A stretch of 64,000 nt of DNA from assembly GCA_905478415.1 (NCBI GenBank), contig CAJQIG010000004.1, positions 139,523 through 203,522 on the forward strand, in the 5' to 3' direction. Numbering within the stretch: position 1 is the stretch's first letter; each line of letters begins with the position of its first letter. Made by a program: the position numbers and the translations under genes. This document shows positions 1 through 64,000 of this stretch, piece by piece. A model generated the notes under the pieces. The model made no database searches, had not been told where the DNA came from, and saw only the letters and a list, made by a program, of their open reading frames with translations. The DNA is from an uncultured Patescibacteria group bacterium (GTDB lineage: Bacteria > Patescibacteriota > Microgenomatia > UBA1400 > PJMF01).

Positions 1-1
1 G

Positions 2-64
2 TCAACTGACTTAAGAGGATTAGTTCTTGGGGCTGCCATTATGGCAATAATGTCATTGTTCTAA
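2..64 (+). CDS. 3' end of a gene running off the window start; hydrophobic C-terminus ...LVLGAAIMAIMSLF, stop TAA at 62-64
   Basis: open frame from window edge to TAA; followed by hairpin terminator. Confidence 0.3.
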   Translation, partial: STDLRGLVLGAAIMAIMSLF

Positions 65-81
65 GTTTTTTTCTGTTGTGA

Positions 82-115
82 TGCCCCCTGAAATATGGGG
101 GCATTTTTTTACCCC
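82..115 (+). terminator. rho-independent terminator (atgccccc-loop-gggggcat followed by T7)
   Basis: perfect 8-bp GC-rich stem plus T-run read directly from sequence. Confidence 0.6.
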
Positions 116-480
116 GTTACAATCCGAGGTGTAAAAATAAGCACAGCGCAAATAAAAGCAACAATTGCTAAAACTAAGACTGAACCAGCAGCGACATCTC
201 GAGCACGTGTGGTCACGTAGTACGCTAGATCGTTTCGATCAACCAAGATATTACAGACTTCTTCTATAGCCGTATTGACCATCTCTGCCGACCACACAGC
301 AGCAATTAATAGTAAGATAATCATCCATTCGGTTGTGGAAATTTGATAATACCAACTTGCACTGATAACTACAATAGCAGCCACCCCATGCACACGCATA
401 TTACGCTCTGTAAACCCAGCTATAATGCCATTGAAGGCATAGACAAAACCCTTGAAGAATTTTTTAATTTTTTTCAACAT
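109..480 (-). CDS. diacylglycerol/undecaprenol kinase family (DgkA-like) small membrane protein
   Basis: 123 aa, 3 TM helices, DgkA-like conserved core (NxxxHxxxxxVV...E..N.AIE). Confidence 0.65.
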   Translation of the reverse strand: MLKKIKKFFKGFVYAFNGIIAGFTERNMRVHGVAAIVVISASWYYQISTTEWMIILLLIAAVWSAEMVNTAIEEVCNILVDRNDLAYYVTTRARDVAAGSVLVLAIVAFICAVLIFTPRIVTG

Positions 481-506
481 ATATCCATTGTGGCACAGAA
501 AGAGCT

Positions 507-944
507 TCAGCTCAATTCTTGCTTAAGAATTATGATGTCATCCTGCGTAACTTGTGAAAGTGGTAACTCTTCTGCCTCTGCAAGAGAAAACCAACCAATT
601 TGATCACATTTTTCTGGTTCCCTATTCGTTGGGACCCCCGCTACAATTCGACATAAAAAAGTCTGAGCTACCCAGTGTTGCTCTTCTTCTGGCAGGATGT
701 GATCAACCAGGTTAAATCGTTTGATAATTGAAATGGTCACACCAAATTCTTCCATCACTTCTCTCTGTATTGCAACCTCAAGTGTTTCGTTAAACTCAAC
801 TGCTCCACCGGGAATCTCCCAGGTGCCTCGCTCATTTTTTGCCTTTTGACTTCGAAGCGCCAAAAAAACTTTATTTTCTTCATTTAAGATCAGGGCTCCA
901 ACGCCAACTCCAATACAATCTGTACCAACTCGTACCTGTTTCAT
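507..944 (-). CDS. NUDIX hydrolase
   Basis: Nudix box GGAVEFNETLEVAIQREVMEEFGV. Confidence 0.75.
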   Translation of the reverse strand: MKQVRVGTDCIGVGVGALILNEENKVFLALRSQKAKNERGTWEIPGGAVEFNETLEVAIQREVMEEFGVTISIIKRFNLVDHILPEEEQHWVAQTFLCRIVAGVPTNREPEKCDQIGWFSLAEAEELPLSQVTQDDIIILKQELS

Positions 945-1165
945 TCTGTAGTCCTTTCAAATACTTTTTCTCTAGAAGTCAGGCCAGCAACTTGACGTAA
1001 ATTATTTTTTTTGATCTTGAAATGTTTTGCTAGTTGTTCGAGTACAGCCTGATTGGCTTTACCTTTTTCTGGAGCAGCCGTTACCCAAACTTTAAATGAA
1101 TTCTCTGAAATTTTTACTATTTTTTTCTGTTTAGCTTTTGGAATCACTGTAACTGTAATAAACAT
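941..1165 (-). CDS. DUF167/YggU-family small protein (ORF extends to 1225 but likely starts at MFITV)
   Basis: MFITVTVIPKAKQ...KGKANQAVLEQLAKHF pattern typical of UPF0235/DUF167; upstream part of ORF overlaps terminator hairpin. Confidence 0.55.
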   Translation of the reverse strand: MFITVTVIPKAKQKKIVKISENSFKVWVTAAPEKGKANQAVLEQLAKHFKIKKNNLRQVAGLTSREKVFERTTE

Positions 1166-1193
1166 ATAGTTATTTATAACATGAATACAAAAT

Positions 1194-1217
1194 GGGGGCG
1201 GCGCAAGCGCCGCCCCC
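1194..1217 (-). terminator. GC-rich hairpin terminator (gggggcggcgc-aa-gcgccgccccc) downstream of the 1236..1943 gene; U-run on minus-strand transcript
   Basis: 11-bp perfect stem; A-run upstream on + strand gives U-tract for minus transcript. Confidence 0.65.
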
Positions 1218-1235
1218 ATCTCCATAATCTAAAAA

Positions 1236-1943
1236 TTATAAATAAATACCCAACAACTGTAAAAATCCGAGAATTCCATGAATAACTCCGAAGATGACTG
1301 TTACCCATACAAAGTATTTATGTACAGCAGTCCAAGGCTTGTGTACCCCAGTAGCATCAAGCGGATCAGGGCCAGGACGCTGTCCCACCCAAGGTAAACG
1401 CATCTGTGCCCATGGCATTGCAAAACAAGTTCCAAAGGTTAAGACAAACAGAATGCCTAATCCAATGCCTGTCCAACCGAGGACAGAAATTCCAAGCCAG
1501 CGCAAACGAGATTCGTACCATTTTTTAGTCGGCATTTCTTTTTCAGCGACTTCTTCAGAAATCAACATTGGTTCTGCCACAGCGTCTGCAGCCTCAAACC
1601 CCTCAAGTACACCAACCTGAGTAAAGCCAGTAAAGACTTCATCGCCGTGAGGAGCCTGCTCCATATCAGCAGTTAAATCTTTTCCAGCTTGAAGCCCAAA
1701 GTGTTCTCCCAGTTTCCACAAAGCACTGTCACTGACATCGTAAACAATGCCTTGGTATGAAGTGTACGACTGAGAACCACCTTGTCCATTATACTTAGCT
1801 AACTCTTCGACAGTAAAAATCTTTTGTTGAGCCGAAGCTAAAGTACTACTCAGCACTAAAACCCCAAGAGCTAAAACGAAGCTATTAAAAATTAAGTGTA
1901 TTTTTTTAAACATAAAAACCTTAATGAGCCGCTTCCTCTTCAA
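1236..1943 (-). CDS. membrane protein with extracytoplasmic cytochrome b5-like heme/steroid-binding domain
   Basis: signal anchor; FTVEELAKYNGQGG...YQGIVYDVS...WKLGEHFG b5-type motif; C-terminal 3-TM domain. Confidence 0.55.
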   Translation of the reverse strand: MKRKRLIKVFMFKKIHLIFNSFVLALGVLVLSSTLASAQQKIFTVEELAKYNGQGGSQSYTSYQGIVYDVSDSALWKLGEHFGLQAGKDLTADMEQAPHGDEVFTGFTQVGVLEGFEAADAVAEPMLISEEVAEKEMPTKKWYESRLRWLGISVLGWTGIGLGILFVLTFGTCFAMPWAQMRLPWVGQRPGPDPLDATGVHKPWTAVHKYFVWVTVIFGVIHGILGFLQLLGIYL

Positions 1944-2850
1944 CCACTGGAGCAGGATATCCGAACGGAATTAGATAGGTAATGGTCTCATGCTGATCGA
2001 GACCCAGTTGCTCAACAACGGCCACAGGATTAAAACCAGCTGTCACTACCGTTCCCAGTCCAAGGCTCTGAGCTTGCAAATAGATATTCTGACCAATGTG
2101 GCCAGCTTCTAAATCTGAAACCGATTGTGGATCATCTGGAAATTTTTCTTGCATCTTCGCAAAAGCTGTTCCAATAGCAATTACCACTGGAGCAGTCTGT
2201 GAGTTTGGTTGTACTTCGGCAGCAATTAATCTATCCCCAGCATCTGCTACACCTAGATCGGAAAGCGCATGAGTTTCTGATTCATAGCGATAAAGACCAG
2301 GTTTGACCCCATCTACATTTCTGACAATTACATATAATGTATGAGGATAGAGTCCTCGAGCAGATGGAGCCGTACGGTGACCACTGTCATCAGTAACCCC
2401 TTGTCCTGCCCACAGCATTTGAGAGACATCAGACAAACTGACAGGAGTCTCTTCAAACGTGCGAATACTTCTGCGTGAAGCTAACGCTTCTTCTACAGAA
2501 AGCTCACCTTTAGTATCTGGCTTTGGCAGTGCCACTGTGCCTACAGCAGGGATTGGTTCTGGCATAACAAAAAGCGCAGCAGCCAGTTCTTTCTCTTCCA
2601 TTGACCCAGCCACGGGAAGATTCATACCACTGGCATCACTTTTTCTCATCTCAACGACCCAAAGGGTAAAGAAAAGAGTTGATAAACCAACCATAATAAT
2701 GACTAAAAAAGAAAGTAACTCTTTTTTCATCGGCATACCGCCCTTGAGGCAAGTATCGCAGTTTTTGTCTCCACAGCACTTCTCTGTAGACTTTTTTGGA
2801 AGTACATCGACAGGTGGTGTCATCTCGACTTGGGCAGTTGGTTCAGGCAT
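1921..2850 (-). CDS. SagB/ThcOx-type nitroreductase-family dehydrogenase, membrane-anchored, Cys-rich N-terminal tail
   Basis: LSVEEALASRRSIRTFEE...MLWAGQG...YPHTLYVIVRNVDGVKPGLYRY nitroreductase fold motifs; N-term KCCGDKNCDTC then TM. Confidence 0.6.
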   Translation of the reverse strand: MPEPTAQVEMTPPVDVLPKKSTEKCCGDKNCDTCLKGGMPMKKELLSFLVIIMVGLSTLFFTLWVVEMRKSDASGMNLPVAGSMEEKELAAALFVMPEPIPAVGTVALPKPDTKGELSVEEALASRRSIRTFEETPVSLSDVSQMLWAGQGVTDDSGHRTAPSARGLYPHTLYVIVRNVDGVKPGLYRYESETHALSDLGVADAGDRLIAAEVQPNSQTAPVVIAIGTAFAKMQEKFPDDPQSVSDLEAGHIGQNIYLQAQSLGLGTVVTAGFNPVAVVEQLGLDQHETITYLIPFGYPAPVVEEEAAH

Positions 2851-2952
2851 AGTTCCTTTATACTTTTAATTACACACTAAAAGCTACTCAAAAGAGAGCT
2901 ACCTCTATTAAAGCTTCTTTACTGAATTTAGTCAAGAATAGACGCTAGTTAC

Positions 2953-4260
<1,308 letters not shown>

Positions 4261-4303
4261 TTACTATCTATGTACCATGTAACGCTAGTAGTATATACCG
4301 CCC

Positions 4304-4338
4304 CACAAAAAAAGGCGAACACTGAGGTCCGCCTTTTT
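4304..4338 (-). terminator. hairpin flanked by A7 and T5 between 4361..5242 gene and eno; bidirectional-type terminator
   Basis: aaaaaaaggcgaac-actgag-gtccgcctttttac, 7-bp stem with one mismatch. Confidence 0.45.
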
Positions 4339-4360
4339 ACTAAAATGTTTTTACTTCAGA

Positions 4361-5242
4361 TTAGCTTTTCTTCTTACTAATCTGTTCTTCTAAAACGTTC
4401 CACCACTTAGTGCGGAACATGACTGCTTTTTCGATACCAGCATCAATCATTCCAAAGTATGCCTCTGGATCACCCAGAGCATCTTGGTCCAGCATTGCAA
4501 TAACTTCATAGCCAGCGCCTTTACCCTGGACCTCCTCCAACATCCGTAAAACCGTTCCGATATCATCGACCCAGAGGTCCCAATGGACTCCGGGGTCGTT
4601 TGGCCATAATGAGCATTCGAGAAAGTATCCACCCTCGGGATAGATCTGCGGATGGGACGTCCAGCCAAACCAACGCGGGTGACTTGGCTTGCTAAAGTCA
4701 TACATGCTGATACGTCGACTAACAAGTGCGGCGATTTCTGCTTCCAACCTGGCTTCATGATCCAGCTGTAGACCTATGTGGTGCAACACAGAACCATACA
4801 CCATGTGGTGAAGCAAAACTGTCGCTACCATAGCGTCTGCATTCTGGCTCCACTGTGAACAGGCCACAATATAGTAGCGCTGTACGTCTTCCATCCAGAC
4901 GGCTACTCCACCCTTGTAACCAGCTGAATGTTCATGTGGAAATGGAGTGGACTGAACTCCATCAACTTGTTGAATAGAATACAGCAATTCGGCTGCCTTA
5001 TGGCGGCCATACACAACGCCAAGTGGGTCTTCGAGCTTCTCTACAGCGCCAGCCCAGCCATGACGTTCAAACCGAACCTTTTTATTGGCATCGGCAATTA
5101 GAATCGACACATGGAGGGGAGTCCCCGAGTGTGTCATCATGGCATTAGCTAACATCAAAGCTGAGTTAACTCGTTTCTCTTCACGCAAATCATAAAACAA
5201 AGCTGCTACAGAATCCTGACTAAAACCAATTGGATGTATCAA
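4361..5242 (-). CDS. hypothetical protein (293 aa), GC-richer than surroundings
   Basis: long ORF, no recognisable motif; ~50% GC by eye. Confidence 0.45.
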   Translation of the reverse strand: MIHPIGFSQDSVAALFYDLREEKRVNSALMLANAMMTHSGTPLHVSILIADANKKVRFERHGWAGAVEKLEDPLGVVYGRHKAAELLYSIQQVDGVQSTPFPHEHSAGYKGGVAVWMEDVQRYYIVACSQWSQNADAMVATVLLHHMVYGSVLHHIGLQLDHEARLEAEIAALVSRRISMYDFSKPSHPRWFGWTSHPQIYPEGGYFLECSLWPNDPGVHWDLWVDDIGTVLRMLEEVQGKGAGYEVIAMLDQDALGDPEAYFGMIDAGIEKAVMFRTKWWNVLEEQISKKKS

Positions 5243-5415
5243 AAGTTTGCTCCTTCTGTGCTTTGCACAGTTTGAGAATTAAAAACATTTTATTAAAGAA
5301 AAATTGCGATACGCAGCACTAATACCGGCGTTCGCAGAGCTGCTATTCTACCCTATAACAATAAGAATGAGAAGCCCAGCAATAAAACAGGCGGACTGGG
5401 ATAAAGAAACGCAAA

Positions 5416-5439
5416 AGAGGCCGGGTTAAACCGGCCTCT
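5416..5439 (-). terminator. rho-independent terminator after lipoprotein gene (agaggccgg-gttaaa-ccggcctct)
   Basis: 9-bp perfect stem, U-run on minus transcript. Confidence 0.6.
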
Positions 5440-5462
5440 TTCAAAGTATCTGTATTTATTTT

Positions 5463-6527
5463 TTAGGGGGCATCGAAGCTGTGGCCATCAGGACCCCAAA
5501 TGTCTCCATGATCGTGGTAGTTAATATTTTGAGCCAAATGGCCACCAATAGTAACCGCCACACCCATTGGACCTGAATGCTCTGGAACCCTAAAATTAGT
5601 CACATTACAACCAGATTCAGTATCCAAAATGGTTTCATGAACCTCAATGGTCTGATCATGGCTCGTAATTTCTACGTTCCCCAGCTGGGGGTTGGTGTAC
5701 ACACTGTTTGTGTCACCAGTAGAAGGACCAATTTTGAAATAAGCATGCAACGCCGGATCATCAAACTCGCATTTGACTACAGGCATTGCTGTTCCATTGA
5801 GTACTGGCTCATCACCAACTGCATCCATTGACTGATGCGAGGCTTCAAGCCAAGCATCAAACTCAGACACCCAGGCTTCTGCCTCCTCTAGATTATTAAT
5901 TGCCCAATCAATCAGGGTTTGAATTCCACAGTCCCCTGCATTGAATCGAACAATGATATATGTTTTGTTCGCAGCTGGCCACACATAACTGTCACCAGAT
6001 CCACGAACATAATAACTCACAAAGTTATCACTTCCGTTCCTGCTAAAGACCACTGTATCATAACGATTATCAAATGCTGGCTGCCAGCTAGTGCTGGTAA
6101 AACCAGATTCGACATCCGCCCCAACCGCGTTGGAATACTCAATATTAACTGAACAAGCTGTGAGTCCAGAATTCAGAACAAACTCTGGCACACCTGGTTT
6201 GATCAAACCAACTACTGCACCTTCGTCAGGCATAGCTGTAACTACAACTGTCGGAACAACCGAGGTAGCGGTTACTTCAGGAACCATCGTTTTTGCTGGG
6301 ACTGGTGTAACTGCAACTGTTGTCGGCTCCACCAAGGGCACTTTGGTCCCCGTCGGTGCAACAGTCGCTTGCCGGACCACAACTTGTGTTGGTGTAGGCA
6401 CAGTAACTTCATCCTGACAGGAAACTAAGGTTAAGGCAATAATAAAGGTTAGAGCAATCAATAAGAGAGAAGGTCGTTTTTTCACAATTTTTCCTTTTTG
6501 AATTAGAATTTGAAAAACAATAATCAC
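5463..6527 (-). CDS. secreted lipoprotein with Thr/Val/Pro-rich linker and C-terminal globular domain
   Basis: lipobox LTLVSC; low-complexity TVPTPTQVV linker. Confidence 0.5.
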   Translation of the reverse strand: MIIVFQILIQKGKIVKKRPSLLLIALTFIIALTLVSCQDEVTVPTPTQVVVRQATVAPTGTKVPLVEPTTVAVTPVPAKTMVPEVTATSVVPTVVVTAMPDEGAVVGLIKPGVPEFVLNSGLTACSVNIEYSNAVGADVESGFTSTSWQPAFDNRYDTVVFSRNGSDNFVSYYVRGSGDSYVWPAANKTYIIVRFNAGDCGIQTLIDWAINNLEEAEAWVSEFDAWLEASHQSMDAVGDEPVLNGTAMPVVKCEFDDPALHAYFKIGPSTGDTNSVYTNPQLGNVEITSHDQTIEVHETILDTESGCNVTNFRVPEHSGPMGVAVTIGGHLAQNINYHDHGDIWGPDGHSFDAP

Positions 6528-6751
6528 ACAACCTAAAAATCTAGGATGCGCTTGCTCCAGCTACAAAAGTAACCAAAGCAAGCACATCCACTTTTTACAG
6601 ATAATTTGTTAAAGATATTTGAATTGTTGGCAACGTTGAGGCAATCTCAACGTAAAACAAGTCAAATATATACGCATCTGGTGCGTATTAATGGCTCATT
6701 ATAACACAAAAAGTTGAATATTATAAGACGCAATGGCGACATTAATCAAGA

Positions 6752-7111
6752 TTATTTAAAATTCTCAAATTCAAGCAATAAAGCCTCAAGTTCCTCGAGT
6801 TCGCTCTCTTGCTCTTCAAAATTTTTGGCTAAATCAGCACTGACTTGAGTCGAAGAATCAGCTAAACGAACAGCTTGTCTTCGGTCATAAAAACCTGGTA
6901 AGAAAACAATACCAACTACCAATATAAAAGCAAAACCCATTGCTACCTGAGTAAACCATCTAGAAAATAGTTTGTGACCACTCTGTTTTTTTCTATCAAA
7001 TGATACCTTCAGCTCTTCCCTAAGTGCTTCTTTAAAAACCCCTCGAGGAGCTTTTGCTTCGGCAAAAAGCCAATGTTCCTGTAATGTTTTATTCATGTTT
7101 CCTCCTTTCAC
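6752..7111 (-). CDS. putative anti-sigma factor (single-pass membrane protein) co-transcribed with ECF sigma
   Basis: 4-nt overlap with sigma gene; one TM helix; position typical of anti-sigma. Confidence 0.4.
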   Translation of the reverse strand: MKGGNMNKTLQEHWLFAEAKAPRGVFKEALREELKVSFDRKKQSGHKLFSRWFTQVAMGFAFILVVGIVFLPGFYDRRQAVRLADSSTQVSADLAKNFEEQESELEELEALLLEFENFK

Positions 7112-7704
7112 ACCTTTTTTTCCTGATTAGCAATCACCTTTTTCTTTGCTCGCAAAGCATACACTTTGACCTGATTTTCACTCAGTGACAACTGCTTAGC
7201 CACTTCTTTGACCGAGAGCTTATCGAGGTACCGCAACTCTAAAATTGTTTTCTGCAAATCTGGTAACACAGAAAGTAATGTATCCAAATACTTCGCCTTC
7301 TTTGCTTCATTTTCAGGATCAATCAAACAAATAGAATCGGGAAATTCCCAGGCCGAAAAGTCAACTTTTACTTCACAATACTTATGCTGTCGTATCCAAC
7401 GAAAAACTTTGCGTTTAGCAATGGTGTAGAGCCAATTTTTAAAACTACCTTTATTCGAGTACCTTTGAATACTTTTAACCATTTCCATCATGGTTTCTGA
7501 TGTCAGGTCCTCAGCCGTGGCTTCATCTTGGCATTGCCAATAACAAAACCGGTAGAGTGGCTCAAAAAAGTATTCGTAGAGTGCTTCCAGCGCAGCCCAA
7601 TCACCAGATTGAGCTGCCACAACCCATTGAGCAACAAGTGCTTCATTACTCTTTTTTAAGTTTCTACTTTGTTTAGACATACTAGGCATTGTACAAGCAT
7701 ACAA
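7108..7704 (-). CDS. ECF-type RNA polymerase sigma-70 factor
   Basis: region 2 (EALYEYFFEPLYRFCYWQ) and region 4 HTH (LSVKEVAKQLSLSENQVKVYALRAKKKV). Confidence 0.8.
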   Translation of the reverse strand: MYACTMPSMSKQSRNLKKSNEALVAQWVVAAQSGDWAALEALYEYFFEPLYRFCYWQCQDEATAEDLTSETMMEMVKSIQRYSNKGSFKNWLYTIAKRKVFRWIRQHKYCEVKVDFSAWEFPDSICLIDPENEAKKAKYLDTLLSVLPDLQKTILELRYLDKLSVKEVAKQLSLSENQVKVYALRAKKKVIANQEKKV

Positions 7705-7727
7705 GTGACACTTGCCTCAAGTACTCG

Positions 7728-8048
7728 TTATTCAATTTCGCTGAGATCATTTGAACCTGGAGTAGCTGCCCCAAATTCAGCATCTAAGGTTGAAAGAGCA
7801 TCGAGTAACTCTGCATCGGTAGAATCTTCACTCACTTCAGGCAGTTCCTCTTCTTCGAGTACACGTCCCTGCTGTTCAAAATTCTCTGGGACAGCTTCAT
7901 CGCCCATAAAGAAACCTTTTTCTTCGGTGGTACCTTCAGTATCCTGCTGCAGCTGCTGGGATGGTGATCGTGATGATAGTATTCCCCGCATGAGTAACAT
8001 GGCTAAAATGCCACCAATAAAGATGTATGTCAGTGTCTTAGTTGTCAT
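7728..8048 (-). CDS. hypothetical membrane protein with acidic C-terminal tail (likely start MTTKTL)
   Basis: one TM helix; D/E-rich tail. Confidence 0.35.
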   Translation of the reverse strand: MTTKTLTYIFIGGILAMLLMRGILSSRSPSQQLQQDTEGTTEEKGFFMGDEAVPENFEQQGRVLEEEELPEVSEDSTDAELLDALSTLDAEFGAATPGSNDLSEIE

Positions 8049-8652
8049 TGGTTTCCCTTTCTGACTGCAAAAGAGCCCGTGCTGCTGGTCTGACTTCGTT
8101 CTTGTAGTACTCACGAGCATCTGCAATAGCTTGGCGTACCACAGTCAATTGTGTTCGAGCAGCTACAAGAGCCTCTTTAAAAGCCCCCTCTGATTCACCA
8201 CAAGCATGACCCTTTGTTTGATTAAGTAAATCAACCAACGTTGCATACTCACCATCTGCTACCACTATTTTTGCCTTAAACTCTGTCGTTTTTGCTTCAA
8301 GATCAGTGGTATCTTTACCTTTTTCTTGGGCTCGAGTAATAACTTTATCAATAATTTCGAGTGCCTTAGCCTCCATTCGTTGGAAGCGACTTCTATTCTC
8401 GGAATAGCGAGTTGTCCAAGTGTCGATTCTATTTGTAGCTAGAGAACAACGTTGTTCTTGAACTTCCCCACGCTGCTCCTGAAACTGTTCTCTATTTTCT
8501 TGATTTTGTTCTTTCTTTTCCTGAAATTGAGCGCGAAGACCCTCTCTTTTCTCTTGAGGTGTTTGAGCTGAAATAGTTCCAACCAGTGGTGAAAAAAGCA
8601 TTCCTCCGACAATAGCCATTACGGCCAAATTTTTACCTACTGTCATACACAT
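8038..8652 (-). CDS. hypothetical secreted coiled-coil protein
   Basis: signal peptide; Q/E/R-rich helical region. Confidence 0.4.
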   Translation of the reverse strand: MCMTVGKNLAVMAIVGGMLFSPLVGTISAQTPQEKREGLRAQFQEKKEQNQENREQFQEQRGEVQEQRCSLATNRIDTWTTRYSENRSRFQRMEAKALEIIDKVITRAQEKGKDTTDLEAKTTEFKAKIVVADGEYATLVDLLNQTKGHACGESEGAFKEALVAARTQLTVVRQAIADAREYYKNEVRPAARALLQSERETNDN

Positions 8653-8698
8653 TCCTTCCGTTACTTTGCATGTACCTAGTAATAGAGTGCTTGAAAGG

Positions 8699-9028
8699 TT
8701 ACAGTTGTTTGATTTTCTCGATAAAAGCCGCGATCATACCATCAAGCAGTTTTTGATAGGTAGCTAAAAGAGACATATCTTTCTTTGAAAATAACTCATC
8801 AATCGAAGCATTAAAAACCAAAATATCTTCTTTACTCTGAACACTTTCTAACTGCTGAGTGAGTTTTTCCATTGTTCCATCAGGTAACTTCGTAACGTCT
8901 ACGCCCATTTCTTCAAATGACTGTAAAAATGCAGCGCTACTAAAAGCGGCAAGAGCAATATGCAACTCTTTTTCAGAGATGTTTTTTTCCTTTGCGAGTT
9001 GAAGTAATAGTTCTGTGGTTGTATTCAT
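8699..9028 (-). CDS. hypothetical protein
   Basis: ORF in operon with neighbours. Confidence 0.4.
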   Translation of the reverse strand: MNTTTELLLQLAKEKNISEKELHIALAAFSSAAFLQSFEEMGVDVTKLPDGTMEKLTQQLESVQSKEDILVFNASIDELFSKKDMSLLATYQKLLDGMIAAFIEKIKQL

Positions 9029-9036
9029 ATTGGTAC

Positions 9037-9471
9037 CTATAAGAAACGATGCAGCATACTGAGTATTTGATTATACTTGGCGATATACGGTGCTGAGTTC
9101 AGCACAAACGATACAGTGTTCCAAACGATAACACCAGCTGCTCCACCAGCTAGCAAGCTCTTCCCCGTTGATATATTAACTATTTTAAATGAGACAAAAA
9201 AAGCTATCCCCATAGCAATGCCTGCAATATCAGGTAAATGTGCCGCCATTTCAGTCAATTTACCAAGATCAGCTTGTGAATTCATTTGAGCTAGCTCGGT
9301 AGAAGGAGCAATTACAGCTGATAACATCAATTTTTCTAAGCCTGCCCTAAACCTGGAGGGAATTACCTCAGTAGCTGCTTGTAAGGCTGGAGATAGCTCA
9401 CCTCTTTCTGGACTCTCAGGAACTTCATCTGATGGAGAAAAATTGTTTTCATTCATATAATACGGCTTCAA
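9037..9471 (-). CDS. hypothetical protein with C-terminal TM helices
   Basis: ORF; hydrophobic C-terminal half. Confidence 0.4.
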   Translation of the reverse strand: MKPYYMNENNFSPSDEVPESPERGELSPALQAATEVIPSRFRAGLEKLMLSAVIAPSTELAQMNSQADLGKLTEMAAHLPDIAGIAMGIAFFVSFKIVNISTGKSLLAGGAAGVIVWNTVSFVLNSAPYIAKYNQILSMLHRFL

Positions 9472-9572
9472 CAGGTAGTAAGTACTATCAGATTATATCT
9501 TACAGCACCTTTTTGCTAGATCAAATCTAAAAAAATTGATTTCAACATAGAACCCTTCAGCTGTAAAATGCT

Positions 9573-11753
9573 ATGATGAAAAGTATGTCATCTTCAGAAA
9601 GACTACTCCTTCCAGCTGTCGCAGAATCTCAAGTTGAAACAGAAGTATCAGTCGAAACAGTCGTAGACAACCTCAGAACTACTTGTGACACAATCTGTAC
9701 AGAACACCCTGACAACTTTCTGTTCTTCACAAAATATGGGGGCTCAATTACTCAAGAAAAATTTGAAAAAGATAAAAGAACAGACCTCGACTTGAGACTG
9801 GTCTGTTTTACTATTCCACCAATTGAAGAACAGCAAAAAATTGCCAACCGTTTGAGAGATGAAAGTGGTGGCATTCCCGTTGAGCTCTACTTTCACAGTT
9901 ATGAAAAATATATTAAAGGTGAGGTTGGAGAAACTGGAGATAAAAGTGTTTTAGAGTGCATGCGTCAAAAGCTCAATCCAGAAAGTGTAAACACTACAAT
10001 TACACATCCCTCGATGATTTCCTTGTACACATACTCGACCATGGAGTTCTTTACAAATAGGAAGGATACACTTCAGGAGTGGATTACTTCTGTGGCAGAT
10101 ACCCAGCTCAGTTGGAGCAATACTGAAAATACTACTCTTTCTGCTGAAAATATGACCGTTGAAGCGCTCAGTCCAGACGCTATTCTTGAAAAAATTAAGC
10201 TTGATAGAGAAGGTATCATTGAGTGGGTCCACCTCTACCTCAAATACTTTTTGGCTGATTATCGAGAATTCCAAGCACTCTCTAAAGAAAAACAACAAGA
10301 CCCCAACGAACTCTACCCCTATCTTAAACGAATCTCAAAGTACCTATTGCGAATCGCCTATGGTGTGGCAGTCGTCGAATCAGATTTGGAAGATATCAAG
10401 GAAAAGTACGTCCAAAATATGAAGTTTGGTCTCCATGCAGATCAGAATCACTTTGAAATGATTTCCTACGCAAACCGATCTTGGAGAAATGACTCAACAC
10501 AACAAACTCTCAATGCAGCCCTTGAACTCAGAGCATATGCTCACGAGTTCTCGATCGATCAAGCATCCCCGCTACTTCTCACACAATCGCTTCGTAAAAT
10601 TGAAAATACCATACTGTATTTAACCCAGCAATCTGGTGGTATGCTTCGTCGTGAAGAGTTTGGAGAGGTTCACGACTTCTTAACTGAAGTCTTAGTTGTC
10701 AATTTGCTCACTCCAATAATGGAAACAGATGACCTCGATACATCTCAAGGTAATCACTACGAAAGCTACGCGGAGGGTGAGACCTTGATCAGAGAAGGAG
10801 ATCACCCTGACGAGTTGCTCATCATTCCTGATCAAATGCGCAGTGGTTCTGAAAACGGTGACTATGCTGTTGTAGTTGACGGTGAAGAACTCAAGCTCAA
10901 TCGTCTAAAAGTTATCTTGGGTGAGCTTGGCATCTTACTCGGGGCTCCACGATCAACTTCTATTATTGCAAAAGGAGAGCTTGAAGCGCTTGTCGTCAAA
11001 AGCTCATTTTTAACCAGCCTTTTTACAGAACTTGGCCCTAATGGTAAAGAAACACTACTGAGATACTTTCTCAGTAGTCACATTGATGCAGAAAACTCAA
11101 CCATCAAACAAGATAATAAGTTCCTCCTAACCTTTGCTCTCTTAAACTACTTTTCAAGTGAATTCGTCCAGTACCTTTATGAACGGGTTGAATATGGATA
11201 TGCATTTTCAGAAAAAGAAGGCTCGGATACCAAAGCATCTCACATGCTCTCTTCTTACAAACTAGAGCATTTTTCTGAAACATTTTTAGAAGTGGCTAAA
11301 ACAAAAAAGATCACACTCGACTACCCCACCAACCCACCTGATTCAACTCCAAAAAAAATCTTTGAAGCTGGAAGCAATAACAACACCTATATTTATGTTG
11401 TCACTGCTTGCGAACCCAATGGAGGTGTCAAACTAACTTTTTCTGGAGACACAGACGATACACATGCTACCATACTTAAAAAGCATGCCATTTTTGGAGA
11501 ATCGTCACTGTTACCTGGTTCAAAACCCCACAACTATTCTGCGATTTTACTCCCAGGAACAAAGATAACTCGTATTAAAGCACAAGATTTTCAAAAAATG
11601 ACCATGACTACGGACATTCTCCCTTTTAGTTTTTCAGATGAATCTACTCAAGAAAAGATCATGGGAGAAATAACCGGTATCGAACTCTTTTTTCACCTCG
11701 GAGTCAGCTGTCTCGATCGATTACAACAACTGCAAGCATTACAGGTAAAGTAA
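9573..11753 (+). CDS. large cytoplasmic protein with two cyclic-nucleotide-binding (CAP-effector-like) domains
   Basis: LGELGILLGAPRSTSIIAKGELEALVV and IFGESSLLPGSKPHNYSAILLPGTKITRI resemble cNMP-binding FGE...R[ST]A..A motifs. Confidence 0.5.
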   Translation: MMKSMSSSERLLLPAVAESQVETEVSVETVVDNLRTTCDTICTEHPDNFLFFTKYGGSITQEKFEKDKRTDLDLRLVCFTIPPIEEQQKIANRLRDESGGIPVELYFHSYEKYIKGEVGETGDKSVLECMRQKLNPESVNTTITHPSMISLYTYSTMEFFTNRKDTLQEWITSVADTQLSWSNTENTTLSAENMTVEALSPDAILEKIKLDREGIIEWVHLYLKYFLADYREFQALSKEKQQDPNELYPYLKRISKYLLRIAYGVAVVESDLEDIKEKYVQNMKFGLHADQNHFEMISYANRSWRNDSTQQTLNAALELRAYAHEFSIDQASPLLLTQSLRKIENTILYLTQQSGGMLRREEFGEVHDFLTEVLVVNLLTPIMETDDLDTSQGNHYESYAEGETLIREGDHPDELLIIPDQMRSGSENGDYAVVVDGEELKLNRLKVILGELGILLGAPRSTSIIAKGELEALVVKSSFLTSLFTELGPNGKETLLRYFLSSHIDAENSTIKQDNKFLLTFALLNYFSSEFVQYLYERVEYGYAFSEKEGSDTKASHMLSSYKLEHFSETFLEVAKTKKITLDYPTNPPDSTPKKIFEAGSNNNTYIYVVTACEPNGGVKLTFSGDTDDTHATILKKHAIFGESSLLPGSKPHNYSAILLPGTKITRIKAQDFQKMTMTTDILPFSFSDESTQEKIMGEITGIELFFHLGVSCLDRLQQLQALQVK

Positions 11754-12701
11754 AAAAAACGCAATTCTTAAAAAAAGTGTGTGCGATAAGTACAAGGGGT
11801 ATGAAATCTTGCCTACCTTCACCAACCACCCTGTAAGATGCTTAGCTCTTGCAACACAGTAACTACTCACCAGTATTGCCAAAAAACTATAGAAAAAGAG
11901 TGGGTATCTTGTAAACTTTAAAGCAAATAACGGATCAGTGCCATTTTGAATCAGCTGCAGGGCGTTTGAAATCGCATATCCTCCACTAAAGAGCCACCCA
12001 ACTAAAACCAAACCAGCAGTAGAGCGGTGAGCATCAAACCAGTGCCATATTTTTGGCAGATACATTCCAAGTACAAAATAAGCAATCCAGTTAGTCATCC
12101 AGAGATATTGCTCACCATCTTCGGCAAAGTACTTCCACGAAGTTACTGTTCTGCCTCCATAACTAAATATCCACCACCAAAGTAACTGAACAAAAACTGC
12201 CCCCAGCAACGTAGCCAGCGGCCATTTCTTAAATACCTTAAGAATGAGAGGAAAAAAGACATATAACTGAAACACCATTGGCACAAAATACAAATGATAG
12301 TCTGCCCTACCCAAAACTATCTTCCACAAAAGATTGGGCTGTTGAGTCAACGGACCCCACGAAGGAACGAAGTAAAAAAGTGCAGAAAAAATCCCGCTCC
12401 AAAGAATGTACAGAGGAAGTATCTTAAAGACCCTGCGTTTAAAAAAAGTTCCAAGTTCTAGTTTTTTCTTTGCATATCCACAATATAAACCATATCCCGA
12501 AAGTGCCACAAATAGAGGTACCGAAATCCGAGCCAACTGATCAAAAAAAATAGCTGCCAATTGAAATTTCGATTCATTCACAAATGGTGAAGGCTTACTG
12601 CTCGAAAGAATATGAATTAAAAGTACAGAAAAAATTGCAATGGCTTTAAGAAAGTTCGTACCCTCTCTACTTAAAGATGTTTTTGTCTTTTTGTTTCCCA
12701 T
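11739..12701 (-). CDS. acyltransferase family 3 (membrane O-acyltransferase)
   Basis: ~10 TM helices, N-terminal KAIAIFSVLLIHI motif typical of acyltransferase_3. Confidence 0.6.
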   Translation of the reverse strand: MGNKKTKTSLSREGTNFLKAIAIFSVLLIHILSSSKPSPFVNESKFQLAAIFFDQLARISVPLFVALSGYGLYCGYAKKKLELGTFFKRRVFKILPLYILWSGIFSALFYFVPSWGPLTQQPNLLWKIVLGRADYHLYFVPMVFQLYVFFPLILKVFKKWPLATLLGAVFVQLLWWWIFSYGGRTVTSWKYFAEDGEQYLWMTNWIAYFVLGMYLPKIWHWFDAHRSTAGLVLVGWLFSGGYAISNALQLIQNGTDPLFALKFTRYPLFFYSFLAILVSSYCVARAKHLTGWLVKVGKISYPLYLSHTLFLRIAFFLLYL

Positions 12702-12713
12702 AGAAACTCAGTT

Positions 12714-13130
12714 CTACTGCCAAAGTCCCAAAATCAATCCAAACGAGACAAAAAGAATCAGCTGATAACCCGCTTGAATTAAGAAACGCGCCCAAGAAAC
12801 TTTTCTTGAATCATTATTCCACATAGCAGAAGCTGCAACCATTGGCATAATAAAAGCTGCCCAAATCCAGAGCGCATTTACTAAACCACTGGCTTCTTCC
12901 CAACCTTGAATATAGTATGCCAACACATACACCTGAAACAACGTCAATAAAAACTGAATGCCATATAAAGGCCCAGCACTCTTCTGCATCTCTTCCCGAG
13001 CTTTTTTATCTTTTGCATTGACACCTAGAATCTCCATCCATTTTTTTCCGAATAAAGGACCATACCACAGTGCCCCAAGCACCATCGACCAAATAGCACA
13101 TACAAGAACTGCGATAAAATTTATTGTCAT
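12714..13130 (-). CDS. DUF1761-family membrane protein
   Basis: N-terminus ...GALWYGPLFGKKWMEILG typical of DUF1761. Confidence 0.55.
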   Translation of the reverse strand: MTINFIAVLVCAIWSMVLGALWYGPLFGKKWMEILGVNAKDKKAREEMQKSAGPLYGIQFLLTLFQVYVLAYYIQGWEEASGLVNALWIWAAFIMPMVAASAMWNNDSRKVSWARFLIQAGYQLILFVSFGLILGLWQ

Positions 13131-13185
13131 ATAGGTTTTTATACCATATTTTATTCAGAGAATAAAACCCACAAAAATCAACATA

Positions 13186-14187
13186 CTACCGTAACGGCTT
13201 GTTACCTGAAATAACCATATGAGTTGCGGGAAACGGAAGAAGTTCTAAAGTACCGGCTTGATTTTGTTGATATAAGTTCACTTGCCCTTCCAACCAATTT
13301 GACAGCATATACTGGTTGGGATCTGGCTCAACTTGCACATTCTCGAATCCTGCTACCTCTAAAATATCCTTTGCCTCGGCTAAGGTCCAATACGAGTATT
13401 TTTCGTGAATTTCATTCTTCCAGTTATTAGTATATTCTTTGCGCATATAAAATTCATACGCCCATTCTGGCTCTAGTACAATGAGTGTTTTGCCATCTAT
13501 CGTAATTTCTTCAAACGCAAATGCATTTCCTCCAGCAAATTCTCGATGAAACTGTTTGAAAAGTGCTAACGTAGAAAGTGACTGGTGTTCAATGGTAGTA
13601 TCTAGAGAAATCTGGTTCTGGTTTATCCCATTCGTTTCAGATAATTCCATCAGAATAGAACCCGTATTTTCAGGTTTTACAAAATCTCTAATCAATAATT
13701 GCCCCCCTGGTTGTAGCTCTCGAAACGAATTTTGAATAGCGGTCACCATTCGGCTTGCTCCGCCGCCAAATGAAGCAATCTCATGTCCACTAGTCGAATA
13801 GTACTTAATAGCTACTGAATCATCTGGAAATAGTTGTTCTGCTGCGTCACCAAAAAGAGTGGTAATTGATTGTTGTTGTGAAAAAAACTCTGAGTATGCG
13901 TGCGAAATATCTATCGCAAAGACTTGCGGTGAAACCCCAATACTCTCACATTCTTGCGCAATCCGTTCTGCTATGAGTCCTGTTCCAGATCCTGCATCGA
14001 CAAGTACCATGCCATCAAAAAAAATGTTAAAACGTGAGAAAAGACTAGCAACTTTGGCCTCTACTGCTGCATCCATTTTAGCGGTATACGTATCGTAATC
14101 CCGACCGTGGTTAGCAGACTCCATAGAATTTTTTGCTTCTGAAAAGGGAAATTTACTAGAAATTTGTTCAACACGTAGCATAGTCAC
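13186..14187 (-). CDS. class I SAM-dependent methyltransferase
   Basis: motif I VLVDAGSGTGLIAERIA. Confidence 0.7.
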   Translation of the reverse strand: MTMLRVEQISSKFPFSEAKNSMESANHGRDYDTYTAKMDAAVEAKVASLFSRFNIFFDGMVLVDAGSGTGLIAERIAQECESIGVSPQVFAIDISHAYSEFFSQQQSITTLFGDAAEQLFPDDSVAIKYYSTSGHEIASFGGGASRMVTAIQNSFRELQPGGQLLIRDFVKPENTGSILMELSETNGINQNQISLDTTIEHQSLSTLALFKQFHREFAGGNAFAFEEITIDGKTLIVLEPEWAYEFYMRKEYTNNWKNEIHEKYSYWTLAEAKDILEVAGFENVQVEPDPNQYMLSNWLEGQVNLYQQNQAGTLELLPFPATHMVISGNKPLR

Positions 14188-14305
14188 TGCTTTTTTCTCA
14201 TTTTAGATGTGAAAAAGGTTTAGATTAAGTTCTCTCCCAAATCTTTAAATCTACAATTCTGATATAGAACCTCTATGGACTTTGAAAGCTTAAAACCGTT
14301 ATACA

Positions 14306-15484
14306 TTAATTAACAACTAATGTATAAACCTTTGAATCAGTTGCTCCTGCTGAATCAGTCAAAATAATTTCTGGATAGTATGTTCCCACCTCTTGGGCAG
14401 TTCCAAAAATCTCACACGTTATTCTTACTGATGCACCTCTGCTGTTTTGATTACAGTTCCCTAAAACTAGACCAGTAGGTAAGCCAGTAGCTGCCATTGA
14501 AAGAGTGTCCTGAAGGTCAGCATCCTGCCCTCTCACCTGAAAACTATAACTTTGTGTTGTCACTGTTGATGACAACCATGGAGTGGCGATTACAGGTGCA
14601 TTGTTACCTGTAATTGGTGTTGGTGAAGGGCTTGGCATTGGTGTTGGCGAAGGACTTGGCGTTGGTGTTGGCGAAGGACTTGGCGTTGGTGTTGGCGAAG
14701 GACTTGGCGTTGGTGTTGGCGAAGGACTTGGTGTTGGTGTTGGCGAAGGACTTGGTGTTGGTGTTGGCAGTGAATTCAAGTCAACAACGTTAAAATAGAC
14801 TCCAGTAAATTTTGCTCCTTGATCTTTATTTGCTGGATACTGAGCCTGGATCTCAACTTTATAAAAAGAAGCTCCATCTGGAATGTTTGTTTCCATAAAA
14901 CCAGTACTTGTCCATGCATGATTAGATCCAGTTCCAGTACTATCACTTACACTGAGTGGCACCCAAACTGGACTCCAAGGGCCATCTGCTGAATTAGACG
15001 AATAAATAGTTATGGTTGCTTGATCAATCCAACCAGTAACCCACTCTGTTTGAAACTGAAGAGTAGTATTTGCTGGATCTGCTTGAACGATCTGGTACAA
15101 ATAGGCATCGTACCCATTAATACCGAATCCATATCCCCCCTGACCATAGCCGCTTGCAAATCTTGCCGCAGTTCCACAATACAACTCATTAGCTCCACAC
15201 TTGCCAGAAACAATAACATCTGCGCTTGGATTCGATCTTTTTTGACTGATAGACCATAGGACCTCACCATTAGTATTTTTAGCTGTGTCTATAATCCAGT
15301 TATTTAAAGAAGCTGCATTAGTAACGACATCACTCCTAAACCAAGGGTTTAAAAGTAAATTCCCCTCAGGAAGAGTCCCCACTTGAACGGCCAGAACCGA
15401 TTTTGCATATAAAATAGCAGTCAATGAAAATATACCAATAAATACTACAAGTGATCTTTTAGCTATTGATATAAATGTATTCAT
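14306..15484 (-). CDS. secreted protein with PTPSPSPT tandem repeat linker and C-terminal putative-Ig (dystroglycan-type cadherin-like) domain
   Basis: signal peptide; ~13x (PSPSPTPT); ...[10 protein letters not shown] motif. Confidence 0.6.
14612..14772. repeat. tandem 24-bp DNA repeat (ggcgttggtgttggcgaaggacttg, ~6.5 copies) encoding the PS/PT linker
   Basis: directly visible perfect/near-perfect tandem copies. Confidence 0.9.
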
Positions 15485-15630
15485 TAGTTTGACCTTCTAT
15501 TCACTTTAAGTGATGTATATTAGTTTATATAGTACTGTCCGATAAGTATGTTTTCAAGTAGTAAATTATTTTTTGTCTTAATGTGAGTAGTACCTATTAA
15601 AGATGGATATGGGCATAGTAATTTTTTACT

Positions 15631-15828
15631 GGCGAGGAGAGTGGGATTCACGACTCGCTACAATCTATATCTTCTTAAGGAAGCTCGCATACACTAGGGT
15701 GACTCGCACAGTGTGCTCGTGTGCCCGTCGCGAACCATCTTCTGCATTCCTTGTTACGCACCGATATAAAAAAATAGGCATTAAGCCTATTTTTTTATAT
15801 GCGGGGAGCGTGGGATGAAATTGGAACT
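15631..15828. repeat. ~200-bp dispersed repeat, copy 1: two degenerate tRNA-3'-end-like segments flanking a hairpin; ~85% identical to 55633..55826
   Basis: tggcgaggagagtgggattcacgactcgctac ... tatatgcggggagcgtgggatgaaattggaac aligned by eye to the tRNA-Ser(TGA) downstream region. Confidence 0.7.
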
Positions 15829-15921
15829 TTTTTCTCTCGATAAAGTGAGGCCTATAAATAATTATCCAAATTTATCAATACTAATTACTATTCTTTTCAA
15901 GAATTAGATTATATATATTTT

Positions 15922-18246
15922 TTATTTCCACTTGATTTTCCCACATTCACATCTACGACTATTATTCGAAGTATCTTTAAATTTAGTTACTGATTTATTA
16001 CACTCATCACATTCAAAAAAATTGAGAGCTTTTTCGCAAGAATCAATTAATTTTTTTGCCTCAACCTTAATTACGCTATATTCATGTGATGAACGATTAC
16101 CCCAAGATAACAACAATCTACTTGATTGCTTCATTGATTTTACTGCATCTAAATATGGAATATAACTTTCAGATTCCTTTATTAGGAATGATTTTTCCAT
16201 ATCTGGAATTAAGTCTAGTAAAAACTCTGAAGCTACTCTTACATCATTTCGTTCTCTATGTTTGTATTTCATTCTTACTTCTAGTTTTTCACATAATACT
16301 GCAAGACAATTATCCATAATTTTTCTACAATTATTTCCAGCTGAAGTTGCGTCATTTGATAACTTTGATCTTGCATCATCAAATGAGAACGTGTTTTTTG
16401 AAAATTGAATTCCTATCTCTGGATTTTCCCAAGGTTTTAATGTTTCAAATTCCCATTTATCATTTTCAAGTTGGTGTCTTAACTCTATAAACCACTCTCT
16501 ATCATGCGTTAAAATAAGTATCTGTCTCTCAGAAAATTCTTTTTCCAAGAGCTCAGCTACTAGTCCTCTATGATTTCTATCAAAACTTACTATCACGTCA
16601 TCTAAGAAAATTGGAATGTCTTTTTCATTACTATTTTTTGCCATTGAAAGGAAAATACATAATCCCAAACTATTTCTATGACCTTCAGATAAAGTTAATC
16701 TCGGTGACTCTAATTCTTTTCCATAAAATTTAAGGCCAATTTCTATTGCTTTATCTGTGTCTGAAGGAAGATATAATTTTATATCCTCAATTTTCTCATC
16801 AGGATGTAATATTTCCCACATTCTCGAAATATCTGAAGATATCGTAGTAATTATTTCAACAGACTTTTTTCTAATTTGATTTCTTATTTCTGATTCAGTA
16901 CCAGTAATAAAATCAATTAATGTAGTAATTCTATCTCTTTCTTTTATTCTTTTTTCGTTATTAAGAACATCTTTAATACCTTCAATTGTATTTTTATCAT
17001 CGTATAATGCTTGTAAATCCTGAGGCGTATCTTTTTTAGATTCAATCGCAGCAATAATTATTGGTTTAAATGTAGAACTAATTAGTTCTAATTGGTCTAT
17101 AGTACAACTGTTTCTGAGTTCGTTGAGATTTAAACTTTTAAATGGTTCCTCAATTTTCAAATCATTATTTTCTTTCCATTTTTTTAAAGACTCTTGATCA
17201 AAGTTTATTGTTAATTGTTCTATACTACTAACAAGATTATTGAGGTTTTCACGATGTGTTTGAAGGATTGTCATTGACTGTTCTAATCTGATAATTTCAG
17301 AATAAATATGATCTTTAAATTCCGAAACTTTAATTAATTTTCCACAAGCTGGACAGTCAATTTCCTCTTTATCAACAATTTCTTGAATAAAGTTTTGAGA
17401 TGAGTTTAGAATGTCAAGTTTTTCTTTAATTAAAGATTCAGATGAGTTTGCAAGTTCAGATAAACTCTCTTTTGAATTTTGAATCAACTGTAATAAATCT
17501 GAACCAGAAATTTTTTCTATTATTGTATATTCAGCATTTTGATTGCCATTTTGATTTATTTTCTCTTTATTTATTTTGCCTAAATTAGACAAAAAATCCT
17601 CATCTATTTCAATTTCTACATTATCACTTGTTTTGTCTAACTCTTTTGCTATATTTAAAATTTCATCTATTGTTTGATCATTAAATAGTAAATTCCTGCT
17701 TTGAGCTGAATTTTTAATATCTGTGTTGATTCCACTCAAATTTGCTTCACTAGCAATATTTCTTGCCAATTTTCTTAAGTTTTCAGCAGATATTTCTAGT
17801 TCACCTAAACCCAATAGTGGTAATAACGTTGAATACTTATCTCCTTTACTGCCCTTAATAAAATTTGATATTTCATCTTGCCTCAAGATTATTGTATGAT
17901 AATTTAACTTGTTAAGCATGTTGTCTGGAGGGGTAATTTGAACTGAACCATTTGGTTCAATTTCTGCAGATATTTGTGATTGATCTGTGAAAGTTATTAC
18001 TACTTTGGCATTATTATCTGCACTCATGTGAGTGTTAATTATAGATTTTTCTTGTCTACGACCGCTATACTCATTTGTTAAATGTAAAATTTTTCCATCC
18101 TTTATAATATATTCCATGCCATCTACAAAAGATGATTTTCCTGATCCATTTTCGCCATACAATACTTTTGATTTTTTATTAAGTTTGAGCGATGTAAAAT
18201 CTGATGCACCTCTGAACCAAGATAAGTCAATGTTTTTAATTTTCAT
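15922..18246 (-). CDS. Rad50/RloC-like ABC ATPase: Walker A, coiled coil with CPAC zinc hook, ABC signature, Walker B, H-loop, C-terminal ~190-aa domain with RX4H (HEPN-like) motif and terminal zinc ribbon
   Basis: GENGSGKSS (aa 31-39); CPAC at aa 298-301 mid coiled-coil; LSEGHRNSLGL; IFLDD; THDREW; RMKYKH; CDEC...CECG. Confidence 0.6.
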   Translation of the reverse strand: MKIKNIDLSWFRGASDFTSLKLNKKSKVLYGENGSGKSSFVDGMEYIIKDGKILHLTNEYSGRRQEKSIINTHMSADNNAKVVITFTDQSQISAEIEPNGSVQITPPDNMLNKLNYHTIILRQDEISNFIKGSKGDKYSTLLPLLGLGELEISAENLRKLARNIASEANLSGINTDIKNSAQSRNLLFNDQTIDEILNIAKELDKTSDNVEIEIDEDFLSNLGKINKEKINQNGNQNAEYTIIEKISGSDLLQLIQNSKESLSELANSSESLIKEKLDILNSSQNFIQEIVDKEEIDCPACGKLIKVSEFKDHIYSEIIRLEQSMTILQTHRENLNNLVSSIEQLTINFDQESLKKWKENNDLKIEEPFKSLNLNELRNSCTIDQLELISSTFKPIIIAAIESKKDTPQDLQALYDDKNTIEGIKDVLNNEKRIKERDRITTLIDFITGTESEIRNQIRKKSVEIITTISSDISRMWEILHPDEKIEDIKLYLPSDTDKAIEIGLKFYGKELESPRLTLSEGHRNSLGLCIFLSMAKNSNEKDIPIFLDDVIVSFDRNHRGLVAELLEKEFSERQILILTHDREWFIELRHQLENDKWEFETLKPWENPEIGIQFSKNTFSFDDARSKLSNDATSAGNNCRKIMDNCLAVLCEKLEVRMKYKHRERNDVRVASEFLLDLIPDMEKSFLIKESESYIPYLDAVKSMKQSSRLLLSWGNRSSHEYSVIKVEAKKLIDSCEKALNFFECDECNKSVTKFKDTSNNSRRCECGKIKWK

Positions 18247-18502
18247 CTTTTAGTAAATCTAATAACTTTCTACTTAGTTTTTCTGCTTGAGTTTTGCTAA
18301 TCTCATTTTGTTGCAACTCACCAGATAATTTATCAACTATTTCTGAAACAATTTTAGAACTTATGGTTTTCCCCTCTTTTGAAAGGTTTTCTACAGTTTT
18401 TTCTACAGTTTTTGATATTTGATTTTTATCCATACTCAGATTATACCACCAGGCTTTTTGCCTGCATAACTTTTCCAACCCGTACTCTTCCCCCCGCCTC
18501 AC
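18236..18502 (-). CDS. small helical protein immediately upstream of, and overlapping, the ABC ATPase gene
   Basis: 11-nt overlap with ATPase start; likely start MDKNQISK. Confidence 0.4.
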   Translation of the reverse strand: MRRGEEYGLEKLCRQKAWWYNLSMDKNQISKTVEKTVENLSKEGKTISSKIVSEIVDKLSGELQQNEISKTQAEKLSRKLLDLLKDEN

Positions 18503-18565
18503 TTACTGCCCATCACATCTGAGCGAAGCGAAGATGTGATACCATTATGTTTCCTTGCGGGGGGA
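18485..18565. other. nested inverted repeats (ccccccgc...gcgggggg enclosing atcacatct-N13-agatgtgat) in AT-rich intergenic region; candidate replication origin/recombination site
   Basis: read directly; flanked by direct repeats accaccaggct(t/a)tttg at 18440 and 18579. Confidence 0.45.
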
Positions 18566-18724
18566 TACTATCTGTGGTTTACCACCAGGCTATTTGTACA
18601 AGATAACTTTATTTGAACTCTTTTGATCCTTTTATTTATATAAAAATATAGTATATTTATTTTTAACTTAGACGTGCAAACGTTCTAGAGCTGTTTTTAA
18701 GAGCTACATCCATGACTATACGTC

Positions 18725-18922
18725 ATGAAAACACTATCAGATCAATGCAACCACAAAAGTGGTGTTGAATCTGTTGCTTATAAAACAAAAAATAATTTTT
18801 CCAAACAAAAAACTCAGCAACAAATACAATCCCAAGAAGATATAGAAATAGAACGCTCTCAGTATTATTTAGGTCGAGCTCTTCATCGTTACTCACTCCT
18901 TCAAAAAGAAAGGAGTAAGTAA
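18725..18922 (+). CDS. small hypothetical protein preceding Rep (TAATG overlap)
   Basis: ORF with translational coupling to Rep. Confidence 0.3.
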   Translation: MKTLSDQCNHKSGVESVAYKTKNNFSKQKTQQQIQSQEDIEIERSQYYLGRALHRYSLLQKERSK

Positions 18923-19764
18923 TGTCATTAGAAAATGATGCTCAAAATATTCTTGGTGCAGTACCTTTAGGTACAAACAAAGAACCTAGTGTGCGTCAGC
19001 ACACTACTAGACTTGATAATACCGGCACAAAAGAACCACCAAAACCAAGAGGTTTTACAAAAAGTAAAATTATTCAAAGTGGCTCACTAATTGAAAGTTA
19101 TGAGTATGAAATACCACTTCGTTATGGTTTTACGCCAAAGCCAAGAGTAAAGACTGCTCGAAAGAAATCTGAAAGAAGTGCAGAACATAGAACTAGAACA
19201 ATAATTCGTGCAGTTAACAATATTAGAAGATTAACTCATCTAAACTTTTCAGAGTATGACAAGTTTCTGACTTTCACCTTTGCAGATACTTTTGAATTTG
19301 ATATTAACAAGCTTGATGAATGCTTACCATATTATAAAAAAGCAATGAGAAAGCTAAGACAGTGGTATCCAAATTTAAAGTATATTACAGTTCCAGAGTT
19401 TCAAAAAAGGGGTGCAGTTCATTACCACCTTTTGTGTAATATTCCTAAAATAAGACAGTCTGAAATGAAGAAAATATGGCCTTATGGTTTCTTCAAAGTT
19501 AAAGAAATTCATGGAACTACACACCTGGCATTTTATTTAGTGAAATATTTATCAAAAAGGTTTGATGATAAACGTAAACAGGGTCATAGATTATATTATG
19601 CCTCTCGTGGTTTAAAGCGTCCTACTACTTTGTATGGTCCATATGCTGAGGCTATTACTAATAAGCTCAAAAAGGATCATTCTAATGCTGTACAATATGA
19701 AACTAATTATGATACTGAACATAATGGAACTGTTGATTATAAACAGTTTGTGAAAGAAAAATGA
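18922..19764 (+). CDS. rolling-circle replication initiator (HUH endonuclease, pC194/Rep_1-like)
   Basis: motif I FLTFTF, motif II VHYHLLC, motif III YLVKYLSK. Confidence 0.65.
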   Translation: MSLENDAQNILGAVPLGTNKEPSVRQHTTRLDNTGTKEPPKPRGFTKSKIIQSGSLIESYEYEIPLRYGFTPKPRVKTARKKSERSAEHRTRTIIRAVNNIRRLTHLNFSEYDKFLTFTFADTFEFDINKLDECLPYYKKAMRKLRQWYPNLKYITVPEFQKRGAVHYHLLCNIPKIRQSEMKKIWPYGFFKVKEIHGTTHLAFYLVKYLSKRFDDKRKQGHRLYYASRGLKRPTTLYGPYAEAITNKLKKDHSNAVQYETNYDTEHNGTVDYKQFVKEK

Positions 19765-21281
19765 AAACTATTATTTATTGTCGTAAATCAACTGAAGAAG
19801 ATTCTAGACAAACTCAATCTCTTGGTACTCAACAACGTTTGTTAATTGATCTAGCCACTCGTGAGAATTTGGAAGTTGTTGATATTGTTAAAGAATCAAA
19901 AAGTGCTAAAGAAGATCATAATAGACCTTTGTTTGCCAACATGTTGGAAAGAATACAAAATGGTGAGGCTGATTCGATCTTAGTTGTTCACACTGATCGT
20001 TTGGCTAGAAATCTAATCGATGCTGGATATATTATTAAGTTGATAGAACAAGGATTCTTAAAAGAAGTACGTACGTTAACAAATGTCTTTTTTGATGCTC
20101 CATCTTTAACATACATGGGTTTTGATTTTGTTTATGCTGCCCATTATTCAAGAGACCTATCTGTAAAAGTTAAAGCCGGTAATGAAAGTAAAGTGCTAAA
20201 AGGAGAATATCCAAGCTATGCTCCAATTGGATACATAAATATAAAGCCAGGTAAAGGTATTAAGCCAGATCCAATCAGAGCACCATTTATTACAAGAGCA
20301 TTTGAACTATTTGCTACTGGTGAATACTCAGTTAAAACTCTAGCTAAAAAATTGGCTAGTGAAGGATATAGATCAAGAAGTGGTAAAAAAGTTGCTACCT
20401 CTAGTTTACATAGACAAATAACTAATCCTGAATACTATGGTGTTATTCGAAGAGATGAAAAACTATATCCTGGAAATCATAAACCTTTAATATCCAAACA
20501 ATTATTTGATGAAGTTCAAAAAAGGCTTGCAAATAAAAGTAGGCCAAAAAAGCAAAAGTATAATTTTGTTTTCAGAGATTTTCTAACATGTGGTGAATGT
20601 GGTTGTAAAGTTACTGCTGGAATTACTAAAGGAAAATATATTTATTACAGATGTACAAATGGAAAAGGTAAATGTACTCAACATAAAAAATATAGAAGTA
20701 AACAAAAAGTTACAGATGTATTTCAGGAATTTTTTGGAGGTTTCACTCTCGATCCAGAAAGAGCAAACAAATCATTTAATTTATATAAAGATTCATTAAT
20801 AAAAGAAGATAATTATAAAAAAGATAGTAAAGACGCAATTAAGCAACAAATCGCAAATCTAAAAAGAAAATTAATAAGGATTGAGGATATTTATATTGAT
20901 GAACAAATTTCTTTTGATCGTTATAACGAAAGAAAAACTGAATTTGAAAATGAACTTGCTCAATTAAAAGTTTTATCTAAACAAAAAAATAATGTGGGGA
21001 CTCTAGAAACTTTGGAACTTGTTGAAGAAGTAAAAAATAGCTCGGTACAGCTGTCTAAAATTTTTGAAGAAGGAGATGACGAGGTAAAAAGAGATTTATT
21101 AAAATCTGTACTTTGGAACTGCGAATTTAAAGATGGAAAAATTACTTCTACCAGACTAACTAAATTGTGGAAACCACTTGAAAATCTTAATGATTCTCAC
21201 AATTTAGAAAAATGGCGGAGGGAGCGGGATTCGAACCCGCGGTATCTTGCGATACGGCAGTTTAGTAAACTGCTGCACTAG
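19761..21281 (+). CDS. large serine recombinase (integrase); last ~23 codons read through the adjacent tRNA gene
   Basis: N-terminal resolvase domain IIYCRKSTEEDSRQTQSLGTQQ; recombinase domain; Cys zinc ribbon CGECGCK...YRCTNGKGKC. Confidence 0.85.
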   Translation: MKTIIYCRKSTEEDSRQTQSLGTQQRLLIDLATRENLEVVDIVKESKSAKEDHNRPLFANMLERIQNGEADSILVVHTDRLARNLIDAGYIIKLIEQGFLKEVRTLTNVFFDAPSLTYMGFDFVYAAHYSRDLSVKVKAGNESKVLKGEYPSYAPIGYINIKPGKGIKPDPIRAPFITRAFELFATGEYSVKTLAKKLASEGYRSRSGKKVATSSLHRQITNPEYYGVIRRDEKLYPGNHKPLISKQLFDEVQKRLANKSRPKKQKYNFVFRDFLTCGECGCKVTAGITKGKYIYYRCTNGKGKCTQHKKYRSKQKVTDVFQEFFGGFTLDPERANKSFNLYKDSLIKEDNYKKDSKDAIKQQIANLKRKLIRIEDIYIDEQISFDRYNERKTEFENELAQLKVLSKQKNNVGTLETLELVEEVKNSSVQLSKIFEEGDDEVKRDLLKSVLWNCEFKDGKITSTRLTKLWKPLENLNDSHNLEKWRRERDSNPRYLAIRQFSKLLH

Positions 21282-21300
21282 GCCACTATGCGACCCCTCC
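21213..21300 (-). tRNA. tRNA, Ser-type (long variable arm, encoded CCA); anticodon loop UUACUAA so the apparent anticodon is ACU
   Basis: folded by eye: acceptor GGAGGGG/CCCCTCC, anticodon stem GCAGT/ACTGC, T-arm GGGTTCGAATCCC. Confidence 0.6.
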
Positions 21301-21363
21301 TGACCCAAAATGTTGAGCGATTCACATTATATCACCTAGATCAAATTCTTAAGGCTGCGAGAA

Positions 21364-21633
21364 TTATTTGTCTTTACCTTCTGCTTCACGCTCCATCTTT
21401 TCAAGACGGACATAGTAATCACCGAACTCATTGAGATGAGCGAGGGCAATCTTAGCAGTGATGATAGGATCATCTTGCGTCACATTTGTCATTGGATCTT
21501 GCGAACCATGCTCAAGTTCCACCTTCATACCAGCAATGAGATCTAACGGTGTATAGGTGACTGTTGCCCAATCAATACCAATATCCTCAGCTATCTGCTT
21601 AACAGTGCCTTCGGACAGATCAAAGTTTTTCAT
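21364..21633 (-). CDS. small conserved hypothetical protein
   Basis: 89-aa ORF. Confidence 0.4.
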   Translation of the reverse strand: MKNFDLSEGTVKQIAEDIGIDWATVTYTPLDLIAGMKVELEHGSQDPMTNVTQDDPIITAKIALAHLNEFGDYYVRLEKMEREAEGKDK

Positions 21634-21685
21634 AGAATCCTCTCTTTTTACTTACCATTTCTAAGCTAGTACTATAAAAATAGTA

Positions 21686-21970
21686 TTATTTTTTAACTTT
21701 TTCTAGAGTTTTTCCAATTAATAAACCAATCAAGAGAAATATACTAATCGTTATAATAGAACCAAGAAAATCACTCATCGGACAAAATGAGCTTTTCCAT
21801 GAGCAACCACCCACACCAATGATTTGTAATACTAAACTCGGTATTCCAAAGAGAAAAAATGGATCATGGTTCATTGTCGAAAAATATGACTGAAGCAAAG
21901 ATCCAACTAATCCAATTAGACCTCCTATAATTGCCCCTTTAGTTTGATACTTTGAAATTTTTAATGACAT
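21686..21970 (-). CDS. small membrane protein
   Basis: 2-3 TM helices. Confidence 0.4.
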   Translation of the reverse strand: MSLKISKYQTKGAIIGGLIGLVGSLLQSYFSTMNHDPFFLFGIPSLVLQIIGVGGCSWKSSFCPMSDFLGSIITISIFLLIGLLIGKTLEKVKK

Positions 21971-22034
21971 AAAATTAGTAGTATCATTATAACTCTATTA
22001 CTAAGTTGCGGAAGCGTGTGCGCCAAATTAAAAT

Positions 22035-22616
22035 CTATTTTGTAACAAATACGTCCATTAGCGCATCAAATCTTTTCTGAACTTCTTTTTTTTCATCCTC
22101 AAAAAATATTTTTCTATTAAAATCACGATCTAATTTTTCTGTAACCCAAGATAGGAACTCTTCATACGTTTTTCCTTCTGGGATGTGCTTCCATGTAAAT
22201 TGCAAATAAAAATCAGTAGTTAAATGAGCTAAAGCATCTGCTGTGGCTAAAACCTGAGCTTCTTTTTTTCTAGGAGGTTCATCGTCTGGCCGACAAGAAT
22301 GTGGGGCTATCACTTCTTTCAATACTACTTCAATTTCACTTTCAGAATAACCTGATTTTGAAAGCAACTCACGAGCTTTTGTTTCAGAAACTTCTTCATG
22401 GCTGTCAGCAAATCTGTACATAAATGCGTCACCAAAGTCATGTAACAATGCTCCTGCAACGGCTATGTCTAGGTCAGCACCATATCTTATTGATAATTCT
22501 TCTGCTTTCTGTGCAACAACCGGAACATGATTCTTCCACATCCATTTTCCGAAATCTTCAGTACAAGCTAAATATGCTTCTTCTACCAATTGTGCCACTT
22601 TTTGGTGTCTACTCAT
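22035..22616 (-). CDS. HD-domain phosphohydrolase
   Basis: H...LHDFGD motif. Confidence 0.6.
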   Translation of the reverse strand: MSRHQKVAQLVEEAYLACTEDFGKWMWKNHVPVVAQKAEELSIRYGADLDIAVAGALLHDFGDAFMYRFADSHEEVSETKARELLSKSGYSESEIEVVLKEVIAPHSCRPDDEPPRKKEAQVLATADALAHLTTDFYLQFTWKHIPEGKTYEEFLSWVTEKLDRDFNRKIFFEDEKKEVQKRFDALMDVFVTK

Positions 22617-22618
22617 AA

Positions 22619-23122
22619 TTACATCTCCAATATAGGTTCTTCTCCGTCAGGAACATCAAATAGTTCTTGATTAAAGAACTTAATTTTCTTAGGAGTAATT
22701 TTATACATTTTACTAGAAATTATTTTCTTAGCCATATTTTCATAAGATAAAGACTCATCTGTAACACCTAGCTGTTGCTTCCAAAGGTGAAGTGAATGTT
22801 TTATTTTTACTACATCTGAAATCTGTTCTGCATGTCCATATAATTGGAGACCTTTTTTGTCTCCGGCTATACTTTGATTTGAGTTTGTTATTGCAACAGC
22901 AACTTGTGAATTTTCTTTTATTTGTTTGCAATGAATTGTTTTTGGAGAACTAAGAAAATATAGATTTAAATCTTGATCAAATGAATAGTAAACAGATGCT
23001 ATCCAAGGATGATTTTCTCCATAGGTAGCAACTTGCATTAAATTGTGTTGTTTTAAGTATTCGAGGATGTGTTTCTTTGTTAGTTTCATAGAAAATACAG
23101 GCTTTGGTTCTACAATTCCCAT
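22619..23122 (-). CDS. pyridoxamine 5'-phosphate oxidase-like FMN-binding split-barrel protein
   Basis: fold-typical sequence pattern (QVATYGENHPWIASVYY...). Confidence 0.45.
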   Translation of the reverse strand: MGIVEPKPVFSMKLTKKHILEYLKQHNLMQVATYGENHPWIASVYYSFDQDLNLYFLSSPKTIHCKQIKENSQVAVAITNSNQSIAGDKKGLQLYGHAEQISDVVKIKHSLHLWKQQLGVTDESLSYENMAKKIISSKMYKITPKKIKFFNQELFDVPDGEEPILEM

Positions 23123-23196
23123 ACCTATCCCAATTTTAACACATTTCTAGCCTGGAGTTCTGAATTGCGAGGGTTAGTGAACGATGTTCGAACCTT

Positions 23197-23784
23197 TTAC
23201 TCCAATGAAATCCAATATCTAAGCTTTTCAACTCCAGGATCTTGGCTTACTTTTTTTGCTGGTATTCCACCGCATTTCTCAATAATTTTTTTTGAAGCTA
23301 TGTGATCTTTGTCACAGGTGAGTAAAACTTTTTTTAATCCTAAGCCTTTTGCCTTTTCTAAACCCAGTTTAAGTATATTATACCCATAACCCGTTTTTCT
23401 TTTAGAAGGTCGAACATCATAGCCAATATGCCCACCTACTTTCCTAAGAAACTCAGTCATTTCATGACGAATATCCAATCTTCCAATAAATGCGTTATTA
23501 TCAATAAGCCAATATTCAGTTGCTGAAATATATCCTTTAAAAAGATTTTCTCCTCTAGATCTGCTTTTTATTTTTTCAACAAATGCTGAAAAGTCATTTT
23601 CAATTTCATTTTGATTAATTGATCTATAATGTTCGCGATCTTCATCTTTGTATTCTTTTAATGCATTAAGATAAGAATCCTTGTACTTACTATCAGGTAA
23701 AGTTAGTTTCATAATAATTAGAATTATATCAAATATTAGGTGTTTAAGATTTTTTATTAAGCATGCAAATTCGTAGATGTTCAC
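23197..23784 (-). CDS. GNAT family N-acetyltransferase
   Basis: acetyl-CoA binding motif (…GLGLKKVLLTCDKDHIASKKIIEKCGG). Confidence 0.6.
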   Translation of the reverse strand: MNIYEFACLIKNLKHLIFDIILIIMKLTLPDSKYKDSYLNALKEYKDEDREHYRSINQNEIENDFSAFVEKIKSRSRGENLFKGYISATEYWLIDNNAFIGRLDIRHEMTEFLRKVGGHIGYDVRPSKRKTGYGYNILKLGLEKAKGLGLKKVLLTCDKDHIASKKIIEKCGGIPAKKVSQDPGVEKLRYWISLE

Positions 23785-23803
23785 TTGAGGAATAATTGCG
23801 TTG

Positions 23804-23886
23804 CGGAGGTAGAGGGATTCGAACCCACGGATCCCGAAGGATCACGCTTTCCAAGCGTGTGCAATTGACCACTATGCGATACCTCC
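23804..23886 (-). tRNA. tRNA-Ser (anticodon GGA), no encoded CCA
   Basis: anticodon stem CACGC/GCGTG loop TTGGAAA; long variable arm. Confidence 0.8.
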
Positions 23887-23919
23887 ACTTTGGATAGCCG
23901 GATTATATACGGTTTTGAA

Positions 23920-24384
23920 CTAGATTTCTACCAACTTAACAGCTTCTATAACGAAAGGAGCACGTAAGATCTCTGGATGGGTTAGGAGTTCTTCCTTTGT
24001 ATACCAGTTGACTTCAAAAATATTTTCTTCAGCAGGGTTGTGAGAAAAGTCTAATTCTAAAGATCCAACAACCTTACATTGAAATCCAATACAGAGAATA
24101 TGAGTTTTCCATTGATCTAAAATAAATGACCACGTTCCAACTGGTTTTCCAGGAACTACTGTTAATCCAACTTCTTCTTTCACTTCACGAATTAAGGCCT
24201 CTTGAGCTGTCTCTCCAAACTCAATACCACCACCAGGGAAATCATGTATTATCTCTCCTGATGATGTCTTTTCAGTAATAACTAGGATTTTGCCATCATG
24301 CACTATCAGTGCTTTGGCACCAGGACGAATTTTTTTTGGAGTTTCTTTTTTCGGTAATTTGTTTTTTATAATTGGTATGGTCAT
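23920..24384 (-). CDS. NUDIX hydrolase
   Basis: Nudix box PGGGIEFGETAQEALIREVKEEVGL. Confidence 0.75.
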   Translation of the reverse strand: MTIPIIKNKLPKKETPKKIRPGAKALIVHDGKILVITEKTSSGEIIHDFPGGGIEFGETAQEALIREVKEEVGLTVVPGKPVGTWSFILDQWKTHILCIGFQCKVVGSLELDFSHNPAEENIFEVNWYTKEELLTHPEILRAPFVIEAVKLVEI

Positions 24385-24482
24385 CGATTCTTTCTTATCT
24401 AGAATTAGTATATACCAAGATACAAGTAGTTACTGTGTAATTGGAATGGTATAATTCGATCCGTAGTGCATAATTTGCACCT

Positions 24483-24568
24483 GGAGGCATCGCATAGTGG
24501 CCAATTGCACAAGATTGCTAATCTTGACCGATTTTTCGGTTCGTGGGTTCGAATCCCACTGCCTCCGC
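24483..24568 (+). tRNA. tRNA-Ser (anticodon GCU), no encoded CCA
   Basis: anticodon stem CAAGA/TCTTG loop TTGCTAA; long variable arm. Confidence 0.8.
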
Positions 24569-24739
24569 AACAAGTGAAAAGTTCTGGTAGACCCGTCTAA
24601 TATGCTTGAATGAGTTGATGGAGCTTGCTTAATTTTAGCTATTTTCAACATTTTTCAGTTTTAAAGCCTTTTTAAAAAAATATACATACAATATTTTTGA
24701 ACACACTATTTTCAATATAACTTAGTAACCCATGGTAAA

Positions 24740-25228
24740 ATGATAGTTATGAAAACAAGAAAAGCAAAAAAATCAGATAAAAATGAAGTTTTAAATTTAC
24801 TTGACGACTTTAGAGCTGATTGTATTGAACAGATAACTGGCAAATCAGCTACATCAACATCAGCAAAAACAGGTGGTGACAAACTCTTCACAAAACTTTT
24901 AGAGAGATCTGATTATTGCATACTGCTTTTAGTTAACTCTGATTCAGAAATTTCTGGAATTATAACTGGATACCTTTGTTCTATGCTTCGTAGTGGTGAA
25001 ATGAGAGCTGAAGTTGAAGAATTTTTTGTTAAAAAAGATAGCAGAGGTAATGGGAACGCTAATTTACTTATGGACTCATTCTTTTCATGGTGTAAATCTA
25101 AGAATGTTACTAAAGTTAATCTAGAGTCAGATAATGATTTAGGCCGTGCACATAGTTTTTACAAAAAATATGGTTTTGAAACATCAGCTCAGAGATTTGT
25201 GAAGAAGATAAACTATGAAAACACTTGA
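24740..25228 (+). CDS. GNAT family N-acetyltransferase
   Basis: R..G.G.A motif region RGNGNANLLM. Confidence 0.6.
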   Translation: MIVMKTRKAKKSDKNEVLNLLDDFRADCIEQITGKSATSTSAKTGGDKLFTKLLERSDYCILLLVNSDSEISGIITGYLCSMLRSGEMRAEVEEFFVKKDSRGNGNANLLMDSFFSWCKSKNVTKVNLESDNDLGRAHSFYKKYGFETSAQRFVKKINYENT

Positions 25229-26123
25229 ACAATTCACCTATAGAAATGAGACTCTTGCTACACATTTCATAGAATCTTCAGAAGTTTTTCCAGGAGTTGT
25301 ATGTGATGTTTACTCGCATCCGGAAACAAAAGAAAGAGATTTGGGAGTTATTTACATCGAAGCAGGTAAAAAAACCCAACCACAAAAGGTTGTTGGAGGT
25401 AAGGAGACAACAGAAGGATATATCTCTGGAAGAGGAATTTTACTTATTCTAAAACCGGATGGCACAAAAATAGAGTTTGAAGTTGGCCCAGAAAATGAAG
25501 GCTTTGCACACACCATTGAAGTCGGCGACATCATACAGTGGCAAGCAGTGGAAGATTTAGTAGTTTTTGAAGTTTGTTTTCCACCATATGAGGATGGTAG
25601 ATTTGAGAATTTAAAACAACGGGGTTTGACAGACCGTATTGAACTAAAGTCAGACGAAGATACCGTTGAGCTGAAAGAGTTAGTCCCAGAAGATGCTGAG
25701 TTCTACTTTAGCTTAATTAATGCAGATAAGGAACATCTTAGTCAAAATGGAGATATAACTGCAAAAAAATATTCATCTGTTGAAGCTGTGAGTGAGAGTA
25801 TTATTGATCCTCAAAATTTAGGTAAATTTAGATTTGGAATCTGGGATGGAAAAGAGATGGTTGGCTCTAACAATCTTAGATTAAAAGGAAATGATACAGC
25901 AGAGCTAGGATCTTGGATTGGTAAGGAAAAAACTGGAAATAACTATGCAGCTAGAGCAAGAACACTTTTAGTTGATTTCGCTTTCAACTATTTAGGTCTA
26001 AAAAAAGTAGTTTGTGAAATAATAGTAGGAAATAGAGCTAGTAGAAAATCAGTTGAAAAATCTGGGTTTGAGCTTACTGAAGAAAAAGATAAAAGATGGA
26101 TTTTTACTTTGGAAAGAAATTAA
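25215..26123 (+). CDS. two-domain protein with C-terminal GNAT (RimL-like) acetyltransferase domain
   Basis: C-terminal GNRASRKSVEKSGFELTEE. Confidence 0.5.
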   Translation: MKTLEQFTYRNETLATHFIESSEVFPGVVCDVYSHPETKERDLGVIYIEAGKKTQPQKVVGGKETTEGYISGRGILLILKPDGTKIEFEVGPENEGFAHTIEVGDIIQWQAVEDLVVFEVCFPPYEDGRFENLKQRGLTDRIELKSDEDTVELKELVPEDAEFYFSLINADKEHLSQNGDITAKKYSSVEAVSESIIDPQNLGKFRFGIWDGKEMVGSNNLRLKGNDTAELGSWIGKEKTGNNYAARARTLLVDFAFNYLGLKKVVCEIIVGNRASRKSVEKSGFELTEEKDKRWIFTLERN

Positions 26124-26467
26124 AGTGTTTTTCCTGACCATTCAATAAAATGCTGACAATACTGAAATTCGCCGAACTCACCTTGTTGCTGTGAGATAAA
26201 ATCCTTACAGCGATCTGTCTCTGCCCTGACTTCACCTTGTAAAACTTGTAAAGCTTCTAACTCTGCTGTATCAGCAGTAACCTTCTCTATTGCTTGAATA
26301 GCTTCTGTTCGCCAATTAGAGTACTGCACATACTTATAATACCCAAAAGCAGTCAGAAAAATAACAAAAGCAACAACGAAAAAGTAGAGTCCTCTTTTGA
26401 GAGTGTTAGCTTTTGAAGTTGTTGGCAACTCTTGTTGTTTGAGTGATGTTTCTTCTTGATTGTTCAT
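26120..26467 (-). CDS. membrane-anchored hypothetical protein
   Basis: one TM helix. Confidence 0.4.
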   Translation of the reverse strand: MNNQEETSLKQQELPTTSKANTLKRGLYFFVVAFVIFLTAFGYYKYVQYSNWRTEAIQAIEKVTADTAELEALQVLQGEVRAETDRCKDFISQQQGEFGEFQYCQHFIEWSGKTL

Positions 26468-26619
26468 ATCAATATACTATCAGTAAAATACTATTCTGAC
26501 TAATTGAATTTATCGAGTCAGTCAGAGCTGTGCAGCAACTAAAATTTTAGTTAAAGTAGTTAAAAAGATTGATATATGCAATAATGAACTAGTACCATTT
26601 TAAAAGAAAGTATAATTTT

Positions 26620-27183
26620 ATGTTAGATAAAATAATAAATGAAACAACAAAAGCAATAGTTGCTGCCGTAAAAGGCACTGACGATATTGTTTCTGCTTTA
26701 AGAGGTGCTGTTAAAAACCAAATAACCGGAGCTTTTAAAGATGTTAGTGAAGTCGGTGTTGTCGGGATGGACTCAGTCGCAAATATTGTTAAGGGTGGTG
26801 TTAAGAGCACGTCCGAAGTTGGTATTTCAGTGGTTGATGGGGCAAGAGCTTCTGTTCATGCAGCAATCACCGGAGTTTCAGATGTCGGTGGAGACATTAC
26901 GCTTGCTGCTAAGAGAGCAGCTAAAGCAGCAGTAACTATGGCTGCAGAACTTGGTAAAGATGTTGGAGCAGTTGCGGTCAGTTCTGTTGAAGGTGCACTC
27001 AAAGCAGCTGAAACCGTTGGAGTCGGTACAACTCAGGTCGTTAGCTCATCAGTGGTGGGTGCAGTCAAAGCTGCAGATGCTATCGGAACAGAAGCTGGTG
27101 CCGCGGTTAGAAAAGCATTACTATCTGCATCCTCTCTTCCTAAAGATGTTGTAGAGAAAGCAATAAGTGGAAGTCGCAAATAA
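26620..27183 (+). CDS. Ala/Val/Gly-rich protein built from ~13 consecutive 11-residue repeats (amphipathic-helix, LEA3/synuclein/perilipin-like periodicity)
   Basis: VGVVGMDSVAN/IVKGGVKSTSE/VGISVVDGARA/... exact 11-mer register read from translation. Confidence 0.6.
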   Translation: MLDKIINETTKAIVAAVKGTDDIVSALRGAVKNQITGAFKDVSEVGVVGMDSVANIVKGGVKSTSEVGISVVDGARASVHAAITGVSDVGGDITLAAKRAAKAAVTMAAELGKDVGAVAVSSVEGALKAAETVGVGTTQVVSSSVVGAVKAADAIGTEAGAAVRKALLSASSLPKDVVEKAISGSRK

Positions 27184-27202
27184 ACCTCTACAAAAAAATG
27201 GT

Positions 27203-28375
27203 TTATGCAATGTAGTAGCCTCGAGAAAATAAAATAAGCAACAGTACTTGCACTATAAGTAAGCTGCCGAAAAGGTACTTCCAAACACGAGCTCTTTTCT
27301 CAAAAAAACCAGAAAACGAAAGAAAAAGTGGAAAGACTGGTAACACATACCGAGGAAATCCACTTAAAGTACCAGAAAAAAGCGGTAAAAATAGCATACT
27401 GACTGCAAAGAGAAGATATGAAACTCGTATCTTTTGTTTCCAACTTAAGTAGACTCCCCAAACAGCCCATCCTAAAGTTGTAAATTCCAGCAAAGCTACC
27501 CAAAATTCGAACTGGTACAGAGAGACCGTTATAAAAATTTTAAGATACCGATAGACGGTAACTAGTGGAAACACTAGTCCAGCTACTTCTCGGCTATTTC
27601 CCAATGCCCCATGAGCGTGCACAAAATAAAGTGGATCTCCCCATGTCTGTAGGTTGTAGTAACTATAGAGAGCAAGTAAAACAGGAATACACCCAAACGA
27701 CAAAGCTTGCAAATGATCACGCCAATTGTATTTTTTACCTTGTATTTCTAAAGAAAAATATTCATATAAAAGTGGGATCACCAACAAGATCCCCGAAAGC
27801 CTTGTCACCGCTAAAAACATTGTAGCTACACTTGCCCAGAACCAACTTCTTTTTCGGGCAAAGTAAAGCACCGCCACACACAAAAGTAAGAAGAGACCTT
27901 CTGAGTATACCGCTGCAAAAAAGAATGCTGTAGGAAAAAGCAGCAAAAGCAACAATGTGTTCTGTGCTCTTTGCTTCGGAAAGTCGAGCAACAAAAGTTT
28001 ATATAACAATAAAAGTGCACCGAAAAAAAACAAACTACTAAGTACTACTCCCACCCAGAAAGGTATCTGACTGTAAGCAGTTATTGGTACCAACAACCCA
28101 AAAGGTGCTGAAAAAATACGAATTAAAAACGGAAAAAAAGGCATAAACCTACCCTCATCAATATAGCCACGCGAAGCAATTCCTAAGTAATGAATGCCAT
28201 CAAAATTTGCCCAGGAATACACAGCTGGATGTTTCAGTGCTCCAACTTGTTCAGTGTAATAAGAAAGTCGAGTAAAATCGGCATCTGCTCTAAAAGGAAG
28301 ATACATGCCTGCTAAGATAACGGGAATAACAAGCCACAGGCGCCAAGCTATACTAAAGGTAAGTAGTTTCTTCAC
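27203..28375 (-). CDS. polytopic membrane protein, likely GT-C-type glycosyltransferase (DUF2029/GT87-like)
   Basis: >=10 TM helices; N-terminal ...WANFDGIHYLGIASRGY motif. Confidence 0.4.
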   Translation of the reverse strand: MKKLLTFSIAWRLWLVIPVILAGMYLPFRADADFTRLSYYTEQVGALKHPAVYSWANFDGIHYLGIASRGYIDEGRFMPFFPFLIRIFSAPFGLLVPITAYSQIPFWVGVVLSSLFFFGALLLLYKLLLLDFPKQRAQNTLLLLLLFPTAFFFAAVYSEGLFLLLCVAVLYFARKRSWFWASVATMFLAVTRLSGILLVIPLLYEYFSLEIQGKKYNWRDHLQALSFGCIPVLLALYSYYNLQTWGDPLYFVHAHGALGNSREVAGLVFPLVTVYRYLKIFITVSLYQFEFWVALLEFTTLGWAVWGVYLSWKQKIRVSYLLFAVSMLFLPLFSGTLSGFPRYVLPVFPLFLSFSGFFEKRARVWKYLFGSLLIVQVLLLILFSRGYYIA

Positions 28376-28458
28376 CTTCTTACTATCTCATAAATATCCC
28401 CGCTATGAAATACTTCTCTTCTCTATAAATTTTGATGAGACTGGGTTAGACTATTTGT

Positions 28459-28833
28459 ATGAATGTTCAAAAAAACACCCCCATTGCCGTTGTTGGCGTC
28501 TCCAATAACCCAGAAAAATATGGTCATCGAGTTTTCAAAGACTTACTCCACGCTGGATACACCGTTACTGGCATTAATCCCAAAGGAGGAACCGTTGAAG
28601 GTGAAACATTGGTCACCTCCCTAAAAGAACTTATTCCTAAGCCTGAACTTGCCCTGATTGTTGTTCCTCCTGAAATAGCACTTGAAGTGATTAAAGAATG
28701 TCACACGCTTGGGATCAAAAACGTCTGGATGCAACCAGGGGCACAATCAAAGGAAGCAAAAAAATTTGCAGACGAAAATAAAATTGAATTAACTGCTAAT
28801 GCTTGCTTTATGGTTCACAAACATCTTTGGTAA
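28459..28833 (+). CDS. CoA-binding domain protein (YccU-like)
   Basis: IAVVGVSNNPEKYGHRVFKDLLHAGYTV. Confidence 0.65.
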   Translation: MNVQKNTPIAVVGVSNNPEKYGHRVFKDLLHAGYTVTGINPKGGTVEGETLVTSLKELIPKPELALIVVPPEIALEVIKECHTLGIKNVWMQPGAQSKEAKKFADENKIELTANACFMVHKHLW

Positions 28834-28836
28834 TTG

Positions 28837-30063
28837 CTAACGAGACCCAAAGATAACTACATACATATTGTCTGCATGTCTAATACAAACATCATTGTAC
28901 TGTTTGCTCAGTTGAGCTTCCCGATGCCCCTTTGTTGAAGAGTCAAAACACCATTCAATCAGCTGAGTAGGCGTTTCAGCAAAAATACTATCTCCAGTTG
29001 TTCCATTAAGACAATATTGAGAAGCTAAGTTTTCACCAATTGTGCCACCTCCATAGCTTCGAATTCCCACAGGAGGATCTTCTTTTTCAAAATCAGCCTT
29101 AAAACCAGCATGATTATCGAGAGAGCCAAGTACCTGCAAATCGTTTGCTCGTTTTTCTGCATAGACACACAAATCATCGTTCACATTGAGTCGATGCACA
29201 TCGTTAGCTGAGCGGTACGCATTTAAAGCTTCAACAGTTGCTTCATCAGAAAACTCGGCGAGTTTCTTTGGTTGTTCATTTTTAAAGTTGACTGGCTTGC
29301 TACTGCTTGCTGGTAGTTTTTCTTGTTCCTTTTGTGGCTCTGCAAGTAACTGCACAACTACCCCAGCCTTGCCCATAAAAGATGTCTCAACTACTTTTGC
29401 AGCAATACCTACTTCAGTAAATTCTGGTGTCAGGACTGCCTCGGCCTGCTCTTCGTCTGACAACCAAGCAGTAATCACCGCTTCGGGTGACAAAGGACCA
29501 ACCAGTGCATTGTGATGAACCCAAGCATACGAGTACCCAGTATTTGCAACAACATCTGCCAAAAGCACTCCTTTTGAATCACCTTCTAAGTTAAAACCAC
29601 GAGCTTCCAAGTCCTCCAATAGTACTGCAGCTGCCGAGGCTAATTTACTATTTGAAGTAACTCTAGGTAAATCATGTTCTTCTCGTTGCAGATTAATTTG
29701 TGTGATTATATCTTCTGCCTCAAATACAATTTCAACCGCGTATGGATTTGTAAGGTGCTCAAAAACAATTTCTTCTCCAGGAATAATCCCATACTGCATC
29801 AGTAACCTAGCAATTGGAACCGGCACTCTCAGTGTATTTTGTGCTAAAAAAGCTTTACTTAAAGCGATATTAAATCCAATAAAAAAAGAAATCACCAAAA
29901 TTCGAGAAAGAAAATGCCAGAAAGAGGACTCGAAGAACATACTTTTGGAAAAATGAAATAACCGTACCACTGCAACTTTTTTGTGAAAAGTTTTCCAGCT
30001 TTTTGTAATGCGTTTTCTGCTACGCTTCAGTGTGCTCGCTATAGGCGATTTCGTTTTTGACAT
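28837..30063 (-). CDS. membrane-anchored protein with C-terminal CAP/SCP/PR-1-like domain
   Basis: C-terminal ...GENLA...DSSTKGHREAQLSKQYNDV... CAP signature. Confidence 0.5.
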   Translation of the reverse strand: MSKTKSPIASTLKRSRKRITKSWKTFHKKVAVVRLFHFSKSMFFESSFWHFLSRILVISFFIGFNIALSKAFLAQNTLRVPVPIARLLMQYGIIPGEEIVFEHLTNPYAVEIVFEAEDIITQINLQREEHDLPRVTSNSKLASAAAVLLEDLEARGFNLEGDSKGVLLADVVANTGYSYAWVHHNALVGPLSPEAVITAWLSDEEQAEAVLTPEFTEVGIAAKVVETSFMGKAGVVVQLLAEPQKEQEKLPASSSKPVNFKNEQPKKLAEFSDEATVEALNAYRSANDVHRLNVNDDLCVYAEKRANDLQVLGSLDNHAGFKADFEKEDPPVGIRSYGGGTIGENLASQYCLNGTTGDSIFAETPTQLIEWCFDSSTKGHREAQLSKQYNDVCIRHADNMYVVIFGSR

Positions 30064-30469
30064 GTTCTAATGCTGTTCGTACATACTCAACCATTTTCTC
30101 AGGAAGCGCATCTAAAGAAAACCAGGCAAGTTGATCACACTTTTCAGGTTCACAATTTTTGAAAGCACTGGTGAATGCAAGAGTACAAAAGAAAAAATCT
30201 ATGCGCTCATGAGGTTCGCTGACTTGATTTCGATGCATCACATGAGCAAACTGTAAGTCATCAACTGAGAGAGTAACCCCCACTTCTTCTTTAATTTCTC
30301 TTGTCAGTGCTTCACGAGCAGTTTCTTCGCCATCGACATGCCCAGCAGGAACTGAGTAGTATCCATCCATGTATCCCGTTTGAAAACGCCGGGCCAAAAG
30401 GACTTGGTTATCTTTAAATGCAAACCAATGCACTGCTGTTACAAATGGAAATCTTTTTTTATGCTGCAT
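30020..30469 (-). CDS. NUDIX hydrolase
   Basis: Nudix box PAGHVDGEETAREALTREIKEEVGV. Confidence 0.75.
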   Translation of the reverse strand: MQHKKRFPFVTAVHWFAFKDNQVLLARRFQTGYMDGYYSVPAGHVDGEETAREALTREIKEEVGVTLSVDDLQFAHVMHRNQVSEPHERIDFFFCTLAFTSAFKNCEPEKCDQLAWFSLDALPEKMVEYVRTALEHVKNEIAYSEHTEA

Positions 30470-30478
30470 AACAAATCT

Positions 30479-31075
30479 TTATATTTCAATACCTGCTTTT
30501 CGAAGAGCTGGAACTACTAACTCCATAGGCAACCCATGAGAAAAACTCGTCAGTGACCCTTCAATACTATCAATTAATGCAGCCCCCGCATCATATGCAG
30601 GTGAAAATCCACCTGACCAAGAAGTCACATCATTCTCTTGTACATACTTTGATATTTCTGATGCTGAGAGATCCCGAAAACGCATCTTTGTAACTACCAC
30701 TGACATTTCAGTTGTATCCAAAGCGGTATCAATCACACAAAAGCCAGTGATGGCTATGGATGTTCCCGAGGTTAGCTTCGTTAACATCTCGATCGCCTCT
30801 TCTTTACTAGCTGGCTTCTCGAACTCTTGATCATCCAAAAAACCAAAGGTATCAGCAGCAATGATCACGGCTTCTCGCTCTGGGTACTTTTGTTTAAACA
30901 ATTCCATGACAGTAGCAGCTTTTGCTCGAGCTACTAACTGAGCTCTCATCTGAGCATCAGCGTGAGTAATAGCTTTTTCATCAACATGGGTTGGCATAAC
31001 TTCAAACGGAAGACCAAGTGTTTCCATCAACAAACGGCGTTGGACTGACTGTGAGGCTAAAATAATCTTCTTCAT
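30479..31075 (-). CDS. maf: Maf-like nucleoside triphosphate pyrophosphatase
   Basis: MKKIILASQSVQRRLLMETLGLPFEV; full-length 198 aa. Confidence 0.85.
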   Translation of the reverse strand: MKKIILASQSVQRRLLMETLGLPFEVMPTHVDEKAITHADAQMRAQLVARAKAATVMELFKQKYPEREAVIIAADTFGFLDDQEFEKPASKEEAIEMLTKLTSGTSIAITGFCVIDTALDTTEMSVVVTKMRFRDLSASEISKYVQENDVTSWSGGFSPAYDAGAALIDSIEGSLTSFSHGLPMELVVPALRKAGIEI

Positions 31076-31097
31076 AGAACACCTTTAAAAAAAATAC

Positions 31098-31511
31098 CTA
31101 CTTAAATTTTGATCGACACTTCGTCTCACAAGCAAATGCTTCTCGCGGATCTGAAATCTTGTTACACTCTTCTGCACAACTGACACAACCTGTGTACTCT
31201 GGTGAAGCTGCAACTAAACAGTTACCGTCTTTGACTTCACAGCTACCAAATCCTCGACAAAAATCACCCAATTGATACTCTTCTGTACACATCTCAACTG
31301 GATCTCCACAAGTAATCTCGGCACCGTGGCAGTTGCTAATACCACACCCATTTTCGCCAATTGGAGAACCCGGCTTTACAATCTCTTTCTTATCAAATTC
31401 AATTGAGTAGTTACCACTCGGGTCAACTAAGACTTTACAAGCTGATAGCAATCCAGAACTAAGCAGTAAAAAACTAAGAAGGAGAAAAAGACGTGTTTTC
31501 ATAACTTCCAT
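31098..31511 (-). CDS. secreted cysteine-rich small protein (>=16 Cys)
   Basis: signal peptide; CG/CxxC-rich mature region. Confidence 0.5.
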   Translation of the reverse strand: MEVMKTRLFLLLSFLLLSSGLLSACKVLVDPSGNYSIEFDKKEIVKPGSPIGENGCGISNCHGAEITCGDPVEMCTEEYQLGDFCRGFGSCEVKDGNCLVAASPEYTGCVSCAEECNKISDPREAFACETKCRSKFK

Positions 31512-31556
31512 TGTACCAGCTCTAAAAAAAGACGTCGAAACAAAGTTGTATAAACA

Positions 31557-33299
31557 CTATCCAAAAGTAAAGGCAAATATCTGAATGTTTGGATCTAGAA
31601 ATTCTAGCTGAATCCGACCTTCTCCCGGCTGTTCTAACTCAATAACTTGATAGAGTTTATCCTGAGAAACCGAGATCACTCCCAACTCTTTTCCATTAGA
31701 ACTAACTATCACACTACCTTCAGAATCATCTGCCGTCCTCATCACCAAAAAAACTTTTTTAGCGTTAAAGGACAAGTTGAGCTGAGATCCTTCTGAAGCC
31801 TGAGAGTACTCAGGTGTGACCAGCCACTCACCTTCAAGAGAGAACGTATTTTGAGGTAAAGCCTGGGGAGCAGCATATACTATAGCTTGATCTTTTTGTA
31901 CCTTCTGTGAGAAAACAAGAGCCTGCATCCGCTCATACCCCAGATATAATTCTGGTGTTCTACCATAGACTTGATATGTTTCATTTTCAACTTGAACTGT
32001 CTCCTCAACCATACTGCCAGCCTCTTTCAAGAGCTCCTGAATCTTCGACTCAGTCTCATCGTATCCCTGTTCTCCAAAGTGGAAATACCGGATATGACCT
32101 TCTGCATCAATAAGATATTTAGCTGGCCAATAACGATTATTAAATGCTTTCCAGGTAGCAAAATTATTATCTTGCATAATTGGATACTCTAAACCAAAGT
32201 CTTTCGCTGCAGTTTGTACATTTTTAAGCTCTTTTTCAAACTCGAACTCTGGAGTATGGACACCAATAATTACTAAGCCTTGATCAGCGTATGTCTCATG
32301 CCACTTTGCCAAGTAGGGCAACGTGCGAATACAGTTAATACAAGAGTATGTCCAGAAGTCAATTAAAACTACTTTTCCACGTAACTCAGCCAGTGTCATT
32401 GGCTCAGAGTTAATCCACTCGCCTCCAGCAATAAGCTCGGGGGCTTCACCATAATCATCTCCTCCAACGGGACTTGGCTTCCCCAGTAAACCCTTTGATG
32501 AGGCATCACTTCCCTGTCGAAAATCTTCTAGTTGCTCTTTCACAAACGCATTCTCTTCAAATTTGGTAAGTCCGGTGCCATATTTTGGAAATGCTTCCAA
32601 AACAATGCTCTGAAACTGTCTATCTAAATTAAAAAATATAGCTACAGCTGTTGCCATCATCAAGACTCCAAATCCTCTTTGAATCTGGCTTGTCCTCTGC
32701 AAAAGCCATGTATTCTTTCGAAGTAGTTCTTGCCCACCAATCATTATTGCAAGCATTGGTAATGATGTTCCTAGGGCATAGGCTAAGGTAATCAGAGCCG
32801 CAGAGCCTGTCACCGTTCCTGTAAGAGCTAACGAGAGAACAGATGCCAAAATGGGACCAACACACGGCGTCCATAACAAACCTAACGAAGCACCAATCAG
32901 TACTCCTCCTCCAAATGTTGTGCTCTGTGAACGGTTAGGAACTTTCCCCGATAAAACAGTAAAACCTTTTTCTAACCATACTTGTACAAATGGCAATAAT
33001 AAACTCAAACCAAATACGAATAAAACAACAACTGAAAAAATTCTCAGTGTATCAGCAGAAACTCCAAAAGCCTGCACTAACGAAGTCAAAAACAACGTAA
33101 AGAAAGTGAAACTAGCAACAAAACCAGTCACAATTCCCAATGGCTTCTTCTTACCTCCGCCAGCAGCTCCCGATAAAATAATCGGGAGCACTGGTAAAAT
33201 ACAAGGTGAGAGAATAGTGACAATACCTGCTATAAAAGCAAAGGCAATCAATATAATCATCTTACTGGACCTTTCCAAGTAGCATAGCGAAATCTCCAC
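31557..33299 (-). CDS. CcdA/DsbD-type transmembrane thiol-disulfide electron transporter fused to thioredoxin-like (TlpA-type) domain
   Basis: N-terminal DsbD_2 TM core with Cys pairs (SPCILPV..., TPCVGP); thioredoxin WTYSCINC. Confidence 0.7.
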   Translation of the reverse strand: MEISLCYLERSSKMIILIAFAFIAGIVTILSPCILPVLPIILSGAAGGGKKKPLGIVTGFVASFTFFTLFLTSLVQAFGVSADTLRIFSVVVLFVFGLSLLLPFVQVWLEKGFTVLSGKVPNRSQSTTFGGGVLIGASLGLLWTPCVGPILASVLSLALTGTVTGSAALITLAYALGTSLPMLAIMIGGQELLRKNTWLLQRTSQIQRGFGVLMMATAVAIFFNLDRQFQSIVLEAFPKYGTGLTKFEENAFVKEQLEDFRQGSDASSKGLLGKPSPVGGDDYGEAPELIAGGEWINSEPMTLAELRGKVVLIDFWTYSCINCIRTLPYLAKWHETYADQGLVIIGVHTPEFEFEKELKNVQTAAKDFGLEYPIMQDNNFATWKAFNNRYWPAKYLIDAEGHIRYFHFGEQGYDETESKIQELLKEAGSMVEETVQVENETYQVYGRTPELYLGYERMQALVFSQKVQKDQAIVYAAPQALPQNTFSLEGEWLVTPEYSQASEGSQLNLSFNAKKVFLVMRTADDSEGSVIVSSNGKELGVISVSQDKLYQVIELEQPGEGRIQLEFLDPNIQIFAFTFG

Positions 33300-33843
33300 C
33301 GTTCCATTTTGTTATGGCTTCACCTTCAGCATCAACTAGCACAAAAGTGTGTTGGTACGTAACTCCATACTTTTGTTTTAATGCTTTTTGTGTATCATAG
33401 TCTGTTTTAAAAATAACTACATCCGATGGAATTTTGTCAGCCATCTTTAGAATCTCTGCATTGGCGGCTTTACAATCTGGGCACCAGGTTGCATGAAAAA
33501 AGAGTACTCGTTTTTTATCACTGGCAGCTTCAAAAGCAGCTTCAGAGTAATCTGTATACACACCTGCATCAGCCATCATGACATCTGCTTCCATCATACT
33601 GTCACTCGTACCTTCAGATGTCTTAGCATCGTCAGCTACCATGGCATCTTCCTTGTTTGGCTCTACCATTACATCGACGGCCATTGCATCAATAGTGTCC
33701 GAATCAGCCTGAGTTTCATCGGCCATCATGGCAGAATCAGTTTTATTTGCAGTAGTGTTCATGAGTGCTACTCCACCCAGACCGAGAATTGCAACTACCA
33801 CTACTACCATCAGAAGGATGTTTCCTGAGCTCGAATTTTTCAT
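33262..33843 (-). CDS. secreted thioredoxin-like protein
   Basis: signal anchor; FHATWCPDCK. Confidence 0.7.
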   Translation of the reverse strand: MKNSSSGNILLMVVVVVAILGLGGVALMNTTANKTDSAMMADETQADSDTIDAMAVDVMVEPNKEDAMVADDAKTSEGTSDSMMEADVMMADAGVYTDYSEAAFEAASDKKRVLFFHATWCPDCKAANAEILKMADKIPSDVVIFKTDYDTQKALKQKYGVTYQHTFVLVDAEGEAITKWNGGDFAMLLGKVQ

Positions 33844-33935
33844 ATGTTCCTTACCTATTAATTTTTACTGTATGTAAAGTACACTATACATACAATTTGA
33901 AAAAAATGTCAAGTAGATTTTACAAATCAGAAAAC

Positions 33936-34316
33936 TTAAGAAACAATTTGAAAATAAAGTCGAGAAAAAGTTTTTGATAGAATCATGCTCACTAAAGCAA
34001 TAATTATCCAATAATCAAGTTCATGCTGAAAAAGTTGAACAACAGCTGCAACGATCAATACTGCTGCTCCCATCAAATAGCCAAAACGACCAGCTAGTAG
34101 TCGGTGATGCGCTTCCCGCTCATCTTGAGCATGTTCTTTCCAGATAGTACTCGCATACGCTAAAAAAAGAACAGTTAAAAAAACAATGGCAAAAACGGAA
34201 ACATTCATAGGCATGGTTAATGCCGAGAACTTCAAGAAACTGAGCAGAATGAGAACTAATATGACACTCATCCCAACTTCACCGAGCATCCCAGAAAAAA
34301 AGTTGACTTTCTTCAT
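33936..34316 (-). CDS. small 4-TM membrane protein (DUF2178-like), partner of XRE regulator
   Basis: 4-nt overlap with HTH gene. Confidence 0.45.
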   Translation of the reverse strand: MKKVNFFSGMLGEVGMSVILVLILLSFLKFSALTMPMNVSVFAIVFLTVLFLAYASTIWKEHAQDEREAHHRLLAGRFGYLMGAAVLIVAAVVQLFQHELDYWIIIALVSMILSKTFSRLYFQIVS

Positions 34317-34537
34317 ACTTCAGTTCCCTTCATTTTTTTCATAAAAAATAATTCATCTACCGATTTTTTAAAATACGCAGATAAACTTAAAGCCAATAAA
34401 AGCGAGGGAATATAATTACCCTTTTCGAGAGCAATAATGGTCTGACGAGTTACTCCCACAGCTTCACCCAACTCTTCTTGTGTGATCCCCTTTTTTTGGC
34501 GAACAGATCGAATGGTATTAGAGATAGTGGCTGTCAT
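34313..34537 (-). CDS. XRE-family helix-turn-helix transcriptional regulator
   Basis: ITQEELGEAVGVTRQTIIALEKGNYIPS. Confidence 0.75.
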   Translation of the reverse strand: MTATISNTIRSVRQKKGITQEELGEAVGVTRQTIIALEKGNYIPSLLLALSLSAYFKKSVDELFFMKKMKGTEV

Positions 34538-34590
34538 TGATCAGCATTATACCGCATCTTTGGATAGATCAGAGAATGCATAAAAAAATA

Positions 34591-37155
34591 TTATTCGTAT
34601 CTCAAGGCATTGAGTGCAGAAATTTTAGTAGCTCTATGAGCTGGATACAATCCCGTTCCAACACCAACCAAGAATGAAAGTGACAAAATACCAAGTGCTA
34701 AAAACAATGGTACTGAGACTAAATTGATATACCCCAATCCTTTAAAGACTGAAATCGACGAAAGAGCAAAGCTCAAAGCATACCCTGCTCCAACTCCCAG
34801 CAGCAAACCAAAAATACCTCCAGATAATCCCATGATAATTGACTCAGCTAAGAATAAACGCTTCACTTCACTTGATCTCATCCCAATTGCCTTCATCAAC
34901 CCAACTTCTCGGGTTTTTTCCAGTAATGAAACGGTTAAGGTGTTAAACATACCCAGAGCCGCCACACTTAAAGCAACTAAACCCAGCACAGAAAGAAGCA
35001 ATCTTATCGTTCCAAATAAACTATTAATTTGATCAACTGTATCAACTACCGAAGAGGTTCTATATCCAAGCACCTCAATTTCCTCACGAACACCCTTGAG
35101 ATCATTTTGGTCCTTAACAACCACCTTAACCTGGGAATAATTTTCTATCCCGAGGTTTTTAATATCACTAAATGGTAAGTAAAAGGCTGGAGTTTTGTCT
35201 TCAGGAATAACACCAATAATAGTCATTTTTGTAAGTTCAGAAACTGCTTGGTAACCTTCTGATTTAAAGAATTCGCTATCCAGTAAGAGTGATGTCTCGA
35301 ACTCTTTTCCAACCGCATCATTTTCAGTAATACCGAGCACATTCAACATGGCTCTGTTAATCAGAACTTCTTTTCGAGAGTTCTCAGCAAATGGAATTTC
35401 TTCAACCTGATCAATCTTTGCAGCAGCTGAATCTGAAGAAATACTGACCCAATCTAATGTTCCATCTTCTAACTGTGTTGCAGAGGCCATAGTCCCATCT
35501 GCTAAAAGGATCTCTGTGGGTTCACTTTCGTCACTCGCTTCTGGTGAAGATACATCAGTACTTAGAAGCAAAGCAGAGCCAGAAGCAACCTCAGCACTTG
35601 CTGTAGCTTCGCCCAATACTTGCCCCATCTGCTTTGGGACTCCTAGATCTTCGATAATTACCTTGTTTGCGGGGATATATGCATAGGCTTCAACTTGCTT
35701 CTCGAACGAGTCAACCTCTTTAAGAAAAAGCTCTTCACAGTCCTCACAGTCGAGTTGTCTCCAAAGTGGAAGTTTTGATCTAATCCAGTACCCAAGCTCT
35801 TTTCCATTTTCATTTTCTCCGGCTGATCCCCACGCTTCATCTGAGTACCCTTCACCAAAAATCAATTCTCCCGAATAGAGGCTATCGTCAGTTTCTTGAC
35901 CCGAAAAAAGACTCGTACGTTGGGCTGCATTTTCAGGTTCAGAATATACTGGGACTTTTGCGTCGGGCGAAAATGAAAATTGTATTTTTTCGACAACTTC
36001 ACCTTCAGCTAACGTTGGAGTGGAGTCAGCAAACACCTGATATCTCGATAGTGAGATATCGTCTTCAGTAATATATCCACTTAAAATTCGCTGCAGTCCA
36101 CCATCTTTCTCTAGAATATACTCTTTATCAGTACAGTCGTATGAAGTTGCTGCACAAGCTTCTTTTCTCCAGAGAGGAAAATCATCTTTAATCCAAGGCG
36201 AATATTCGTTTCCAAAGAAATCAACACCTTCTAAAAGATCTGCCGATGAAGCATAACTATTTCCCCATACTTCGATAGCTGTCTGATCACCAACATCTCT
36301 TCTGGTATATCCAATAATCTCAGATTGCAAACTTGGCTCTGAGTACACAGCTTTCCAAATTAATGGATAGAGAGAGTACTCAACTTCCGAGTACTGCTTG
36401 TTCATCTTAGCACCGCTAATACGCTCTGTTTGAACACCAGCAACCACTCCTTCACTTTCAGCCCTTGGTATAACTGAAAGTATTTCTCCGTCTTCAAATA
36501 TTTTTCCTCTTGAAGGCTGCATCGCTGACTCTTCCAAGAACTCTCGTGTAACTCCATATGCTACCGCATCTGAAACAGAGTTATTGTAGGTCACTTTTGA
36601 AACGACCGAAACAAATGGTAACACAGACTTTACCCCCTTCATTTCACCAAAACGAGCAATAGCTTCATCATCCAGCACCAGTGAGTTGGCTTGCCCAGTT
36701 GTAACATCTGCCTGCTTCATCTCTCCCAAACGGGCAACTCGAGATACAACAAGTTTTTGGACTCCATACCCCATCGAAAGTAAAAAGATAACTGCACCAA
36801 AACCAATCGCCATACCACCAATGGTGATGGCAGTCCTATTTTTCTTAGCTTTTAGGTGACGTACGGCCAACGAAACCAGGTCGAGTGATGAAATCTCTCC
36901 TTGGACATTAGTGTTGAATACAGAAATCACTCTTCGGTACACTTTGTATAGACTCTGCTTCATCGGCTTAAGTAGAATGCCTATGAAAGGAATTTTAGCG
37001 ACTATCCGTCCAATAGTTTTAATAGAATCATAGGTTAAATAGACAATCACCAACAAAAAAAACTTGGAGAAAAAGAGTAGCTCTTTCGTGAGGCTGATAT
37101 AATCATATCCCTTCAAAAAAACCATGGCAGCTCTTATTTTGTTTAGCAGTTTCAT
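34591..37155 (-). CDS. MacB/FtsX-type ABC transporter permease with ~600-aa extracytoplasmic domain
   Basis: N-terminal TM, large ectodomain, C-terminal 3 TM with ...GLYPAHRATKISALNALRYE. Confidence 0.75.
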   Translation of the reverse strand: MKLLNKIRAAMVFLKGYDYISLTKELLFFSKFFLLVIVYLTYDSIKTIGRIVAKIPFIGILLKPMKQSLYKVYRRVISVFNTNVQGEISSLDLVSLAVRHLKAKKNRTAITIGGMAIGFGAVIFLLSMGYGVQKLVVSRVARLGEMKQADVTTGQANSLVLDDEAIARFGEMKGVKSVLPFVSVVSKVTYNNSVSDAVAYGVTREFLEESAMQPSRGKIFEDGEILSVIPRAESEGVVAGVQTERISGAKMNKQYSEVEYSLYPLIWKAVYSEPSLQSEIIGYTRRDVGDQTAIEVWGNSYASSADLLEGVDFFGNEYSPWIKDDFPLWRKEACAATSYDCTDKEYILEKDGGLQRILSGYITEDDISLSRYQVFADSTPTLAEGEVVEKIQFSFSPDAKVPVYSEPENAAQRTSLFSGQETDDSLYSGELIFGEGYSDEAWGSAGENENGKELGYWIRSKLPLWRQLDCEDCEELFLKEVDSFEKQVEAYAYIPANKVIIEDLGVPKQMGQVLGEATASAEVASGSALLLSTDVSSPEASDESEPTEILLADGTMASATQLEDGTLDWVSISSDSAAAKIDQVEEIPFAENSRKEVLINRAMLNVLGITENDAVGKEFETSLLLDSEFFKSEGYQAVSELTKMTIIGVIPEDKTPAFYLPFSDIKNLGIENYSQVKVVVKDQNDLKGVREEIEVLGYRTSSVVDTVDQINSLFGTIRLLLSVLGLVALSVAALGMFNTLTVSLLEKTREVGLMKAIGMRSSEVKRLFLAESIIMGLSGGIFGLLLGVGAGYALSFALSSISVFKGLGYINLVSVPLFLALGILSLSFLVGVGTGLYPAHRATKISALNALRYE

Positions 37156-37907
37156 ACTTTAAGTTTATCCGATATATTTCCACGTTTAGAGACACTCATC
37201 TTCTTAAGACGAGGATCATCTTTCTTGTACTCTCCGACTACCAAGCCGTCAGACATATTAATTGACCGAGTTGCATACTTTAAATACTCAAGGTCATGGG
37301 TAACCATCACAACTGTTTTACCCTGATCATTAAACTCTTTAAAGAGACTCATAATATCTTCCCCAGCTTTTGAATCAAGGTTTCCAGTTGGCTCATCAGC
37401 CACAATCAAAGCTGGTTCCGTAATCAGAGCCCGAGCTAAAGAAATTCGCTGTTGTTGACCAGAAGAAAGCTCTGTTGGTGCCTGATAAGCTCCTTGCTCC
37501 ATACCAACAAGCTTTAAAATGTTTATAGCTTTCTTTTCTCGCTCTTCAAGCGACTCTCCTCTAAGTGTTAGTGGAAAATACACATTTTCAAGCACATTCA
37601 GTGACTTAACCCAGTTTGACTGCTGGTAAACCATGCCAACTTCTTTCTTTCTAATCTGGGCACGATCATCTTCACCACCAGAGGCATATAAATCCTTTCC
37701 TAAGAACTTGACTGCTCCTTTCGATGGTGGCTCGAGCCCAAGTGACATATTTAAGACCGTACTTTTTCCACATCCTGAAGGGCCAAAAAGCACTACAAAG
37801 TCACCTTTCTGTACTTGAAAGCTGACTCCTTTAATAATCTCTACTGTCTCTGCACCAAGTACAAAGGACTTAAAGACATCGGTAAGTTCGAGTATTGTTT
37901 CTGCCAT
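37152..37907 (-). CDS. ABC transporter ATP-binding protein (MacB/LolD-type)
   Basis: GPSGCGKST, LSGGQQQRISLARAL, IVADEPTGNLD. Confidence 0.9.
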   Translation of the reverse strand: MAETILELTDVFKSFVLGAETVEIIKGVSFQVQKGDFVVLFGPSGCGKSTVLNMSLGLEPPSKGAVKFLGKDLYASGGEDDRAQIRKKEVGMVYQQSNWVKSLNVLENVYFPLTLRGESLEEREKKAINILKLVGMEQGAYQAPTELSSGQQQRISLARALITEPALIVADEPTGNLDSKAGEDIMSLFKEFNDQGKTVVMVTHDLEYLKYATRSINMSDGLVVGEYKKDDPRLKKMSVSKRGNISDKLKV

Positions 37908-37908
37908 A

Positions 37909-38325
37909 TTATTCTAGATACGTAGTAGCATCAAAAACTATCCGTTGCACTTGTGTAAACAAGAACGGGCTCTCTGATTCATTATGAAGAGATATATACC
38001 CACCTTCAAGGGGAATGTTCTCTACTACTACTGCATGAACTGTACCGGGTTCACTGCTTGTTTGGTATATCTCTTGGTCTAGAGTATTTTCTTCTTCTCC
38101 ATACTTTATAAACCCAATTGTTTTCTGCTCTGTTGTCCAAAACACAATTGCTTGGTGCGGATCAAGGAAAGTAACTTCGAAAGTAGCGTTACGATCTTTT
38201 TCTTGATAGTTATACAAAAAAATAGAAGCTACGAGTCCGACAACAAAGGTACTAACGACAAAAAGAATCCATCCTATTTTGTTTGGCTTCTTCGATTTTT
38301 TGAAGTAATCAAATACTCGTTTCAT
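37909..38325 (-). CDS. small membrane-anchored protein between giant surface protein and ABC exporter
   Basis: 1 TM; tight spacing. Confidence 0.4.
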   Translation of the reverse strand: MKRVFDYFKKSKKPNKIGWILFVVSTFVVGLVASIFLYNYQEKDRNATFEVTFLDPHQAIVFWTTEQKTIGFIKYGEEENTLDQEIYQTSSEPGTVHAVVVENIPLEGGYISLHNESESPFLFTQVQRIVFDATTYLE

Positions 38326-38329
38326 ACGC

Positions 38330-41300
38330 TTAGTTTCCTCTTCCTAAAAATCCAAAGGCTGCACTTAGATTTGTAACAACTAGGTCGAGAGCATTTTCTG
38401 TAGCCTTTGGTGTAATCACCACTTTATCTAGGGAAAGAGCCTCATTCCCAAAGCTATCTTTAGAAATTGCTCTTAAGTGATATACCTTGGCGGGAGAAAG
38501 TTCAGAAATAACCACCAAGTGATGACTGGTGAAACTGCCATCTTCCTGTGTTTTCTGTGAATACGAAGTTCCACTGCCTTCACCAAACTCAATCTGGGCA
38601 GTGGCAGCTTCGTCGGTCTTGTATGAAACAACTAATTGCGCGGTGGCTTCTTCACCTGTGCCTAAAATTTCTGTATCAACTTTTAAGTCACTTATCTGTG
38701 GCGGGCGAGTATCAGCAGAAGTAGAAACTTGTTGCACTTCGCCAGCAGCTTCATTTCCTGCGGCATCTTTTCCTTTGACCACAAGTGCATAGGTTGTTTG
38801 TGGCTCAAGATCATATAAAACCATTTGGTGTTTACCACTCTTGAGAGCAATGTTAACTTCGTCTTTGGCAGCACCTGGAGCCACAACTGGATAGTAGGTG
38901 ATAACTGAACTCACTTGTGTATTTGAGTTCCAAGTTACCAATAGCGTTGAACGAGCAGTTCCTTTAACCTGGTTTACCTTGATATTAGAGAGTCGCGGTC
39001 GAGGTAAAGTCGTAAAGGAATGAATTTCTCCCTCATACTCTTCGCCTTCTGAATCAAAAGCGTTAATTTTATAGTAATATTTTGTACCATCAGTGAGTTC
39101 TTTGAGTTGTACAGTGTAGGTCCCTTCACCTGTACCAGTCACCACATCCTCAATCCCACCAAAGGCTGATGACTCCCCATAGTAAATTCGCACTCTACTG
39201 GCATTCTTGGAAGTAAATTGTACCAAGGCAGTATCGAGACCAACTGCCTTAATTACTGGTTCTTCTGTCGAAGGTGGTGGTTGGGTCTCGAAGGTCATTT
39301 CATCTGAAGAACCAGTGTTACCATCTTCGTCAGTCCATTTAGCAATGTAGTAGTAGGTCGTCCCAGGACTCAAGTTAGACATCTTCAAAATATGTGATGT
39401 CACATGCTCGGAGTTAGAGACCTCTTCGTCAAAGTAATCTCCTGCCCCTAACCCATAGGCAATTTTTGAATCTGCCGTACGACCCGTTGACCAAGAAATG
39501 GTAGCTTTTCTAGTCGTAATATCTGTTTCTGTTGGAGCAGATGTCAACTCTGCCGGAGTCACAAATTTACCATCTGGGTAAAGAGTAACTATTTCAGAGA
39601 AAGCTCCACAGTTATTAGTACTGTCACAAGCCTTAACTTTATAATAATAAATCTGTTGCGTTAACCCCACGTCTACATAAGAGATACCACCACTTGTGGC
39701 AATTTCTGCAAACGAAGTTCCATCGATTGAACGATAAATAGAGTAACTGCTAATAGCTTCTGGGTTTGAAACATTTTCTGCTGGAACTTCCCAAGAAAGA
39801 GCTAACTTCCATGAGCTCGTACTCTTCACAGATACGTCAGCAATATCTATATTTAATGGAATTCCTGGAGCAGAAGTATTGGCACTAAAAGTAACTTGCT
39901 CATAGTTACTATAGTTGATGTTGCCCGCTTCATCTTTAGTCACAATATAGAAGACATTATCTCCAGGTAAAGTAGCGTACGCTCCTGCATTAAGATAGGT
40001 CAGGCTGGTTGAAGAAGTACTCTGAACTGTTGGTAGTGCGTTGATACTATAATAGTAGGATAAATTTGATTCAGACCCATAAAATGTCCCCGTTGCCGGT
40101 GGTGTCCACGAAAATGCAAATGAATTATCAGTGTTTGTTGCCGGTGCCACTTGCACATTCTGTGGCGGAGCCGGAGCATTGGCACTATCTACATAGTAGT
40201 ACTGTGTCGTTGCATAACTACTATAGTTACCACCAGCATCCTTAGTGCGAACAGAAAAAGTATTGGCACCAACCTTGTGTGATGGAATAGCTGTCACAGC
40301 CGTACTTGCCGTACACTGATCGACGGAGTAAGCACCAGCTGAAGCTCCAGTTTTGTAGCAGTACTCCGTAACTGGGGCCCCACTAGCAGTAGCCGTATCC
40401 CAAGAAAAATCAAAACTATCTATGGCGCTATATCCAGATGGATCTGAAGTCACACTTGTTGGAGCAGAAGCCGGCTCGGCATCATACTTATAGATAAATG
40501 GCTGCCAGGTTGTTGCTGAGAAATTACCAGCATCATCAACAGTCTTGATTCTTAAGTAGTACGTTGAGCCATTCACCAAACCACTGGCAGTGTAATCAGA
40601 AGTTGTTTGTAAAGTGCCATCAACTTCTGGATCAGCACTAACATTCGTCCCAAAATACACATAGTATCCTGCCACACCTGAGCCAGAAGTTGTATCCGAA
40701 GCACCATTTGTGGCTTCTGCTTCTGGCCAATCAAAGTATGGTGCTGCGTGTCCATACCAAGTTCCAGAAACAATTGCATCTCCTGGTGAGTTGTCACTAT
40801 AGACTGAAAGACCCGCATTTTCTGGGTTTGTTGGTGCAGATGTATCTTTATAATAGTTAATGGTGTAATCATTAACTATTGTTGAAAGGACCCCATCCGA
40901 CGAGGTTAACTCAAACTTGACTTCAATATATTGATTTGCAGGTGAGTTAATTTTATATGAGTAAGTTGTTCCGGTTTGCTTTTCGGCTGACACGGCTGTC
41001 CAAGATGACCAAGCGCTCGCATCTGCCGAGCTTCGCGTCGTAATCGTTATACCCGTGTTGCTTGCCTCAGCCATCACAACGTCTAAACTTGCCCATTTAT
41101 AAACACTTGTTAAATCATGAGTCTGAGAAGTATAGCTTCCAGATTCTTTAAAACCAGAAGTAGCTGTATCCATCACATAAGTATAGATGCCATCTCTGAT
41201 ACTATTTGTGCCTGATCCAGATAGCATATAAATTTTATTAGACCCATTACTTTCGCCCGCCCCCCCAGCGTAAATTCTAGCAGGTGCATTATCTAACTGA

Positions 41301-44300
41301 GTCCAAGTGTCACCTGAGACTGAGTACTTAAAGAAGTCGTTATCATTTTCTCCCCGAGCCGCATAGAAATTTCCATCACCGCCATCAGCTAAAAATCCAT
41401 CATTATAGACATCTATGCCAATGTTGCTAAGTGTCGACCAACTGTCCGCACCAATATCGTAACGATAAAAAGGATTATTAGCCGCGTTTTGACCACGAAG
41501 TGAATAGATATAACCACCATTTAAAAGCAGCTCAGCTCCATACCCTAAACCAGCTGGAGCATTTGTCATTGATGACCATTTTGCACCACTTGATTCCTGA
41601 GTGTCAAAACGGTAGAAAGATGATGAATTAGCACCTCTATTTAAATAAATATATTGTGAACCATCATAGACCATCGAAGAACCATAGTTTGGAGCCACCG
41701 GAGGCGAATCTGCAGACTCCTCTGACCATACATTAGTAGCAATATCATAGACATAAAATCTATTATTATAACTACCACCCGTATAGTAGATTTTGTTATT
41801 TGTACTTTCGTATACAAGCGAAGAGCCATTGTAAGCACCTGAGGGCAATGAAGCCATCGTTGTGGTAGTTCCTGTCGATTGATTCCATCTAACAAATGTA
41901 TCAGAGTAATTTCCACGAACTAAGTAGAAATTATCTCCATCTCCCTTGGCAATATCTGAACCATAGTATTCAGTTGTATAGGTAGTCCCCTGGAAAGTTC
42001 TACCAAACAAACCTCCTGTTGGAGTCAACCAGCTATCTTTTGCGATATCATACTTATAAAAGGAAGTAGTATTACCTCCACGAATTGCGTAGAAACTAGT
42101 ACCAACTAGCTTCAGCGTTCCACCATAATAAAAAGTAGCTGGGGCAGAAGATTTTTGCGTCCATGTCTGTGAACCAACATCATACTGATATAGTAAATCA
42201 GAGTAATATCCCGGCATGTAAAAGATTGACTGGGTCGTTGGATCAAATTCTATAGAAGACCCATAATACGGAAGAGCTGGCAAATCAGTGAGAACTGTCC
42301 ATTCGTTGGTATTAACGTCATATTGAGAAAAACCATCTCGCAAATTTCCTTGCGTTACATACACCACTTCATTCGCTTGATCCATAGCGATATCAGCACT
42401 CACATAAGCATTATTATTTATTGCATCACTCGTGGCCCCAAAATCTAGAGTTGCCAGTGATTCCCACGAGTCAAAGCTGGTGTCATATCTCCAAAAAGCA
42501 TCGTCATTATTGCCTCTCATTACATAGATATATTGAGATCCATCGTAAATCATGGATCCTCCATATCGAACAGTGAGCGGTGTATCGACAGCATCCTCAT
42601 CACTCCATGTATCAGTTCCAATGTCATATCGCCAAAACGAAGTGTAGTTATTCCCTCTCATTCCATATAAGTACCCTGAAGGACCTTCGATAACTCCCCC
42701 TCCCATACGCACAGATGCTGGAGCTGCTGCTTTTGATGACCAGGTATCTGTATCAATATCATATGAATAAAAAGTGGTTGAGTTATTTCCTCTGAGAGCA
42801 TACAAATCATTGTTGTCAGCATCATAAGCCATGTTTTTAGCACCATACTGCATGCTCCCTGGGGTAGAGCTAATTGTTTCTTCAGCCCAAAATCCACCTG
42901 ACTGACTACTCAACTTAATTTGATCACTACTCACTACTGTATCGGTAGCTGTTCCAGTAAAATCACTGGTATCACTTACAACTAAACTTTGTGCAGGCGA
43001 AACACCACCATAACCGTACTCAAAGAGAGTGGTTCCAGCACTCACATTACCAGCCGTGTCTTTTGTTTTAATACGCAAATAATAAGTTCCTGTAGAAAAT
43101 GGTTTTGTTGTTGGATACGTTGTAGTTGTCTGGTAATCTCCATTGATCTCGGGGTCTGCTAAAACATTTGTACCGAAATACACATAGTATCCTGCCACGG
43201 CACTATCAGCATCAGTGGCTCCACTCCAAGAAAAATGAGGAGCAAGGTGGCGATATGTTTGACCACTCGTCAGTGATGATCCCCCAATTTCCTGAGAAAG
43301 ACCAGTGATGGTATCTGGATTTGTTGGTGCAGTGGTATCACCCGCATAGATAACAGTAATATCCTTTAAGATTGGCGTATCAGCCAAATCAGTTGATGCT
43401 ACTAATACTGCTCTAACCTTCAAATATTGTTGTGGAGTAGATGTAATCGTTGTTCCACTAACAGTTTGCCATGCATCCCAATTAGTACCATCACTACTCG
43501 ACTGTGTTTGATAGGTGACCGAAACATCTGAAGGCGTTGTAGCGGTCCCAACCAACGAAGTCCATGATGAAACGTACCCTAAATCTTGAACTGTTGATTC
43601 CCAAGTACCTGTAGACACATAGTTTGATCCAGAAGCCGTAAATTCAAGCAAATCAGCCAAAGCCCCACCACGGGTAACATAAAAGGTTCCAGCTCCATCA
43701 TTCTCTATCGATCCCCCCGTGTAAGTTCCTAAATTTTGAGCTCGATATCCTGCAAATGAAGGTAGTTTTCTCCAACTATCACTGCTAATGGTGTATTCCC
43801 AGAAGTCAGTCCCATACCAGCCAGTGGTAGCATAGATTTTTCCATTGTAGTAAGAGATATCTGCTCCATAATAGGGAGCAAATGGAATGCTACCCACTTC
43901 CGACCATGTGTCAGTACCAATAACATATTTATACATTCGAGCAACACCTGCACCTGCAGTGTAATACAAATCAGTTCCGTCTGTAGTTAAGCGGGCACCA
44001 TAACTGGCTCGTGCATCAGTTGGCAAATCTGAAATAGCTTCCCAGCTATCCCCAGAGATACTATATCGCCAAGCTGTATATTGGAAGTTTCCCCTGGTTG
44101 CATAGATATAATCTCCACTACCTGGATAAGTAAGTGTTCCACCATATCGAACCGAAGACGGAGCATCTGCCATCGTTGACCAAGTATCACTCCCAGGAGT
44201 GTACCTATAAAAGGTAGTAGTATTAGAACCCCTAAAGAAATAGAGGTTTGCACCAGCGACTACTCCCTTCGTATCATCATTGAAACTTGCCGGTACAGTC

Positions 44301-45460
44301 GACAAGGTTGCCCAACTGTTAGCCGTAACATCATACGAGTAGAAGGTAGTAGAACCACCACCTCGGGGAACATACAATTTACTCTGATAATATAAAAGAT
44401 CGGAACCGTTATTCAAAGTTGCCGGAGCATCTTCAGGTCCTACAAACGCATCTGCGGCAATGTCATATTTCCAAAAATGATATTGACCATTTCCTCTAAA
44501 CGTATAGATGTAACCATCACTAGCATTATAAACAACGCCTCCGTAGTAGGTAGTAGCCGGTAGGTCAGTTAAAGTTGACCAAGAATTTCCAGAAATACTA
44601 TATTTATAAAAAGTAGTCGTATTGTAGCCTCGAGCAACATATATATCTGTTCCATCAGTCGTAATATTAATGTCGTCATACATAGAAGATGGGATTAAGG
44701 CCATTGAGGACCAAGTGTTGGTTGAAATGGTATATTTGTAAAAATTTCTTTGGTTAGATCCGCGCGGAGTGTAAAATGCTCCATCATTATAGATGAGATC
44801 AGCTCCTCTACGAACTGTTGCCGGTGTCCCTGCCATTGGGGACCAACTATTGGTATCTACATCATAGCGATAAAAATCTTGACTGGTATTTCCCCTTAGT
44901 GCATAGATGTACGTACCATCTGTAGAAATACTTCCACCTTCGTAGACTAGGTCAGGAATATCTTGGAGAAGTTCCCAGGTGTCAGTTGTCGGTGAATATC
45001 GAGCAAATGTAGTCTGGTATCCACCAAAAATTGCATAGACATATCCATTAAAGTACTCAAAGTCAGCACCATAGTAGGTACCATTTGGTAAATTAGCCAA
45101 ATCTGTCCAAGTATCAGTGGCCGTTGCATATTTCCAGAAACGAACATCACCATACCCTCGAGCAGCATAAATATCTGTGCCATCAGAGGCAAATGCAGAA
45201 CCAACACTCAGCGGTAAGTCAGGACTCTTCCAGCTACGTGCTCCCCAGCTACCTGTTGAATCTAGCTCTACTTGACCTTCCAGCACCGAAGTATCAACTT
45301 GGGTTTTAGTACCGCTATCCCAATCAGAACCAGTTGTAAACTGTATACTTGTGGCTAGTACAGGGTTACTTGAAAGAAGAAAAGTAACACAAAAAAGCAC
45401 AACCAATACTAATGGCCTCCAGCTTTTGTACAATGAGCGGGTCCTTTGAAAGAGCTTCAT
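38330..45460 (-). CDS. giant (2376 aa) secreted/surface protein with >30 Kelch-like beta-propeller blade repeats and C-terminal Fn3-like domains
   Basis: signal anchor; recurring ~45-aa units (...Y.YD..T.TWS.L...P...YGG...Y.G.IY..RG....FY.Y...); Fn3-like YYYKVKACDSTNNCG. Confidence 0.75.
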   Translation of the reverse strand: MKLFQRTRSLYKSWRPLVLVVLFCVTFLLSSNPVLATSIQFTTGSDWDSGTKTQVDTSVLEGQVELDSTGSWGARSWKSPDLPLSVGSAFASDGTDIYAARGYGDVRFWKYATATDTWTDLANLPNGTYYGADFEYFNGYVYAIFGGYQTTFARYSPTTDTWELLQDIPDLVYEGGSISTDGTYIYALRGNTSQDFYRYDVDTNSWSPMAGTPATVRRGADLIYNDGAFYTPRGSNQRNFYKYTISTNTWSSMALIPSSMYDDINITTDGTDIYVARGYNTTTFYKYSISGNSWSTLTDLPATTYYGGVVYNASDGYIYTFRGNGQYHFWKYDIAADAFVGPEDAPATLNNGSDLLYYQSKLYVPRGGGSTTFYSYDVTANSWATLSTVPASFNDDTKGVVAGANLYFFRGSNTTTFYRYTPGSDTWSTMADAPSSVRYGGTLTYPGSGDYIYATRGNFQYTAWRYSISGDSWEAISDLPTDARASYGARLTTDGTDLYYTAGAGVARMYKYVIGTDTWSEVGSIPFAPYYGADISYYNGKIYATTGWYGTDFWEYTISSDSWRKLPSFAGYRAQNLGTYTGGSIENDGAGTFYVTRGGALADLLEFTASGSNYVSTGTWESTVQDLGYVSSWTSLVGTATTPSDVSVTYQTQSSSDGTNWDAWQTVSGTTITSTPQQYLKVRAVLVASTDLADTPILKDITVIYAGDTTAPTNPDTITGLSQEIGGSSLTSGQTYRHLAPHFSWSGATDADSAVAGYYVYFGTNVLADPEINGDYQTTTTYPTTKPFSTGTYYLRIKTKDTAGNVSAGTTLFEYGYGGVSPAQSLVVSDTSDFTGTATDTVVSSDQIKLSSQSGGFWAEETISSTPGSMQYGAKNMAYDADNNDLYALRGNNSTTFYSYDIDTDTWSSKAAAPASVRMGGGVIEGPSGYLYGMRGNNYTSFWRYDIGTDTWSDEDAVDTPLTVRYGGSMIYDGSQYIYVMRGNNDDAFWRYDTSFDSWESLATLDFGATSDAINNNAYVSADIAMDQANEVVYVTQGNLRDGFSQYDVNTNEWTVLTDLPALPYYGSSIEFDPTTQSIFYMPGYYSDLLYQYDVGSQTWTQKSSAPATFYYGGTLKLVGTSFYAIRGGNTTSFYKYDIAKDSWLTPTGGLFGRTFQGTTYTTEYYGSDIAKGDGDNFYLVRGNYSDTFVRWNQSTGTTTTMASLPSGAYNGSSLVYESTNNKIYYTGGSYNNRFYVYDIATNVWSEESADSPPVAPNYGSSMVYDGSQYIYLNRGANSSSFYRFDTQESSGAKWSSMTNAPAGLGYGAELLLNGGYIYSLRGQNAANNPFYRYDIGADSWSTLSNIGIDVYNDGFLADGGDGNFYAARGENDNDFFKYSVSGDTWTQLDNAPARIYAGGAGESNGSNKIYMLSGSGTNSIRDGIYTYVMDTATSGFKESGSYTSQTHDLTSVYKWASLDVVMAEASNTGITITTRSSADASAWSSWTAVSAEKQTGTTYSYKINSPANQYIEVKFELTSSDGVLSTIVNDYTINYYKDTSAPTNPENAGLSVYSDNSPGDAIVSGTWYGHAAPYFDWPEAEATNGASDTTSGSGVAGYYVYFGTNVSADPEVDGTLQTTSDYTASGLVNGSTYYLRIKTVDDAGNFSATTWQPFIYKYDAEPASAPTSVTSDPSGYSAIDSFDFSWDTATASGAPVTEYCYKTGASAGAYSVDQCTASTAVTAIPSHKVGANTFSVRTKDAGGNYSSYATTQYYYVDSANAPAPPQNVQVAPATNTDNSFAFSWTPPATGTFYGSESNLSYYYSINALPTVQSTSSTSLTYLNAGAYATLPGDNVFYIVTKDEAGNINYSNYEQVTFSANTSAPGIPLNIDIADVSVKSTSSWKLALSWEVPAENVSNPEAISSYSIYRSIDGTSFAEIATSGGISYVDVGLTQQIYYYKVKACDSTNNCGAFSEIVTLYPDGKFVTPAELTSAPTETDITTRKATISWSTGRTADSKIAYGLGAGDYFDEEVSNSEHVTSHILKMSNLSPGTTYYYIAKWTDEDGNTGSSDEMTFETQPPPSTEEPVIKAVGLDTALVQFTSKNASRVRIYYGESSAFGGIEDVVTGTGEGTYTVQLKELTDGTKYYYKINAFDSEGEEYEGEIHSFTTLPRPRLSNIKVNQVKGTARSTLLVTWNSNTQVSSVITYYPVVAPGAAKDEVNIALKSGKHQMVLYDLEPQTTYALVVKGKDAAGNEAAGEVQQVSTSADTRPPQISDLKVDTEILGTGEEATAQLVVSYKTDEAATAQIEFGEGSGTSYSQKTQEDGSFTSHHLVVISELSPAKVYHLRAISKDSFGNEALSLDKVVITPKATENALDLVVTNLSAAFGFLGRGN

Positions 45461-45660
45461 GAAGTGTTTTTATACTGTTATATATCCTAAGATATAGTCT
45501 TTGTTCCTTAGATAACTACTCTTTTAAATATCTCACAAATCTCACCCCATTCATAGAGAAACAAACCCGAATACAGATCGAGAAAATTATTAACAGCTAC
45601 AAATCACTCTTCGCTTTTCCTTTGGCATCATTCATGCACTGAACGTACAATAAGCACTAT

Positions 45661-46443
45661 ATGAAAAAACAATCTCACAACTATGTACTGATCACGGGCG
45701 GCTCAAAAGGTATTGGCTCTGCCTTGGCACAACAGTTTGCGCAAAGAAATAATAATCTGATCTTAGTTGCTCGTTCAAAAAAAGAGCTAGCTATCACTGC
45801 AGAAAAACTCATTACAACATATGATATAACCGTTAAAATTTTTGCTTGTGATCTGAGCCTTGCTACTGCAGTTTCATCGTTAGTTTCTTTTCTAAAAAAA
45901 GAGAACTGTACTGTCACAACTCTTATTAATAATGCTGGCTTTGGAAATCTTTCTGCATTCGCAGCTGCTGATACAACAAAGCTTATCGAAATGATCCACG
46001 TCAATATAACCGCTCTAACCCAGCTAACCCGAGAGCTTCTTCCTGCCATGCTGCAAAAAAAACAAGGACATATTGTAAATATTGCCTCTACTGCTGCGTT
46101 TTTGCCAGGCCCCTACATGGCTGTCTACTTTGCAACTAAAGCATATGTTCTTTCACTTGGGGAAGCACTGGCTGTGGAGCTTGAAAATACTGGCGTCTCC
46201 ATAACGACCATCTGTCCTGGACCAACTGAAACAAATTTCAGCAAGAGAGCATCTAACAAAAATATCTCCTTCTTTGAAAATGCTATGTCTGTTGATGCAG
46301 TTGCTACTCAGGCTTATAAAGCTATTTCAAAAAGAAAAGGAACCTTTATTCCCGGTTTAAAAAACAAACCTATAGCCCTGTTGAGTAAACTGATTCCAAG
46401 AAATATACTTGCCAAAATTGTTGGTAGCATCCAGAGAACCTAA
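45661..46443 (+). CDS. SDR-family short-chain dehydrogenase/reductase
   Basis: TGGSKGIGSA Rossmann motif; YxxxK (YFATKAY). Confidence 0.85.
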   Translation: MKKQSHNYVLITGGSKGIGSALAQQFAQRNNNLILVARSKKELAITAEKLITTYDITVKIFACDLSLATAVSSLVSFLKKENCTVTTLINNAGFGNLSAFAAADTTKLIEMIHVNITALTQLTRELLPAMLQKKQGHIVNIASTAAFLPGPYMAVYFATKAYVLSLGEALAVELENTGVSITTICPGPTETNFSKRASNKNISFFENAMSVDAVATQAYKAISKRKGTFIPGLKNKPIALLSKLIPRNILAKIVGSIQRT

Positions 46444-46525
46444 AAAATTAAACTACTCAATTACCACCTGAGCATCAAGCACCTTAACTCCTGTTGCATT
46501 CATATCAATTATACTCCGAACTAGG

Positions 46526-48196
46526 GTGGGGTTAGTAAATCTGGGACAAACTGAGTTGGGCCCTCTATATCATTCTATTTTTAGAAATCTCGAAACAAAT
46601 TTTCATAAAATGTTTTATACTAGTGTCCGTATGTCACAAGAACAAGAAAAACCAAACACCGGCCTTCATCTACTCAACGAACATTCATTTTCATCAGAGT
46701 TCTCGATAACTGAACAAGACTTGAATGCAGAACGTGCCTATGCTGAACGCAGAAGAAGACAGATTGAAAACTGCGCCCGCCCATTAGAAATACGAGTAGA
46801 TAACTATGTCACTGCCATACAGTCCCAAGCTCTACTTATCAATGACACCCGTAACGTAGGGGACCTTGAATCACTTGAAATTTTGGAAGATCATTTAGCT
46901 GGCACAAGTGAGGCCGGTAAGACTCCAACCAGAGATATCAATACTGAAACATGGAAAAATCCTTATATCAGAGCTGTCTTTAAAAACATGCAATTCGAAA
47001 ATCAAACAGGTCTGTTGACTCTTATTCTCGACTCTCAGTATGCAGACATATTGCTAGATGAAGCAGATAAAACGAATATCACAACCGAAAAAGATGCCTA
47101 TTTATTCTTACTGCAACTTACGTTTGGTTGGCTCCTCAACAAAACAAAAGCAATAACCTTTGACCAATCAGGAACGTCTATTTCTGTCCAAAAAATTGAT
47201 CGTAGTGGAGTTCCGTATGTCACTCACTCTCTTGAGGTAGTTGATGCTGCACTTGGACTCAAAGTCCTGTCTGTAGTAGAAGTCCTAACCGCACTTCTCC
47301 ATGATATTAAAGAGAAAGGTGCAAAATTCAACTTTAATCTTGAGACATTCGTCTATGAAGTATTTGCTATTACCCTCGAGGATTTTGAGAAACGACTCGG
47401 AGCTCTGGGAACATTGCTTTCAGTTACTGTTGATATTCTCACAGAGATGGAACTCGGTGATACATACGATCAAAGACTAACACCTGAAGAAAAAGAAGCT
47501 GCCTTTGGAAACAACTATGAAGGAAAAATGTCGGCTGAAGAACGAGCAACAGCTGAAACGGCTGTCAAAAATGATTTACTCAGTTCTGACTCAGAGTATG
47601 CGAAAGAAATACTGCAAAAACTAAGTACTGAAGCTCGGTTTGGTCGAACCGAAGAACTACTTTTTAGAAAAACAGGTGAGTTCGGTAATCTCGCTTACGG
47701 GATCAGAACCTTCGTCGAAAAATTAATTGCACTTCACAGCGGTGAATTTGCTGATAACCTTGAGGCCCAAACAGTTATCATCGATACCCTCATCAAGCCA
47801 ATTCTAACTACTGAGGTTTTAGATCGATTTAAATCTGATGTTGCCACTTTAGCAAAACGAACAACTGAAAAAATTTCGAGTGGAAAATGGCAAGAAATTG
47901 ATGTGGTTGCCTACTTTGAAAGACTAGACAACTTTATGTTTGAGATACTCGCTGCTCTCAAAATTACTGGGCTCGCTGAGGAATACTCGACCATGATTCA
48001 AAGTTCTCTTGCAAACATCCAACTTGCAAAAATTGATGTATTTGCCAGTACTGGTATTGAAGTTACGCAAAAAAAGATTGAAGCGTTTAGAAAAATTCGA
48101 ACGATTGTGCACCCACACTTTGTTACAAAATATACTGATCAAAAAGTTTCTGAAAAGATTGCTACCGTTCTCCCTATTTTACGTAACCTACGGTAA
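46526..48196 (+). CDS. large protein containing RelA/SpoT-like HD hydrolase motif (true start possibly internal Met)
   Basis: YVTHSLEVVDAALGL...LTALLHDIKE resembles SpoT HD domain (H...HD). Confidence 0.45.
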   Translation: MGLVNLGQTELGPLYHSIFRNLETNFHKMFYTSVRMSQEQEKPNTGLHLLNEHSFSSEFSITEQDLNAERAYAERRRRQIENCARPLEIRVDNYVTAIQSQALLINDTRNVGDLESLEILEDHLAGTSEAGKTPTRDINTETWKNPYIRAVFKNMQFENQTGLLTLILDSQYADILLDEADKTNITTEKDAYLFLLQLTFGWLLNKTKAITFDQSGTSISVQKIDRSGVPYVTHSLEVVDAALGLKVLSVVEVLTALLHDIKEKGAKFNFNLETFVYEVFAITLEDFEKRLGALGTLLSVTVDILTEMELGDTYDQRLTPEEKEAAFGNNYEGKMSAEERATAETAVKNDLLSSDSEYAKEILQKLSTEARFGRTEELLFRKTGEFGNLAYGIRTFVEKLIALHSGEFADNLEAQTVIIDTLIKPILTTEVLDRFKSDVATLAKRTTEKISSGKWQEIDVVAYFERLDNFMFEILAALKITGLAEEYSTMIQSSLANIQLAKIDVFASTGIEVTQKKIEAFRKIRTIVHPHFVTKYTDQKVSEKIATVLPILRNLR

Positions 48197-48248
48197 CTAG
48201 TCAAAAAATCACCGTGCTTGTATAATAAAGATACTCAAAATAGAACCA

Positions 48249-48521
48249 TTGGTTCAGAAAGACAACATGCCAACCAAAAAAACTAAAGCCAAAACTGAGT
48301 CCTTCAAAGTCGATGGGGAAATGCTCCTCAAAAAAGTCAAAGACTTAATTAGAGAAGGCAACGTTCGCAGAATAAAAATTATCGATAAAAGTGGGAATGA
48401 GCTGATTGTGCTTCCATTAACCCTCGGCGTCGTTGGGGCCCTACTCGCTCCTCCACTTGCTGCCGTCGGAGCTATTGCCGCTTTAGTGACTGAGTGTACT
48501 ATTGTGGTTGAAAGAGAATAG
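48249..48521 (+). CDS. DUF4342-family small protein
   Basis: ...REGNVRRIKIIDKSGNELIVLPLTLGVVGALLAPPLAAVGAIAALVTECTIVVER. Confidence 0.55.
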   Translation: MVQKDNMPTKKTKAKTESFKVDGEMLLKKVKDLIREGNVRRIKIIDKSGNELIVLPLTLGVVGALLAPPLAAVGAIAALVTECTIVVERE

Positions 48522-48525
48522 TTTT

Positions 48526-48951
48526 TTACAAGCGAAATTTAATTGAGATCCATTTGCCATACGATGACTGGGTATCTGAGCCATGTCTGGTTCCTGGCTT
48601 GACCATAAAAACAGAAGCCGTCTTTGTTTTTGCTATTGGTGTACCTAAACCAGCATATACACTCTCACCTTCTGTAATAATTATTTCGCTGACACCTTCA
48701 GCTCCATGATCGTGTTCTATAATCCGACCTTCTGTTCGTCCATACTTGGCATCAATAGCTTGTAGCCACACGCCAACAATTTGAGGAGAACTCTCTTTGT
48801 TAGAATATATGGTATCTGAGCTGAGTAAACCCATATGAGGACCAGAGGCCGCCAATAATTCCAACTTTTGTAAAAAAATATCTTCTAGTTGTGGAACAAC
48901 TCCCAAATCAACTTGGCATTTTTCTTTGATTATTTCTTTGAGGGTAGTCAC
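48526..48951 (-). CDS. hypothetical protein
   Basis: ORF, 4-nt overlap with upstream gene. Confidence 0.4.
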   Translation of the reverse strand: MTTLKEIIKEKCQVDLGVVPQLEDIFLQKLELLAASGPHMGLLSSDTIYSNKESSPQIVGVWLQAIDAKYGRTEGRIIEHDHGAEGVSEIIITEGESVYAGLGTPIAKTKTASVFMVKPGTRHGSDTQSSYGKWISIKFRL

Positions 48952-49961
48952 TGTTTTTCCTGCAATTGTAATTCTTCAACTTGAGCTTCTAACGCTGCAA
49001 TCTTGCTTGCTGCTTTTTCTTCAACTGCACTAATTTCTGCCATAATTGAATCAAACTCTACCTGGGCTTGATTATCATATTCAGTTGCTTCCAACAGGTA
49101 GGCAGAATAATCTCTTTCACCTTCTAAACGATATGTTGCCGCGTCACTTAAAGCTGATCGGGCATCTTGCCGCTTGCTAGTTGCCTTACTGGCTTTTCCT
49201 TGCCTTTCAGCTGCAACAGCCTCGGCCTCTTTCTGACGCGCTTTTGCTTCCTTTGCTTGAGCTTTCTTTTCTTTGGCCTCACGTTTTTCGATTGCTTTTG
49301 CTCTTTTTTCCTTTGCTTTTTGAGTATATTTCTCTTTTTTCTCAATAGCTTTTTCTTTTTTCTGGTTAGATTTTTCAACTTTCTTTGCTTTTTCCTTGGG
49401 AATGAGGATTGTTTGAATGTACTCAATTTTTTCTTGAACACTCATCCCAGCCGGAGTCTCCACCTGAATTGAAAGATGTTCAGAAGTAATGCTAATGTTT
49501 TTTCTTGGAGGTAAAAACACTATAATTTTAGGATGTGAACTACTTTCTTTAGAACCCGAACGTATCTCAATAGGACCCATTTCAGAACCGCCAGATAATG
49601 ATATTGACCCACCACTTCCTGATACATTTGAAATCTGAATCCCTGCAGATCCACTAAATGAAATTTGATTCGACCCTGACAACGCTTTAGCAACTTGATA
49701 AGACAAAACACTTGACCCAAAATTCACAAACAGAGTGTCGCCTTCTAGAGTATAGGTGGGTTCACCATTTTCTACACTAACGCTGTTTATCTTATTTGGA
49801 TTAGAATCAACACTCAACTCAAATGACGGGGCCCCAGACAAAATAATATTATTTACCCTATTTAAAGCCTCCGAGTTTGGTGCTTGTTCTGAACCATTTG
49901 CACCTTCATCTTTGGAAATCCTAAATTCTTGAGCCGTGCTATCAGTAAGTGTTTCTACCAT
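48948..49961 (-). CDS. DUF4097-like beta-helix (putative adhesin) protein with K/E-rich charged coiled-coil tail
   Basis: repetitive SGS-rich beta-strand segments; KEKAKK...EKREAKEKKAQAKEAKARQKE tail. Confidence 0.45.
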   Translation of the reverse strand: MVETLTDSTAQEFRISKDEGANGSEQAPNSEALNRVNNIILSGAPSFELSVDSNPNKINSVSVENGEPTYTLEGDTLFVNFGSSVLSYQVAKALSGSNQISFSGSAGIQISNVSGSGGSISLSGGSEMGPIEIRSGSKESSSHPKIIVFLPPRKNISITSEHLSIQVETPAGMSVQEKIEYIQTILIPKEKAKKVEKSNQKKEKAIEKKEKYTQKAKEKRAKAIEKREAKEKKAQAKEAKARQKEAEAVAAERQGKASKATSKRQDARSALSDAATYRLEGERDYSAYLLEATEYDNQAQVEFDSIMAEISAVEEKAASKIAALEAQVEELQLQEKQ

Positions 49962-50038
49962 ATACTTCTATTTCCATAACTTATTTTGAATACCCATTAT
50001 ATCATTTTCTACACTAAACCTCAGAAATATACGGTAGA

Positions 50039-51811
50039 ATGACTTCCATGACTAAGCCAAACATCGATCTCACCCAAGCAAAAAAGGCCCTAAAAAAATA
50101 CTTTGGCTACGACTCTTTTCACCCAACACAGGAAGAGGCTATCTCAGCAGTGTTAGCAGGTAAGGACACCTTTGTCCTCATGCCTACTGGCGGTGGAAAA
50201 TCCATGTGCTACCAAATTCCTGCACTGCTTTTAGAAGGCACTACCATTGTGGTCTCACCCTTAATTGCCTTAATGAAAGATCAAGTCGATGGCCTTAAGG
50301 CCAACGGTATTGCGGCAGAGTTCTTAAATAGTAGTTTAGACTTGCATGAACAAAATGAAATTGTCGAAGCACTCTTGGAAGGAAACATTCAGATTCTCTA
50401 CGTTTCTGCCGAACGACTTGTCTCCCCCGATTTTATTAAACTGTTGAAAAAGATCACTCCCAATTTATTCGCTATTGACGAAGCACATTGTATTTCTTCT
50501 TGGGGACACGATTTTCGTCCCGACTATACGAAACTTTCACATCTCAAAACGTTGTATCCAAAAATTCCCATTATTGCTCTCACAGCCACCGCGGACCAAA
50601 CGACTCGCCGTGATATTTTAGCGCAACTCGAACTTGACGAACCACAAGAGTTTGTTGATTCATTTGATCGACCCAATATTTCCCTCACTGTTCTTCCGGG
50701 AAGAAAACGAATGGAAAAAATTAAAGATTTTCTGCATGATAAACCCATGCAATCAGGCATCATTTACTGCTTAACACGTAAACAAACAGAGAGCCTTGCC
50801 CAAAAGCTGCAACAGTTGGGACTTAATGCGGCTAGCTATCATGCAGGGCTTAAATCGGCAGAACGATCCAGAATTCAAAAAAGTTTTGTGCGCGATAAAA
50901 CCCAAATTATTTGTGCCACCATTGCCTTTGGCATGGGCATCGATAAATCAAATGTTCGCTGGATCATTCACTATAATTTGCCCAAAAATATTGAGGGTTA
51001 CTATCAAGAATTTGGCCGGGCAGGACGAGACTCTGCCCCAGCTCAAGCGCTCCTGTTCTATACCTTTGCAGATGTCGAGATGATTAAACGCTTTTTTATT
51101 GACACCACCCAAGGTAGCCTCCAGTTAGCAAAGCTCGATCGAATTAAGGAATACGCCGAAGGGGTCATTTGTCGCAGACAAATTTTGCTCCGCTACTTTG
51201 ACGAATCGTATGAAAAAGAATGTGGCAACTGTGATATCTGCGCCAATCCATTCCCGACTCTTAACGGTACCGCTATTACTCAAAAAGCACTTGAAACCCT
51301 TCAAAAAATGACAAACCCAACCACTCAAGATTTAGTCAATGCACTTATACCCAGCAGCAACAAGGTCAGTTTTGCTTCGTGGCATTTTTACCTTGCTCAA
51401 CTAAAAAATCTTGGACTAATCCGAGTTGATTTTAGTGCAAACCAAACCTTAACCATCACTCCAAAAGGAAAAAAAGTACTTTCAAAAAAAGCAAAGGTCA
51501 AACTAGTACTGCTTGATACTTTTATCGAACGACAAGAAAAAGCCAGCAAAACCACAAAGTCGTATACAAAAAACAAAGTTGCTAAAGATTACTACGAGAA
51601 TGAATTGTTCGATAAACTTAAAGAAATTCGAGCCAAGTTTGCCAAAAAAAACTCTCTCGCTGCATATATGGTTTTTAGTGATAAAACCTTGTTAGAAATG
51701 GCAAACGAAAAACCTAAAAATAAAGCTGAAATGCTGAACGTTTCTGGTGTTGGAGAAGTAAAGTGGGAACGGTATGGGCAAGACTTTTTAGATATTATCC
51801 TGCATGAATAA
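50039..51811 (+). CDS. recQ: ATP-dependent DNA helicase RecQ (with RQC and HRDC domains)
   Basis: helicase motifs MPTGGGKS, DEAH, zinc-binding CGNCDIC, C-terminal HRDC. Confidence 0.9.
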   Translation: MTSMTKPNIDLTQAKKALKKYFGYDSFHPTQEEAISAVLAGKDTFVLMPTGGGKSMCYQIPALLLEGTTIVVSPLIALMKDQVDGLKANGIAAEFLNSSLDLHEQNEIVEALLEGNIQILYVSAERLVSPDFIKLLKKITPNLFAIDEAHCISSWGHDFRPDYTKLSHLKTLYPKIPIIALTATADQTTRRDILAQLELDEPQEFVDSFDRPNISLTVLPGRKRMEKIKDFLHDKPMQSGIIYCLTRKQTESLAQKLQQLGLNAASYHAGLKSAERSRIQKSFVRDKTQIICATIAFGMGIDKSNVRWIIHYNLPKNIEGYYQEFGRAGRDSAPAQALLFYTFADVEMIKRFFIDTTQGSLQLAKLDRIKEYAEGVICRRQILLRYFDESYEKECGNCDICANPFPTLNGTAITQKALETLQKMTNPTTQDLVNALIPSSNKVSFASWHFYLAQLKNLGLIRVDFSANQTLTITPKGKKVLSKKAKVKLVLLDTFIERQEKASKTTKSYTKNKVAKDYYENELFDKLKEIRAKFAKKNSLAAYMVFSDKTLLEMANEKPKNKAEMLNVSGVGEVKWERYGQDFLDIILHE

Positions 51812-52289
51812 GCTGAGTTCTCTCGAGCATGTACCTAACTGGTACAAACGAGCCACTGGAAGTTTTAACTTCACAGGTAAAATCAAGCTTTTTTCTATCC
51901 GAAGTTTGAAACTCTCCACCATAGGCCCTGTAACGCGCACTATTATAATGCATACCATTTGAGATTCTCATTTTATACAAGTTAAACACTTCTCTGAGTC
52001 CCGAAATATGAATCGTCTCATGGGTCATAGTGATCTCACTGCCTTCCTGAGTTGAAGATCGACGAATATTCATCACACACGAAAGACCTCCACCTGAGCG
52101 CATAATCTGAACTTTGAGTTCTCTTCTGTCATTACTTTCACGAACATTAGTTAAATCATAACTATGAGAGACATACTCACCATCGCGTCGGTACTCTACT
52201 CGCATCACACATTTAGAGATAGCAGAACTTTCGTAGCTATTCCAAACATATCCAGCTAGGGCGAGGGCGCACATTGAGTGAGGTTGCAT
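51795..52289 (-). CDS. hypothetical protein
   Basis: ORF only. Confidence 0.35.
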   Translation of the reverse strand: MQPHSMCALALAGYVWNSYESSAISKCVMRVEYRRDGEYVSHSYDLTNVRESNDRRELKVQIMRSGGGLSCVMNIRRSSTQEGSEITMTHETIHISGLREVFNLYKMRISNGMHYNSARYRAYGGEFQTSDRKKLDFTCEVKTSSGSFVPVRYMLERTQLIHAG

Positions 52290-52347
52290 AAGTACCTGAG
52301 ATTATACCATTAGCAAAAAATATAAAATACGTTACACTCTTACAAAG

Positions 52348-54354
52348 ATGTTTGCCTTCTTATCAAAAAAGCACAACTTTGGTTTTGTATTTTTTCTACT
52401 GTTGTGGAGTTTTTCAAGCCACGGCACTCTAGCTGCTTCTGAAATTCCTCACCGAACTATTATTAGCAACCAAGTAAGAGGAACAGAGTGTTGTAGCCCG
52501 GGCAGTAAAGAATATTTTGAACAACAACAAGCCACCCTTTCTAAGTTCTCGTTAGGTGCAACTTTTACCCTGCGCTATGACGCCCTGATAGACCAATCTT
52601 TTATAGAACAAGCCCACCGCTATCCAGAGTTTGAGTATGGTGGCTTACTAGAGGTAACCCCCTCTCTTGCCCAAGCAGCAGAAGTCCCATACCTAGGCAG
52701 TGAAGAACAGTGGTATGAGGCTCAGTATGTGTTCTTAGTTGGCTATTCAAAACCAGAAAGAAAACAATTAATTGATACCTACATGGAACAATTCTTAGAA
52801 GTTTTTGGGACCTATCCCAGGACAACCACTGCTTGGATGATCGATCCCATCTCGTTGGCGTACTTAAAGGAAAAGTACGGTGCTCAAGTGCATCAAATTA
52901 CCCGGGAACAGTTTGGAACAGATTCGTATACATTGTATGGGGGTCCTCCCCACTATCCCTATTGGCCAAGCACTAACTGGGCATTAGTCCCTGCCGCAGA
53001 TGACCTTCGAAAAACACCCTTGATTATCCGACAAACCATCACTGACCCTGTCTTTAACTATGGAGACCAAACCAATTCGTATACTTCACAGCCAAATGAC
53101 TACCTATTGAGAAATGATACTACAACATACTTTACGCACCTTTTTGAACAAGCCCATACCCAAGAGGCACTCAACGGGTACACCTTTGCCCTCATCGGAC
53201 TAGAAAACTCGCTCCCAGAAAATGTACAACAAGAATATATTCGGCAACTCAACTATGTCAAAGAGTGGAAAGACAAGAGCCCACAAAATACTGTCAACTC
53301 AACAGCTACTTTTACCGATTGGCTCACAGATCAAAACTTTGCACCTCTCACAGTCTACTCAGGCAGTGGCATCAAAGATGCTACTGAGAAAGCTTGGTGG
53401 ATCACAACCCAACAATACCGAGCGCGTGTCCGTTTGTCTAACCGAACCCTAGTCATCTCAGACCTGCGAATTTTCGACTCAAACTTTACTGACCCCTACC
53501 TCTCTCAAAGAGCTCATAGCCTCGGTTGGTGGATTGTACCCTTTGCTCTTGATGGGTCTCGTAACACCACTACTCAAGAAGGACTGGCTGCTCGCAATGA
53601 TATTTTAAAAGATCGACCCACCTCTTTTTTTGAACCAAACTTCTGGATTGTAGCCACTAACATTCAAGACATAGAAACAAGCTTTCAAAATGGCACCTAT
53701 ACTTTCCTTGAAAAAGGAACACCCTTGCTCAGCTTTTCTGAAAGAAATGTGAGGGTAACAAGCACTCAGACACTTCCCAACCAAAGTCAGCCTTTATCAA
53801 AATTGAAATGGGAAAAAAATGCTTGGGGGTTTGAACAGAACGATGTTCAATTCGCACCATTTTCAGAATCACTCTTTTTGGGAAGAGCAAGAAAAAAACA
53901 CGCTGATCTTTTATTCCCAGAGGTGCAGGTTGCCCCACCAGCTGAGCAAACGACTGGACTCTACATCAACAATCAGTATGCTATTGCAGATAGAAACCCG
54001 TCTAGGCTCGTACTCTTTCCTAGAGATGAGGATCAGAAATCAGTACTACTATCTAGTCCACCACAAGTCACAACCAGCAGTCAAGATATTGCTGTGACTG
54101 TAGCTAGAGCCCATGGCAGTAACGGCATGATATTTATTGATTTAGAGAGTGATCAACCTCAAACAGGCACCGTAACCATACAAGTAGCTGACTTCGAAAA
54201 AGTAGCCCAAGTATATTTCGCTCCCCACTGTTCTAGTATTCCACAGTACTGCCTCACGCACCCAAAAGAATCATACTGGTTTTTACGATCGTACATTGAT
54301 GACAAGTTGCGATTGGTGAATGAAAAGAAACAACGTGCAGAACAAACTTTGTAA
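52348..54354 (+). CDS. large secreted hypothetical protein
   Basis: signal peptide; 668 aa. Confidence 0.5.
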   Translation: MFAFLSKKHNFGFVFFLLLWSFSSHGTLAASEIPHRTIISNQVRGTECCSPGSKEYFEQQQATLSKFSLGATFTLRYDALIDQSFIEQAHRYPEFEYGGLLEVTPSLAQAAEVPYLGSEEQWYEAQYVFLVGYSKPERKQLIDTYMEQFLEVFGTYPRTTTAWMIDPISLAYLKEKYGAQVHQITREQFGTDSYTLYGGPPHYPYWPSTNWALVPAADDLRKTPLIIRQTITDPVFNYGDQTNSYTSQPNDYLLRNDTTTYFTHLFEQAHTQEALNGYTFALIGLENSLPENVQQEYIRQLNYVKEWKDKSPQNTVNSTATFTDWLTDQNFAPLTVYSGSGIKDATEKAWWITTQQYRARVRLSNRTLVISDLRIFDSNFTDPYLSQRAHSLGWWIVPFALDGSRNTTTQEGLAARNDILKDRPTSFFEPNFWIVATNIQDIETSFQNGTYTFLEKGTPLLSFSERNVRVTSTQTLPNQSQPLSKLKWEKNAWGFEQNDVQFAPFSESLFLGRARKKHADLLFPEVQVAPPAEQTTGLYINNQYAIADRNPSRLVLFPRDEDQKSVLLSSPPQVTTSSQDIAVTVARAHGSNGMIFIDLESDQPQTGTVTIQVADFEKVAQVYFAPHCSSIPQYCLTHPKESYWFLRSYIDDKLRLVNEKKQRAEQTL

Positions 54355-54463
54355 AATTGGAACTTTAGTTAGGTAGGAAGTTCATAACTCTTTACTCAGC
54401 TTAGTTTTTGCTAAAAACTAAACACTTGCTTTACTTTCATATTTATGCTAGTATAAATATACT

Positions 54464-54691
54464 ATGATAGAAATGAATGAATTTAAAAATACTGTTGGTG
54501 TAAATATTAAAAGTGTAAGAAAAATGCTCAATATTTCTCAAGAGGATCTTGCAAATAAAGCATGTGTTAAATATTCAAACTTAGTTAAAATTGAAAATTC
54601 AATAATAATAAAACCATCTGTTTATACAGTTTACCGTATCGCAAAAGCATTAGATACATCTGTAGAACATCTTATTGAGAAAAGAGATTAA
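54464..54691 (+). CDS. XRE-family HTH transcriptional regulator (islet)
   Basis: ISQEDLANKACVKYSNLVKIENS. Confidence 0.65.
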   Translation: MIEMNEFKNTVGVNIKSVRKMLNISQEDLANKACVKYSNLVKIENSIIIKPSVYTVYRIAKALDTSVEHLIEKRD

Positions 54692-54694
54692 AAT

Positions 54695-55039
54695 ATGAAT
54701 TATAAGAATAAAATACTAATGAAAATATACTCTGTTTTTCCTTTTGATCTATTTCCAGATACAATTTCCTTACAAAAAGATAAAATTGATATTACGCACA
54801 GACCTTTCTTTTTTACGAAAGAAGTATTCACTGTCTTTATCAATGATATTAGAACAATTAGAATTACTAGTGGTCCATTCTTTGCAACACTATCTTTTGA
54901 ACTAAAAGGTATGATGGAAAAACAAAATCCAGAACCAATTAGTTTTTTGAGAAAAAAAAGTGCACAAAAAATAAGAAAAATGGCTCTTAATCTTTGCGTA
55001 AGTCAATCTAAGAAAAAAAAGAAAAATTCCAAAAATTAG
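54695..55039 (+). CDS. small hypothetical protein
   Basis: ORF adjacent to regulator; AT-rich. Confidence 0.35.
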   Translation: MNYKNKILMKIYSVFPFDLFPDTISLQKDKIDITHRPFFFTKEVFTVFINDIRTIRITSGPFFATLSFELKGMMEKQNPEPISFLRKKSAQKIRKMALNLCVSQSKKKKKNSKN

Positions 55040-55086
55040 TAGAAATATTCTGAGTTATAAACTTAGTTATTATCTATATTTATATT

Positions 55087-55116
55087 ATGCGGAGAGCATG
55101 GGGTGAAATTGGAAAT
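55087..55116. repeat. degenerate tRNA-3'-end-like att relic (atgcggagagcatggggtgaaattggaaat)
   Basis: near-identical to 15799..15828 and inverted at 57639..57669. Confidence 0.6.
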
Positions 55117-55126
55117 TTAGTTAGTA

Positions 55127-55486
55127 TTAAACTAATAACTGAATAAAAACCATTACAATTTTCCATAAGAAATATAATCCTGTTGATAGTCCCAGGAATC
55201 TTCTCCAATTATTAACACCATAAAAAAGCTCTAGATACGACCAGTAAAGCATGGCTATAGCAACACCCCAGAAACTCACTGATATTAAAAAATCATTTTT
55301 TATAAATCCTAAGAGATAGAAAAAAATCGCTAGCCAGAGAGGTTGATTGGGAAATTGGCCAATGACTATTTTCCCCTGAGGTGTTTTGAAGGGGTTGTTC
55401 ATAAAAAATATTCTTTTTAAATTGTATAGATTTAGAATTAGTATATCACTTGTAAATAAGCATGAAATTTTTAAAAATAGATGCAT
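55127..55486 (-). CDS. small membrane protein
   Basis: 3-4 TM helices. Confidence 0.4.
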   Translation of the reverse strand: MHLFLKISCLFTSDILILNLYNLKRIFFMNNPFKTPQGKIVIGQFPNQPLWLAIFFYLLGFIKNDFLISVSFWGVAIAMLYWSYLELFYGVNNWRRFLGLSTGLYFLWKIVMVFIQLLV

Positions 55487-55632
55487 TAATTGATGGAATA
55501 CAAAATCATCAAATTAAACTCGTTTCAGAACACTCATATGACTTGAGAGTTGTTTCAAATGATGATCACAAAACTTACATTGCATTTTGTAAAAAACATT
55601 TGAAGATAACTTATTTATCTCAAAATTAATTT

Positions 55633-55808
55633 GCGGAGAGCGAGGGATTCACGACTCGCTACTATTTATATCTACTTATGGAAGCTCGCATGCACTAAGC
55701 AGGTGTTTCGCAGGTGCTCAACACTTGCTGGCGCGAACAATCTTCTGCATACCAAACCACACCCCGATATACAAAAAAATGAGCTATTAGCTCATTTTCT
55801 TGTATATG
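55633..55808. repeat. ~200-bp dispersed repeat, copy 2: 23-nt direct copy of tRNA-Ser(TGA) 3' end (55633..55660) plus spacer with hairpin, abutting the real tRNA
   Basis: tgcggagagcgagggattcacgactcgc vs tRNA end gcggagagcgagggattcgaaccc. Confidence 0.7.
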
Positions 55809-55891
55809 CGGAGAGCGAGGGATTCGAACCCACGGGCCCCGAAAGGCGCGGTTTTCAAGACCGATGCAATTGACCACTCTGCCAGCTCTCC
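55809..55891 (-). tRNA. tRNA-Ser (anticodon UGA), no encoded CCA
   Basis: anticodon loop CTTGAAA; long variable arm; T-arm GGGTTCGAATCCC. Confidence 0.8.
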
Positions 55892-55985
55892 ATGTTGTAT
55901 GTTACTGGTTTGTTTTTTATTCTGGTACAAACACTAACCAGGTAGCCATTATATACTGACTTGCCTACTTTTTCGAGCAGAAAAT

Positions 55986-56732
55986 ATGGTGTACACTAGA
56001 TACATGAATCAAGATGTGACTACTCCGGTAACGCCACCAGCTCCTGAACAAACTGTGTTTCAACAACCAACCAGTGGTTTTAGCCCTCTCGATCAGACAC
56101 CACCTCCAACAGCTTCTTCCCCACAACAACCAATTCCTGAAGCAAAGACAGAACCAACACAAGCCCAACCATCTCAAGCTGAACTCGAGGCTGCCTATGC
56201 ACAGCTACAGCAAGCCGGAGGATTTTTTCCAGAAGCCATGCGCCCTGTAGCTGAAGAATTAATTTATTCTTGGCAAGCTCCCAGTCGTCCCTTTAAAAAA
56301 CATAATCGCAATTACTACTCGACTGTAGGAGTCATTGTCTTACTTGTCTCACTAATCTTAATTTTTGCAGGTCAGGTCTTACCAATTGCAGTGGTACTGG
56401 CAGTTACCTTTTTGGCATACGTATTGACCTCTATTCCTCCACAAGCTGTCACCTACCAAGTTACAACATATGGCATTCGAATCGAAGATAAACTCTTCTA
56501 CTGGCAACTCATGTCTCGATTTTGGTACACAAAAAAATATGGAGATACACTCCTGAACATTGAAATTTCAGAGTTCCCAGAACGACTCACTCTCGTCCTC
56601 AGAGATGCTAACAAAGATCTTCTCACAGATATTCTCTCTGAATTACTACTCCAGCAACAACCTCCATTCACTCTCTATGAACGAGTTGCCAAGTGGATGC
56701 AAGATAAATTTCCCTTAGACCTCGACTCGTAA
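55986..56732 (+). CDS. Pro/Gln-rich N-terminus, 2-TM hypothetical protein
   Basis: ORF. Confidence 0.45.
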   Translation: MVYTRYMNQDVTTPVTPPAPEQTVFQQPTSGFSPLDQTPPPTASSPQQPIPEAKTEPTQAQPSQAELEAAYAQLQQAGGFFPEAMRPVAEELIYSWQAPSRPFKKHNRNYYSTVGVIVLLVSLILIFAGQVLPIAVVLAVTFLAYVLTSIPPQAVTYQVTTYGIRIEDKLFYWQLMSRFWYTKKYGDTLLNIEISEFPERLTLVLRDANKDLLTDILSELLLQQQPPFTLYERVAKWMQDKFPLDLDS

Positions 56733-56788
56733 TGGTTTTTCTAGAGATACTAAAAAAGCAAAGTCTTTGATATAATGCTCGAGTACAC

Positions 56789-56865
56789 GCGCTCATAGCT
56801 CAGTTGGATAGAGCATCAGTTTGCGGAATTGAAGGTCGCAGGTTCGAGCCCTGCTGAGCGCACCA
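56789..56865 (+). tRNA. tRNA-Arg (anticodon read as GCG), CCA encoded
   Basis: acceptor GCGCTCA/TGAGCGC, anticodon loop TTGCGGA, T-arm GCAGGTTCGAGCCCTGC. Confidence 0.65.
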
Positions 56866-56924
56866 TTTTTCCCACTCGTTCTAAGTTTCAAAAATAACTA
56901 GAATTCATGTTTTTTGAAAAAGGT

Positions 56925-57010
56925 GGAGGGATGTCGGAGTGGTTTAACGGCCAGCTCTCGAAAAGCTTGGGGGACCATGTCCCACGGGGGTTCGAATCCC
57001 CCTCCCTCCG
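56925..57010 (+). tRNA. tRNA-Ser (anticodon CGA)
   Basis: anticodon loop CTCGAAA; long variable arm; T-arm GGGGGTTCGAATCCCCC. Confidence 0.75.
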
Positions 57011-57060
57011 CACATCAAGAGACATAAATTCACTTTGGAACTATGTTGTATACTTAGCTT

Positions 57061-57633
57061 ATGAAATTTATATCAACAGACAAACCTTTTCCTGTATTTT
57101 CCTTAGAAGCAGATCGTGACTACATTCTTTCTAGATTAATTAATTTCTCAGGTAGTGGATTTTCTTCTAGAGCTGGATATTTTGGACAGCAAGCAATAGA
57201 AAAATACTTCAAAGCTCTTATGGTCAGTCAAGATAAAAATTACATAAAAGAACATGACTTAATTGTTTTATCAAAATATTGTTCTAAGTATGATTCAAAA
57301 TTTGGAAAAGAAGAGTTTCTAGAAAAAATTAAAATCTTTGATGATTTTAGAGAAGTTGGCAGATATGGTGGCGAATCATCATACGATCCTCATTCAAAAG
57401 ATGAAAAGTATTTTAAAACAGCTGGTGTTTATAGTTGGACAGGAACAAATATAAAAATACTCGATGAATTAGTAAGTGCCATAAGAATAAAATTAAATTT
57501 TGAAACAATAGGTTTTAGTGATTCATTAAATGAAATTGCTAAGGATAGTAAAAAAGATTTCCTCGCAAATGAATGGAAACTACCTATTAATCTAAAAGAT
57601 ATACTGACAACAGATAATAGTTTTTTTAGTTAA
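57061..57633 (+). CDS. hypothetical protein (possible HEPN-like helical protein) carried on the islet
   Basis: ORF between tRNA and its direct repeat. Confidence 0.35.
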   Translation: MKFISTDKPFPVFSLEADRDYILSRLINFSGSGFSSRAGYFGQQAIEKYFKALMVSQDKNYIKEHDLIVLSKYCSKYDSKFGKEEFLEKIKIFDDFREVGRYGGESSYDPHSKDEKYFKTAGVYSWTGTNIKILDELVSAIRIKLNFETIGFSDSLNEIAKDSKKDFLANEWKLPINLKDILTTDNSFFS

Positions 57634-57638
57634 CTAAA

Positions 57639-57669
57639 GTTCCAATTTCATCCCACGCTCCCCGCATAT
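57639..57669. repeat. inverted copy of the 30-nt att-like relic (identical to 15799..15828 reverse-complemented)
   Basis: gttccaatttcatcccacgctccccgcatat. Confidence 0.7.
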
Positions 57670-57890
57670 GTTTTCAAGCTCACTGTAAGTGGGGTTGTAA
57701 ACATATATGAAGTGGGGATGTCCAGTGCCCGATCAAGCAAACTCATTCAGAATTAGTAATTTGAGCCTGACTAGGGTAAATCCCCCTCCCTCCGCGTATA
57801 CAAATAGTAGCGAATCGCGAATACCTTCACCTCCGCCAATCGAGATACTTTCTTTGCTAGAATTCTCAGGGATAATCACAAGAAAAGCTT

Positions 57891-58799
57891 CTAGCTATCT
57901 ACACGCCAATAGTTAAGTGCATCATTAAATGTACTTGGGAATTGATTTTTTACCTTCTCGACCAGTATTTGATTGCCTCGTTCTTGTTTCATAACAGAAT
58001 TTTTTATTATTTCCCAATAATCATTCTGATCTTCCGAAGGATAATTATCCTTTAATTTGAGTAAAAAATCTTTAATAAAAGGTTTCAATCCACCTCCTAA
58101 ATCCAAATGGAAGAAAGATGCTATTTGAAATGTATATCCATTTCCTTGAAACTCTGATTCATTTGACTTATGAAGCCTTAAGAAGGCTCGTTGTTTTTGT
58201 ACTAACTTTAAAATCGTTTCATTTTTTTTACTAATTGGGAGAACAAATGGCACTATACCAAAAAGTTCTAGACTCTCAGGACTAACTGGTTCAACTTTAT
58301 TAGAAATAGTCTTAGCTAGGAGTAAGTTTATAAGCAAATTAATCGTTTTAACTGCAACTTTCTTATCAAAATTCGCTAATTCATTTGCTTCTATTTTACT
58401 AAGATTATTGGATGTTCGTAGAAAATTTTCCTCTTCTACTGATAGGAGTCCGTCTCGAAGATTACCGTTCTTTATTTTTTTAAAAATTCTAGAAAACATA
58501 CTTTCTGGATTATATGTCAAAATGTTTTGAAATTGCTTATAAAGTTGATCTTCATCATAGAAAACTACTAAATCAATATCAGTATATTCAGCTGAGTCTT
58601 TAGTGAGTATCTTATTTTTAGTTAATGATCCATAAACAGAAAAAGCTATCTCTATTGATTGATCAACACTAAAACGAAGTTGATCCTTAATTTTATTTCT
58701 GCTTGTGACTAATTGTGAAATCCGATTTCTTGATATTTCATCTGAAGAGACCCTCCAACGTCTATCAGAATTTGGTTCGTAGTTTATTTTAATTGTCAT
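57891..58799 (-). CDS. Pol-beta-superfamily nucleotidyltransferase (MNT fold); candidate CD-NTase/SMODS-like or antibiotic NTase
   Basis: VYGSLTKNKILTKDSAEYTDIDLVVF = hG[GS]x(9-15)[DE]h[DE]h motif. Confidence 0.5.
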   Translation of the reverse strand: MTIKINYEPNSDRRWRVSSDEISRNRISQLVTSRNKIKDQLRFSVDQSIEIAFSVYGSLTKNKILTKDSAEYTDIDLVVFYDEDQLYKQFQNILTYNPESMFSRIFKKIKNGNLRDGLLSVEEENFLRTSNNLSKIEANELANFDKKVAVKTINLLINLLLAKTISNKVEPVSPESLELFGIVPFVLPISKKNETILKLVQKQRAFLRLHKSNESEFQGNGYTFQIASFFHLDLGGGLKPFIKDFLLKLKDNYPSEDQNDYWEIIKNSVMKQERGNQILVEKVKNQFPSTFNDALNYWRVDS

Positions 58800-59062
58800 A
58801 AGTAAGTATTGCAGATTATATGATATTAAGCTAATCTTTTAAAGATGGTGGCTCTACTGTTAACGCAGATTTGAATAAGATATAAATTTCAAACAAGATA
58901 AGCAATAATCTAATTCTGAATGCGATCAGTATTATTGAGGTTTAGAATAAATAAACAAGGTTCTAACTTGGTACACACACCTCCGCAAATCAAAAATCCT
59001 ATATAAGGTATTCTCACTATCCCATTTCATCTATTTGTATAATCTTGATAGAATAGAATAAT

Positions 59063-59485
59063 ATGAACATGTTCAAACCTACCATGACGAACTCAGTTTC
59101 ATCTTACATTGATGCATTGCCAGCAGATAGAAAAAAAATCATTATTTTTCTTCATGATTTTATTCAAAAAAATGCTCCAACTCTCAAACCTCATTTTGCT
59201 TCAAATATGATTGGGTATGGTTCTTTTCCCTATACAAACTACAAAAAAGAAAAAGGTGAGTGGCCAGTCATTGCATTAGCCAACCAAAAAAACTATGTTA
59301 GTGTGTATATTTGTGGGGTCATAGATAATGAGTATTTAGCAGAAAAATATAAAGATGAATTGGGGAAAGTAAATGTTGGTAAAAGTTGTATTAGATTTAA
59401 GAAAGTAGATCAAGTACATCTGCCAACACTCAAAAAAGTTATTTCACTTGCTGCAAAAAATCCAGGTTTGGTGAGTGTTCACTAA
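59063..59485 (+). CDS. DUF1801 (YdhG-like) domain protein
   Basis: ORF with DUF1801-like sequence pattern. Confidence 0.45.
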   Translation: MNMFKPTMTNSVSSYIDALPADRKKIIIFLHDFIQKNAPTLKPHFASNMIGYGSFPYTNYKKEKGEWPVIALANQKNYVSVYICGVIDNEYLAEKYKDELGKVNVGKSCIRFKKVDQVHLPTLKKVISLAAKNPGLVSVH

Positions 59486-59511
59486 TAAGTATATAGTTAC
59501 TAAGGAAATAC

Positions 59512-59811
59512 ATGTATAAAGACATAATCACCTACAAACTAGCCGAAGGCATTGCTGAGGAGCACTTACTTGCAATTGCACAACGAATCATTGAAGAGTG
59601 GATGAGCAAACAACCAGGATTTCAGAAATGGGAAATTCATAAAAATTCAGATGGTACTTACACCGACATCGTTCATTGGAATTCAGAAGAAAGTGCTAAA
59701 AAAGCAGAAGCAGAAATGGTGAATATACCAAATGCAGCTGATTGGTATGCATGTTATGCAGAAGGCACAATTTCGAGCAAAAAACTTCATAAAGTTGCTG
59801 AATATAAATAA
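59512..59811 (+). CDS. ABM (antibiotic biosynthesis monooxygenase)-like / Dabb-type small protein
   Basis: 99 aa ferredoxin-like pattern. Confidence 0.4.
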   Translation: MYKDIITYKLAEGIAEEHLLAIAQRIIEEWMSKQPGFQKWEIHKNSDGTYTDIVHWNSEESAKKAEAEMVNIPNAADWYACYAEGTISSKKLHKVAEYK

Positions 59812-59879
59812 CAACTTTGTATTATTGATGGGGCTTACTGGTTCCAGACCCACGCTCTTCGCACCCCTGATGAATGTTT

Positions 59880-61034
59880 TTAAACTGAACGAAAACGAAC
59901 AACTCCTCTTGTTACAACTCCACTGACCTGCCCCTTAGTTTTCTTTCGAAATGTTTTCAAAGAATGCTTCCAACCAGCTCGAACATCAGAAAAGTACTCT
60001 CTTAACCCTTTTGCCTCCGAACGACTAAACGTATGCAGACGTGTCACATGGACCGTAGTAACAATATAGTTTATAAGTTGCTGATCAATCTCTTTTGGCT
60101 GATTCAGAGCTATTGTTTTCTTGTATAACTTGACTAAACGATGAACTCCATAACTAGTACCATAACGTCGAACTGTTCTTCTTTGTAGATCCTTACCATT
60201 CGCAACACTATATTTTTCACGAATTTCTTTGACAATTTGAGCAACTGTAAATTTTTGACCTCGGAGTGTTCCATTAAAGTGGCATGACTCTAAGTGAGAA
60301 TACGTTTGAGGAGTCACCATCCCATCTCCACCCTTGAAATCTAGAATAAAAGGCACCCGACCACACATCATTGCCTCCATGACTCCGCGACCAAGACTAA
60401 AAACAATGTCTGCATCATTAATAATTTGAGGCAATTCTTCATTGGGCACACTTTCAAAACGAGCACCAACTTTCTTAAGTTTTATTCCTAATTTTTTACA
60501 TGCTTTTTCGATCCGACTTTCCGTCTGAGAATCAATTCTATTAGAAATAATCACCGCTTGTTTTGGGACATCGTTAATAGATTGAACACTAGAAAAAAGT
60601 TTTTCATCTATCAGATTATTCACCACGACTACATTTCTTTTAAGCACACCTTGTTTTTTTAGACTTGCTTTCACATACTCAGAAACAGCGCCATACAAAG
60701 AAATATTTACATCAATAAGTGGAACATGCTCTAAAAAGGCCACGCCACTGTGTGATAAAAAGAAAATGGGTACCTCAGGAAAAAGCTGCCGAACTTCTAG
60801 GGCTGTGATATTATGCTGCACATGAGCAACGTCAAAGTGTTTCTTCTTGACTTCATTAAGATCCATAACTAAGTGAATTTTTTCTAAAGCAAAGAGCGAT
60901 TCAAAGACATCAACATACCGAGAATACACCGTCACTCTATGACCAGCTTCACTCAGTCCCTTTGCTAACTGAAAGGTGTAGAGTTCACTGCCTGCAAAAT
61001 TGGCAAGTTGGTGAGTAGTAATAAGTATATTCAT
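59880..61034 (-). CDS. glycosyltransferase family 1 (GT4-like); ORF extends to 61136 but likely starts at MNILITTHQ
   Basis: N-terminal ILITTHQLANFAGSE, C-terminal GT1 fold. Confidence 0.65.
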   Translation of the reverse strand: MNILITTHQLANFAGSELYTFQLAKGLSEAGHRVTVYSRYVDVFESLFALEKIHLVMDLNEVKKKHFDVAHVQHNITALEVRQLFPEVPIFFLSHSGVAFLEHVPLIDVNISLYGAVSEYVKASLKKQGVLKRNVVVVNNLIDEKLFSSVQSINDVPKQAVIISNRIDSQTESRIEKACKKLGIKLKKVGARFESVPNEELPQIINDADIVFSLGRGVMEAMMCGRVPFILDFKGGDGMVTPQTYSHLESCHFNGTLRGQKFTVAQIVKEIREKYSVANGKDLQRRTVRRYGTSYGVHRLVKLYKKTIALNQPKEIDQQLINYIVTTVHVTRLHTFSRSEAKGLREYFSDVRAGWKHSLKTFRKKTKGQVSGVVTRGVVRFRSV

Positions 61035-61095
61035 AAGATTTATTAGGCTTATATTATATACTATTGTAACTAAAATTGCAAAAAAAACCACTTTC

Positions 61096-61419
61096 TTGAA
61101 TCTTTTTAAGATTACATCTATACTTACCCCATACACTAGTTACGCCAAGAAAGTACCCTTCTTCATGCAAAAAATGTGCCAAAGTTGTGGAATGCCCCTC
61201 TCGAAAGATCCCAAGAATGGGGGAAGTGAAAAAGATGGTTCAAAATCTGAAAAATACTGTAGCTACTGCTATGTAAATGGAGTATTTGTAGATAACTGTA
61301 AAAATTCTCAAGAAATGCAAAAACTTTGTATCAAGATGATGACTAAAAATGGCATGCCTAAATGGGTAGCTTGGCTCTTCACTCGCAGCATTCCTGGGCT
61401 TGAACGTTGGAAACAATAG
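61096..61419 (+). CDS. zinc-ribbon domain small protein
   Basis: CQSCGMPL...CSYCY. Confidence 0.45.
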   Translation: MNLFKITSILTPYTSYAKKVPFFMQKMCQSCGMPLSKDPKNGGSEKDGSKSEKYCSYCYVNGVFVDNCKNSQEMQKLCIKMMTKNGMPKWVAWLFTRSIPGLERWKQ

Positions 61420-61778
61420 CGGTGTCGGCATCAGAAAAAGCAACTCAAACAAGTATCCCCTGGTTTGTCTATATTCTTACGTGTAGTGATGGCTCACTGT
61501 ATACCGGTTCCACCAATAATGTAGAAAAAAGAGTTGCAACTCATCAGAGTGGGAAAGGTGCCAAATACACTCGGAGTCACTTACCAGTAACTTTAACCTA
61601 TGTAGAAAAGTGCCAGGATAGATCTGAAGCTGGACAAAGAGAAGCCATAATTAAAAAACTTTCGAGAAAAGAAAAAGTAAAACTTATACTTAACGACGAA
61701 GTACAGCAGCGACAAGTCCAGCAATTACCCCCACATCTGCAACAAACTGTAACACCAGTAACCAAGCATAGGCTTTGA
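61407..61778 (+). CDS. GIY-YIG nuclease family protein
   Basis: WFVYILTCSDGSLYTGSTNNVEKRVATH. Confidence 0.75.
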   Translation: METIAVSASEKATQTSIPWFVYILTCSDGSLYTGSTNNVEKRVATHQSGKGAKYTRSHLPVTLTYVEKCQDRSEAGQREAIIKKLSRKEKVKLILNDEVQQRQVQQLPPHLQQTVTPVTKHRL

Positions 61779-62616
61779 CAGAAACATAGTTATGATTTTT
61801 CCAAACTGCCCAAAGGCTATAGAGTAACAGTAACCCTACAAGTAGCAGTCCTAGTTCTGAGTTTTTAAAATATATACTAGTAAAAAAAAGTGCACCAAAT
61901 AGAATATATCGTACAGCTACTAAAACCGCTTTTGGTCGAATTACTTGCCCCTTCACGTCGCCTTTTGACATACTCATCACCATCTTAAAGAAACTCTTCA
62001 GTGAGGATCGTGGCTGCCAAACTACGGTAGCCTCTTTGCAAAAAACTATTGCAACATTCGCTCGAATAAGTCGATGCGCAAACTCATAATCTTCGCTGAC
62101 TTCTAGTTGCTCATCAAAGTAGCCGACCGTTTTAAACACTGATTTTTTAAGCAGCATCGAGCGCGTGGCTGGTAAGAAGTTTAGTGGGTCAAGCTTATCG
62201 GGCATAACGAACACATAGGGCACGACCGCCTCTTCAAATGGTGTCTGCGGTTCAGCTCGGTAGTAACCAGAAACAACTTCTGCTCCTGTTCGAAGGAGTG
62301 TCTTTGTAAGTGTTTCCAACCAGTCTTTGTCTAAAATACATCCCGCATCAGTAATAGCAATGGTGCTGTGCTTAGCTTTTAAAATTGCAAAGTTCCTGCC
62401 CTCACTTCTGCCAGATGTATGTCGATACACTCGCAACTTTAAATGAGGAAACGTCCGATGAGCTGTTTTGAGAACTTCAAAAGTACCATCAGTCGAACCA
62501 CCGTCAACAATAATAACTTCATTTGGAAGGCGAGTTTGGATACTCATACTTTTAAGTAAAGGTAGAATAGTATTTTTTTCGTTTAAAACAGTACAAATGA
62601 GTGAAATGTTAGGCAT
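61690..62616 (-). CDS. glycosyltransferase family 2
   Basis: ISLICTVLNEKNTILPLLKSM...VIIVDGGSTDGT. Confidence 0.8.
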   Translation of the reverse strand: MPNISLICTVLNEKNTILPLLKSMSIQTRLPNEVIIVDGGSTDGTFEVLKTAHRTFPHLKLRVYRHTSGRSEGRNFAILKAKHSTIAITDAGCILDKDWLETLTKTLLRTGAEVVSGYYRAEPQTPFEEAVVPYVFVMPDKLDPLNFLPATRSMLLKKSVFKTVGYFDEQLEVSEDYEFAHRLIRANVAIVFCKEATVVWQPRSSLKSFFKMVMSMSKGDVKGQVIRPKAVLVAVRYILFGALFFTSIYFKNSELGLLLVGLLLLYSLWAVWKNHNYVSVKAYAWLLVLQFVADVGVIAGLVAAVLRR

Positions 62617-63871
62617 CGTATCCTTGTACTACTTTGCGTGAAAGCTGCCAAGCTTTTGCCTTCATCATTTCATCTAAGTATGCTGCTGCAACTTTGTCCA
62701 TTTGGTACTTCTCTGTATATTCTGCTAAAGCTGCAGTTCCAATTTTTTTTCTAAGCGAAGCACTTTTCAGAACTGAGAGAATGTTTTGAGCTAAGTCGGC
62801 GATATCTCCCGTACCTGCTAACAAACCTGTCTCACCAGCACTCAAAATTTCATTGGTAGGCGGACGATTAAAAGCGACAATTGGTTTAGCTAAAGCCATA
62901 GCTTCGATTGTCACTAATCCAAACCCTTCCAAAGACCATATTGAAGGGAACACAACCACTTGGGCCTTTTCTAAATGTGAACGAACATTCTTAACTCGAC
63001 CTAAAAAATTGACATATTTTTCGAGTTTTAATTCGTGCACCAAAGCAGTTAACTCTGACAAAAAATCACCTTCACCAATAATGTTAAGTTGTACCTTTGG
63101 GACCTTTTTTATAATTTCTGGCAAGGCGCGAATCAGCAAATCTTGCCCCTTTCCCGGTTCTAATCTCGATACACAAGTAACCACCGGTTTTACTACATCC
63201 ACAAATTTTGCCACTTTCTTTTGTTGACTTCCACACGGAACAATAGCTGTCTTGGCTAATGAAACTCTGGCACTTTGTAACACATCTTCGCGCGTATGCT
63301 TTGAAGGAACAATAACTCTGTCTACCCATTGTTTTGCTATGCGATAGAGCACTTTAGGAAGTCGAAAATGCTTTGTAAACAAGGGGCTCAACGGTCCAAA
63401 CTCGATCCAAACAACCGGCAACCCAAATACCTTTGCCCAAAAGCTAGCTAAGATTTTTTCTGGAAAGCCACTCATCACCACTACATCAGCATCTCTTTCT
63501 TTAAAAACGATCCAACCATAGTACACCCAAGCAAACGGAAACAAAAAGAAGGCTTTGATGAGTCCTTTGTAATTACCAATAACATCAATCACTAGGGGAA
63601 TAGATGAGGTGGTAACTCCAACTTTTTCAAGCATCCGTGAGAAAGCAACGTTTGTTGTATATGCATGCGTCGAGATATCTTTTTCTTGAAGTTTTGAGAA
63701 TAAGTCTCGATCGAATGTTTCTGCTCCACCAAGGCTGAGTGCCTGATTTAAAAAGAGAATCTTGTTGATAGTTTCTTTGACGGGCAGTTTATAAAACTCG
63801 GCTTCAAAATTTGTTTCAACCGTTCGGATCTTTCTCAACCCCAACCCCTGAAAAAGCAACTCTGCCACCAA
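62609..63871 (-). CDS. glycosyltransferase family 1 (GT4); reading frame stays open upstream to window end (63872..64000), so N-terminus may extend
   Basis: KILFLNQALSLGGAE; EGFGLVTIEAMALAKPIV. Confidence 0.75.
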   Translation of the reverse strand: MVAELLFQGLGLRKIRTVETNFEAEFYKLPVKETINKILFLNQALSLGGAETFDRDLFSKLQEKDISTHAYTTNVAFSRMLEKVGVTTSSIPLVIDVIGNYKGLIKAFFLFPFAWVYYGWIVFKERDADVVVMSGFPEKILASFWAKVFGLPVVWIEFGPLSPLFTKHFRLPKVLYRIAKQWVDRVIVPSKHTREDVLQSARVSLAKTAIVPCGSQQKKVAKFVDVVKPVVTCVSRLEPGKGQDLLIRALPEIIKKVPKVQLNIIGEGDFLSELTALVHELKLEKYVNFLGRVKNVRSHLEKAQVVVFPSIWSLEGFGLVTIEAMALAKPIVAFNRPPTNEILSAGETGLLAGTGDIADLAQNILSVLKSASLRKKIGTAALAEYTEKYQMDKVAAAYLDEMMKAKAWQLSRKVVQGYDA

Positions 63872-64000
63872 TCGTTGGCGAGTAAAGCCAATTTTATGTG
63901 CTCCAAATACGCCCGTGTCTGTTCGATGGGCAGTGCTGCCATAGAGAAATATATTTCTGACTTCTTTGTCTTCAGAAAAATTTTCAATAATAGCATCGAT

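Follow-up and report, generated by a model that had tools for sequence, protein, structure and literature searches.

Several described systems come close to the locus reported here. In the Ralstonia inoviruses phiRSM1 and phiRSM3 the recombinase is a small one of the resolvase/invertase type and the shared core is 13 nt long; both are true viruses with morphogenesis genes (Askora et al. 2011, reviewed in PMC4471427). The pSAM2-type elements of actinomycetes sit at tRNA genes and replicate by rolling circle once excised (PMC2440964), and a minority of the Prochlorococcus tycheposons carry large serine recombinases (bioRxiv 10.1101/2020.12.28.424599). For large serine integrases, a 5-bp shift of the zinc-ribbon motif between attB and attP has been published (PMC3783163).

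The window analyzed here (the whole 64,000-nucleotide stretch) comes from a Pacebacteria-like CPR bacterium, and its positions 15801-21218 (5,414 bp if circularised) are probably a small plasmid-like replicon in its integrated form, one of a family living in CPR/Patescibacteria genomes. This reading is built on the observed anatomy of the locus, its family, occupied and unoccupied sites, a circular relative and the geometry of the attachment arms.

Gene content and composition of the element

The element comprises an HUH Rep, a large serine recombinase (LSR) and a single big cargo gene, arranged with its junctions as follows:

15801..15827, forward strand: left junction (attL), GCGG core at 15801-15804, then the 27-nt P arm GCGGGGAGCGTGGGATGAAATTGGAAC
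15922..18246, reverse strand: cargo gene, 774 aa, Rad50/SMC-type ABC ATPase of RloC-like architecture
18236..18502, reverse strand: small ORF, 88 aa with a GTG start, overlapping the ATPase start codon (from the ORF list)
18445..18591, no strand: structured non-coding region (DNA fold z = -5.3)
18621..18657, forward strand: conserved block TTTTGATCCTTTTATTTATA...TATAGTATATT, invariant alignment columns
18725..18922, forward strand: small ORF, 65 aa, directly upstream of Rep
18922..19764, forward strand: rolling-circle initiator Rep (HUH endonuclease), PF23343, Pfam E = 6.6e-20
19761..21281, forward strand: LSR (integrase), 506 aa, with Resolvase, Recombinase and Zn_ribbon_recom domains (Pfam)
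21190..21244, forward strand: right junction (attR), P' arm, GCGG core at 21215-21218, B arm
21213..21300, reverse strand: host tRNA-Ser(ACT), an unusual anticodon (ARAGORN; Rfam tRNA, 50 bits)

The GC content of 15801-21214 is 30.3%, the lowest of 293 window segments of that size (median 39.9%). The value of about 30% given in the original prediction held inside the element, but the 42-50% given for its flanks was too high (39.6% left, 33.7% right).

The Rep matches PHROG 3419/3584, and the previously noted motifs FLTFTF (I), VHYHLLC (HUH) and YLVKYLSK (two-tyrosine III) are all present in 18922-19764, with T119, H167, H169, Y205, K208, Y209 and K212 invariant in an alignment of seven relatives. 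Its initial designation as pC194-type is not supported: Pfam gives PF23343 (ORF2/G2P) and no Rep_1 match, leaving pC194 family membership undetectable, and the protein bears two catalytic-type tyrosines. The nearest annotated relatives are Reps of inoviruses, microviruses and small Bacillus/Geobacillus plasmids.

The LSR matches the PHROG 95 integrase (E = 1.6e-79), and 705 homologs were found. As foreseen, the gene at 19761..21281 reads into the 3' end of the tRNA-Ser at 21213..21300; the two genes converge and share 69 nt. The element supplies LSR codons 1-485, while the tail past W485 is the antisense strand of the host tRNA, which makes up the final 21 codons of the ORF, and the antisense T-arm (W-R-R-x-x-D-S-N-P-R) terminates at least 70 of the 114 full-length LSR homologs among the 120 listed. 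The overlap would be a by-product of where the crossover falls, namely at the terminal bases of the tRNA gene, which itself belongs to the host and not to the element. Between the window and the related locus L026, tRNA-Ser(ACT) differs at 11 positions, with five two-sided changes of pairs, a single one-sided change (G-U to A-U) and none broken; the element adds only its final bases, of which G73-C74 are the same in both partners and C75-A76 are new. Neither Rep nor recombinase is a degraded pseudogene, an outcome that the original prediction had counted against itself, as both ORFs are full length with catalytic motifs.

The cargo protein has a coiled-coil insert with an invariant CPACG at its tip and ends in a HEPN-fold domain and a 4-Cys zinc ribbon. 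We expect this RloC-like ATPase to be an abortive-infection-type RNase, and a defence-like role is plausible. In comparison with the anticodon nuclease RloC (PMC2610378), Pfam AAA_13 covers only the ATPase part and not the nuclease part, and the R-x3-E...H triad of RloC cannot be clearly recognised; R641-x3-D645 is invariant, but the candidate His673, near-invariant, is Ser in the window protein and two others. Additional to RloC are an invariant N-R-x-S-H721 and the terminal 4-Cys ribbon.

The AT-rich intergenic locus, described earlier as structured, indeed folds far better than shuffled sequence (18430-18730, DNA fold z = -5.3). Direct repeats ACCACCAGGCT at 18445-18455 and 18581-18591 bracket a long hairpin (CCCCCCGCC...GGCGGGGGG, 18489-18564) that encloses a second, inner one at 18512-18540. 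The hairpin structure is conserved in L039 and L026, where the inner stem shows paired changes (ATCT/AGAT vs AGTC/GACT). The block at 18621..18657 is found with 0-2 mismatches in the window, L023, L026, L027 and L039, and contains a promoter-like TTGATC-18-TATAGT at 18623-18652. It also resembles CTTGATA, the sequence nicked in phiX174 and pC194. Our guesses for the origins and the Rep nick site are that the structured region is a candidate single-strand origin or regulatory RNA, and that the block may serve as promoter for the smallORF-Rep-LSR operon, as a TTTG/ATAC-like nick site, or in both roles.

A 63-69 aa counterpart of the 65-aa ORF occurs in every family member (gene calls in L023, L026, L027, L039 and L042), and its C-terminal 17-19 residues are 88-95% identical among elements; it would be a candidate regulator or recombination directionality factor. 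No excision factor was identified. The ORF at 18236..18502, which gene callers start at ATG 18433 (65 aa), is predicted as a gene in every contig of the same strain and has no significant family match.

Attachment sites, occupied and unoccupied tRNA genes

Six intact related elements share the smallORF-Rep-LSR module, while cargo and flanks differ. The LSRs of the intact relatives are 37-82% identical to that of the window, and the distance from the LSR ATG to the tRNA 3' end is 1,451-1,452 nt in all six. The occupied tRNA-Ser genes are GGA (L023), ACT (L026 and the window), GCT (L027), TGA (L039) and CGA (L031). Unoccupied counterparts were found for several of them: the window's own tRNA-Ser(GGA)-NUDIX-tRNA-Ser(GCT) is syntenic with the occupied site of L023, its tRNA-Ser(TGA)-ORF-tRNA-Arg-tRNA-Ser(CGA) with that of L039, and the unoccupied tRNA-Ser(GCT) of L026 is identical to the occupied tRNA of L027, with syntenic flanks. 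Occupied tRNAs end in CCGC+CAttttt and unoccupied ones in CCGC+A.., without an encoded CCA.

The P arm GCGGGGAGCGTGGGATGAAATTGGAAC mimics a tRNA-Ser 3' end and is conserved in the family; the window copy has 0 mismatches to the consensus. Its motif occurs three times in the window (0 expected by chance) and is borne by the far end of every related element, conservation ceasing exactly at GCGG, with variable sequence beyond. On the other side, the P' arm (..aatttagaaaaaTG) sits within the LSR 3' coding end and the B arm is the tRNA acceptor and T-arm (AGGGAGCGGGATTCGAACC). GGGAT/C lies at positions 12-16 in 6/6 B arms and 17/17 P arms, whereas the distal hexamer occupies 17-22 in B arms (T(C/T)GAAC) and 22-27 in P arms (TGGAAC-like), i.e., 5 bp further out, matching the published attP/attB shift (PMC3783163). 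No common motif was evident between B' and P' arms. Judged by sequence conservation, the crossover most likely lies inside GCGG (tRNA positions 71-74), and its exact dinucleotide is probably the non-palindromic GG/CC. The predicted attP (~50 bp) is aatttagaaaaaTGGCGGGGAGCGTGGGATGAAATTGGAAC with flanks.

The sole circular form found belongs to a relative whose LSR is 43% identical to that of the window. It was assembled twice, from two samples, as L042 (5,428 nt) and L043 (5,340 nt), with terminal repeats of 127 nt and 39 nt, respectively; the two are circular permutations of one 5,301-bp circle and 100% identical. Its order is smallORF-Rep-LSR, followed by the predicted P'-P junction ..AACTG|GCGG|GGAGCGTGGGACGATATTGGAAA, with the P-arm motif joined directly onto the LSR 3' end. 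A scan of JGI metagenomes for TGG plus the motif gave 13 loci, with 0 genuine attP of a close relative.

The far side of the element had been described as a degenerate tRNA 3'-end relic (15631..15828). Two tRNA-3'-like 20-mers do exist there (15630-15649, 80% to the tRNA end, and 15799-15818, 70%), but neither is a displaced host tRNA end: 15801-15827 is the element's conserved attP arm, and 15630-15770 is a separate repeat outside the element, unrelated to the att arm.

Arrays of motif copies were observed beside one tRNA in L023, L026 and L039, against canonical serine-integrase directionality; they are explicable only if older residents are assumed to have decayed repeatedly. The neighbouring tRNA-Ser genes of the window bear only short remnants.

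In the mechanism that we propose, the LSR would catalyse recombination between attP and the very 3' terminus of a tRNA-Ser gene, attP straddling the LSR's own stop region (P' arm in the last codons, GCGG core, 27-nt P arm). A crossover inside GCGG would leave the tRNA intact and give it an encoded CCA, and, as the recognised arm would be conserved acceptor and T-arm sequence, any tRNA-Ser isoacceptor could serve as target. Since attP overlaps the stop region, the C-terminal tail of the protein would be altered upon integration. Once excised, the circle would be replicated by the two-tyrosine HUH Rep, with initiation in the conserved intergenic region.

With the Rep-LSR module at five kinds of tRNA-Ser, unoccupied syntenic sites and a circular relative with predicted attP, the comparative evidence supports the original prediction of an integrated rolling-circle replicon with an LSR at a tRNA in a small-genome bacterium. 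Empty sites and a circular form, proposed there as checks, were found for relatives; for the window element itself, neither an empty allele nor an excised form was seen among 23 contigs with the flanking gene.

Alternative explanations

It is possible, if rather unlikely, that the element is a fixed immobile island, an ancient insertion that persists because of its cargo and in which Rep and recombinase are intact only through recent history or co-option. It occupies the same location in 23/23 flanking-gene contigs read (99.75-100% identity, >20 samples), Ser replaces the near-invariant H673 in the HEPN-like domain of the cargo, and the adjacent tRNA-Ser genes hold nothing longer than the remnants mentioned above. 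However, the lack of polymorphism carries little information because these contigs are essentially one clone (≥99.75% identity); none of the three core ORFs is truncated and their catalytic residues are invariant, the P arm does not deviate from the family consensus, and the sharp GC drop speaks against long residence. The window copy may still move, or it may be fixed or immobile.

We consider it improbable that the element is a capsid-less inovirus derivative or satellite, whose Rep-made ssDNA circles would be packaged by a helper inovirus instead of spreading as a plasmid. The affinities of the Rep point that way, as its best annotated relative is from the inovirus Bajarodino virus 41, which has Zot (41% identity, E = 2e-37), and 95 Ralstonia inovirus records match. 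Among 80 IMG/VR contigs with related Reps, an LSR follows the Rep in five, three of them with Zot (L055, L057, L068); serine-recombinase inoviruses and CPR inoviruses have been reported (PMC6813254), and phiRSM inoviruses integrate at tRNA-Ser (PMC4471427). Against this, neither Zot/pI nor coat or other virion genes were found in the window element (Pfam, PHROGs) or in ten cargo proteins sampled from L023, L026, L027 and L043, the last being the same circle as L042 (Pfam or PHROGs). The 64-kb window has no helper phage, no packaging signal is known, and the P-arm motif was not found in IMG/VR.

The HUH protein is very unlikely to be a relaxase for conjugative mobilisation, which would make the locus an integrative mobilisable element; Rep-type HUH relaxases do occur in some streptococcal elements of this kind (PMC7563843), but neither the element nor the 64-kb window has conjugation or coupling-protein genes, the Rep relatives are replication proteins of 1.5-7-kb plasmids and ssDNA phages, and a relative exists as a free 5.3-kb circle. 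Hardly tenable is a tRNA-duplicating integration, implicit in the original prediction, in which the element carries a tRNA 3' copy, crossover falls within the tRNA and the displaced host end is the stretch 15631-15828: the two far-side 20-mers are correctly oriented and exact 17-18-nt copies of the tRNA-Ser(TGA) and tRNA-Ser(CGA) 3' ends lie downstream of those window tRNAs, but the far-side motif is ~90-100% conserved despite the different acceptor stems of the host tRNAs, shows no complementarity to the 5' acceptor strand in tRNA-Ser(ACT) and adjoins the recombinase gene in the circular form, and the occupied tRNA of L027 equals the unoccupied one of L026 up to CCGC.

Comparison with known systems

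As a probable integrated plasmid-like replicon, the element resembles phiRSM1/phiRSM3 in being a small rolling-circle replicon with a serine recombinase at a tRNA-Ser 3' end and an attP adjoining the recombinase gene (PMC4471427), and their Reps fall in one broad family, to which the 95 matching Ralstonia phage records testify. Unlike phiRSM, it has a three-domain LSR, a core of only GCGG, no virion genes and a CPR host. With the integrases of A118/LI, phiC31 and Bxb1 its LSR shares the domain set, short att sites with a minimal core, and an attP whose distal arm motif lies 5 bp outward of that in attB (PMC3783163); unlike in these tailed phages, integration is targeted to the final bases of tRNA genes, several paralogous tRNAs being used, attP overlaps the integrase stop region, and the LSR is carried on a 5-kb Rep plasmid.

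The pSAM2-type elements are similar in their location at tRNA genes, in rolling-circle replication once excised, and in tandem insertions and remnants at one tRNA, but they have a tyrosine integrase and excisionase, RepSA and conjugation genes, all lacking in the element (PMC2440964); RepSA gives only a sub-threshold Pfam match here (24 bits vs a cutoff of 34). Small rolling-circle plasmids (1.5-7 kb) from Bacillus, Geobacillus and Brevibacillus encode Reps with 30-36% identity (E down to 4e-30) and are of comparable total length, but are purely episomal, without integrase. The tycheposons are likewise small cargo carriers with integrase and replication module in a streamlined genome, targeting tRNAs and forming islands with remnants and partial tRNA-like sequences. 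They mostly have a lineage-specific tyrosine recombinase and primase/helicase/polymerase replication genes (bioRxiv 10.1101/2020.12.28.424599), whereas the present family has an HUH Rep, its integrase is always an LSR, and its 'partial tRNAs' are element-encoded mimics.

Anatomy of the integrated element

The element (window 15801-21218, 5,414 bp) and its target tRNA comprise the following features, the reading frames being those of the ORF map:

15922-18246, minus strand: ATPase cargo, 774 aa
Minus strand: small ORF overlapping the start codon of the ATPase
18489-18564: long hairpin, flanked by direct repeats and conserved with paired changes in L039 and L026 (loci with related integrated elements)
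18725-18922, plus strand: small ORF, 65 aa
18922-19764, plus strand: Rep, 280 aa
19761-21281, plus strand: recombinase, 506 aa
21213-21300, minus strand: tRNA-Ser, anticodon ACT (ARAGORN; Rfam tRNA, 50 bits)

The 65-aa ORF, Rep and the recombinase form a tight operon in which stops overlap the next starts, and the recombinase ORF enters the tRNA-Ser(ACT) gene from the opposite direction with an overlap of 69 nt. The feature inventory of the original prediction was borne out by the ORF map, the tRNA scan and the composition profile, and the intergenic region upstream of the operon, already noted as a structured locus, is indeed strongly structured (fold z = -5.3). With 30.3% GC, the stretch 15801-21214 was the lowest among 293 windows of the same size (median 39.9%). 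The left flank has 39.6% GC and the right flank 33.7%, so the compositional break is sharp on the left side only. The host had also been called a small-genome bacterium, and rightly so: the longest contig on record carrying these genes has 584 kb, and relatives are represented by single contigs of ~1.1-1.2 Mb.

All three domains of large serine recombinases (LSRs) are present in the 506-aa protein: PF00239 covers residues 4-148 (profile 2-143 of 145, E = 1.8e-16), with YCRKS at residues 6-10 of this resolvase catalytic domain, and PF07508 (E = 8.1e-16) and PF13408 (E = 3.1e-7), both over their cutoffs, lie C-terminal to it; in PHROG the protein matched an integrase family (E = 1.6e-79). A homolog search with the recombinase found 705 proteins, and the C-terminal tails were analyzed in the 114 full-length sequences among the 120 homologs listed. 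At least 70 of these 114 end in W-R-R-x-x-D-S-N-P-R, the antisense translation of the tRNA T-arm, so that reading into a tRNA is a family trait and not a peculiarity of this locus; 13 further full-length listed homologs terminate right at W-R-R. The tails of P0008, P0015 and P0031 (recombinases 52-67% identical) run ...DSNPRSLAAHAFQACAIDRYAT; the tRNA to which this is antisense has a short variable loop and an anticodon region probably of the Pro type, and the wider family may therefore also target non-serine tRNAs.

Rep matched PF23343 (Replication-associated protein ORF2/G2P; 71.7 bits, cutoff 27.8) and, below threshold, RepSA (24.2 bits, cutoff 34). Motif I (T119), HUH (H167, H169) and motif III (Y205-x-x-K208-Y209-x-x-K212) occur in canonical order, and all of these catalytic-type residues are invariant in an alignment of Rep with six relatives, in agreement with the HUH motifs I/II/III read from the sequence initially. 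The assignment to the pC194 type was not supported: Rep_1 (pC194/pUB110) gave no match in the Pfam scan (E <= 0.01), in which PF23343 and the sub-threshold RepSA were the only hits, and the pC194/pUB110 family has a single catalytic tyrosine plus an acidic residue, whereas motif III here, Y-x-x-K-Y, holds two invariant tyrosines, as in the two-tyrosine Reps of the phiX174 type. In tblastn, the best annotated relative was the Zot-encoding inovirus Bajarodino virus 41 (41% identity, E = 2e-37), and further relatives were found in 95 Ralstonia filamentous-phage records, in Microviridae VP4, and in 1.5-7-kb plasmids of Bacillus, Geobacillus and Brevibacillus (30-36% identity, E down to 4e-30); no solved structure matched Rep by sequence. 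Upstream of the operon, the block TTTTGAT(A/C)CTTTT(A/G)TTTATA...TGTATATT is nearly invariant in the five closest elements and scores as a promoter; its TTTGATA core, which resembles the CTTG/ATA nick sites of phiX174 and pC194, is a candidate nick site.

Attachment at serine tRNAs and the circular form

The integration context was compared with relatives whose recombinases are 82%, 69% and 66% identical and with two loci from a motif scan. All loci have the same small-ORF-Rep-recombinase module with differing cargo and host flanks, and in every case an antisense serine tRNA has its 3' end 1,451-1,452 nt from the recombinase start codon.

Occupied serine tRNAs in the window and in loci with related elements
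L023: tRNA-Ser GGA, occupied
L026: tRNA-Ser ACT, occupied
L027: tRNA-Ser GCT, occupied
L039: tRNA-Ser TGA, occupied
L031 (recombinase 37% identical): tRNA-Ser CGA, occupied
Window element: tRNA-Ser ACT, occupied

Unoccupied counterparts were found for several of these sites. Window 23803-24568 is syntenic with tRNA-Ser(GGA)-NUDIX-tRNA-Ser(GCT) of L023, and the GGA tRNA of the window has no element; window 55808-57011 is syntenic with tRNA-Ser(TGA)-ORF-tRNA-Arg(GCG)-tRNA-Ser(CGA) of L039 (tRNA 95.5% identical), and its TGA tRNA is free of Rep or recombinase; an unoccupied tRNA-Ser(GCT) in L026 is identical to the last base with the occupied one of L027, with syntenic right-hand flanks. A tRNA carried by the element itself was rejected, as the tRNAs are syntenic host genes. 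Empty-site alleles, proposed at the outset as a check, were not found for the window's own site: the contigs with the flanking gene are all from a single strain, near-clonal at 99.75-100% identity, and when the right-flank gene and the recombinase were looked up by exact protein sequence, only this strain came back, with the element present every time. A search of reference-genome contigs with the flanking HD protein gave two relatives (66% and 54% identical), both non-syntenic and with no tRNA-Ser nearby.

The target of the window element (21213-21300, minus strand) has the anticodon ACT (A34), besides which the window encodes tRNA-Ser GGA, GCT, TGA and CGA. The same tRNA-Ser(ACT) in L026 (11453-11540, minus strand) differs at 11 positions and has an identical anticodon loop; five pairs are changed on both sides, one on one side and none is broken, and the gene therefore looks real and selected instead of being a pseudogene. 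It bears an element in both genomes.

At the tRNA side, occupied genes read ...CCGC followed by CA and a T-run running into conserved recombinase coding sequence, while in unoccupied serine tRNAs ...CCGC precedes an A and unrelated sequence, and no CCA is encoded. At its far side, every element carries the 27-nt motif GCGGRGAGCRTGGGATGAARTTGGAAC (window 15801-15827, 0 mismatches to the consensus; three copies in the window versus none expected by chance), whose conservation among elements ends exactly at GCGG, the sequence beyond differing everywhere. In tRNA orientation the motif resembles a tRNA-Ser 3' end, and the far side had been interpreted as a tRNA relic. This displaced-tRNA model was rejected because the motif is near-identical at tRNAs with different acceptor stems, does not pair with the 5' strand of tRNA-Ser(ACT), and is also present on a circular relative; 15801-15827 is thus a motif of the element family and not a displaced host tRNA end.

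The circular relative emerged from five listed recombinase homologs in which the tail is the translated motif (W-R-G-A-W-D-D-I-G...) and not antisense tRNA. P0076, which is 43% identical, is one of these five, and its gene lies on two JGI contigs, each assembled from a different sample, L042 (5,428 nt, exact terminal repeat of 127 nt) and L043 (5,340 nt, terminal repeat of 39 nt), which are circular permutations, 100% identical, of one 5,301-bp circle carrying the small ORF, Rep, the recombinase, the junction ..AACTG/GCGG/GGAGCGTGGGACGATATTGGAAA, a LexA-like repressor and two genes without assigned function. The circle, seen only for this relative with a 43%-identical LSR, is direct evidence for an episomal form in the family and identifies the motif as the attP P arm. 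Another small contig, L044 (4,244 nt, 24-nt terminal repeat), is possibly circular and encodes a 45%-identical recombinase with a motif-like tail, a 379-aa reverse transcriptase (RVT_1) and a membrane protein, with no recognisable Rep.

From the tRNA-side and far-side junctions, attP is predicted to consist of the recombinase 3' end (..TG), GCGG and the motif, and attB of the tRNA 3' end, GCGG and the host flank, with a predicted crossover inside the four shared bases GCGG. An attP of this predicted layout is present on the 5,301-bp circle. In the original attB of the window site, the tRNA would have adjoined the hairpin terminator that now lies at 15755-15795.

Predicted attP junction of the window element: AATTTAGAAAAATGGCGGGGAGCGTGGGATGAAATTGGAACTTTTTT
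Predicted empty attB junction at the window site: CCTATTTTTTTATATGCGGAGGGAGCGGGATTCGAACCCGCGG

The att arms were aligned from the GCGG core (tRNA arms of six occupied and five unoccupied sites, 17 motif copies), a comparison of attP with attB that is possible for one arm of each site only. In all B arms (the tRNA 3'-end half-sites), occupied or not, GGGAT occupies positions 12-16 and T(C/T)GAAC positions 17-22, and the P arms have GGGA(T/C) at 12-16 and the hexamer TGGAAC or a close variant at 22-27 (17/17 motif copies). For a Listeria integrase, the motif of the zinc-ribbon domain was found 5 bp nearer the centre in attB than in attP, and this shift was proposed as the basis for attP x attB selectivity (Rutherford et al., PMC3783163). 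The same 5-bp offset here lends independent support to the two arms as the P and B half-sites of the recombinase.

GCGG offers three possible central dinucleotides, of which GG alone (tRNA positions 71-72, on the other strand) is non-palindromic. Since the central dinucleotide determines recombination polarity in serine integrases, GG is the likely crossover dinucleotide. A crossover in GCGG would leave the tRNA intact, with only an encoded C75-A76 gained, and would change the recombinase tail from ...W-RGAWDEIGTFFSR on the circle, where the protein would have 498 aa, to ...W-RRERDSNPRYLAIRQFSKLLH in the integrated copy.

The 27-nt motif had no match in IMG/VR. A scan of JGI metagenomes for TGG plus the motif returned 13 loci, none a true attP, the 'TG' before the motif being due to chance; the scan yielded L039, L031 and several remnants. 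Motif arrays or short remnants without the P' sequence (the LSR 3' coding end) were found in several relatives and at two other tRNA-Ser genes in the window. As attL and attR are not substrates for recombination with attP by canonical serine integrases, the arrays call for an extra assumption, namely that older residents lost their integrase-proximal part and that this loss restored a usable attB before the next arrival.

Cargo and neighbouring islands

The widespread protein family to which the 774-aa cargo belongs has members of ~785 aa in several phyla, 40-46% identical along the full length. In the cargo, the ABC ATPase head is of the SMC/Rad50 type, with Walker A, signature motif, Walker B and H-loop (SMC_N spanning residues 3-588), and is interrupted by a long helical insert. 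The tip of this insert bears CPACG (residues 298-302), which is invariant in 40 sequences and flanked by long helices in the AlphaFold2 model (pLDDT 82.9); the model matches the heads of SMC, Rad50, LmuB and JetC. The anticodon nuclease RloC combines an ABC ATPase, a zinc hook and a C-terminal nuclease (PMC2610378). The cargo shares with it the ABC ATPase head, the coiled-coil insert and the central CxxC zinc hook. The triad R-x3-E...H has only a partial counterpart, R641-x3-D645 being invariant but the candidate His673 replaced by Ser here and in two others, and the match to Pfam AAA_13 is confined to the ATPase part; N-R-x-S-H721 shows complete or near-complete invariance in the cargo family. 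Its architecture thus appears RloC-like, with membership in the RloC family a candidate assignment only. Residue 673 of the HEPN-like domain (window 16230-16232) is His in 37 of 40 family members and Ser here and in two others, so that, if this His is catalytic, the nuclease may be inactive in the window copy.

The LmuB HMM matched the cargo partially (E = 1.3e-21, ATPase part only), and no LmuA-like gene was found adjoining it. A Lamassu or PARIS identity was rejected, as the match is a generic ATPase one and partner genes are lacking; the PADLOC LmuB and AriA matches reflect the ATPase fold. Our best guess for the cargo is a stand-alone abortive-infection-type RNase.

AT-rich islands lie directly 3' of tRNA-Ser(TGA) and tRNA-Ser(CGA) of the window (54400-55807 and 57012-59500; 28.8% and 31.2% GC). 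They contain copies of the att motif at 55089-55115 (2 mismatches) and 57639-57665 (0 mismatches), 0.6-0.7 kb from the tRNA, and no Rep, recombinase or P' sequence, and probably hold remnants of earlier family members. Encoded within them are, among others, an HTH protein of 75 aa and proteins with lengths of 114, 119, 190 and 302 aa. Outside the element, a ~130-nt repeat, X, occurs downstream of three tRNA-Ser genes (15630-15770, minus strand; 55631-55770, minus strand; 57798-57842, plus strand), and its last 17-20 nt copy a tRNA-Ser 3' end: 55634-55651 reproduces the end of the TGA tRNA exactly over 18 nt, and 57781-57797 that of the CGA tRNA over 17 nt. The repeat was not found in the other loci compared, and a structured RNA at 15630-15770 was rejected (fold z +0.47 to -2.4, no Rfam match better than E = 0.9).

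A second att-like motif, GCGGAGGTGTGTGTACCAAGTTAGAACC, often follows a ~70-nt repeat, is bounded by the inverted AGGTTCTAA/TTAGAACCT, and may represent either an arm used by a different integrase subfamily or a non-autonomous miniature element.

Intergenic copies of the second att-like motif
Window: 23100-23200; 58951-58999 (minus strand)
L023: 1685-1765, 3060-3097, 3796-3892, 5148-5185, 6060-6164, 7017-7131

Between tRNA-Ser(ACT) and tRNA-Ser(GGA), window 21301-23802 holds five genes, for DUF5661, a 94-aa protein, an HD protein, PNPOx and an acetyltransferase. GC in this stretch is 33.7%, and its tetranucleotide profile is island-like (correlation 0.86 versus 0.97 for the left flank); it is situated exactly where insertions at the GGA tRNA would sit and is possibly old island material. 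On the other side of the element, a secreted protein (14306-15484, minus strand) has a Pro-Thr/Pro-Ser repeat (~14583-14798) whose length varies between otherwise identical strains, the gene calls giving 392, 384 or 376 aa or two pieces of 112+264 aa; alignments break at 14662-14720. A single ORF of 2,376 aa occupies 38330-45460 (minus strand). The enolase of the window is 85% identical to a Candidatus Pacebacteria one, with further matches in Patescibacteria and Woesebacteria. The close relatives GCA_020632265.1, CAZUHV010000001.1 and CAZKVV010000002.1 are labelled 'Pseudomonadales bacterium', likely taxonomic mislabels, since enolase and gene content place these records with Pacebacteria/Patescibacteria.

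Proposed life cycle and relation to known systems

When IMG/VR was scanned with the Rep alignment, 80 small contigs were retrieved whose Reps are 25-37% identical (42% for one short partial match), and in 5/80 a large serine recombinase is encoded just after Rep. Three of these five (L055, L057, L068) carry Zot and are therefore real inoviruses; the cargo among the five includes an NgoPII restriction-modification pair in one and a reverse transcriptase in another. Neither Zot nor coat or other virion genes were found in the window element with Pfam and PHROG, the same scan detecting Zot in L055, L057 and L068, and there were none among ten sampled cargo proteins of L023, L026, L027 and L043. 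With both Zot-positive and Zot-negative carriers, the Rep-integrase module is common to inoviruses and to capsid-less elements with defence-type cargo, and by its gene content the window element is of the latter kind.

We propose that the excised 5,414-bp circle would be replicated by Rep in rolling-circle mode, with the conserved intergenic region as putative origin. The integrase from the same operon would bring attP together with any serine-tRNA 3' end and exchange strands within GCGG, and the integrated copy would be passed on with the chromosome. Excision, if the window copy is still mobile, would involve a directionality factor, for which the conserved 63-69-aa ORF before Rep is the sole family-wide candidate.

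A further-reaching and rather improbable reading is that such Rep and serine-integrase elements are capsid-less descendants of CPR filamentous phages, behaving as defence-carrying satellites. If it were true, they would park at any serine tRNA, excise, form single-stranded circles through the inovirus-type Rep and spread by a helper inovirus or natural competence; the AT-rich islands and att-site 'graveyards' seen beside every tRNA-Ser here would be the product of their arriving and decaying again and again. They would then be the CPR counterpart of tycheposons or phage satellites, and a ready integrase/attP/attB/replicon toolkit for bacteria now without genetic tools.

The genomes of CPR/Patescibacteria are tiny, and, to our knowledge, few mobile elements have been described from them and genetic tools are almost lacking. 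The locus is a sequence-defined system in which a compact replicon is combined with a large serine integrase and with short attP and attB sites, both predicted, the predicted attB being conserved serine-tRNA 3' ends of which there are several per genome. It indicates that a serine integrase can use a tRNA gene undamaged, with the crossover in the last four bases and the CCA supplied by the element, and that one module family joins inovirus-type Reps, integrative plasmids and defence cargo (ATPase-HEPN, restriction-modification, reverse transcriptase).

Each ingredient is already known. Full-text literature searches returned no description of the combination of inovirus-type Rep, LSR, multi-isoacceptor tRNA-Ser targeting at the discriminator/CCA junction, attP in the integrase stop region, lack of a capsid and a CPR host. 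The att logic of large serine integrases has been worked out before (PMC3783163). Inoviridae have pI/Zot and coat proteins, whereas the window element has neither. Serine-recombinase integration of a rolling-circle replicon at a tRNA-Ser 3' end was described for phiRSM (PMC4471427), with attB at the 3' end of a serine tRNA as here, but the phiRSM enzyme is of the small resolvase/invertase type, in contrast to the 506-aa protein with Recombinase and zinc-ribbon domains. The tRNA-integrated rolling-circle replicons of the pSAM2 type (PMC2440964) combine a tyrosine integrase, RepSA and Tra, while the window element has a serine recombinase, a sub-threshold RepSA match and no transfer gene. Tycheposons are tRNA-linked integrative-replicative cargo elements in streamlined genomes that use a lineage-specific tyrosine recombinase (a minority LSR) and a primase/helicase-type module (bioRxiv 10.1101/2020.12.28.424599), unlike the LSR and HUH Rep found here. 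The locus suggests that the tRNA-Ser-linked islands in these genomes have been built by this element family, much as tycheposons have done in Prochlorococcus.

Follow-up and report, generated by a model that had tools for sequence, protein, structure and literature searches.

The locus considered here raises the question of what a Rad50-like gene is doing in a short mobile element of an uncultured Patescibacteria group bacterium: whether it encodes a repair factor, a tRNA nuclease of known type, a toxin, or a defence protein of another kind. It lies in a stretch of 64,000 nucleotides (GCA_905478415.1, CAJQIG010000004.1:139523-203522), called the window below, and all positions are counted from the first letter of that stretch. 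A sequence-only reading had proposed a RloC-type anticodon nuclease or another anti-phage ABC effector with a small upstream partner. All features of these two genes lie on the minus strand.

Architecture of the Large Protein

The large gene (15922-18246, stop codon included), supported by the ORF, homologs, Pfam, PADLOC, and AF2 modeling, encodes 774 aa, with Walker A, the CPAC pair, the ABC signature, Walker B, and the H-loop arranged as described in the sequence-only reading. The frame is no chance ORF, because it has 368 homologs, the best 120 of which are full-length with 40-46% identity and E-values down to 1e-210. Pfam SMC_N matches the protein (2.3e-11), and its full-length AF2 model (pLDDT 82.7) displays a split head, an antiparallel coiled coil, and a beta-hairpin hook.

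The N-terminal lobe of the ATPase head (aa 1-147; 17806-18246) was delimited by AF2 secondary structure, and Rad50 and SMC heads match it by sequence and fold. It contains the Walker A or P-loop motif GENGSGKSS (aa 31-39; 18130-18156), whose K37 is kept in 235 of 237 members. The C-terminal lobe (aa 481-603; 16438-16806), where the AAA_13 and SMC_N matches stop, carries the signature LSEGHRNSLGL (aa 519-529, with LSEGH at 519-523), Walker B IFLDD (aa 546-550), a D-loop S554-x-D556, and the H-loop THDREW (aa 580-585, with H581), so that Walker A, signature, Walker B/D-loop, and H-loop follow each other in the order expected of RloC. S520, D549, D550, and H581 are conserved at 100% in the 237-member alignment. 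Walker B has a D-D pair in place of D-E, and since the residue after the Walker B Asp is thus an invariant Asp and not the usual catalytic Glu, the ATPase may work slowly or in an atypical way. By sequence, the closest solved structures to the head are Rad50 heads; SMC, JetC, and LmuB match it as well.

Between the lobes, an ascending coiled-coil arm (aa 148-290; 17377-17805; AF2 helices 148-288) and a descending arm (aa 307-480; 16807-17328; AF2 helices 307-480) run antiparallel and are joined by a beta-hairpin (aa 295-306; 17329-17364; strands 295-297 and 304-306), which bears C298-P-A-C301 at 17344-17355. C298, P299, and C301 are present in 100% of the 237 members and in every distant clade, bearing out the earlier view of a zinc hook in the middle of the coiled coil. 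As a whole, this part of the protein is an ABC ATPase of the Rad50/LmuB-like kind, with a coiled coil tipped by a CPxC zinc hook.

HEPN Domain, Predicted Active Site, and Zinc Ribbon

The C-terminus of the protein consists of a HEPN-fold domain followed by a four-cysteine zinc ribbon. The domain (aa 622-742; 16021-16383) is a four-helix up-down bundle (helix 1, 633-655; helix 2, 672-686; helix 3, 699-721; helix 4, 727-742) with a beta-hairpin insert (687-697) between helices 2 and 3, which is the HEPN hallmark. Structure comparison returned the HEPN fold anticipated earlier, the best matches being classical MNT-type HEPN proteins (matches include 5yep, 7ae2, and 8xdj). Because hhalign revealed no similarity between the HEPN-domain profile and a classical HEPN protein elsewhere in the window (probability 0.2%), the assignment is one of fold and motif position, not of sequence.

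The motif first taken for the catalytic site, the RX4H sequence RMKYKH (aa 658-663), is variable among the homologs and was abandoned. Strong conservation was found at two other places. R641-K-I-M-D645 in helix 1 (Arg-x3-Asp; 16312-16326) has R641 in 100% and D645 in 98% of the members, and in three distant clades position 645 is Glu, giving Arg-x3-Glu there. N717-R-S-S-H721 at the C-terminal end of helix 3 (16084-16098) includes the predicted catalytic His, with N717 at 97%, S720 at 86%, and H721 at 99.6%; H721 is the sole non-Cys residue invariant in all five clades and lines up with the last residue of RNEVGAH, the canonical R-N-x4-H sequence found in a sister clade from Bacteroidota.

HEPN proteins carry their Rx4-6H motif where helix 3 ends, and its Arg is followed by a polar residue; variants are known in which the Arg has moved elsewhere, and some domains are non-catalytic (PMC3710099). 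The Arg position of this motif is Gly or Ala in the clade of the window protein, with H721 and N717 nearly invariant and correctly placed, so catalysis hinges on an assumed substitute Arg. R641-x3-D645 is of the same pattern as the Arg-X3-Glu...His triad of PrrC and RloC (PMC2610378), and, judged by sequence, R641-x3-D645 with N717-x3-H721 is the likely active site. The near-invariant polar residues at this site, together with the canonical RNx4H of the sister clade, argue for a retained enzymatic site. The loop with N667 and D668 was modeled at low AF2 confidence (pLDDT about 46).

The terminal CxxC...CxC zinc ribbon of the sequence-only reading (aa 746-774; 15925-16011) is seen in both the conservation and the AF2 model: C746-x2-C749...C766-x-C768 accompany three short strands (756-758, 763-765, and 771-773), and the four cysteines are conserved at about 100% in the 237 members and in every distant clade.

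The Small Upstream Partner

The gene upstream of the ATPase, described earlier as an overlapping ORF of 88 aa, is real, conserved, and indeed overlapping, its stop lying 11 nt inside the ATPase start (ATGAAAATTAA), while its length is probably 65 aa. The 88 aa are a mechanical reading (18236-18502), starting at GTG 18502. Most likely, translation begins further inside, with the ATG at 18433 (18236-18433). This start lines up with the homologs in colinear alignments (A3, A5), an extended -10 (TGGTATAAT) precedes it by 7 nt, and public gene calls likewise give 65 aa. The -10-like element (18440-18448), read from the sequence, could be a short-leader or leaderless promoter; it counts as weak evidence, because generic promoter and terminator scans of the region did not rise above shuffles.

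An HMM of the partner, built with the window copy left out, picked out this gene and no other from the complete set of six-frame ORFs in the window (E 3.9e-5), and it detected a partner at each of 63 genome loci out of 63, so the conserved small gene suspected in the homologs' neighbourhoods is there. Among eight distant plasmid relatives, the partner is annotated in seven and was found by translation in the eighth, unannotated one (L104); the core-clade HMM detects none of the distant-clade partners. In all inspected loci, the gene overlaps or abuts the ATPase start. The encoded proteins are small (about 65-80 aa), helical, and mostly acidic (median pI 5.3), and they have no relatives in Pfam, PADLOC, NCBIfam, or the PDB, resembling neither LmuC nor known antitoxins.

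The Mobile Element and Its Surroundings

The two genes are the cargo of an element of ~5.6 kb with Rep and large serine recombinase genes, integrated at a tRNA-Ser gene, in agreement with the AT-rich integrated element recognized earlier. Its GC content is 28-33% from about 15.6 to 21.2 kb, compared to about 40% in the flanks. On the plus strand, an orphan ORF of 65 aa (18725-18922), also called in public assemblies and without a Pfam match, abuts the start of a rolling-circle-type replication initiator (Rep; 18922-19764; Pfam PF23343 REP_ORF2-G2P, 6.6e-20), followed by the large serine recombinase or integrase (19761-21281; Pfam Resolvase, 1.8e-16; Recombinase, 8.1e-16; Zn_ribbon_recom, 3.1e-7). 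The 3' end of the latter runs into the tRNA-Ser gene (anticodon ACT; 21213-21300, minus strand; ARAGORN, and Rfam tRNA with 50 bits), which is the right-hand attachment site. At 15630-15649, coinciding with the GC drop, the 3' end of the tRNA recurs in degenerate form and probably marks the left-hand end. This copy reaches a local alignment score of 23, while 300 shuffles gave 15.3 +/- 1.8 with a maximum of 21; another tRNA-like remnant, at 15804-15816, was not significant. The identical 774-aa protein occurs on 22 public contigs in the same context every time, so no empty site was seen.

The neighbourhood had also been called rich in tRNA-Ser, and the window does contain five such genes. The functional link implied by that description is not supported: no evidence was found that ties this richness to a tRNase function, and the adjacent tRNA-Ser serves as the integration site.

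Distribution and Genomic Neighbours of the Family

Relatives occur in about 104 of 185,579 species (about 0.06%). These species belong to many phyla of Bacteria and Archaea, with CPR members as well as haloarchaea among them, and five clades were compared; so rare and patchy a spread is what accessory genes that move horizontally typically show. A profile of the HEPN domain and zinc ribbon retrieved only 215 clusters among 1.84 billion representative proteins, all of one architecture, with no RloC, PrrC, or other family among them. The family as such has no entry in Pfam, NCBIfam, or PADLOC. No relatives pointing to a phage or viral origin were found in IMG/VR contigs or GenBank phages.

As had been stated for the window locus, a SbcD-like partner is absent: neither SbcD/Mre11 nor another nuclease partner was seen in more than 70 loci, the window locus included, and no conserved third gene emerged from 115 flanking ORFs of 60 loci. 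An archaeal relative from Halorhabdus lies inside a BREX-5 operon, between pglX and pglZ, and at a further locus (L004), BrxL/PglZ lie 3 kb from the module. A relative from Roseibium adjoins DarT, RES, and TIR genes; others adjoin patatin/ThiF, MPN, integrases, transposases, or Tn7-like TniQ/TniB. Neighbours in the core clade include some type I RM, AbiV-HEPN, and BrxH/DrmD-like helicase genes, but these defence genes are a minority among mostly metabolic and housekeeping genes. RefSeq gives relatives the GO term 'double-strand break repair'.

Comparison with Known Systems

The best defence model for the window protein is PADLOC LmuB PDLC03865 (1.3e-21). This model matches 27 of 27 family members (to 2.8e-34), PDLC03859 matches 26 of 27 (to 2.3e-32), and relatives cover a 611-position LmuB model over its full length. 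Across the family, LmuB, mad3, and PDC-S06 rank highest among the PADLOC models; the last, a candidate system without a description in the text of its paper, was rejected as an identity, giving partial matches only. Lamassu senses DNA ends via LmuB and LmuC (PMC12663957). Lamassu, also DdmABC or ABC-3C, shares with our module a LmuB-type ATPase with a zinc-hook coiled coil, the general logic of a Rad50-like DNA sensor controlling a toxic effector, and a small gene directly 5' of the ATPase gene, as LmuC precedes LmuB (PMC12663957). The differences are that the element has no separate LmuA with a docking CTD, the effector-like HEPN domain being fused to the ATPase C-terminus instead, and that the partner of about 65-80 aa matches no PADLOC LmuC model in profile comparison. 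PADLOC-type Lamassu rules need LmuA plus LmuB and would miss this locus. A HEPN effector fused to LmuB was not found described in the literature searched.

Fusions of ABC ATPases to a C-terminal HEPN domain arose repeatedly in mobile islands, as exemplified by APECO1_4465 and ERFG_01251 of the 2013 HEPN survey. ERFG_01251 was described with a 'classical' MNT-type HEPN, the same type as our best structural matches; the survey's descriptions of both proteins, on which this comparison is based, mention no zinc hook, terminal zinc ribbon, or small partner. SbcCD/Mre11-Rad50 has the same head fold, likewise with a coiled coil and a CxxC hook, and there, too, another gene precedes that of the ATPase, coding for a polypeptide that binds the coiled coil or head. 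Unlike SbcCD, our module has no phosphoesterase nuclease subunit nearby, its coiled coil is much shorter, HEPN domain and zinc ribbon are appended, and the gene is not vertically conserved.

For RloC, we compared Pfam and PADLOC profiles and published descriptions (Davidov & Kaufmann 2008; Klaiman et al. 2012). Its anticodon nuclease is switched by the zinc hook and a DNA-dependent ATPase, an internal switch with which it spreads without an external silencer (PMC3458546), and the nuclease pattern is Arg-X3-Glu-X36-52-His, often with Ser before the His (PMC2610378). Both proteins are single chains of similar length (about 800 aa) with a split ABC head, a coiled coil, a central CxxC near residue 300 (C291 in GkaRloC, C298-C301 here), and a C-terminal HEPN-type domain with Arg-x3-acid in an upstream helix and Ser-His further downstream; both are sporadic, horizontally spread, and sometimes found within R-M or BREX-type loci. 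Here, the pattern reads R641-X3-D645-X75-S720-H721, with a spacer of 75 in place of 36-52 and Asp in place of Glu (Glu in distant clades). The invariant CxxC...CxC ribbon and the translationally coupled, obligate small partner set the family apart from RloC, which was described as a self-regulated single gene, and RloC was found in 72 of 850 genomes (PMC2610378), compared to about 0.06% of species here, making this family about 100-fold rarer.

While the RloC-like architecture of the sequence-only reading stands, membership in RloC or PrrC is not shown, and it is the LmuB models that match best. No HMM from Pfam or PADLOC 2.0.0, PrrC model included, places the protein in RloC/PrrC, and the window protein has no match to Pfam AAA_13 (PF13166) at E<=0.1. 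AAA_13 is above gathering score in 22 of 27 family members, at about profile positions 235-599 of 713, which cover the ATPase and never the nuclease part. The sole PADLOC PrrC match is marginal and confined to the ATPase of one distant relative (E 9e-4). PrrC itself is alike in that an ABC ATPase governs a C-terminal HEPN RNase with an Arg-x3-acid...His triad, and in sitting inside another defence system, as does the BREX-5-embedded relative; it differs by its length of about 400 aa, by lacking coiled coil, zinc hook, and zinc ribbon, and by being silenced by the linked EcoprrI type I R-M instead of a small partner.

Function, Alternatives, and Significance

Most likely, the module, uncharacterised and unnamed so far, is related to two anti-phage systems, RloC and Lamassu. 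By analogy with these, we consider it moderately probable that the 65-aa and 774-aa genes form a self-contained mobile conflict module that works against phages or plasmids by abortive infection on the RloC/Lamassu principle. A defence function is inferred here from the architecture and the genomic association.

Three other explanations have to be weighed. The module might primarily be a toxin-antitoxin (addiction) system, with the HEPN ATPase as toxin, the small protein as labile antitoxin, and phage defence secondary. We regard this as rather unlikely, even though the small gene comes first with a stop/start overlap (11 nt in the window) as in type II systems, the partner is mostly acidic, HEPN domains are often toxins of such systems (as in the 5yep, 7ae2, and 8xdj matches; PMC3710099), other genes of this type (DarT, RES) are among the neighbours, and the module travels on plasmids, in Tn7-like context, near IS elements or integrases, and, at the present locus, in an integrative element. 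A Rad50-like sensor of 800 aa with an invariant hook and intact ATPase motifs exceeds the needs of a simple toxin and points to regulated DNA sensing, the partner has no DNA-binding or known antitoxin domain in Pfam, PADLOC, or the PDB, and many core-clade copies are chromosomal, among housekeeping genes and off recognizable mobile elements. Addiction and defence roles can coexist.

That the protein is a plain but divergent RloC ortholog, i.e., the known tRNA anticodon nuclease excising the wobble nucleotide, is improbable. The shared domain order, the CxxC at about residue 290-300, the Arg-X3-acid...Ser-His residues, the similar length, and the AAA_13 matches of most members speak for it, but these matches are ATPase-only and absent from the window protein, LmuB, mad3, and PDC-S06 are the better PADLOC models, and the HEPN/zinc-ribbon profile stays within its 215 clusters; the Arg-to-His spacing, the Asp, the zinc ribbon, the obligate partner, and the rarity are likewise foreign to RloC. 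Least credible, and in our judgment very improbable, is a repair or maintenance factor of the SbcC/Rad50/RecN type, in which the HEPN-like bundle and ribbon would be non-catalytic binders and the small protein an adaptor. It would fit the Rad50 heads as nearest solved structures by sequence, the RefSeq GO term, the existence of non-catalytic HEPN domains (PMC3710099), and the missing canonical Arg of this clade. Against it speak the lack of a nuclease partner in more than 70 loci, the extremely sparse distribution, the location within mobile elements and, in one relative, within a BREX operon, and the near-invariant polar residues of a HEPN site that is fully canonical (RNx4H) in the sister clade.

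If the module is a defence system of the RloC/Lamassu kind, two ATPase chains would dimerise via the zinc hook and ATP-dependent engagement of the heads, and the dimer would survey DNA like Rad50, LmuB, or RloC, for ends and breaks or for replicating foreign DNA. At rest, the HEPN domains would be occluded or separated from each other. In this state, the small partner, whose gene is placed like LmuC before LmuB and the SbcD C-terminal domain before SbcC, would serve as an inhibitor, an adaptor, or a specificity factor. DNA sensing with ATP binding or hydrolysis might then rearrange the heads bearing the HEPN domains, two of which would pair. Their RNase site, independent of metal, would consist of H721, N717, R641, and D645, to which D668 and R670 might be added. 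The RNA cut could be tRNA anticodon loops, by analogy with RloC and PrrC, with mRNA or rRNA equally possible; the zinc ribbon probably helps to bind the nucleic-acid substrate, and cleavage would lead to translation arrest in the infected cell.

A wider reading, which we put forward tentatively and consider to fall somewhat short of an even chance, is that of an undescribed bacterial and archaeal two-gene immune superfamily of at least five clades, combining a Lamassu/Rad50-type zinc-hook DNA sensor, a HEPN RNase with zinc ribbon in cis, and a fast-evolving micro-protein that governs it in the role of LmuC or the SbcD CTD. Were this true, the superfamily would connect, in evolutionary terms, Lamassu as a sensor of DNA ends with a detachable effector to RloC as a sensor of DNA damage with a fused anticodon nuclease, and the HEPN catalytic Arg would migrate between helix 3 and helix 1 among the clades.

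ABC/SMC sensors joined to toxic effectors are a major theme of prokaryotic immunity (Lamassu, RloC, PrrC, PARIS, Gabija, OLD), and the route from Rad50-like DNA sensing to the effector is just beginning to be understood. The family described here is a compact, covalent version of this theme, with sensor and RNase in one chain and a single 65-aa partner. Even if it served for addiction only, it would be unusual as a very large, ATP-dependent toxin. If active, it would represent a new RNA-targeting branch of the Lamassu/RloC lineage and a tractable model of hook- and ATP-controlled HEPN activation, and it would mean that very small integrative elements, with Rep and a serine integrase in about 5.6 kb, carry immune cargo.

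The ATPase and Its Predicted Anatomy

The large protein is encoded by an ORF of 774 aa on the minus strand (15922-18246), overlapped at its 5' side by a mechanical ORF of 88 aa (18236-18502, minus strand). Both had been described in the sequence-only reading, and the motifs that it listed lie where it placed them, including CPAC at aa 298-301 (nt 17344-17355). A sequence search revealed 368 matching database proteins, the best 120 of which are 771-805 aa long and align over their full length with 40-46% identity and E-values down to 1e-210. The locus lies within a GC trough of 28-33% at about 15.6-21.2 kb, compared with about 40% for the genome, and an open frame of 2.3 kb in such AT-rich DNA rules out a chance ORF.

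Pfam recognized only a generic SMC_N/AAA_15 head, and the nearest solved structures by sequence are the heads of Rad50 and SMC proteins. An AlphaFold2 model based on an alignment of 27 homologs (mean pLDDT 82.7) displayed an N-terminal head lobe (aa 1-147), ascending helices (aa 148-290), a short beta-hairpin carrying C298 and C301 (aa 295-306), a descending helix (aa 307-480), a C-terminal head lobe with the signature motif, Walker B and H-loop (aa 481-603), a helical domain (aa 622-742) and a three-stranded mini-domain, the zinc ribbon (aa 746-773). Compared via Foldseek, the whole model matched Rad50, SMC, JetC and LmuB structures with no clear preference among them. Among the 237 family members surveyed, the hook residues C298, P299 and C301 showed 100% conservation, and so did S520, D549, D550, H581 and the four terminal cysteines; the Walker B aspartate is always followed by Asp, in place of the usual Glu.

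The Small Partner

The small partner is real and obligate. In each of six metagenomic contexts, drawn from different lineages, a gene for 65-80 aa lies directly 5' of the ATPase gene and overlaps it. By a simple ORF rule it was detected in 57 of 63 genome loci, and an HMM trained without the window copy recovered it in the six others, in one of which an IS element separates the partner gene from the ATPase gene; the partner suggested by the sequence-only reading thus proved to be present in 63 of 63 loci. Among all six-frame ORFs of the window, this HMM matched only the ORF at 18239-18502 (E 3.9e-5). The alignment begins at an internal Met (MDKNQ...), corresponding to the ATG at 18433 (minus strand), with an extended -10 (TGGTATAAT) 7 nt upstream, and public gene calls likewise give 65 aa. 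Its stop codon overlaps the ATPase start (ATGAAAATTAA). The sequence pattern of the partner family is that of a helical protein, and most of its members are acidic (median pI 5.3); the family has no relatives in Pfam, PADLOC or the PDB.

Distant clades of the ATPase also carry a small overlapping upstream ORF (53-81 aa), with no detectable homology to the partner of the core clade; in L104, the locus of a Hymenobacter plasmid relative, it is present though unannotated. Upstream of the partner gene, a 17-nt direct repeat, TACCACCAGGCT(T/A)TTTG, occurs in two copies 136 nt apart (18444-18460 and 18580-18596), one of them overlapping the extended -10. This repeat may serve as an operator or regulatory site.

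The HEPN Domain and Its Predicted Active Site

The C-terminal helical domain of the ATPase has a HEPN fold, as had been anticipated. In helix 1, R641 (100%) and D645 (98%) are conserved among the 237 members, and the C-terminal end of helix 3 carries conserved N717 (97%), S720 (86%) and H721 (99.6%); D668 and R670, just ahead of helix 2, and E729, at the start of helix 4, also belong to the conserved polar residues. N717-x3-H721 sits at the canonical HEPN catalytic position, where the place of the canonical Arg is taken by Gly or Ala in the core clade. The RX4H motif proposed in the sequence-only reading, RMKYKH (aa 658-663), is unconserved among homologs; that reading was largely right, but the motif on which it rested was wrong.

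The triad of RloC and PrrC has been described as Arg-X3-Glu-X36-52-His, often with Ser before His (PMC2610378), and the pattern in the window protein is R641-X3-D645-X75-S720-H721. Three distant clades have Arg-x3-Glu in helix 1 (RKLLE, RRFLE, RRMGE), the very pattern of PrrC/RloC. In the Bacteroidota clade (Fibrella, Hymenobacter), which has KAGVLLE, the helix-1 Arg is missing and the canonical HEPN motif LIRNEVGAHFN is present instead; its His aligns to H721. When the C-terminal regions of all five clades were aligned, H721 and the four ribbon cysteines were the sole invariants. The helix-1 Arg and the motif Arg are complementary between clades, as would be expected from these alignments if either arginine may serve the same site; a survey of HEPN domains knows families where another basic residue stands in for the motif Arg.

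The Carrier Element and tRNA-Ser Sites

The AT-rich integrated element inferred in the sequence-only reading could be substantiated. Beside the pair lies a gene for a rolling-circle-type Rep (PF23343, 6.6e-20), whose start codon is abutted by an orphan ORF of 65 aa (18725-18922, plus strand), found in public assemblies too and matching no Pfam family, which may encode an excisionase or a regulator of the element. A large serine recombinase follows (19761-21281, plus strand), the last ~23 codons of which lie inside a tRNA-Ser gene on the opposite strand (21213-21300, minus strand; ARAGORN, Rfam tRNA 50 bits) that forms the right end of the element, so that the C-terminus of the recombinase derives from att/tRNA sequence and excision would alter it. 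The anticodon of this tRNA is ACT. In bacteria, A at position 34 is normally confined to tRNA-Arg(ACG), and a normal tRNA-Ser(GCT) is present elsewhere in the window; tRNA-Ser(ACT) could be a hybrid or an element-supplied tRNA resulting from integration in or near the anticodon loop.

The left end is probably at 15630-15649, the position of the GC drop, where the 3' end of the tRNA-Ser recurs in degenerate form with an alignment score of 23 (300 shuffles gave at most 21). Another, weaker look-alike (15804-15816) was not significant in the shuffle test, and the look-alikes possibly include remains of an older insertion too. Bounded in this way, the integrative element measures about 5.6 kb, and the module is its sole evident cargo. 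The exact 774-aa protein was found on 22 public contigs, always in the same context. Downstream of the ATPase gene, at 15764-15800, an AT-rich inverted repeat has perfect arms of 16 nt around a 5-nt loop (ATATAAAAAAATAGGC / GCCTATTTTTTTATAT). It looks like a bidirectional terminator; a scan for G+C-rich terminators did not pick it up. Just left of the element, a 392-aa protein (14306-15484, minus strand) has a signal-peptide-like N-terminus and a long (PSPTPT)n low-complexity linker, and yielded only a spurious repeat match in Pfam.

Five tRNA-Ser genes (ACT, GGA, GCT, TGA, CGA) lie within 36 kb (21213-57011), several flanked by low-GC DNA, and they appear to be recurrent insertion sites in the source genome. 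Directly after tRNA-Ser(CGA) (56925-57011), a second low-GC patch encodes a classical HEPN-domain protein (57061-57633, plus strand; PF05168, 2e-10) beside a 302-aa ORF (57891-58799, minus strand) showing an NTase-like DIDLVVF motif and no Pfam match; the patch may be a toxin-antitoxin islet of HEPN/MNT type beside a further tRNA-Ser. A third patch (54400-55900, 32-34% GC), ahead of tRNA-Ser(TGA) (55808-55891), contains two orphan ORFs (114 and 119 aa), of which one looks membrane-like and neither has a Pfam match.

Relatives, Neighbours and Distribution

A tblastn search against plasmids uncovered relatives of the ATPase at 21-30% identity; all eight that were inspected are about 797-822 aa long and share a CPxC hook around residue 296-300 as well as the terminal CxxC...CxC. 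Apart from the partner, no neighbour is conserved: the 115 nearest flanking ORFs, taken from 60 genomes, included no Pfam family more than three times, and no pairing with SbcD/Mre11 was seen, which agrees with the absence of an SbcD-like nuclease noted before. A minority of neighbours is of defence type, namely type I methylase/HsdM, AbiV-type HEPN, RmuC and BrxH/DrmD-like helicases. The associations that stand out most are the following. On Halorhabdus tiamatea pHTIA (locus L094, NC_021913.1 307689-310353), a distant two-gene relative lies within a BREX-5 operon, flanked by pglX and pglZ and read in the same direction; it is a textbook case of "guilt by embedding" that PADLOC 2.0.0 seems not to name. 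BrxL/PglZ lie 3 kb from the locus of another relative (P0050), and in Roseibium the pair stands between DarT and a RES toxin gene, close to a TIR protein. Other relatives adjoin Tn7-like TniQ/TniB/transposase genes, integrases, IS elements, patatin and ThiF, or an MPN protein. In the Fibrella and Hymenobacter plasmids (L103 and L104), patatin and ThiF genes adjoin the locus and an MPN/JAB gene is near; patatin, ThiF and MPN/JAB are typical components of ubiquitin-like (Bil- or CBASS-type) defence systems.

When 185,579 species, each represented by one genome, were scanned with a degenerate pattern and the matches confirmed by tblastn, 104 relatives emerged. An exhaustive HMM search with a HEPN plus ribbon profile gave 215 clusters among 1.84 billion representatives, all full-length matches sharing this one architecture. 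The family occurs in CPR/Patescibacteria, Chloroflexota, Acidobacteriota, Planctomycetota, Nitrospirota, Alphaproteobacteria and Cyanobacteria, and among archaea in Bathyarchaeia, Thermoplasmatota and Methanobacteriota; it was not found on the phage and viral contigs searched (IMG/VR and GenBank phages).

Comparison with Known Systems

ABC-HEPN fusions were catalogued as a class in a 2013 survey, comprising PrrC, RloC, APECO1_4465 and ERFG_01251. In RloC, the DNA-dependent ATPase activates the anticodon nuclease, and mutations in the hook do so too (PMC3458546). In its architecture the window protein is an RloC look-alike, and to this extent the RloC-type reading stands; membership in RloC is not supported. 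AAA_13 alignments of relatives end at profile position ~599 of 713, short of the nuclease domain, and the window protein has no AAA_13 match at all; this family has an obligate partner, in contrast to RloC, which has been described as self-sufficient; and both the spacing of the triad and its acidic residue differ. The closest sequence match of the sensor is LmuB of Lamassu (1.3e-21; up to 2.8e-34 in relatives). LmuB with LmuC recognizes DNA ends, whereupon the effector is released; the LmuC gene immediately precedes that of LmuB, in the same way that the sequence for the SbcD CTD precedes SbcC (PMC12663957; bioRxiv 2025.03.14.643221). Membership in Lamassu fails because there is no separate LmuA, and an identity as SbcCD was rejected as well. 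The searchable literature yielded no account of a zinc-hook ATPase that combines a HEPN domain, a zinc ribbon and a small partner. The family is unannotated, rare but phylogenetically widespread, combining the layout of RloC with a Lamassu-like sensor and an extra partner.

Proposed Function

The computed features comprise a zinc-hook ATPase of Rad50/LmuB type, a HEPN-fold domain retaining His at the catalytic position, a zinc ribbon and an obligate micro-partner, and the contexts of the module are mobile and partly linked to defence. We consider it reasonably probable that the pair is a conflict module. The ATPase would dimerise via its hook and heads and sense aberrant or foreign DNA, ATP-driven head movements would pair the two C-terminal HEPN domains into an active RNase, and translation would be shut down. 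The zinc ribbon may aid substrate binding, and the partner may restrain or tune the HEPN switch. That tRNA is the specific target of this RNase is much less certain, and we regard it as a doubtful suggestion. The main rival is a pure addiction (toxin-antitoxin) module, a role that is compatible with defence.

For the conflict module proposed here, the function is a prediction, and nothing in the finding contradicts current concepts. The family is a natural but undescribed member of the world of ABC sensors, and one that is experimentally tractable.

Follow-up and report, generated by a model that had tools for sequence, protein, structure and literature searches.

The 64-kb window, by which we mean the whole stretch of DNA that was analyzed, contains an unusual serine tRNA gene that overlaps the end of a large serine recombinase gene on the opposite strand (table 1). 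ARAGORN called an intact tRNA-Ser(act) on the minus strand, and the same interval scored 50.0 bits against the Rfam tRNA model RF00005 (E = 1e-7; gathering score 29). Both programs agree with the sequence-only reading that the tRNA is of the Ser type and that positions 34–36 are ACU. From its 5′ end, the gene reads GGAGGGG-TC-GCAT/AGTGGCCTA/GTGC-A-GCAGT/UUACUAA/ACTGC, followed by a long variable arm, a T-arm beginning with CGCGG, and then TCCCTCC, G and CCA. The anticodon stem (GCAGT/ACTGC) and loop (UUACUAA) are those originally folded by eye, and the register of the stem is backed by covariation among 107 relatives. An identical sequence was found in all ten scanned, independently assembled contigs of the source species, which excludes an assembly error.

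Two further features noticed at the outset were confirmed: of the window's six tRNAs, tRNA-Ser(ACU) alone is followed by CCA, and the last 69 nt of the recombinase open reading frame (ORF) overlap the 3′ 69 nt of the tRNA. The gene had also been described as a G34A variant of the tRNA-Ser(GCU) found elsewhere in the window. This holds for the architecture, as the same backbone carries either GCU or ACU in metagenome hits, but not for that particular gene, which differs from tRNA-Ser(ACU) in the acceptor stem, D-loop, anticodon stem and variable arm as well as at position 34.

Table 1. Features of the tRNA-Ser(ACU) locus and related features of the window.
Feature	Position	Strand	Evidence or remark
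tRNA-Ser(ACU)	21213..21300	-	ARAGORN call; Rfam 50 bits; cloverleaf covariation, 107 distinct relatives
tRNA-Ser(ACU) body and discriminator G73	21216-21300	-	
CCA of tRNA-Ser(ACU)	21213-21215	-	Final CA read as element-derived
Extended -10 promoter element TGATATAAT; its end lies 25 nt before the tRNA-Ser(ACU) 5′ end	21326..21334	-	Read from sequence
Large serine recombinase, 506 aa	19761..21281	+	Pfam Resolvase + Recombinase + Zn_ribbon_recom
REP_ORF2-G2P rolling-circle-type replication initiator (Rep), 280 aa	18922..19764	+	Pfam PF23343, 6.6e-20
Small ORF before Rep, 65 aa	18725..18922	+	Gene calls
Rad50/SMC-type ATPase cargo, 774 aa, CPACG zinc hook	15922..18246	-	Pfam SMC_N
attL core CCGC (tRNA positions 71-74), common to the left end	21215..21218	-	Alignment of five tRNA-Ser genes
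attR: core CCGC (15801-15804) and element left-end arm ...AAAAAAGTTCCAATTTCATCCCACGCTCCCCGC, a tRNA-Ser 3′-end mimic	15801..15850	-	BLAST, alignment
Perfect 16-bp hairpin with T/A runs on either side	15764..15800	-	Inverted repeat I24, 100% complementary
Second left-end arm copy, 2 mismatches, 620 nt 3′ of tRNA-Ser(CGA)	57634..57665	+	
Third left-end arm copy, 6 mismatches, 690 nt 3′ of tRNA-Ser(UGA)	55089..55120	-	
tRNA-Ser(GCU), companion, conventional AGY reader, diverged backbone	24483..24568	+	ARAGORN, Rfam

At its 3′ end, tRNA-Ser(ACU) borders a predicted integrative element of 5.4 kb (15801/5 to 21214/8), which carries genes for a rolling-circle Rep, the large serine recombinase and an RloC-like ATPase. 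The recombinase matches PF00239 (1.8e-16), PF07508 (8.1e-16) and PF13408 (3.1e-7) and has a conserved DRLAR motif. Many of its homologs are only ~487 aa long and cover just 96% of the query, and its last ~20 residues are read-through into the antisense strand of the tRNA. In 11 of 13 other loci, members of this recombinase clade end at the 3′ end of a tRNA-Ser gene. The Rep gene is directly upstream of the recombinase in loci L011, L014, L015 and L016 as well, and a gene of 65–69 aa immediately precedes Rep in L001, L011, L014 and L015 (none was called in L016 or L017). The 65-aa ORF matched no family.

Only a comparison with sister elements located the ends of the element. When five tRNA-Ser genes next to recombinases were aligned, the tRNA bodies differed and the sequence after ...CCGCCA was conserved, the element DNA beyond the attL core reading CATTTTTCTAAAT.... 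At the opposite end, the left-end arm matched the element ends in L011, L012, L014, L015, L063, L094 and L108 by BLAST, and in the alignment with seven other loci conservation halts right after CCGC. The attR core is directly followed by the 16-bp hairpin, which we read as the probable native terminator of tRNA-Ser(ACU), now 5.4 kb distant; a terminator scan made no call at this hairpin. At the left junction, an Rfam E-value scan returned chance-level sRNA matches alone, and a GC-rich patch (15620-15765) was rejected as a structured RNA, its fold being no better than those of shuffled sequences. No long direct repeats were found between 15 and 21.7 kb, which fits a serine recombinase. Two additional copies of the left-end arm are present elsewhere in the window (table 1), of which the one near tRNA-Ser(CGA) is read as a possible scar of a related element. 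An ORF with a HEPN domain lies between tRNA-Ser(CGA) and this copy.

Recombination at the shared CCGC, with the crossover dinucleotide within it, would leave the body of tRNA-Ser(ACU) whole. The native trailer (CCGC-ATAT and the terminator) would be swapped for element DNA (CCGC-CATTTTT), generating the encoded CCA, and the recombinase ORF could then continue into the tRNA antisense strand up to the first stop. The CCA had been taken for a property of the tRNA gene, but alignments of both ends attribute it to the element junction. An unoccupied tRNA-Ser(GGA) in the window ends with CCGCAACGC, and the syntenic, occupied tRNA-Ser(GGA) of L011 ends with CCGCCATTTTTC. A search via the upstream DUF5661 gene detected no empty ACU site in the source species; because the element is present in all 23 contigs examined, we infer its mobility from comparison between species. 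Searching all loci with the flanking host proteins by tblastn identified no syntenic relatives.

The element resembles other large-serine-recombinase systems (phage integrases, SCCmec CcrAB, XisF) in combining Resolvase, Recombinase and zinc-ribbon domains, in its short core without long direct repeats, and in having the recombinase gene abut one att site. It differs from them in targeting the 3′ ends of tRNA-Ser genes of several anticodons, in an attP arm that mimics the tRNA 3′ end, and in its rolling-circle Rep partner and size of ~5.4 kb. Targeting of tRNA 3′ ends is a habit typical of tyrosine integrases. The locus establishes a family of serine recombinases whose target, at the 3′ end of tRNA-Ser, is short and whose att arms can be read directly from the data.

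At least 154 of the loci examined carry tRNA-Ser(ACU), and it was counted in 118 reference-genome loci and 37 metagenome loci. The carriers comprise at least 120 species-representative genomes; the search pattern for reference genomes required ACU, and these counts cover ACU carriers rather than prevalence within Patescibacteria. Most of the informative record titles name Patescibacteria, mainly Microgenomates. Many other records bear titles of Gammaproteobacteria or Pseudomonadales, which are taken to be probable mislabels solely because L011 is syntenic with the window. When the D-arm and anticodon-arm backbone was fixed and position 34 left free, a metagenome search yielded 120 hits sharing this backbone, 82 with GCU and 38 with ACU. 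Of the 154 ACU-bearing loci, 62 also contained a GCU gene within the same short stretch.

Comparative analysis of 107 distinct Ser(ACU) sequences revealed a strongly maintained cloverleaf. Stem positions are paired in 99.9% of alignment cells, and 18 of 24 stem pairs have changed on both sides. Compensatory cells numbered 372, versus 95 in shuffles and 16–38 in slid controls, and none of 500 shuffles reached the observed covariation values. The variable-arm stem also covaries and the long variable arm is kept. Position 34 is A in every member of the family; G18-G19, the T-loop TTCRAAT and the entire anticodon loop (UUACUAA) are invariant, as are the pairs G30-C40 and U31-A39, the anticodon stem having been left unfixed in the search pattern. 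In E. coli, the identity set of seryl-tRNA synthetase (SerRS) consists of the long variable arm, G73, G1-C72, G2-C71, A3-U70 and C11-G24. In our alignment (A3), these bases and pairs are either invariant or present in 106 of 107 sequences. Such conservation argues that tRNA-Ser(ACU), read as a chromosomal gene of the host, is functional.

The family shares with the canonical bacterial tRNA-Ser(GCU) its type-II architecture, an identical D-arm (GCATAGTGGYCNAGTGC), an identical lower anticodon stem and loop context (GU-UU-N-CUAA-AC), and G73 together with the G1-C72/G2-C71/A3-U70 acceptor. It differs in having A34 and in coexisting, in genomes of the Candidate Phyla Radiation (CPR), with a second, diverged tRNA-Ser(GCU). 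Sequence comparison therefore points to a paralog that arose from the canonical tRNA-Ser(GCU) by a G34A change. With regard to expression, TAnAAT occurs in 70 of 149 distinct regions upstream of ACU tRNAs versus 26.7 in shuffles, with a positional peak 5–20 nt from the tRNA 5′ end. At the window locus a two-hexamer scan found no -35/-10 pair; the extended -10 element in table 1 was read by eye.

Several observations bear on decoding. A check of AGU and AGC usage gave 19.0 and 7.3 codons per 1000, respectively, AGU being 2.6 times commoner; AGA, at 12.4 per 1000, is the commonest Arg codon here. AGA codons fall on invariant Arg columns, including that of the resolvase DRLAR motif, and recoding of AGA to Ser was rejected on these grounds. 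Because SerRS makes no use of the anticodon, it would charge tRNA-Ser(ACU) with serine, and a Watson–Crick A34-U pair would allow it to read AGU, making this tRNA a dedicated decoder of the commoner AGY codon, while tRNA-Ser(GCU) would cover AGC and AGU alongside it. A dedicated AGU reader with an unmodified A34 is the likeliest role of this tRNA. An unmodified A34 is probable, since inosine would extend reading to AGA, still an Arg codon and the most frequent one here. An orthogonal ACU tRNA decoded AGU at 9.4% in E. coli, where its decoding of AGC and AGA was undetectable (PMC11066159). We consider it likely, taking the account as a whole, that a functional tRNA-Ser(ACU) is kept beside tRNA-Ser(GCU) as an AGU reader and that its 3′ end serves as the integration site of the element. 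The wider proposal, that Microgenomates and other Patescibacteria have stably fixed a split-box tRNA-Ser(ACU) with unmodified A34, specific for AGU beside tRNA-Ser(GCU) under the standard code, is offered tentatively, as plausible rather than probable.

It is also conceivable, though on balance unlikely, that A34 of the same host tRNA is converted to inosine by a TadA-like enzyme, so that the resulting ICU anticodon would be a strong reader of AGU and AGC and a weak one of AGA. The TadA-substrate loop has A34 in the context U33-A34-C35-G36-A37. The Ser(ACU) loop has U at position 36; its U33, A34, C35 and A37 are those found in tRNA-Arg(ACG). In L094 and L014, TadA-like ORFs share contigs with ACU tRNAs, and the best PDB match of the L094 deaminase ORF is Staphylococcus aureus TadA (76 bits over almost the whole length). 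However, the L094 and L014 ORFs score 74 and 56 bits, far under the curated TadA cut-off of 150, and their matches to guanosine and nucleoside deaminases are about as good. Moreover, an ICU anticodon would misread AGA as serine at codons that still specify Arg, and would make a separate GCU tRNA largely redundant. On the other hand, some split-box A34 tRNAs do become I34 in E. coli (bioRxiv 10.64898/2026.05.15.725136). No tadA gene was detected in the 64-kb window, and the top tblastn match to TadA, in L090, proved to be RibD. We also rejected tRNA-Arg(GCG) as a proxy for TadA loss, because it also adjoins ordinary tRNA-Ser(GCU) in GC-rich, non-ACU loci.

A second alternative, which we regard as quite improbable, is that a function other than decoding preserves the tRNA, such as donating seryl groups for cell-envelope synthesis or acting as a regulatory RNA. 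It is prompted by the presence of a redundant AGY reader and by the fact that extra tRNA-Gly or tRNA-Ser species serve peptidoglycan bridges in some bacteria. The invariant G18-G19, T-loop TTCRAAT and anticodon loop are nevertheless what is expected of a ribosome-bound elongator, and the strict conservation of ACU argues for codon reading.

The ATPase carried by the element had suggested a link between the tRNA and an adjacent anticodon-nuclease-like protein. In common with the RloC/PrrC anticodon nucleases, the cargo protein combines a length of about 780 aa and a Rad50-like ABC ATPase with a CxxC hook; its C-terminal domain likewise contains Arg, acidic and His residues that do not vary (R641-x3-D645, N717-x3-H721). 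Unlike these nucleases, it has an extra four-Cys ribbon within this domain, and its R/D/H spacing presumably also differs from that of PrrC. The architecture is RloC-like, and AAA_13, which we take to be the Pfam family holding PrrC/RloC, was matched by 23 of 25 full-length homologs (best 3.9e-17). The window protein itself had no match to AAA_13 at E ≤ 0.001 and none to the PADLOC PrrC models; its PADLOC matches were LmuB (1.3e-21) and AriA (1.2e-13), and its PDB match was Rad50. Identity as Lamassu LmuB was rejected, since the profile covers the N-terminal half only and there is no LmuA-like neighbor (adjacent ORFs had no PADLOC match). A functional coupling between this protein and the tRNA, for instance a wobble variant that escapes or repairs anticodon cleavage, would find encouragement in the RloC-like build, but appears very improbable. 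By tblastn, the ATPase was confined to contigs of the source species (L001–L010) and absent from the reference ACU loci (L018–L137), so that the protein is missing from every other ACU locus; the sister elements at tRNA-Ser(ACU) in L014 and L058 carry different cargo; homologs of the ATPase are scattered over unrelated phyla; and the element family targets any tRNA-Ser. No co-occurrence of the ATPase family with Ser(ACU) genes was seen across genomes.

Equally hard to credit is that the tRNA is itself cargo of the mobile element, a variant or substitute tRNA carried by an element or phage, which was one of the initial suggestions. tRNA-Ser(ACU) does abut the recombinase gene at the edge of a low-GC island, and its CCA sets it apart from the other tRNAs of the window. 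Conservation among sister elements nonetheless ends at CCGCCA, the tRNA bodies being specific to the host (GGA, GCU, CGA or ACU), and the excised element would hold the 3′-end mimic only and no tRNA. Among the 118 reference loci, only about ten have a serine-recombinase match within ~2 kb of the tRNA 3′ end and five within 300 nt; most have no recombinase nearby. A phage origin was rejected, as no Ser(ACU) match was found in viral contigs. The suggestion of a decayed attachment-site copy was right in tying the tRNA to an att site, but the gene is an intact tRNA that would derive from attB, with the mimic at the other end of the element. That it is a decayed or duplicated copy, a pseudogene, can be dismissed: partial tRNA copies are often left by integrative elements and tRNA-3′-end-like fragments are present at 15801-15832 and near 15630, yet these stand at the element end opposite to tRNA-Ser(ACU), which is full length, pairs in all stems, shares all invariant positions with 106 distinct relatives and has its own -10 box.

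The preferred reading, a functional AGU reader of the host, has to be set against what is known of A34 in other tRNAs. The initial statement that A34 is highly unusual in bacteria outside tRNA-Arg(ACG) is correct. Since Crick's wobble paper of 1966, A34 is said to have been expected to be rare, above all in split codon boxes. To our knowledge, GtRNAdb holds few uncultured CPR genomes. In two recent surveys built on this database, split-box ANN tRNAs are said to be absent everywhere (PMC8007984) or only sporadic (bioRxiv 10.64898/2026.05.15.725136); both treat the cause as an open puzzle, and neither mentions Patescibacteria or Candidate Phyla. The literature searched, in which subscription journals were thinly covered, contained no account of a Ser(ACU) family in bacteria. 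A natural bacterial tRNA with unmodified A34 in a reduced, AT-rich genome is tRNA-Thr(AGU) of Mycoplasma capricolum, as reported in PMC11066159 (citing Andachi 1987; Inagaki 1995). That tRNA serves a four-fold box, where promiscuity is harmless, whereas Ser(ACU) belongs to a split box shared with the Arg AGR codons. The A34 genes of certain AT-rich bacteria (bioRxiv 10.64898/2026.05.15.725136) are likewise retained clade-wide, but they serve four-fold boxes, have replaced the GNN gene and are modified to inosine; Ser(ACU) serves a split box and the GNN gene is kept. The sporadic split-box A34 genes of GtRNAdb (Phe-AAA, His-AUG and others) resemble it in that ANN always occurs beside a GNN gene. 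They are scattered over single species, in contrast to a covarying family present in more than 100 species.

In the textbook view, a serine tRNA with an A-first anticodon is missing from all life. The Ser(ACU) family, which covaries and is equipped with a promoter in about half of its loci, provides a natural counter-example to the absence of A34 from split boxes, in more than 100 CPR species, beside Ser(GCU) and with AGA still read as Arg. For tRNA annotators and genetic-code predictors, the practical message is to take a Ser(ACU) gene such as this one neither for a pseudogene nor for a signal of recoding. The family opens tests of A34 modification, of how misreading of AGA is avoided, and of differences in the ribosome or modification enzymes of CPR. 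If A34 is indeed read unmodified, the ban on split-box ANN tRNAs would be no chemical necessity of decoding; it would depend on something that CPR lack or have changed, such as promiscuous A-to-I editing, and these bacteria would offer the first natural system for testing why A34 is avoided.

Of the six tRNA genes that ARAGORN called in the window, five are tRNA-Ser (ACT, GGA, GCT, TGA and CGA) and one is tRNA-Arg(GCG). The Ser-type tRNA with an ACU anticodon described in the sequence-only reading was confirmed: it was called as tRNA-Ser(act), reached 50 bits with the Rfam tRNA model (E = 1e-7; gathering score 29), inside the 45–68 bits of the other five, and was identical in 10 of 10 scanned, independently assembled contigs of the species. 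On its own strand, the gene shows an acceptor stem of 7 bp, G18-G19 in the D-arm, a long variable arm, a T-arm of standard form, G73 and CCA, and its anticodon stem GCAGT/ACTGC encloses the loop UUACUAA as had been folded by eye. The reported overlap with the recombinase gene was also borne out, the opposite-strand ORF covering the last 69 nt of the tRNA. Upstream, TGATATAAT ends 25 nt from the tRNA 5' end. Overall, the earlier interpretation is partly supported. All five tRNA-Ser isoacceptor genes lie inside one 64-kb window, and many related loci likewise show clustered Ser tRNAs.

Features of the window around the tRNA-Ser genes and the integrated element
Feature	Position	Strand	Remarks
PTPS-repeat surface-type protein	14306-15484	-	just beyond the element
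GC-rich patch	15620-15765		within AT-rich spacer
Left junction match	15788-15864		BLAST
Left core, CCGC	15801-15804
Cargo ATPase	15922-18246	-	774 aa, Rad50/SMC head
Rep-recombinase operon	18922-21281	+
Large serine recombinase	19761-21281	+	506 aa
tRNA-Ser(ACU)	21213-21300	-	ARAGORN
Right core, CCGC	21215-21218
tRNA-Ser(GGA)	23803-23886
tRNA-Ser(GCU)	24483-24568
Left-arm copy	55089-55120	-	690 nt 3' of tRNA-Ser(UGA), low-GC patch
tRNA-Ser(UGA)	55808-55891
tRNA-Arg(GCG)	56789-56865	+	loop UUGCGGA
tRNA-Ser(CGA)	56925-57011
HEPN-domain ORF	57061-57633		between tRNA-Ser(CGA) and left-arm copy
Left-arm copy	57634-57665	+	620 nt 3' of tRNA-Ser(CGA), low-GC patch

We scanned one genome per species with a pattern of D-arm plus TTACTAA, which gave at least 120 matches. 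Among the matches listed, 32 titles name Patescibacteria lineages (Levyi-, Gottesman-, Pace-, Woese-, Roizman- and Amesbacteria, Microgenomates group, and a few Saccharimonadales and Minisyncoccia); most other titles name uncultured Gammaproteobacteria or Pseudomonadales and are taken to be mislabels. ARAGORN called tRNA-Ser(act) in 118 loci among the matches listed (reference loci). The 107 distinct sequences formed an 88-column alignment with standard pairs in 99.9% of cloverleaf cells and both-sided changes in 18 of 24 pairs. Compensatory cells numbered 372, compared with a shuffle mean of 95 and 16–38 in slid controls, and none of 500 shuffles attained the observed covariation values; the search pattern had left the acceptor, anticodon, variable and T stems unconstrained. 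G30-C40, U31-A39 and the entire anticodon loop are invariant. Of 149 distinct upstream regions, 70 had a -10 hexamer no more than 60 nt from the tRNA (26.7 expected), mostly 5–20 nt from the 5' end and in 34 regions in the extended TGn form. Of the 118 reference loci, about 10 have a serine-recombinase match within about 2 kb of the tRNA 3' end (five within 300 nt), and no viral contig scanned matched the ACU tRNA pattern. Given the covariation, the -10 enrichment, the few recombinase-adjacent loci and the lack of viral matches, Ser(ACU) is a conserved family of chromosomal genes that often serves as an integration target; it is neither mobile cargo nor a pseudogene.

The Levyibacteriota contig L032 carries two tRNA-Ser(ACU) genes (1623-1708 and 2709-2794), one with a differing D-arm, and rare Val-AAC, Leu-AAG and Pro-AGG genes are also found in ACU-bearing loci; thus, A34 may be generally better tolerated in this lineage. 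In several unrelated genomes (L026, L034, L062, L107), the motif GGTTGCTCCAAGAC occurs 10–15 nt downstream of the ACU tRNA and could belong to a further conserved RNA or to the end of a different element.

The features that we take to be serine identity elements (long variable arm, G73, G1-C72, G2-C71, A3-U70 and C11-G24) are conserved in the alignment, and recognition by SerRS does not involve the anticodon. We thus infer that Ser(ACU) is charged with serine. Since ACU pairs Watson-Crick with AGU, already a Ser codon, no recoding is implied. The codon usage of 39 host ORFs (per 1000 codons) was 19.0 for AGU, 7.3 for AGC and 12.4 for AGA, the top Arg codon. AGA codons of the recombinase gene sit on Arg-conserved columns, among them the catalytic DRLAR motif, and six of the columns are 80% Arg or more. 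The genetic code is thus the standard one, and an AGA-reading Ser-tRNA would give missense errors. In E. coli, an orthogonal ACU tRNA read AGU at 9.4%, and AGC and AGA were not read (PMC11066159). The best-supported model from these comparisons is a dedicated AGU decoder, whose A34 would stay unmodified and read AGU by Watson-Crick pairing. Its main rival is A34-to-I34 editing, for which TadA-like ORFs are present on two ACU-bearing contigs; however, these score 74 and 56 bits against a TadA cut-off of 150 and are about equally similar to guanosine and nucleoside deaminases.

When position 34 was left free in a metagenome scan, the same backbone carried G in 82 cases, A in 38, and C or T in none. 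The G34 versions are ordinary tRNA-Ser(GCU) of GC-rich bacteria, in loci averaging 58% GC, and the A34 versions occur in loci averaging about 40% GC. The CPR ACU tRNA thus has the canonical Ser(GCU) backbone, altered by G34A. The proposed G34A relationship to Ser(GCU) is supported in the evolutionary sense but not for the window's own GCU gene, a diverged paralogue in which position 34 is merely one of many differing positions. In 62 of 154 ACU-bearing loci, the short locus also contains a GCU gene, so ACU supplements GCU and does not replace it. Of the ACU-bearing loci, 24 have Arg(GCG), as do 30 of 77 GC-rich loci that carry ordinary Ser(GCU), and Arg(ACG) was found once in each group; the Arg-GCG anticodon has been stated to be missing in bacteria, with ACG/I34 used in its place (PMC8007984).

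A low-GC island (29–33% vs about 40%) has the ACU tRNA at its right edge and encodes an SMC/Rad50-type ATPase, small ORFs, a rolling-circle Rep (REP_ORF2-G2P type) and a large serine recombinase (Resolvase, Recombinase and zinc-ribbon domains). Homologues of the recombinase bear names including Gottesmanbacteria and Kaiserbacteria, by which the host belongs to the Patescibacteria (CPR) and is known from metagenomes alone. Comparison of genomic contexts of homologues with 62–82% identity revealed, in each, an opposite-strand tRNA-Ser at equal offset with varying anticodon (GGA in L011, ACT in L014, GCT in L015, CGA in L016 and L017). The tRNA bodies differ from host to host, and conserved sequence shared by the loci starts only past ...CCGCCA, with TTTTTCTAAAT..., the antisense of the recombinase C-terminus. 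In fetched loci of other species, down to 23% identity, 11 of 13 homologues converge on a tRNA-Ser 3' end (ACU four, GCU three, GGA two, CGA two); for the remaining two, the contig stops at the recombinase gene. The alignment indicates that the ACU tRNA is not part of the element. The suggestion of an element-borne variant tRNA fails on these host-specific bodies, the many reference loci lacking a nearby recombinase and the viral scan. Taken singly, the ACU locus is an ordinary integration junction. This element adds a new member to the large-serine-recombinase integrative elements, unusual in its tRNA-Ser 3'-end target and its tRNA-mimicking attP arm. About 5.4 kb long, it carries a G2P-type (filamentous-phage/plectrovirus) Rep in one operon with the recombinase; among CPR bacteria it may represent an integrative rolling-circle plasmid or an ssDNA-virus-like element. 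The neighboring PTPS-repeat protein has 376 aa, 384 aa or a 264 + 112 aa split, depending on the sample, which indicates repeat instability.

BLAST with the left junction matched element ends in L011, L012, L014, L015, L063, L094 and L108. In tRNA orientation, the conserved left arm, AAAAAAGTTCCAAYTTCATCCCAYGCTCYCCGC, resembles a tRNA-Ser 3' end, and similarity ceases directly past CCGC; the element thus spans CCGC to CCGC, about 5.4 kb. Just beyond the left core comes an AT-rich hairpin with a perfect 16-bp stem, read as the putative original terminator of the tRNA. The native gene would end ...CCGC-ATAT without CCA, as do the other window tRNAs (...CCGCAA, CCGCAC, CCGCAT), and the element would contribute the CA after the core. 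The ACU tRNA is indeed the only one in the window with an encoded CCA, but this CCA would be made by the element junction. Since many homologous recombinases have about 487 aa, spanning 96% of the query, the 20-residue tail over the tRNA is read-through to the first stop codon. A decayed attachment-site copy is contradicted by the intact gene and its covarying family.

tRNA-Ser(GGA) offers a natural comparison: GGA-NUDIX-GCU is unoccupied in the window (CCGCAACGC), and the syntenic site in L011 is occupied (CCGCCATTTTTC). An unoccupied ACU site was not found in any strain of this species (23 contigs). With two further left-arm copies, probably scars of related elements, footprints of the element family are present at three of the window's five Ser tRNA genes. 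A HEPN-domain ORF lies inside the tRNA-Ser(CGA)-to-left-arm segment. The left-end motif occurs three times in L011 (3859-3892, 7094-7131, 7744-7788) and twice in L014 (4088-4148, 5650-5713), a pattern suggesting that elements or their remnants accreted in tandem downstream of a single tRNA-Ser. The minus-strand end of the GC-rich patch, GAATCCCACTCTCCTCGCCA, resembles a tRNA 3' end; the patch matched neither Rfam nor other loci, folded no better than shuffles, and may be an older att scar.

The best PADLOC hits of the cargo ATPase were LmuB and AriA, with no PrrC among its hits. Its homologues form a large unnamed family (~785 aa) from many phyla (Chloroflexota, Planctomycetota, Tectomicrobia, CPR) in which the CPACG hook is invariant, as are R641-x3-D645, N717-x3-H721 and four Cys of the C-terminal domain; AAA_13 matched 23 of 25 members but not the window copy. 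We take this build to be the RloC architecture. The family is a candidate RloC-like defence nuclease, and the label anticodon-nuclease-like is plausible. The proposed coupling of the tRNA to this protein is unsupported, because, among the fetched ACU loci, contigs of this species alone yielded the protein, the cargo of sister elements at Ser(ACU) is different and the element family targets any tRNA-Ser.

All split-box ANN anticodons except Ile have been described as universally missing (Ehrlich et al. 2021; PMC8007984), and a 2026 survey of 4,047 GtRNAdb bacteria found such genes only sporadically and called their rarity an unsolved problem (bioRxiv 10.64898/2026.05.15.725136); neither mentions Patescibacteria or Candidate Phyla. 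The full-text literature searched yielded nothing on a bacterial Ser(ACU) family; as its coverage is incomplete, we do not claim that the family has never been seen. The locus reveals a conserved "forbidden" tRNA, which would surprise specialists and makes an old question testable.
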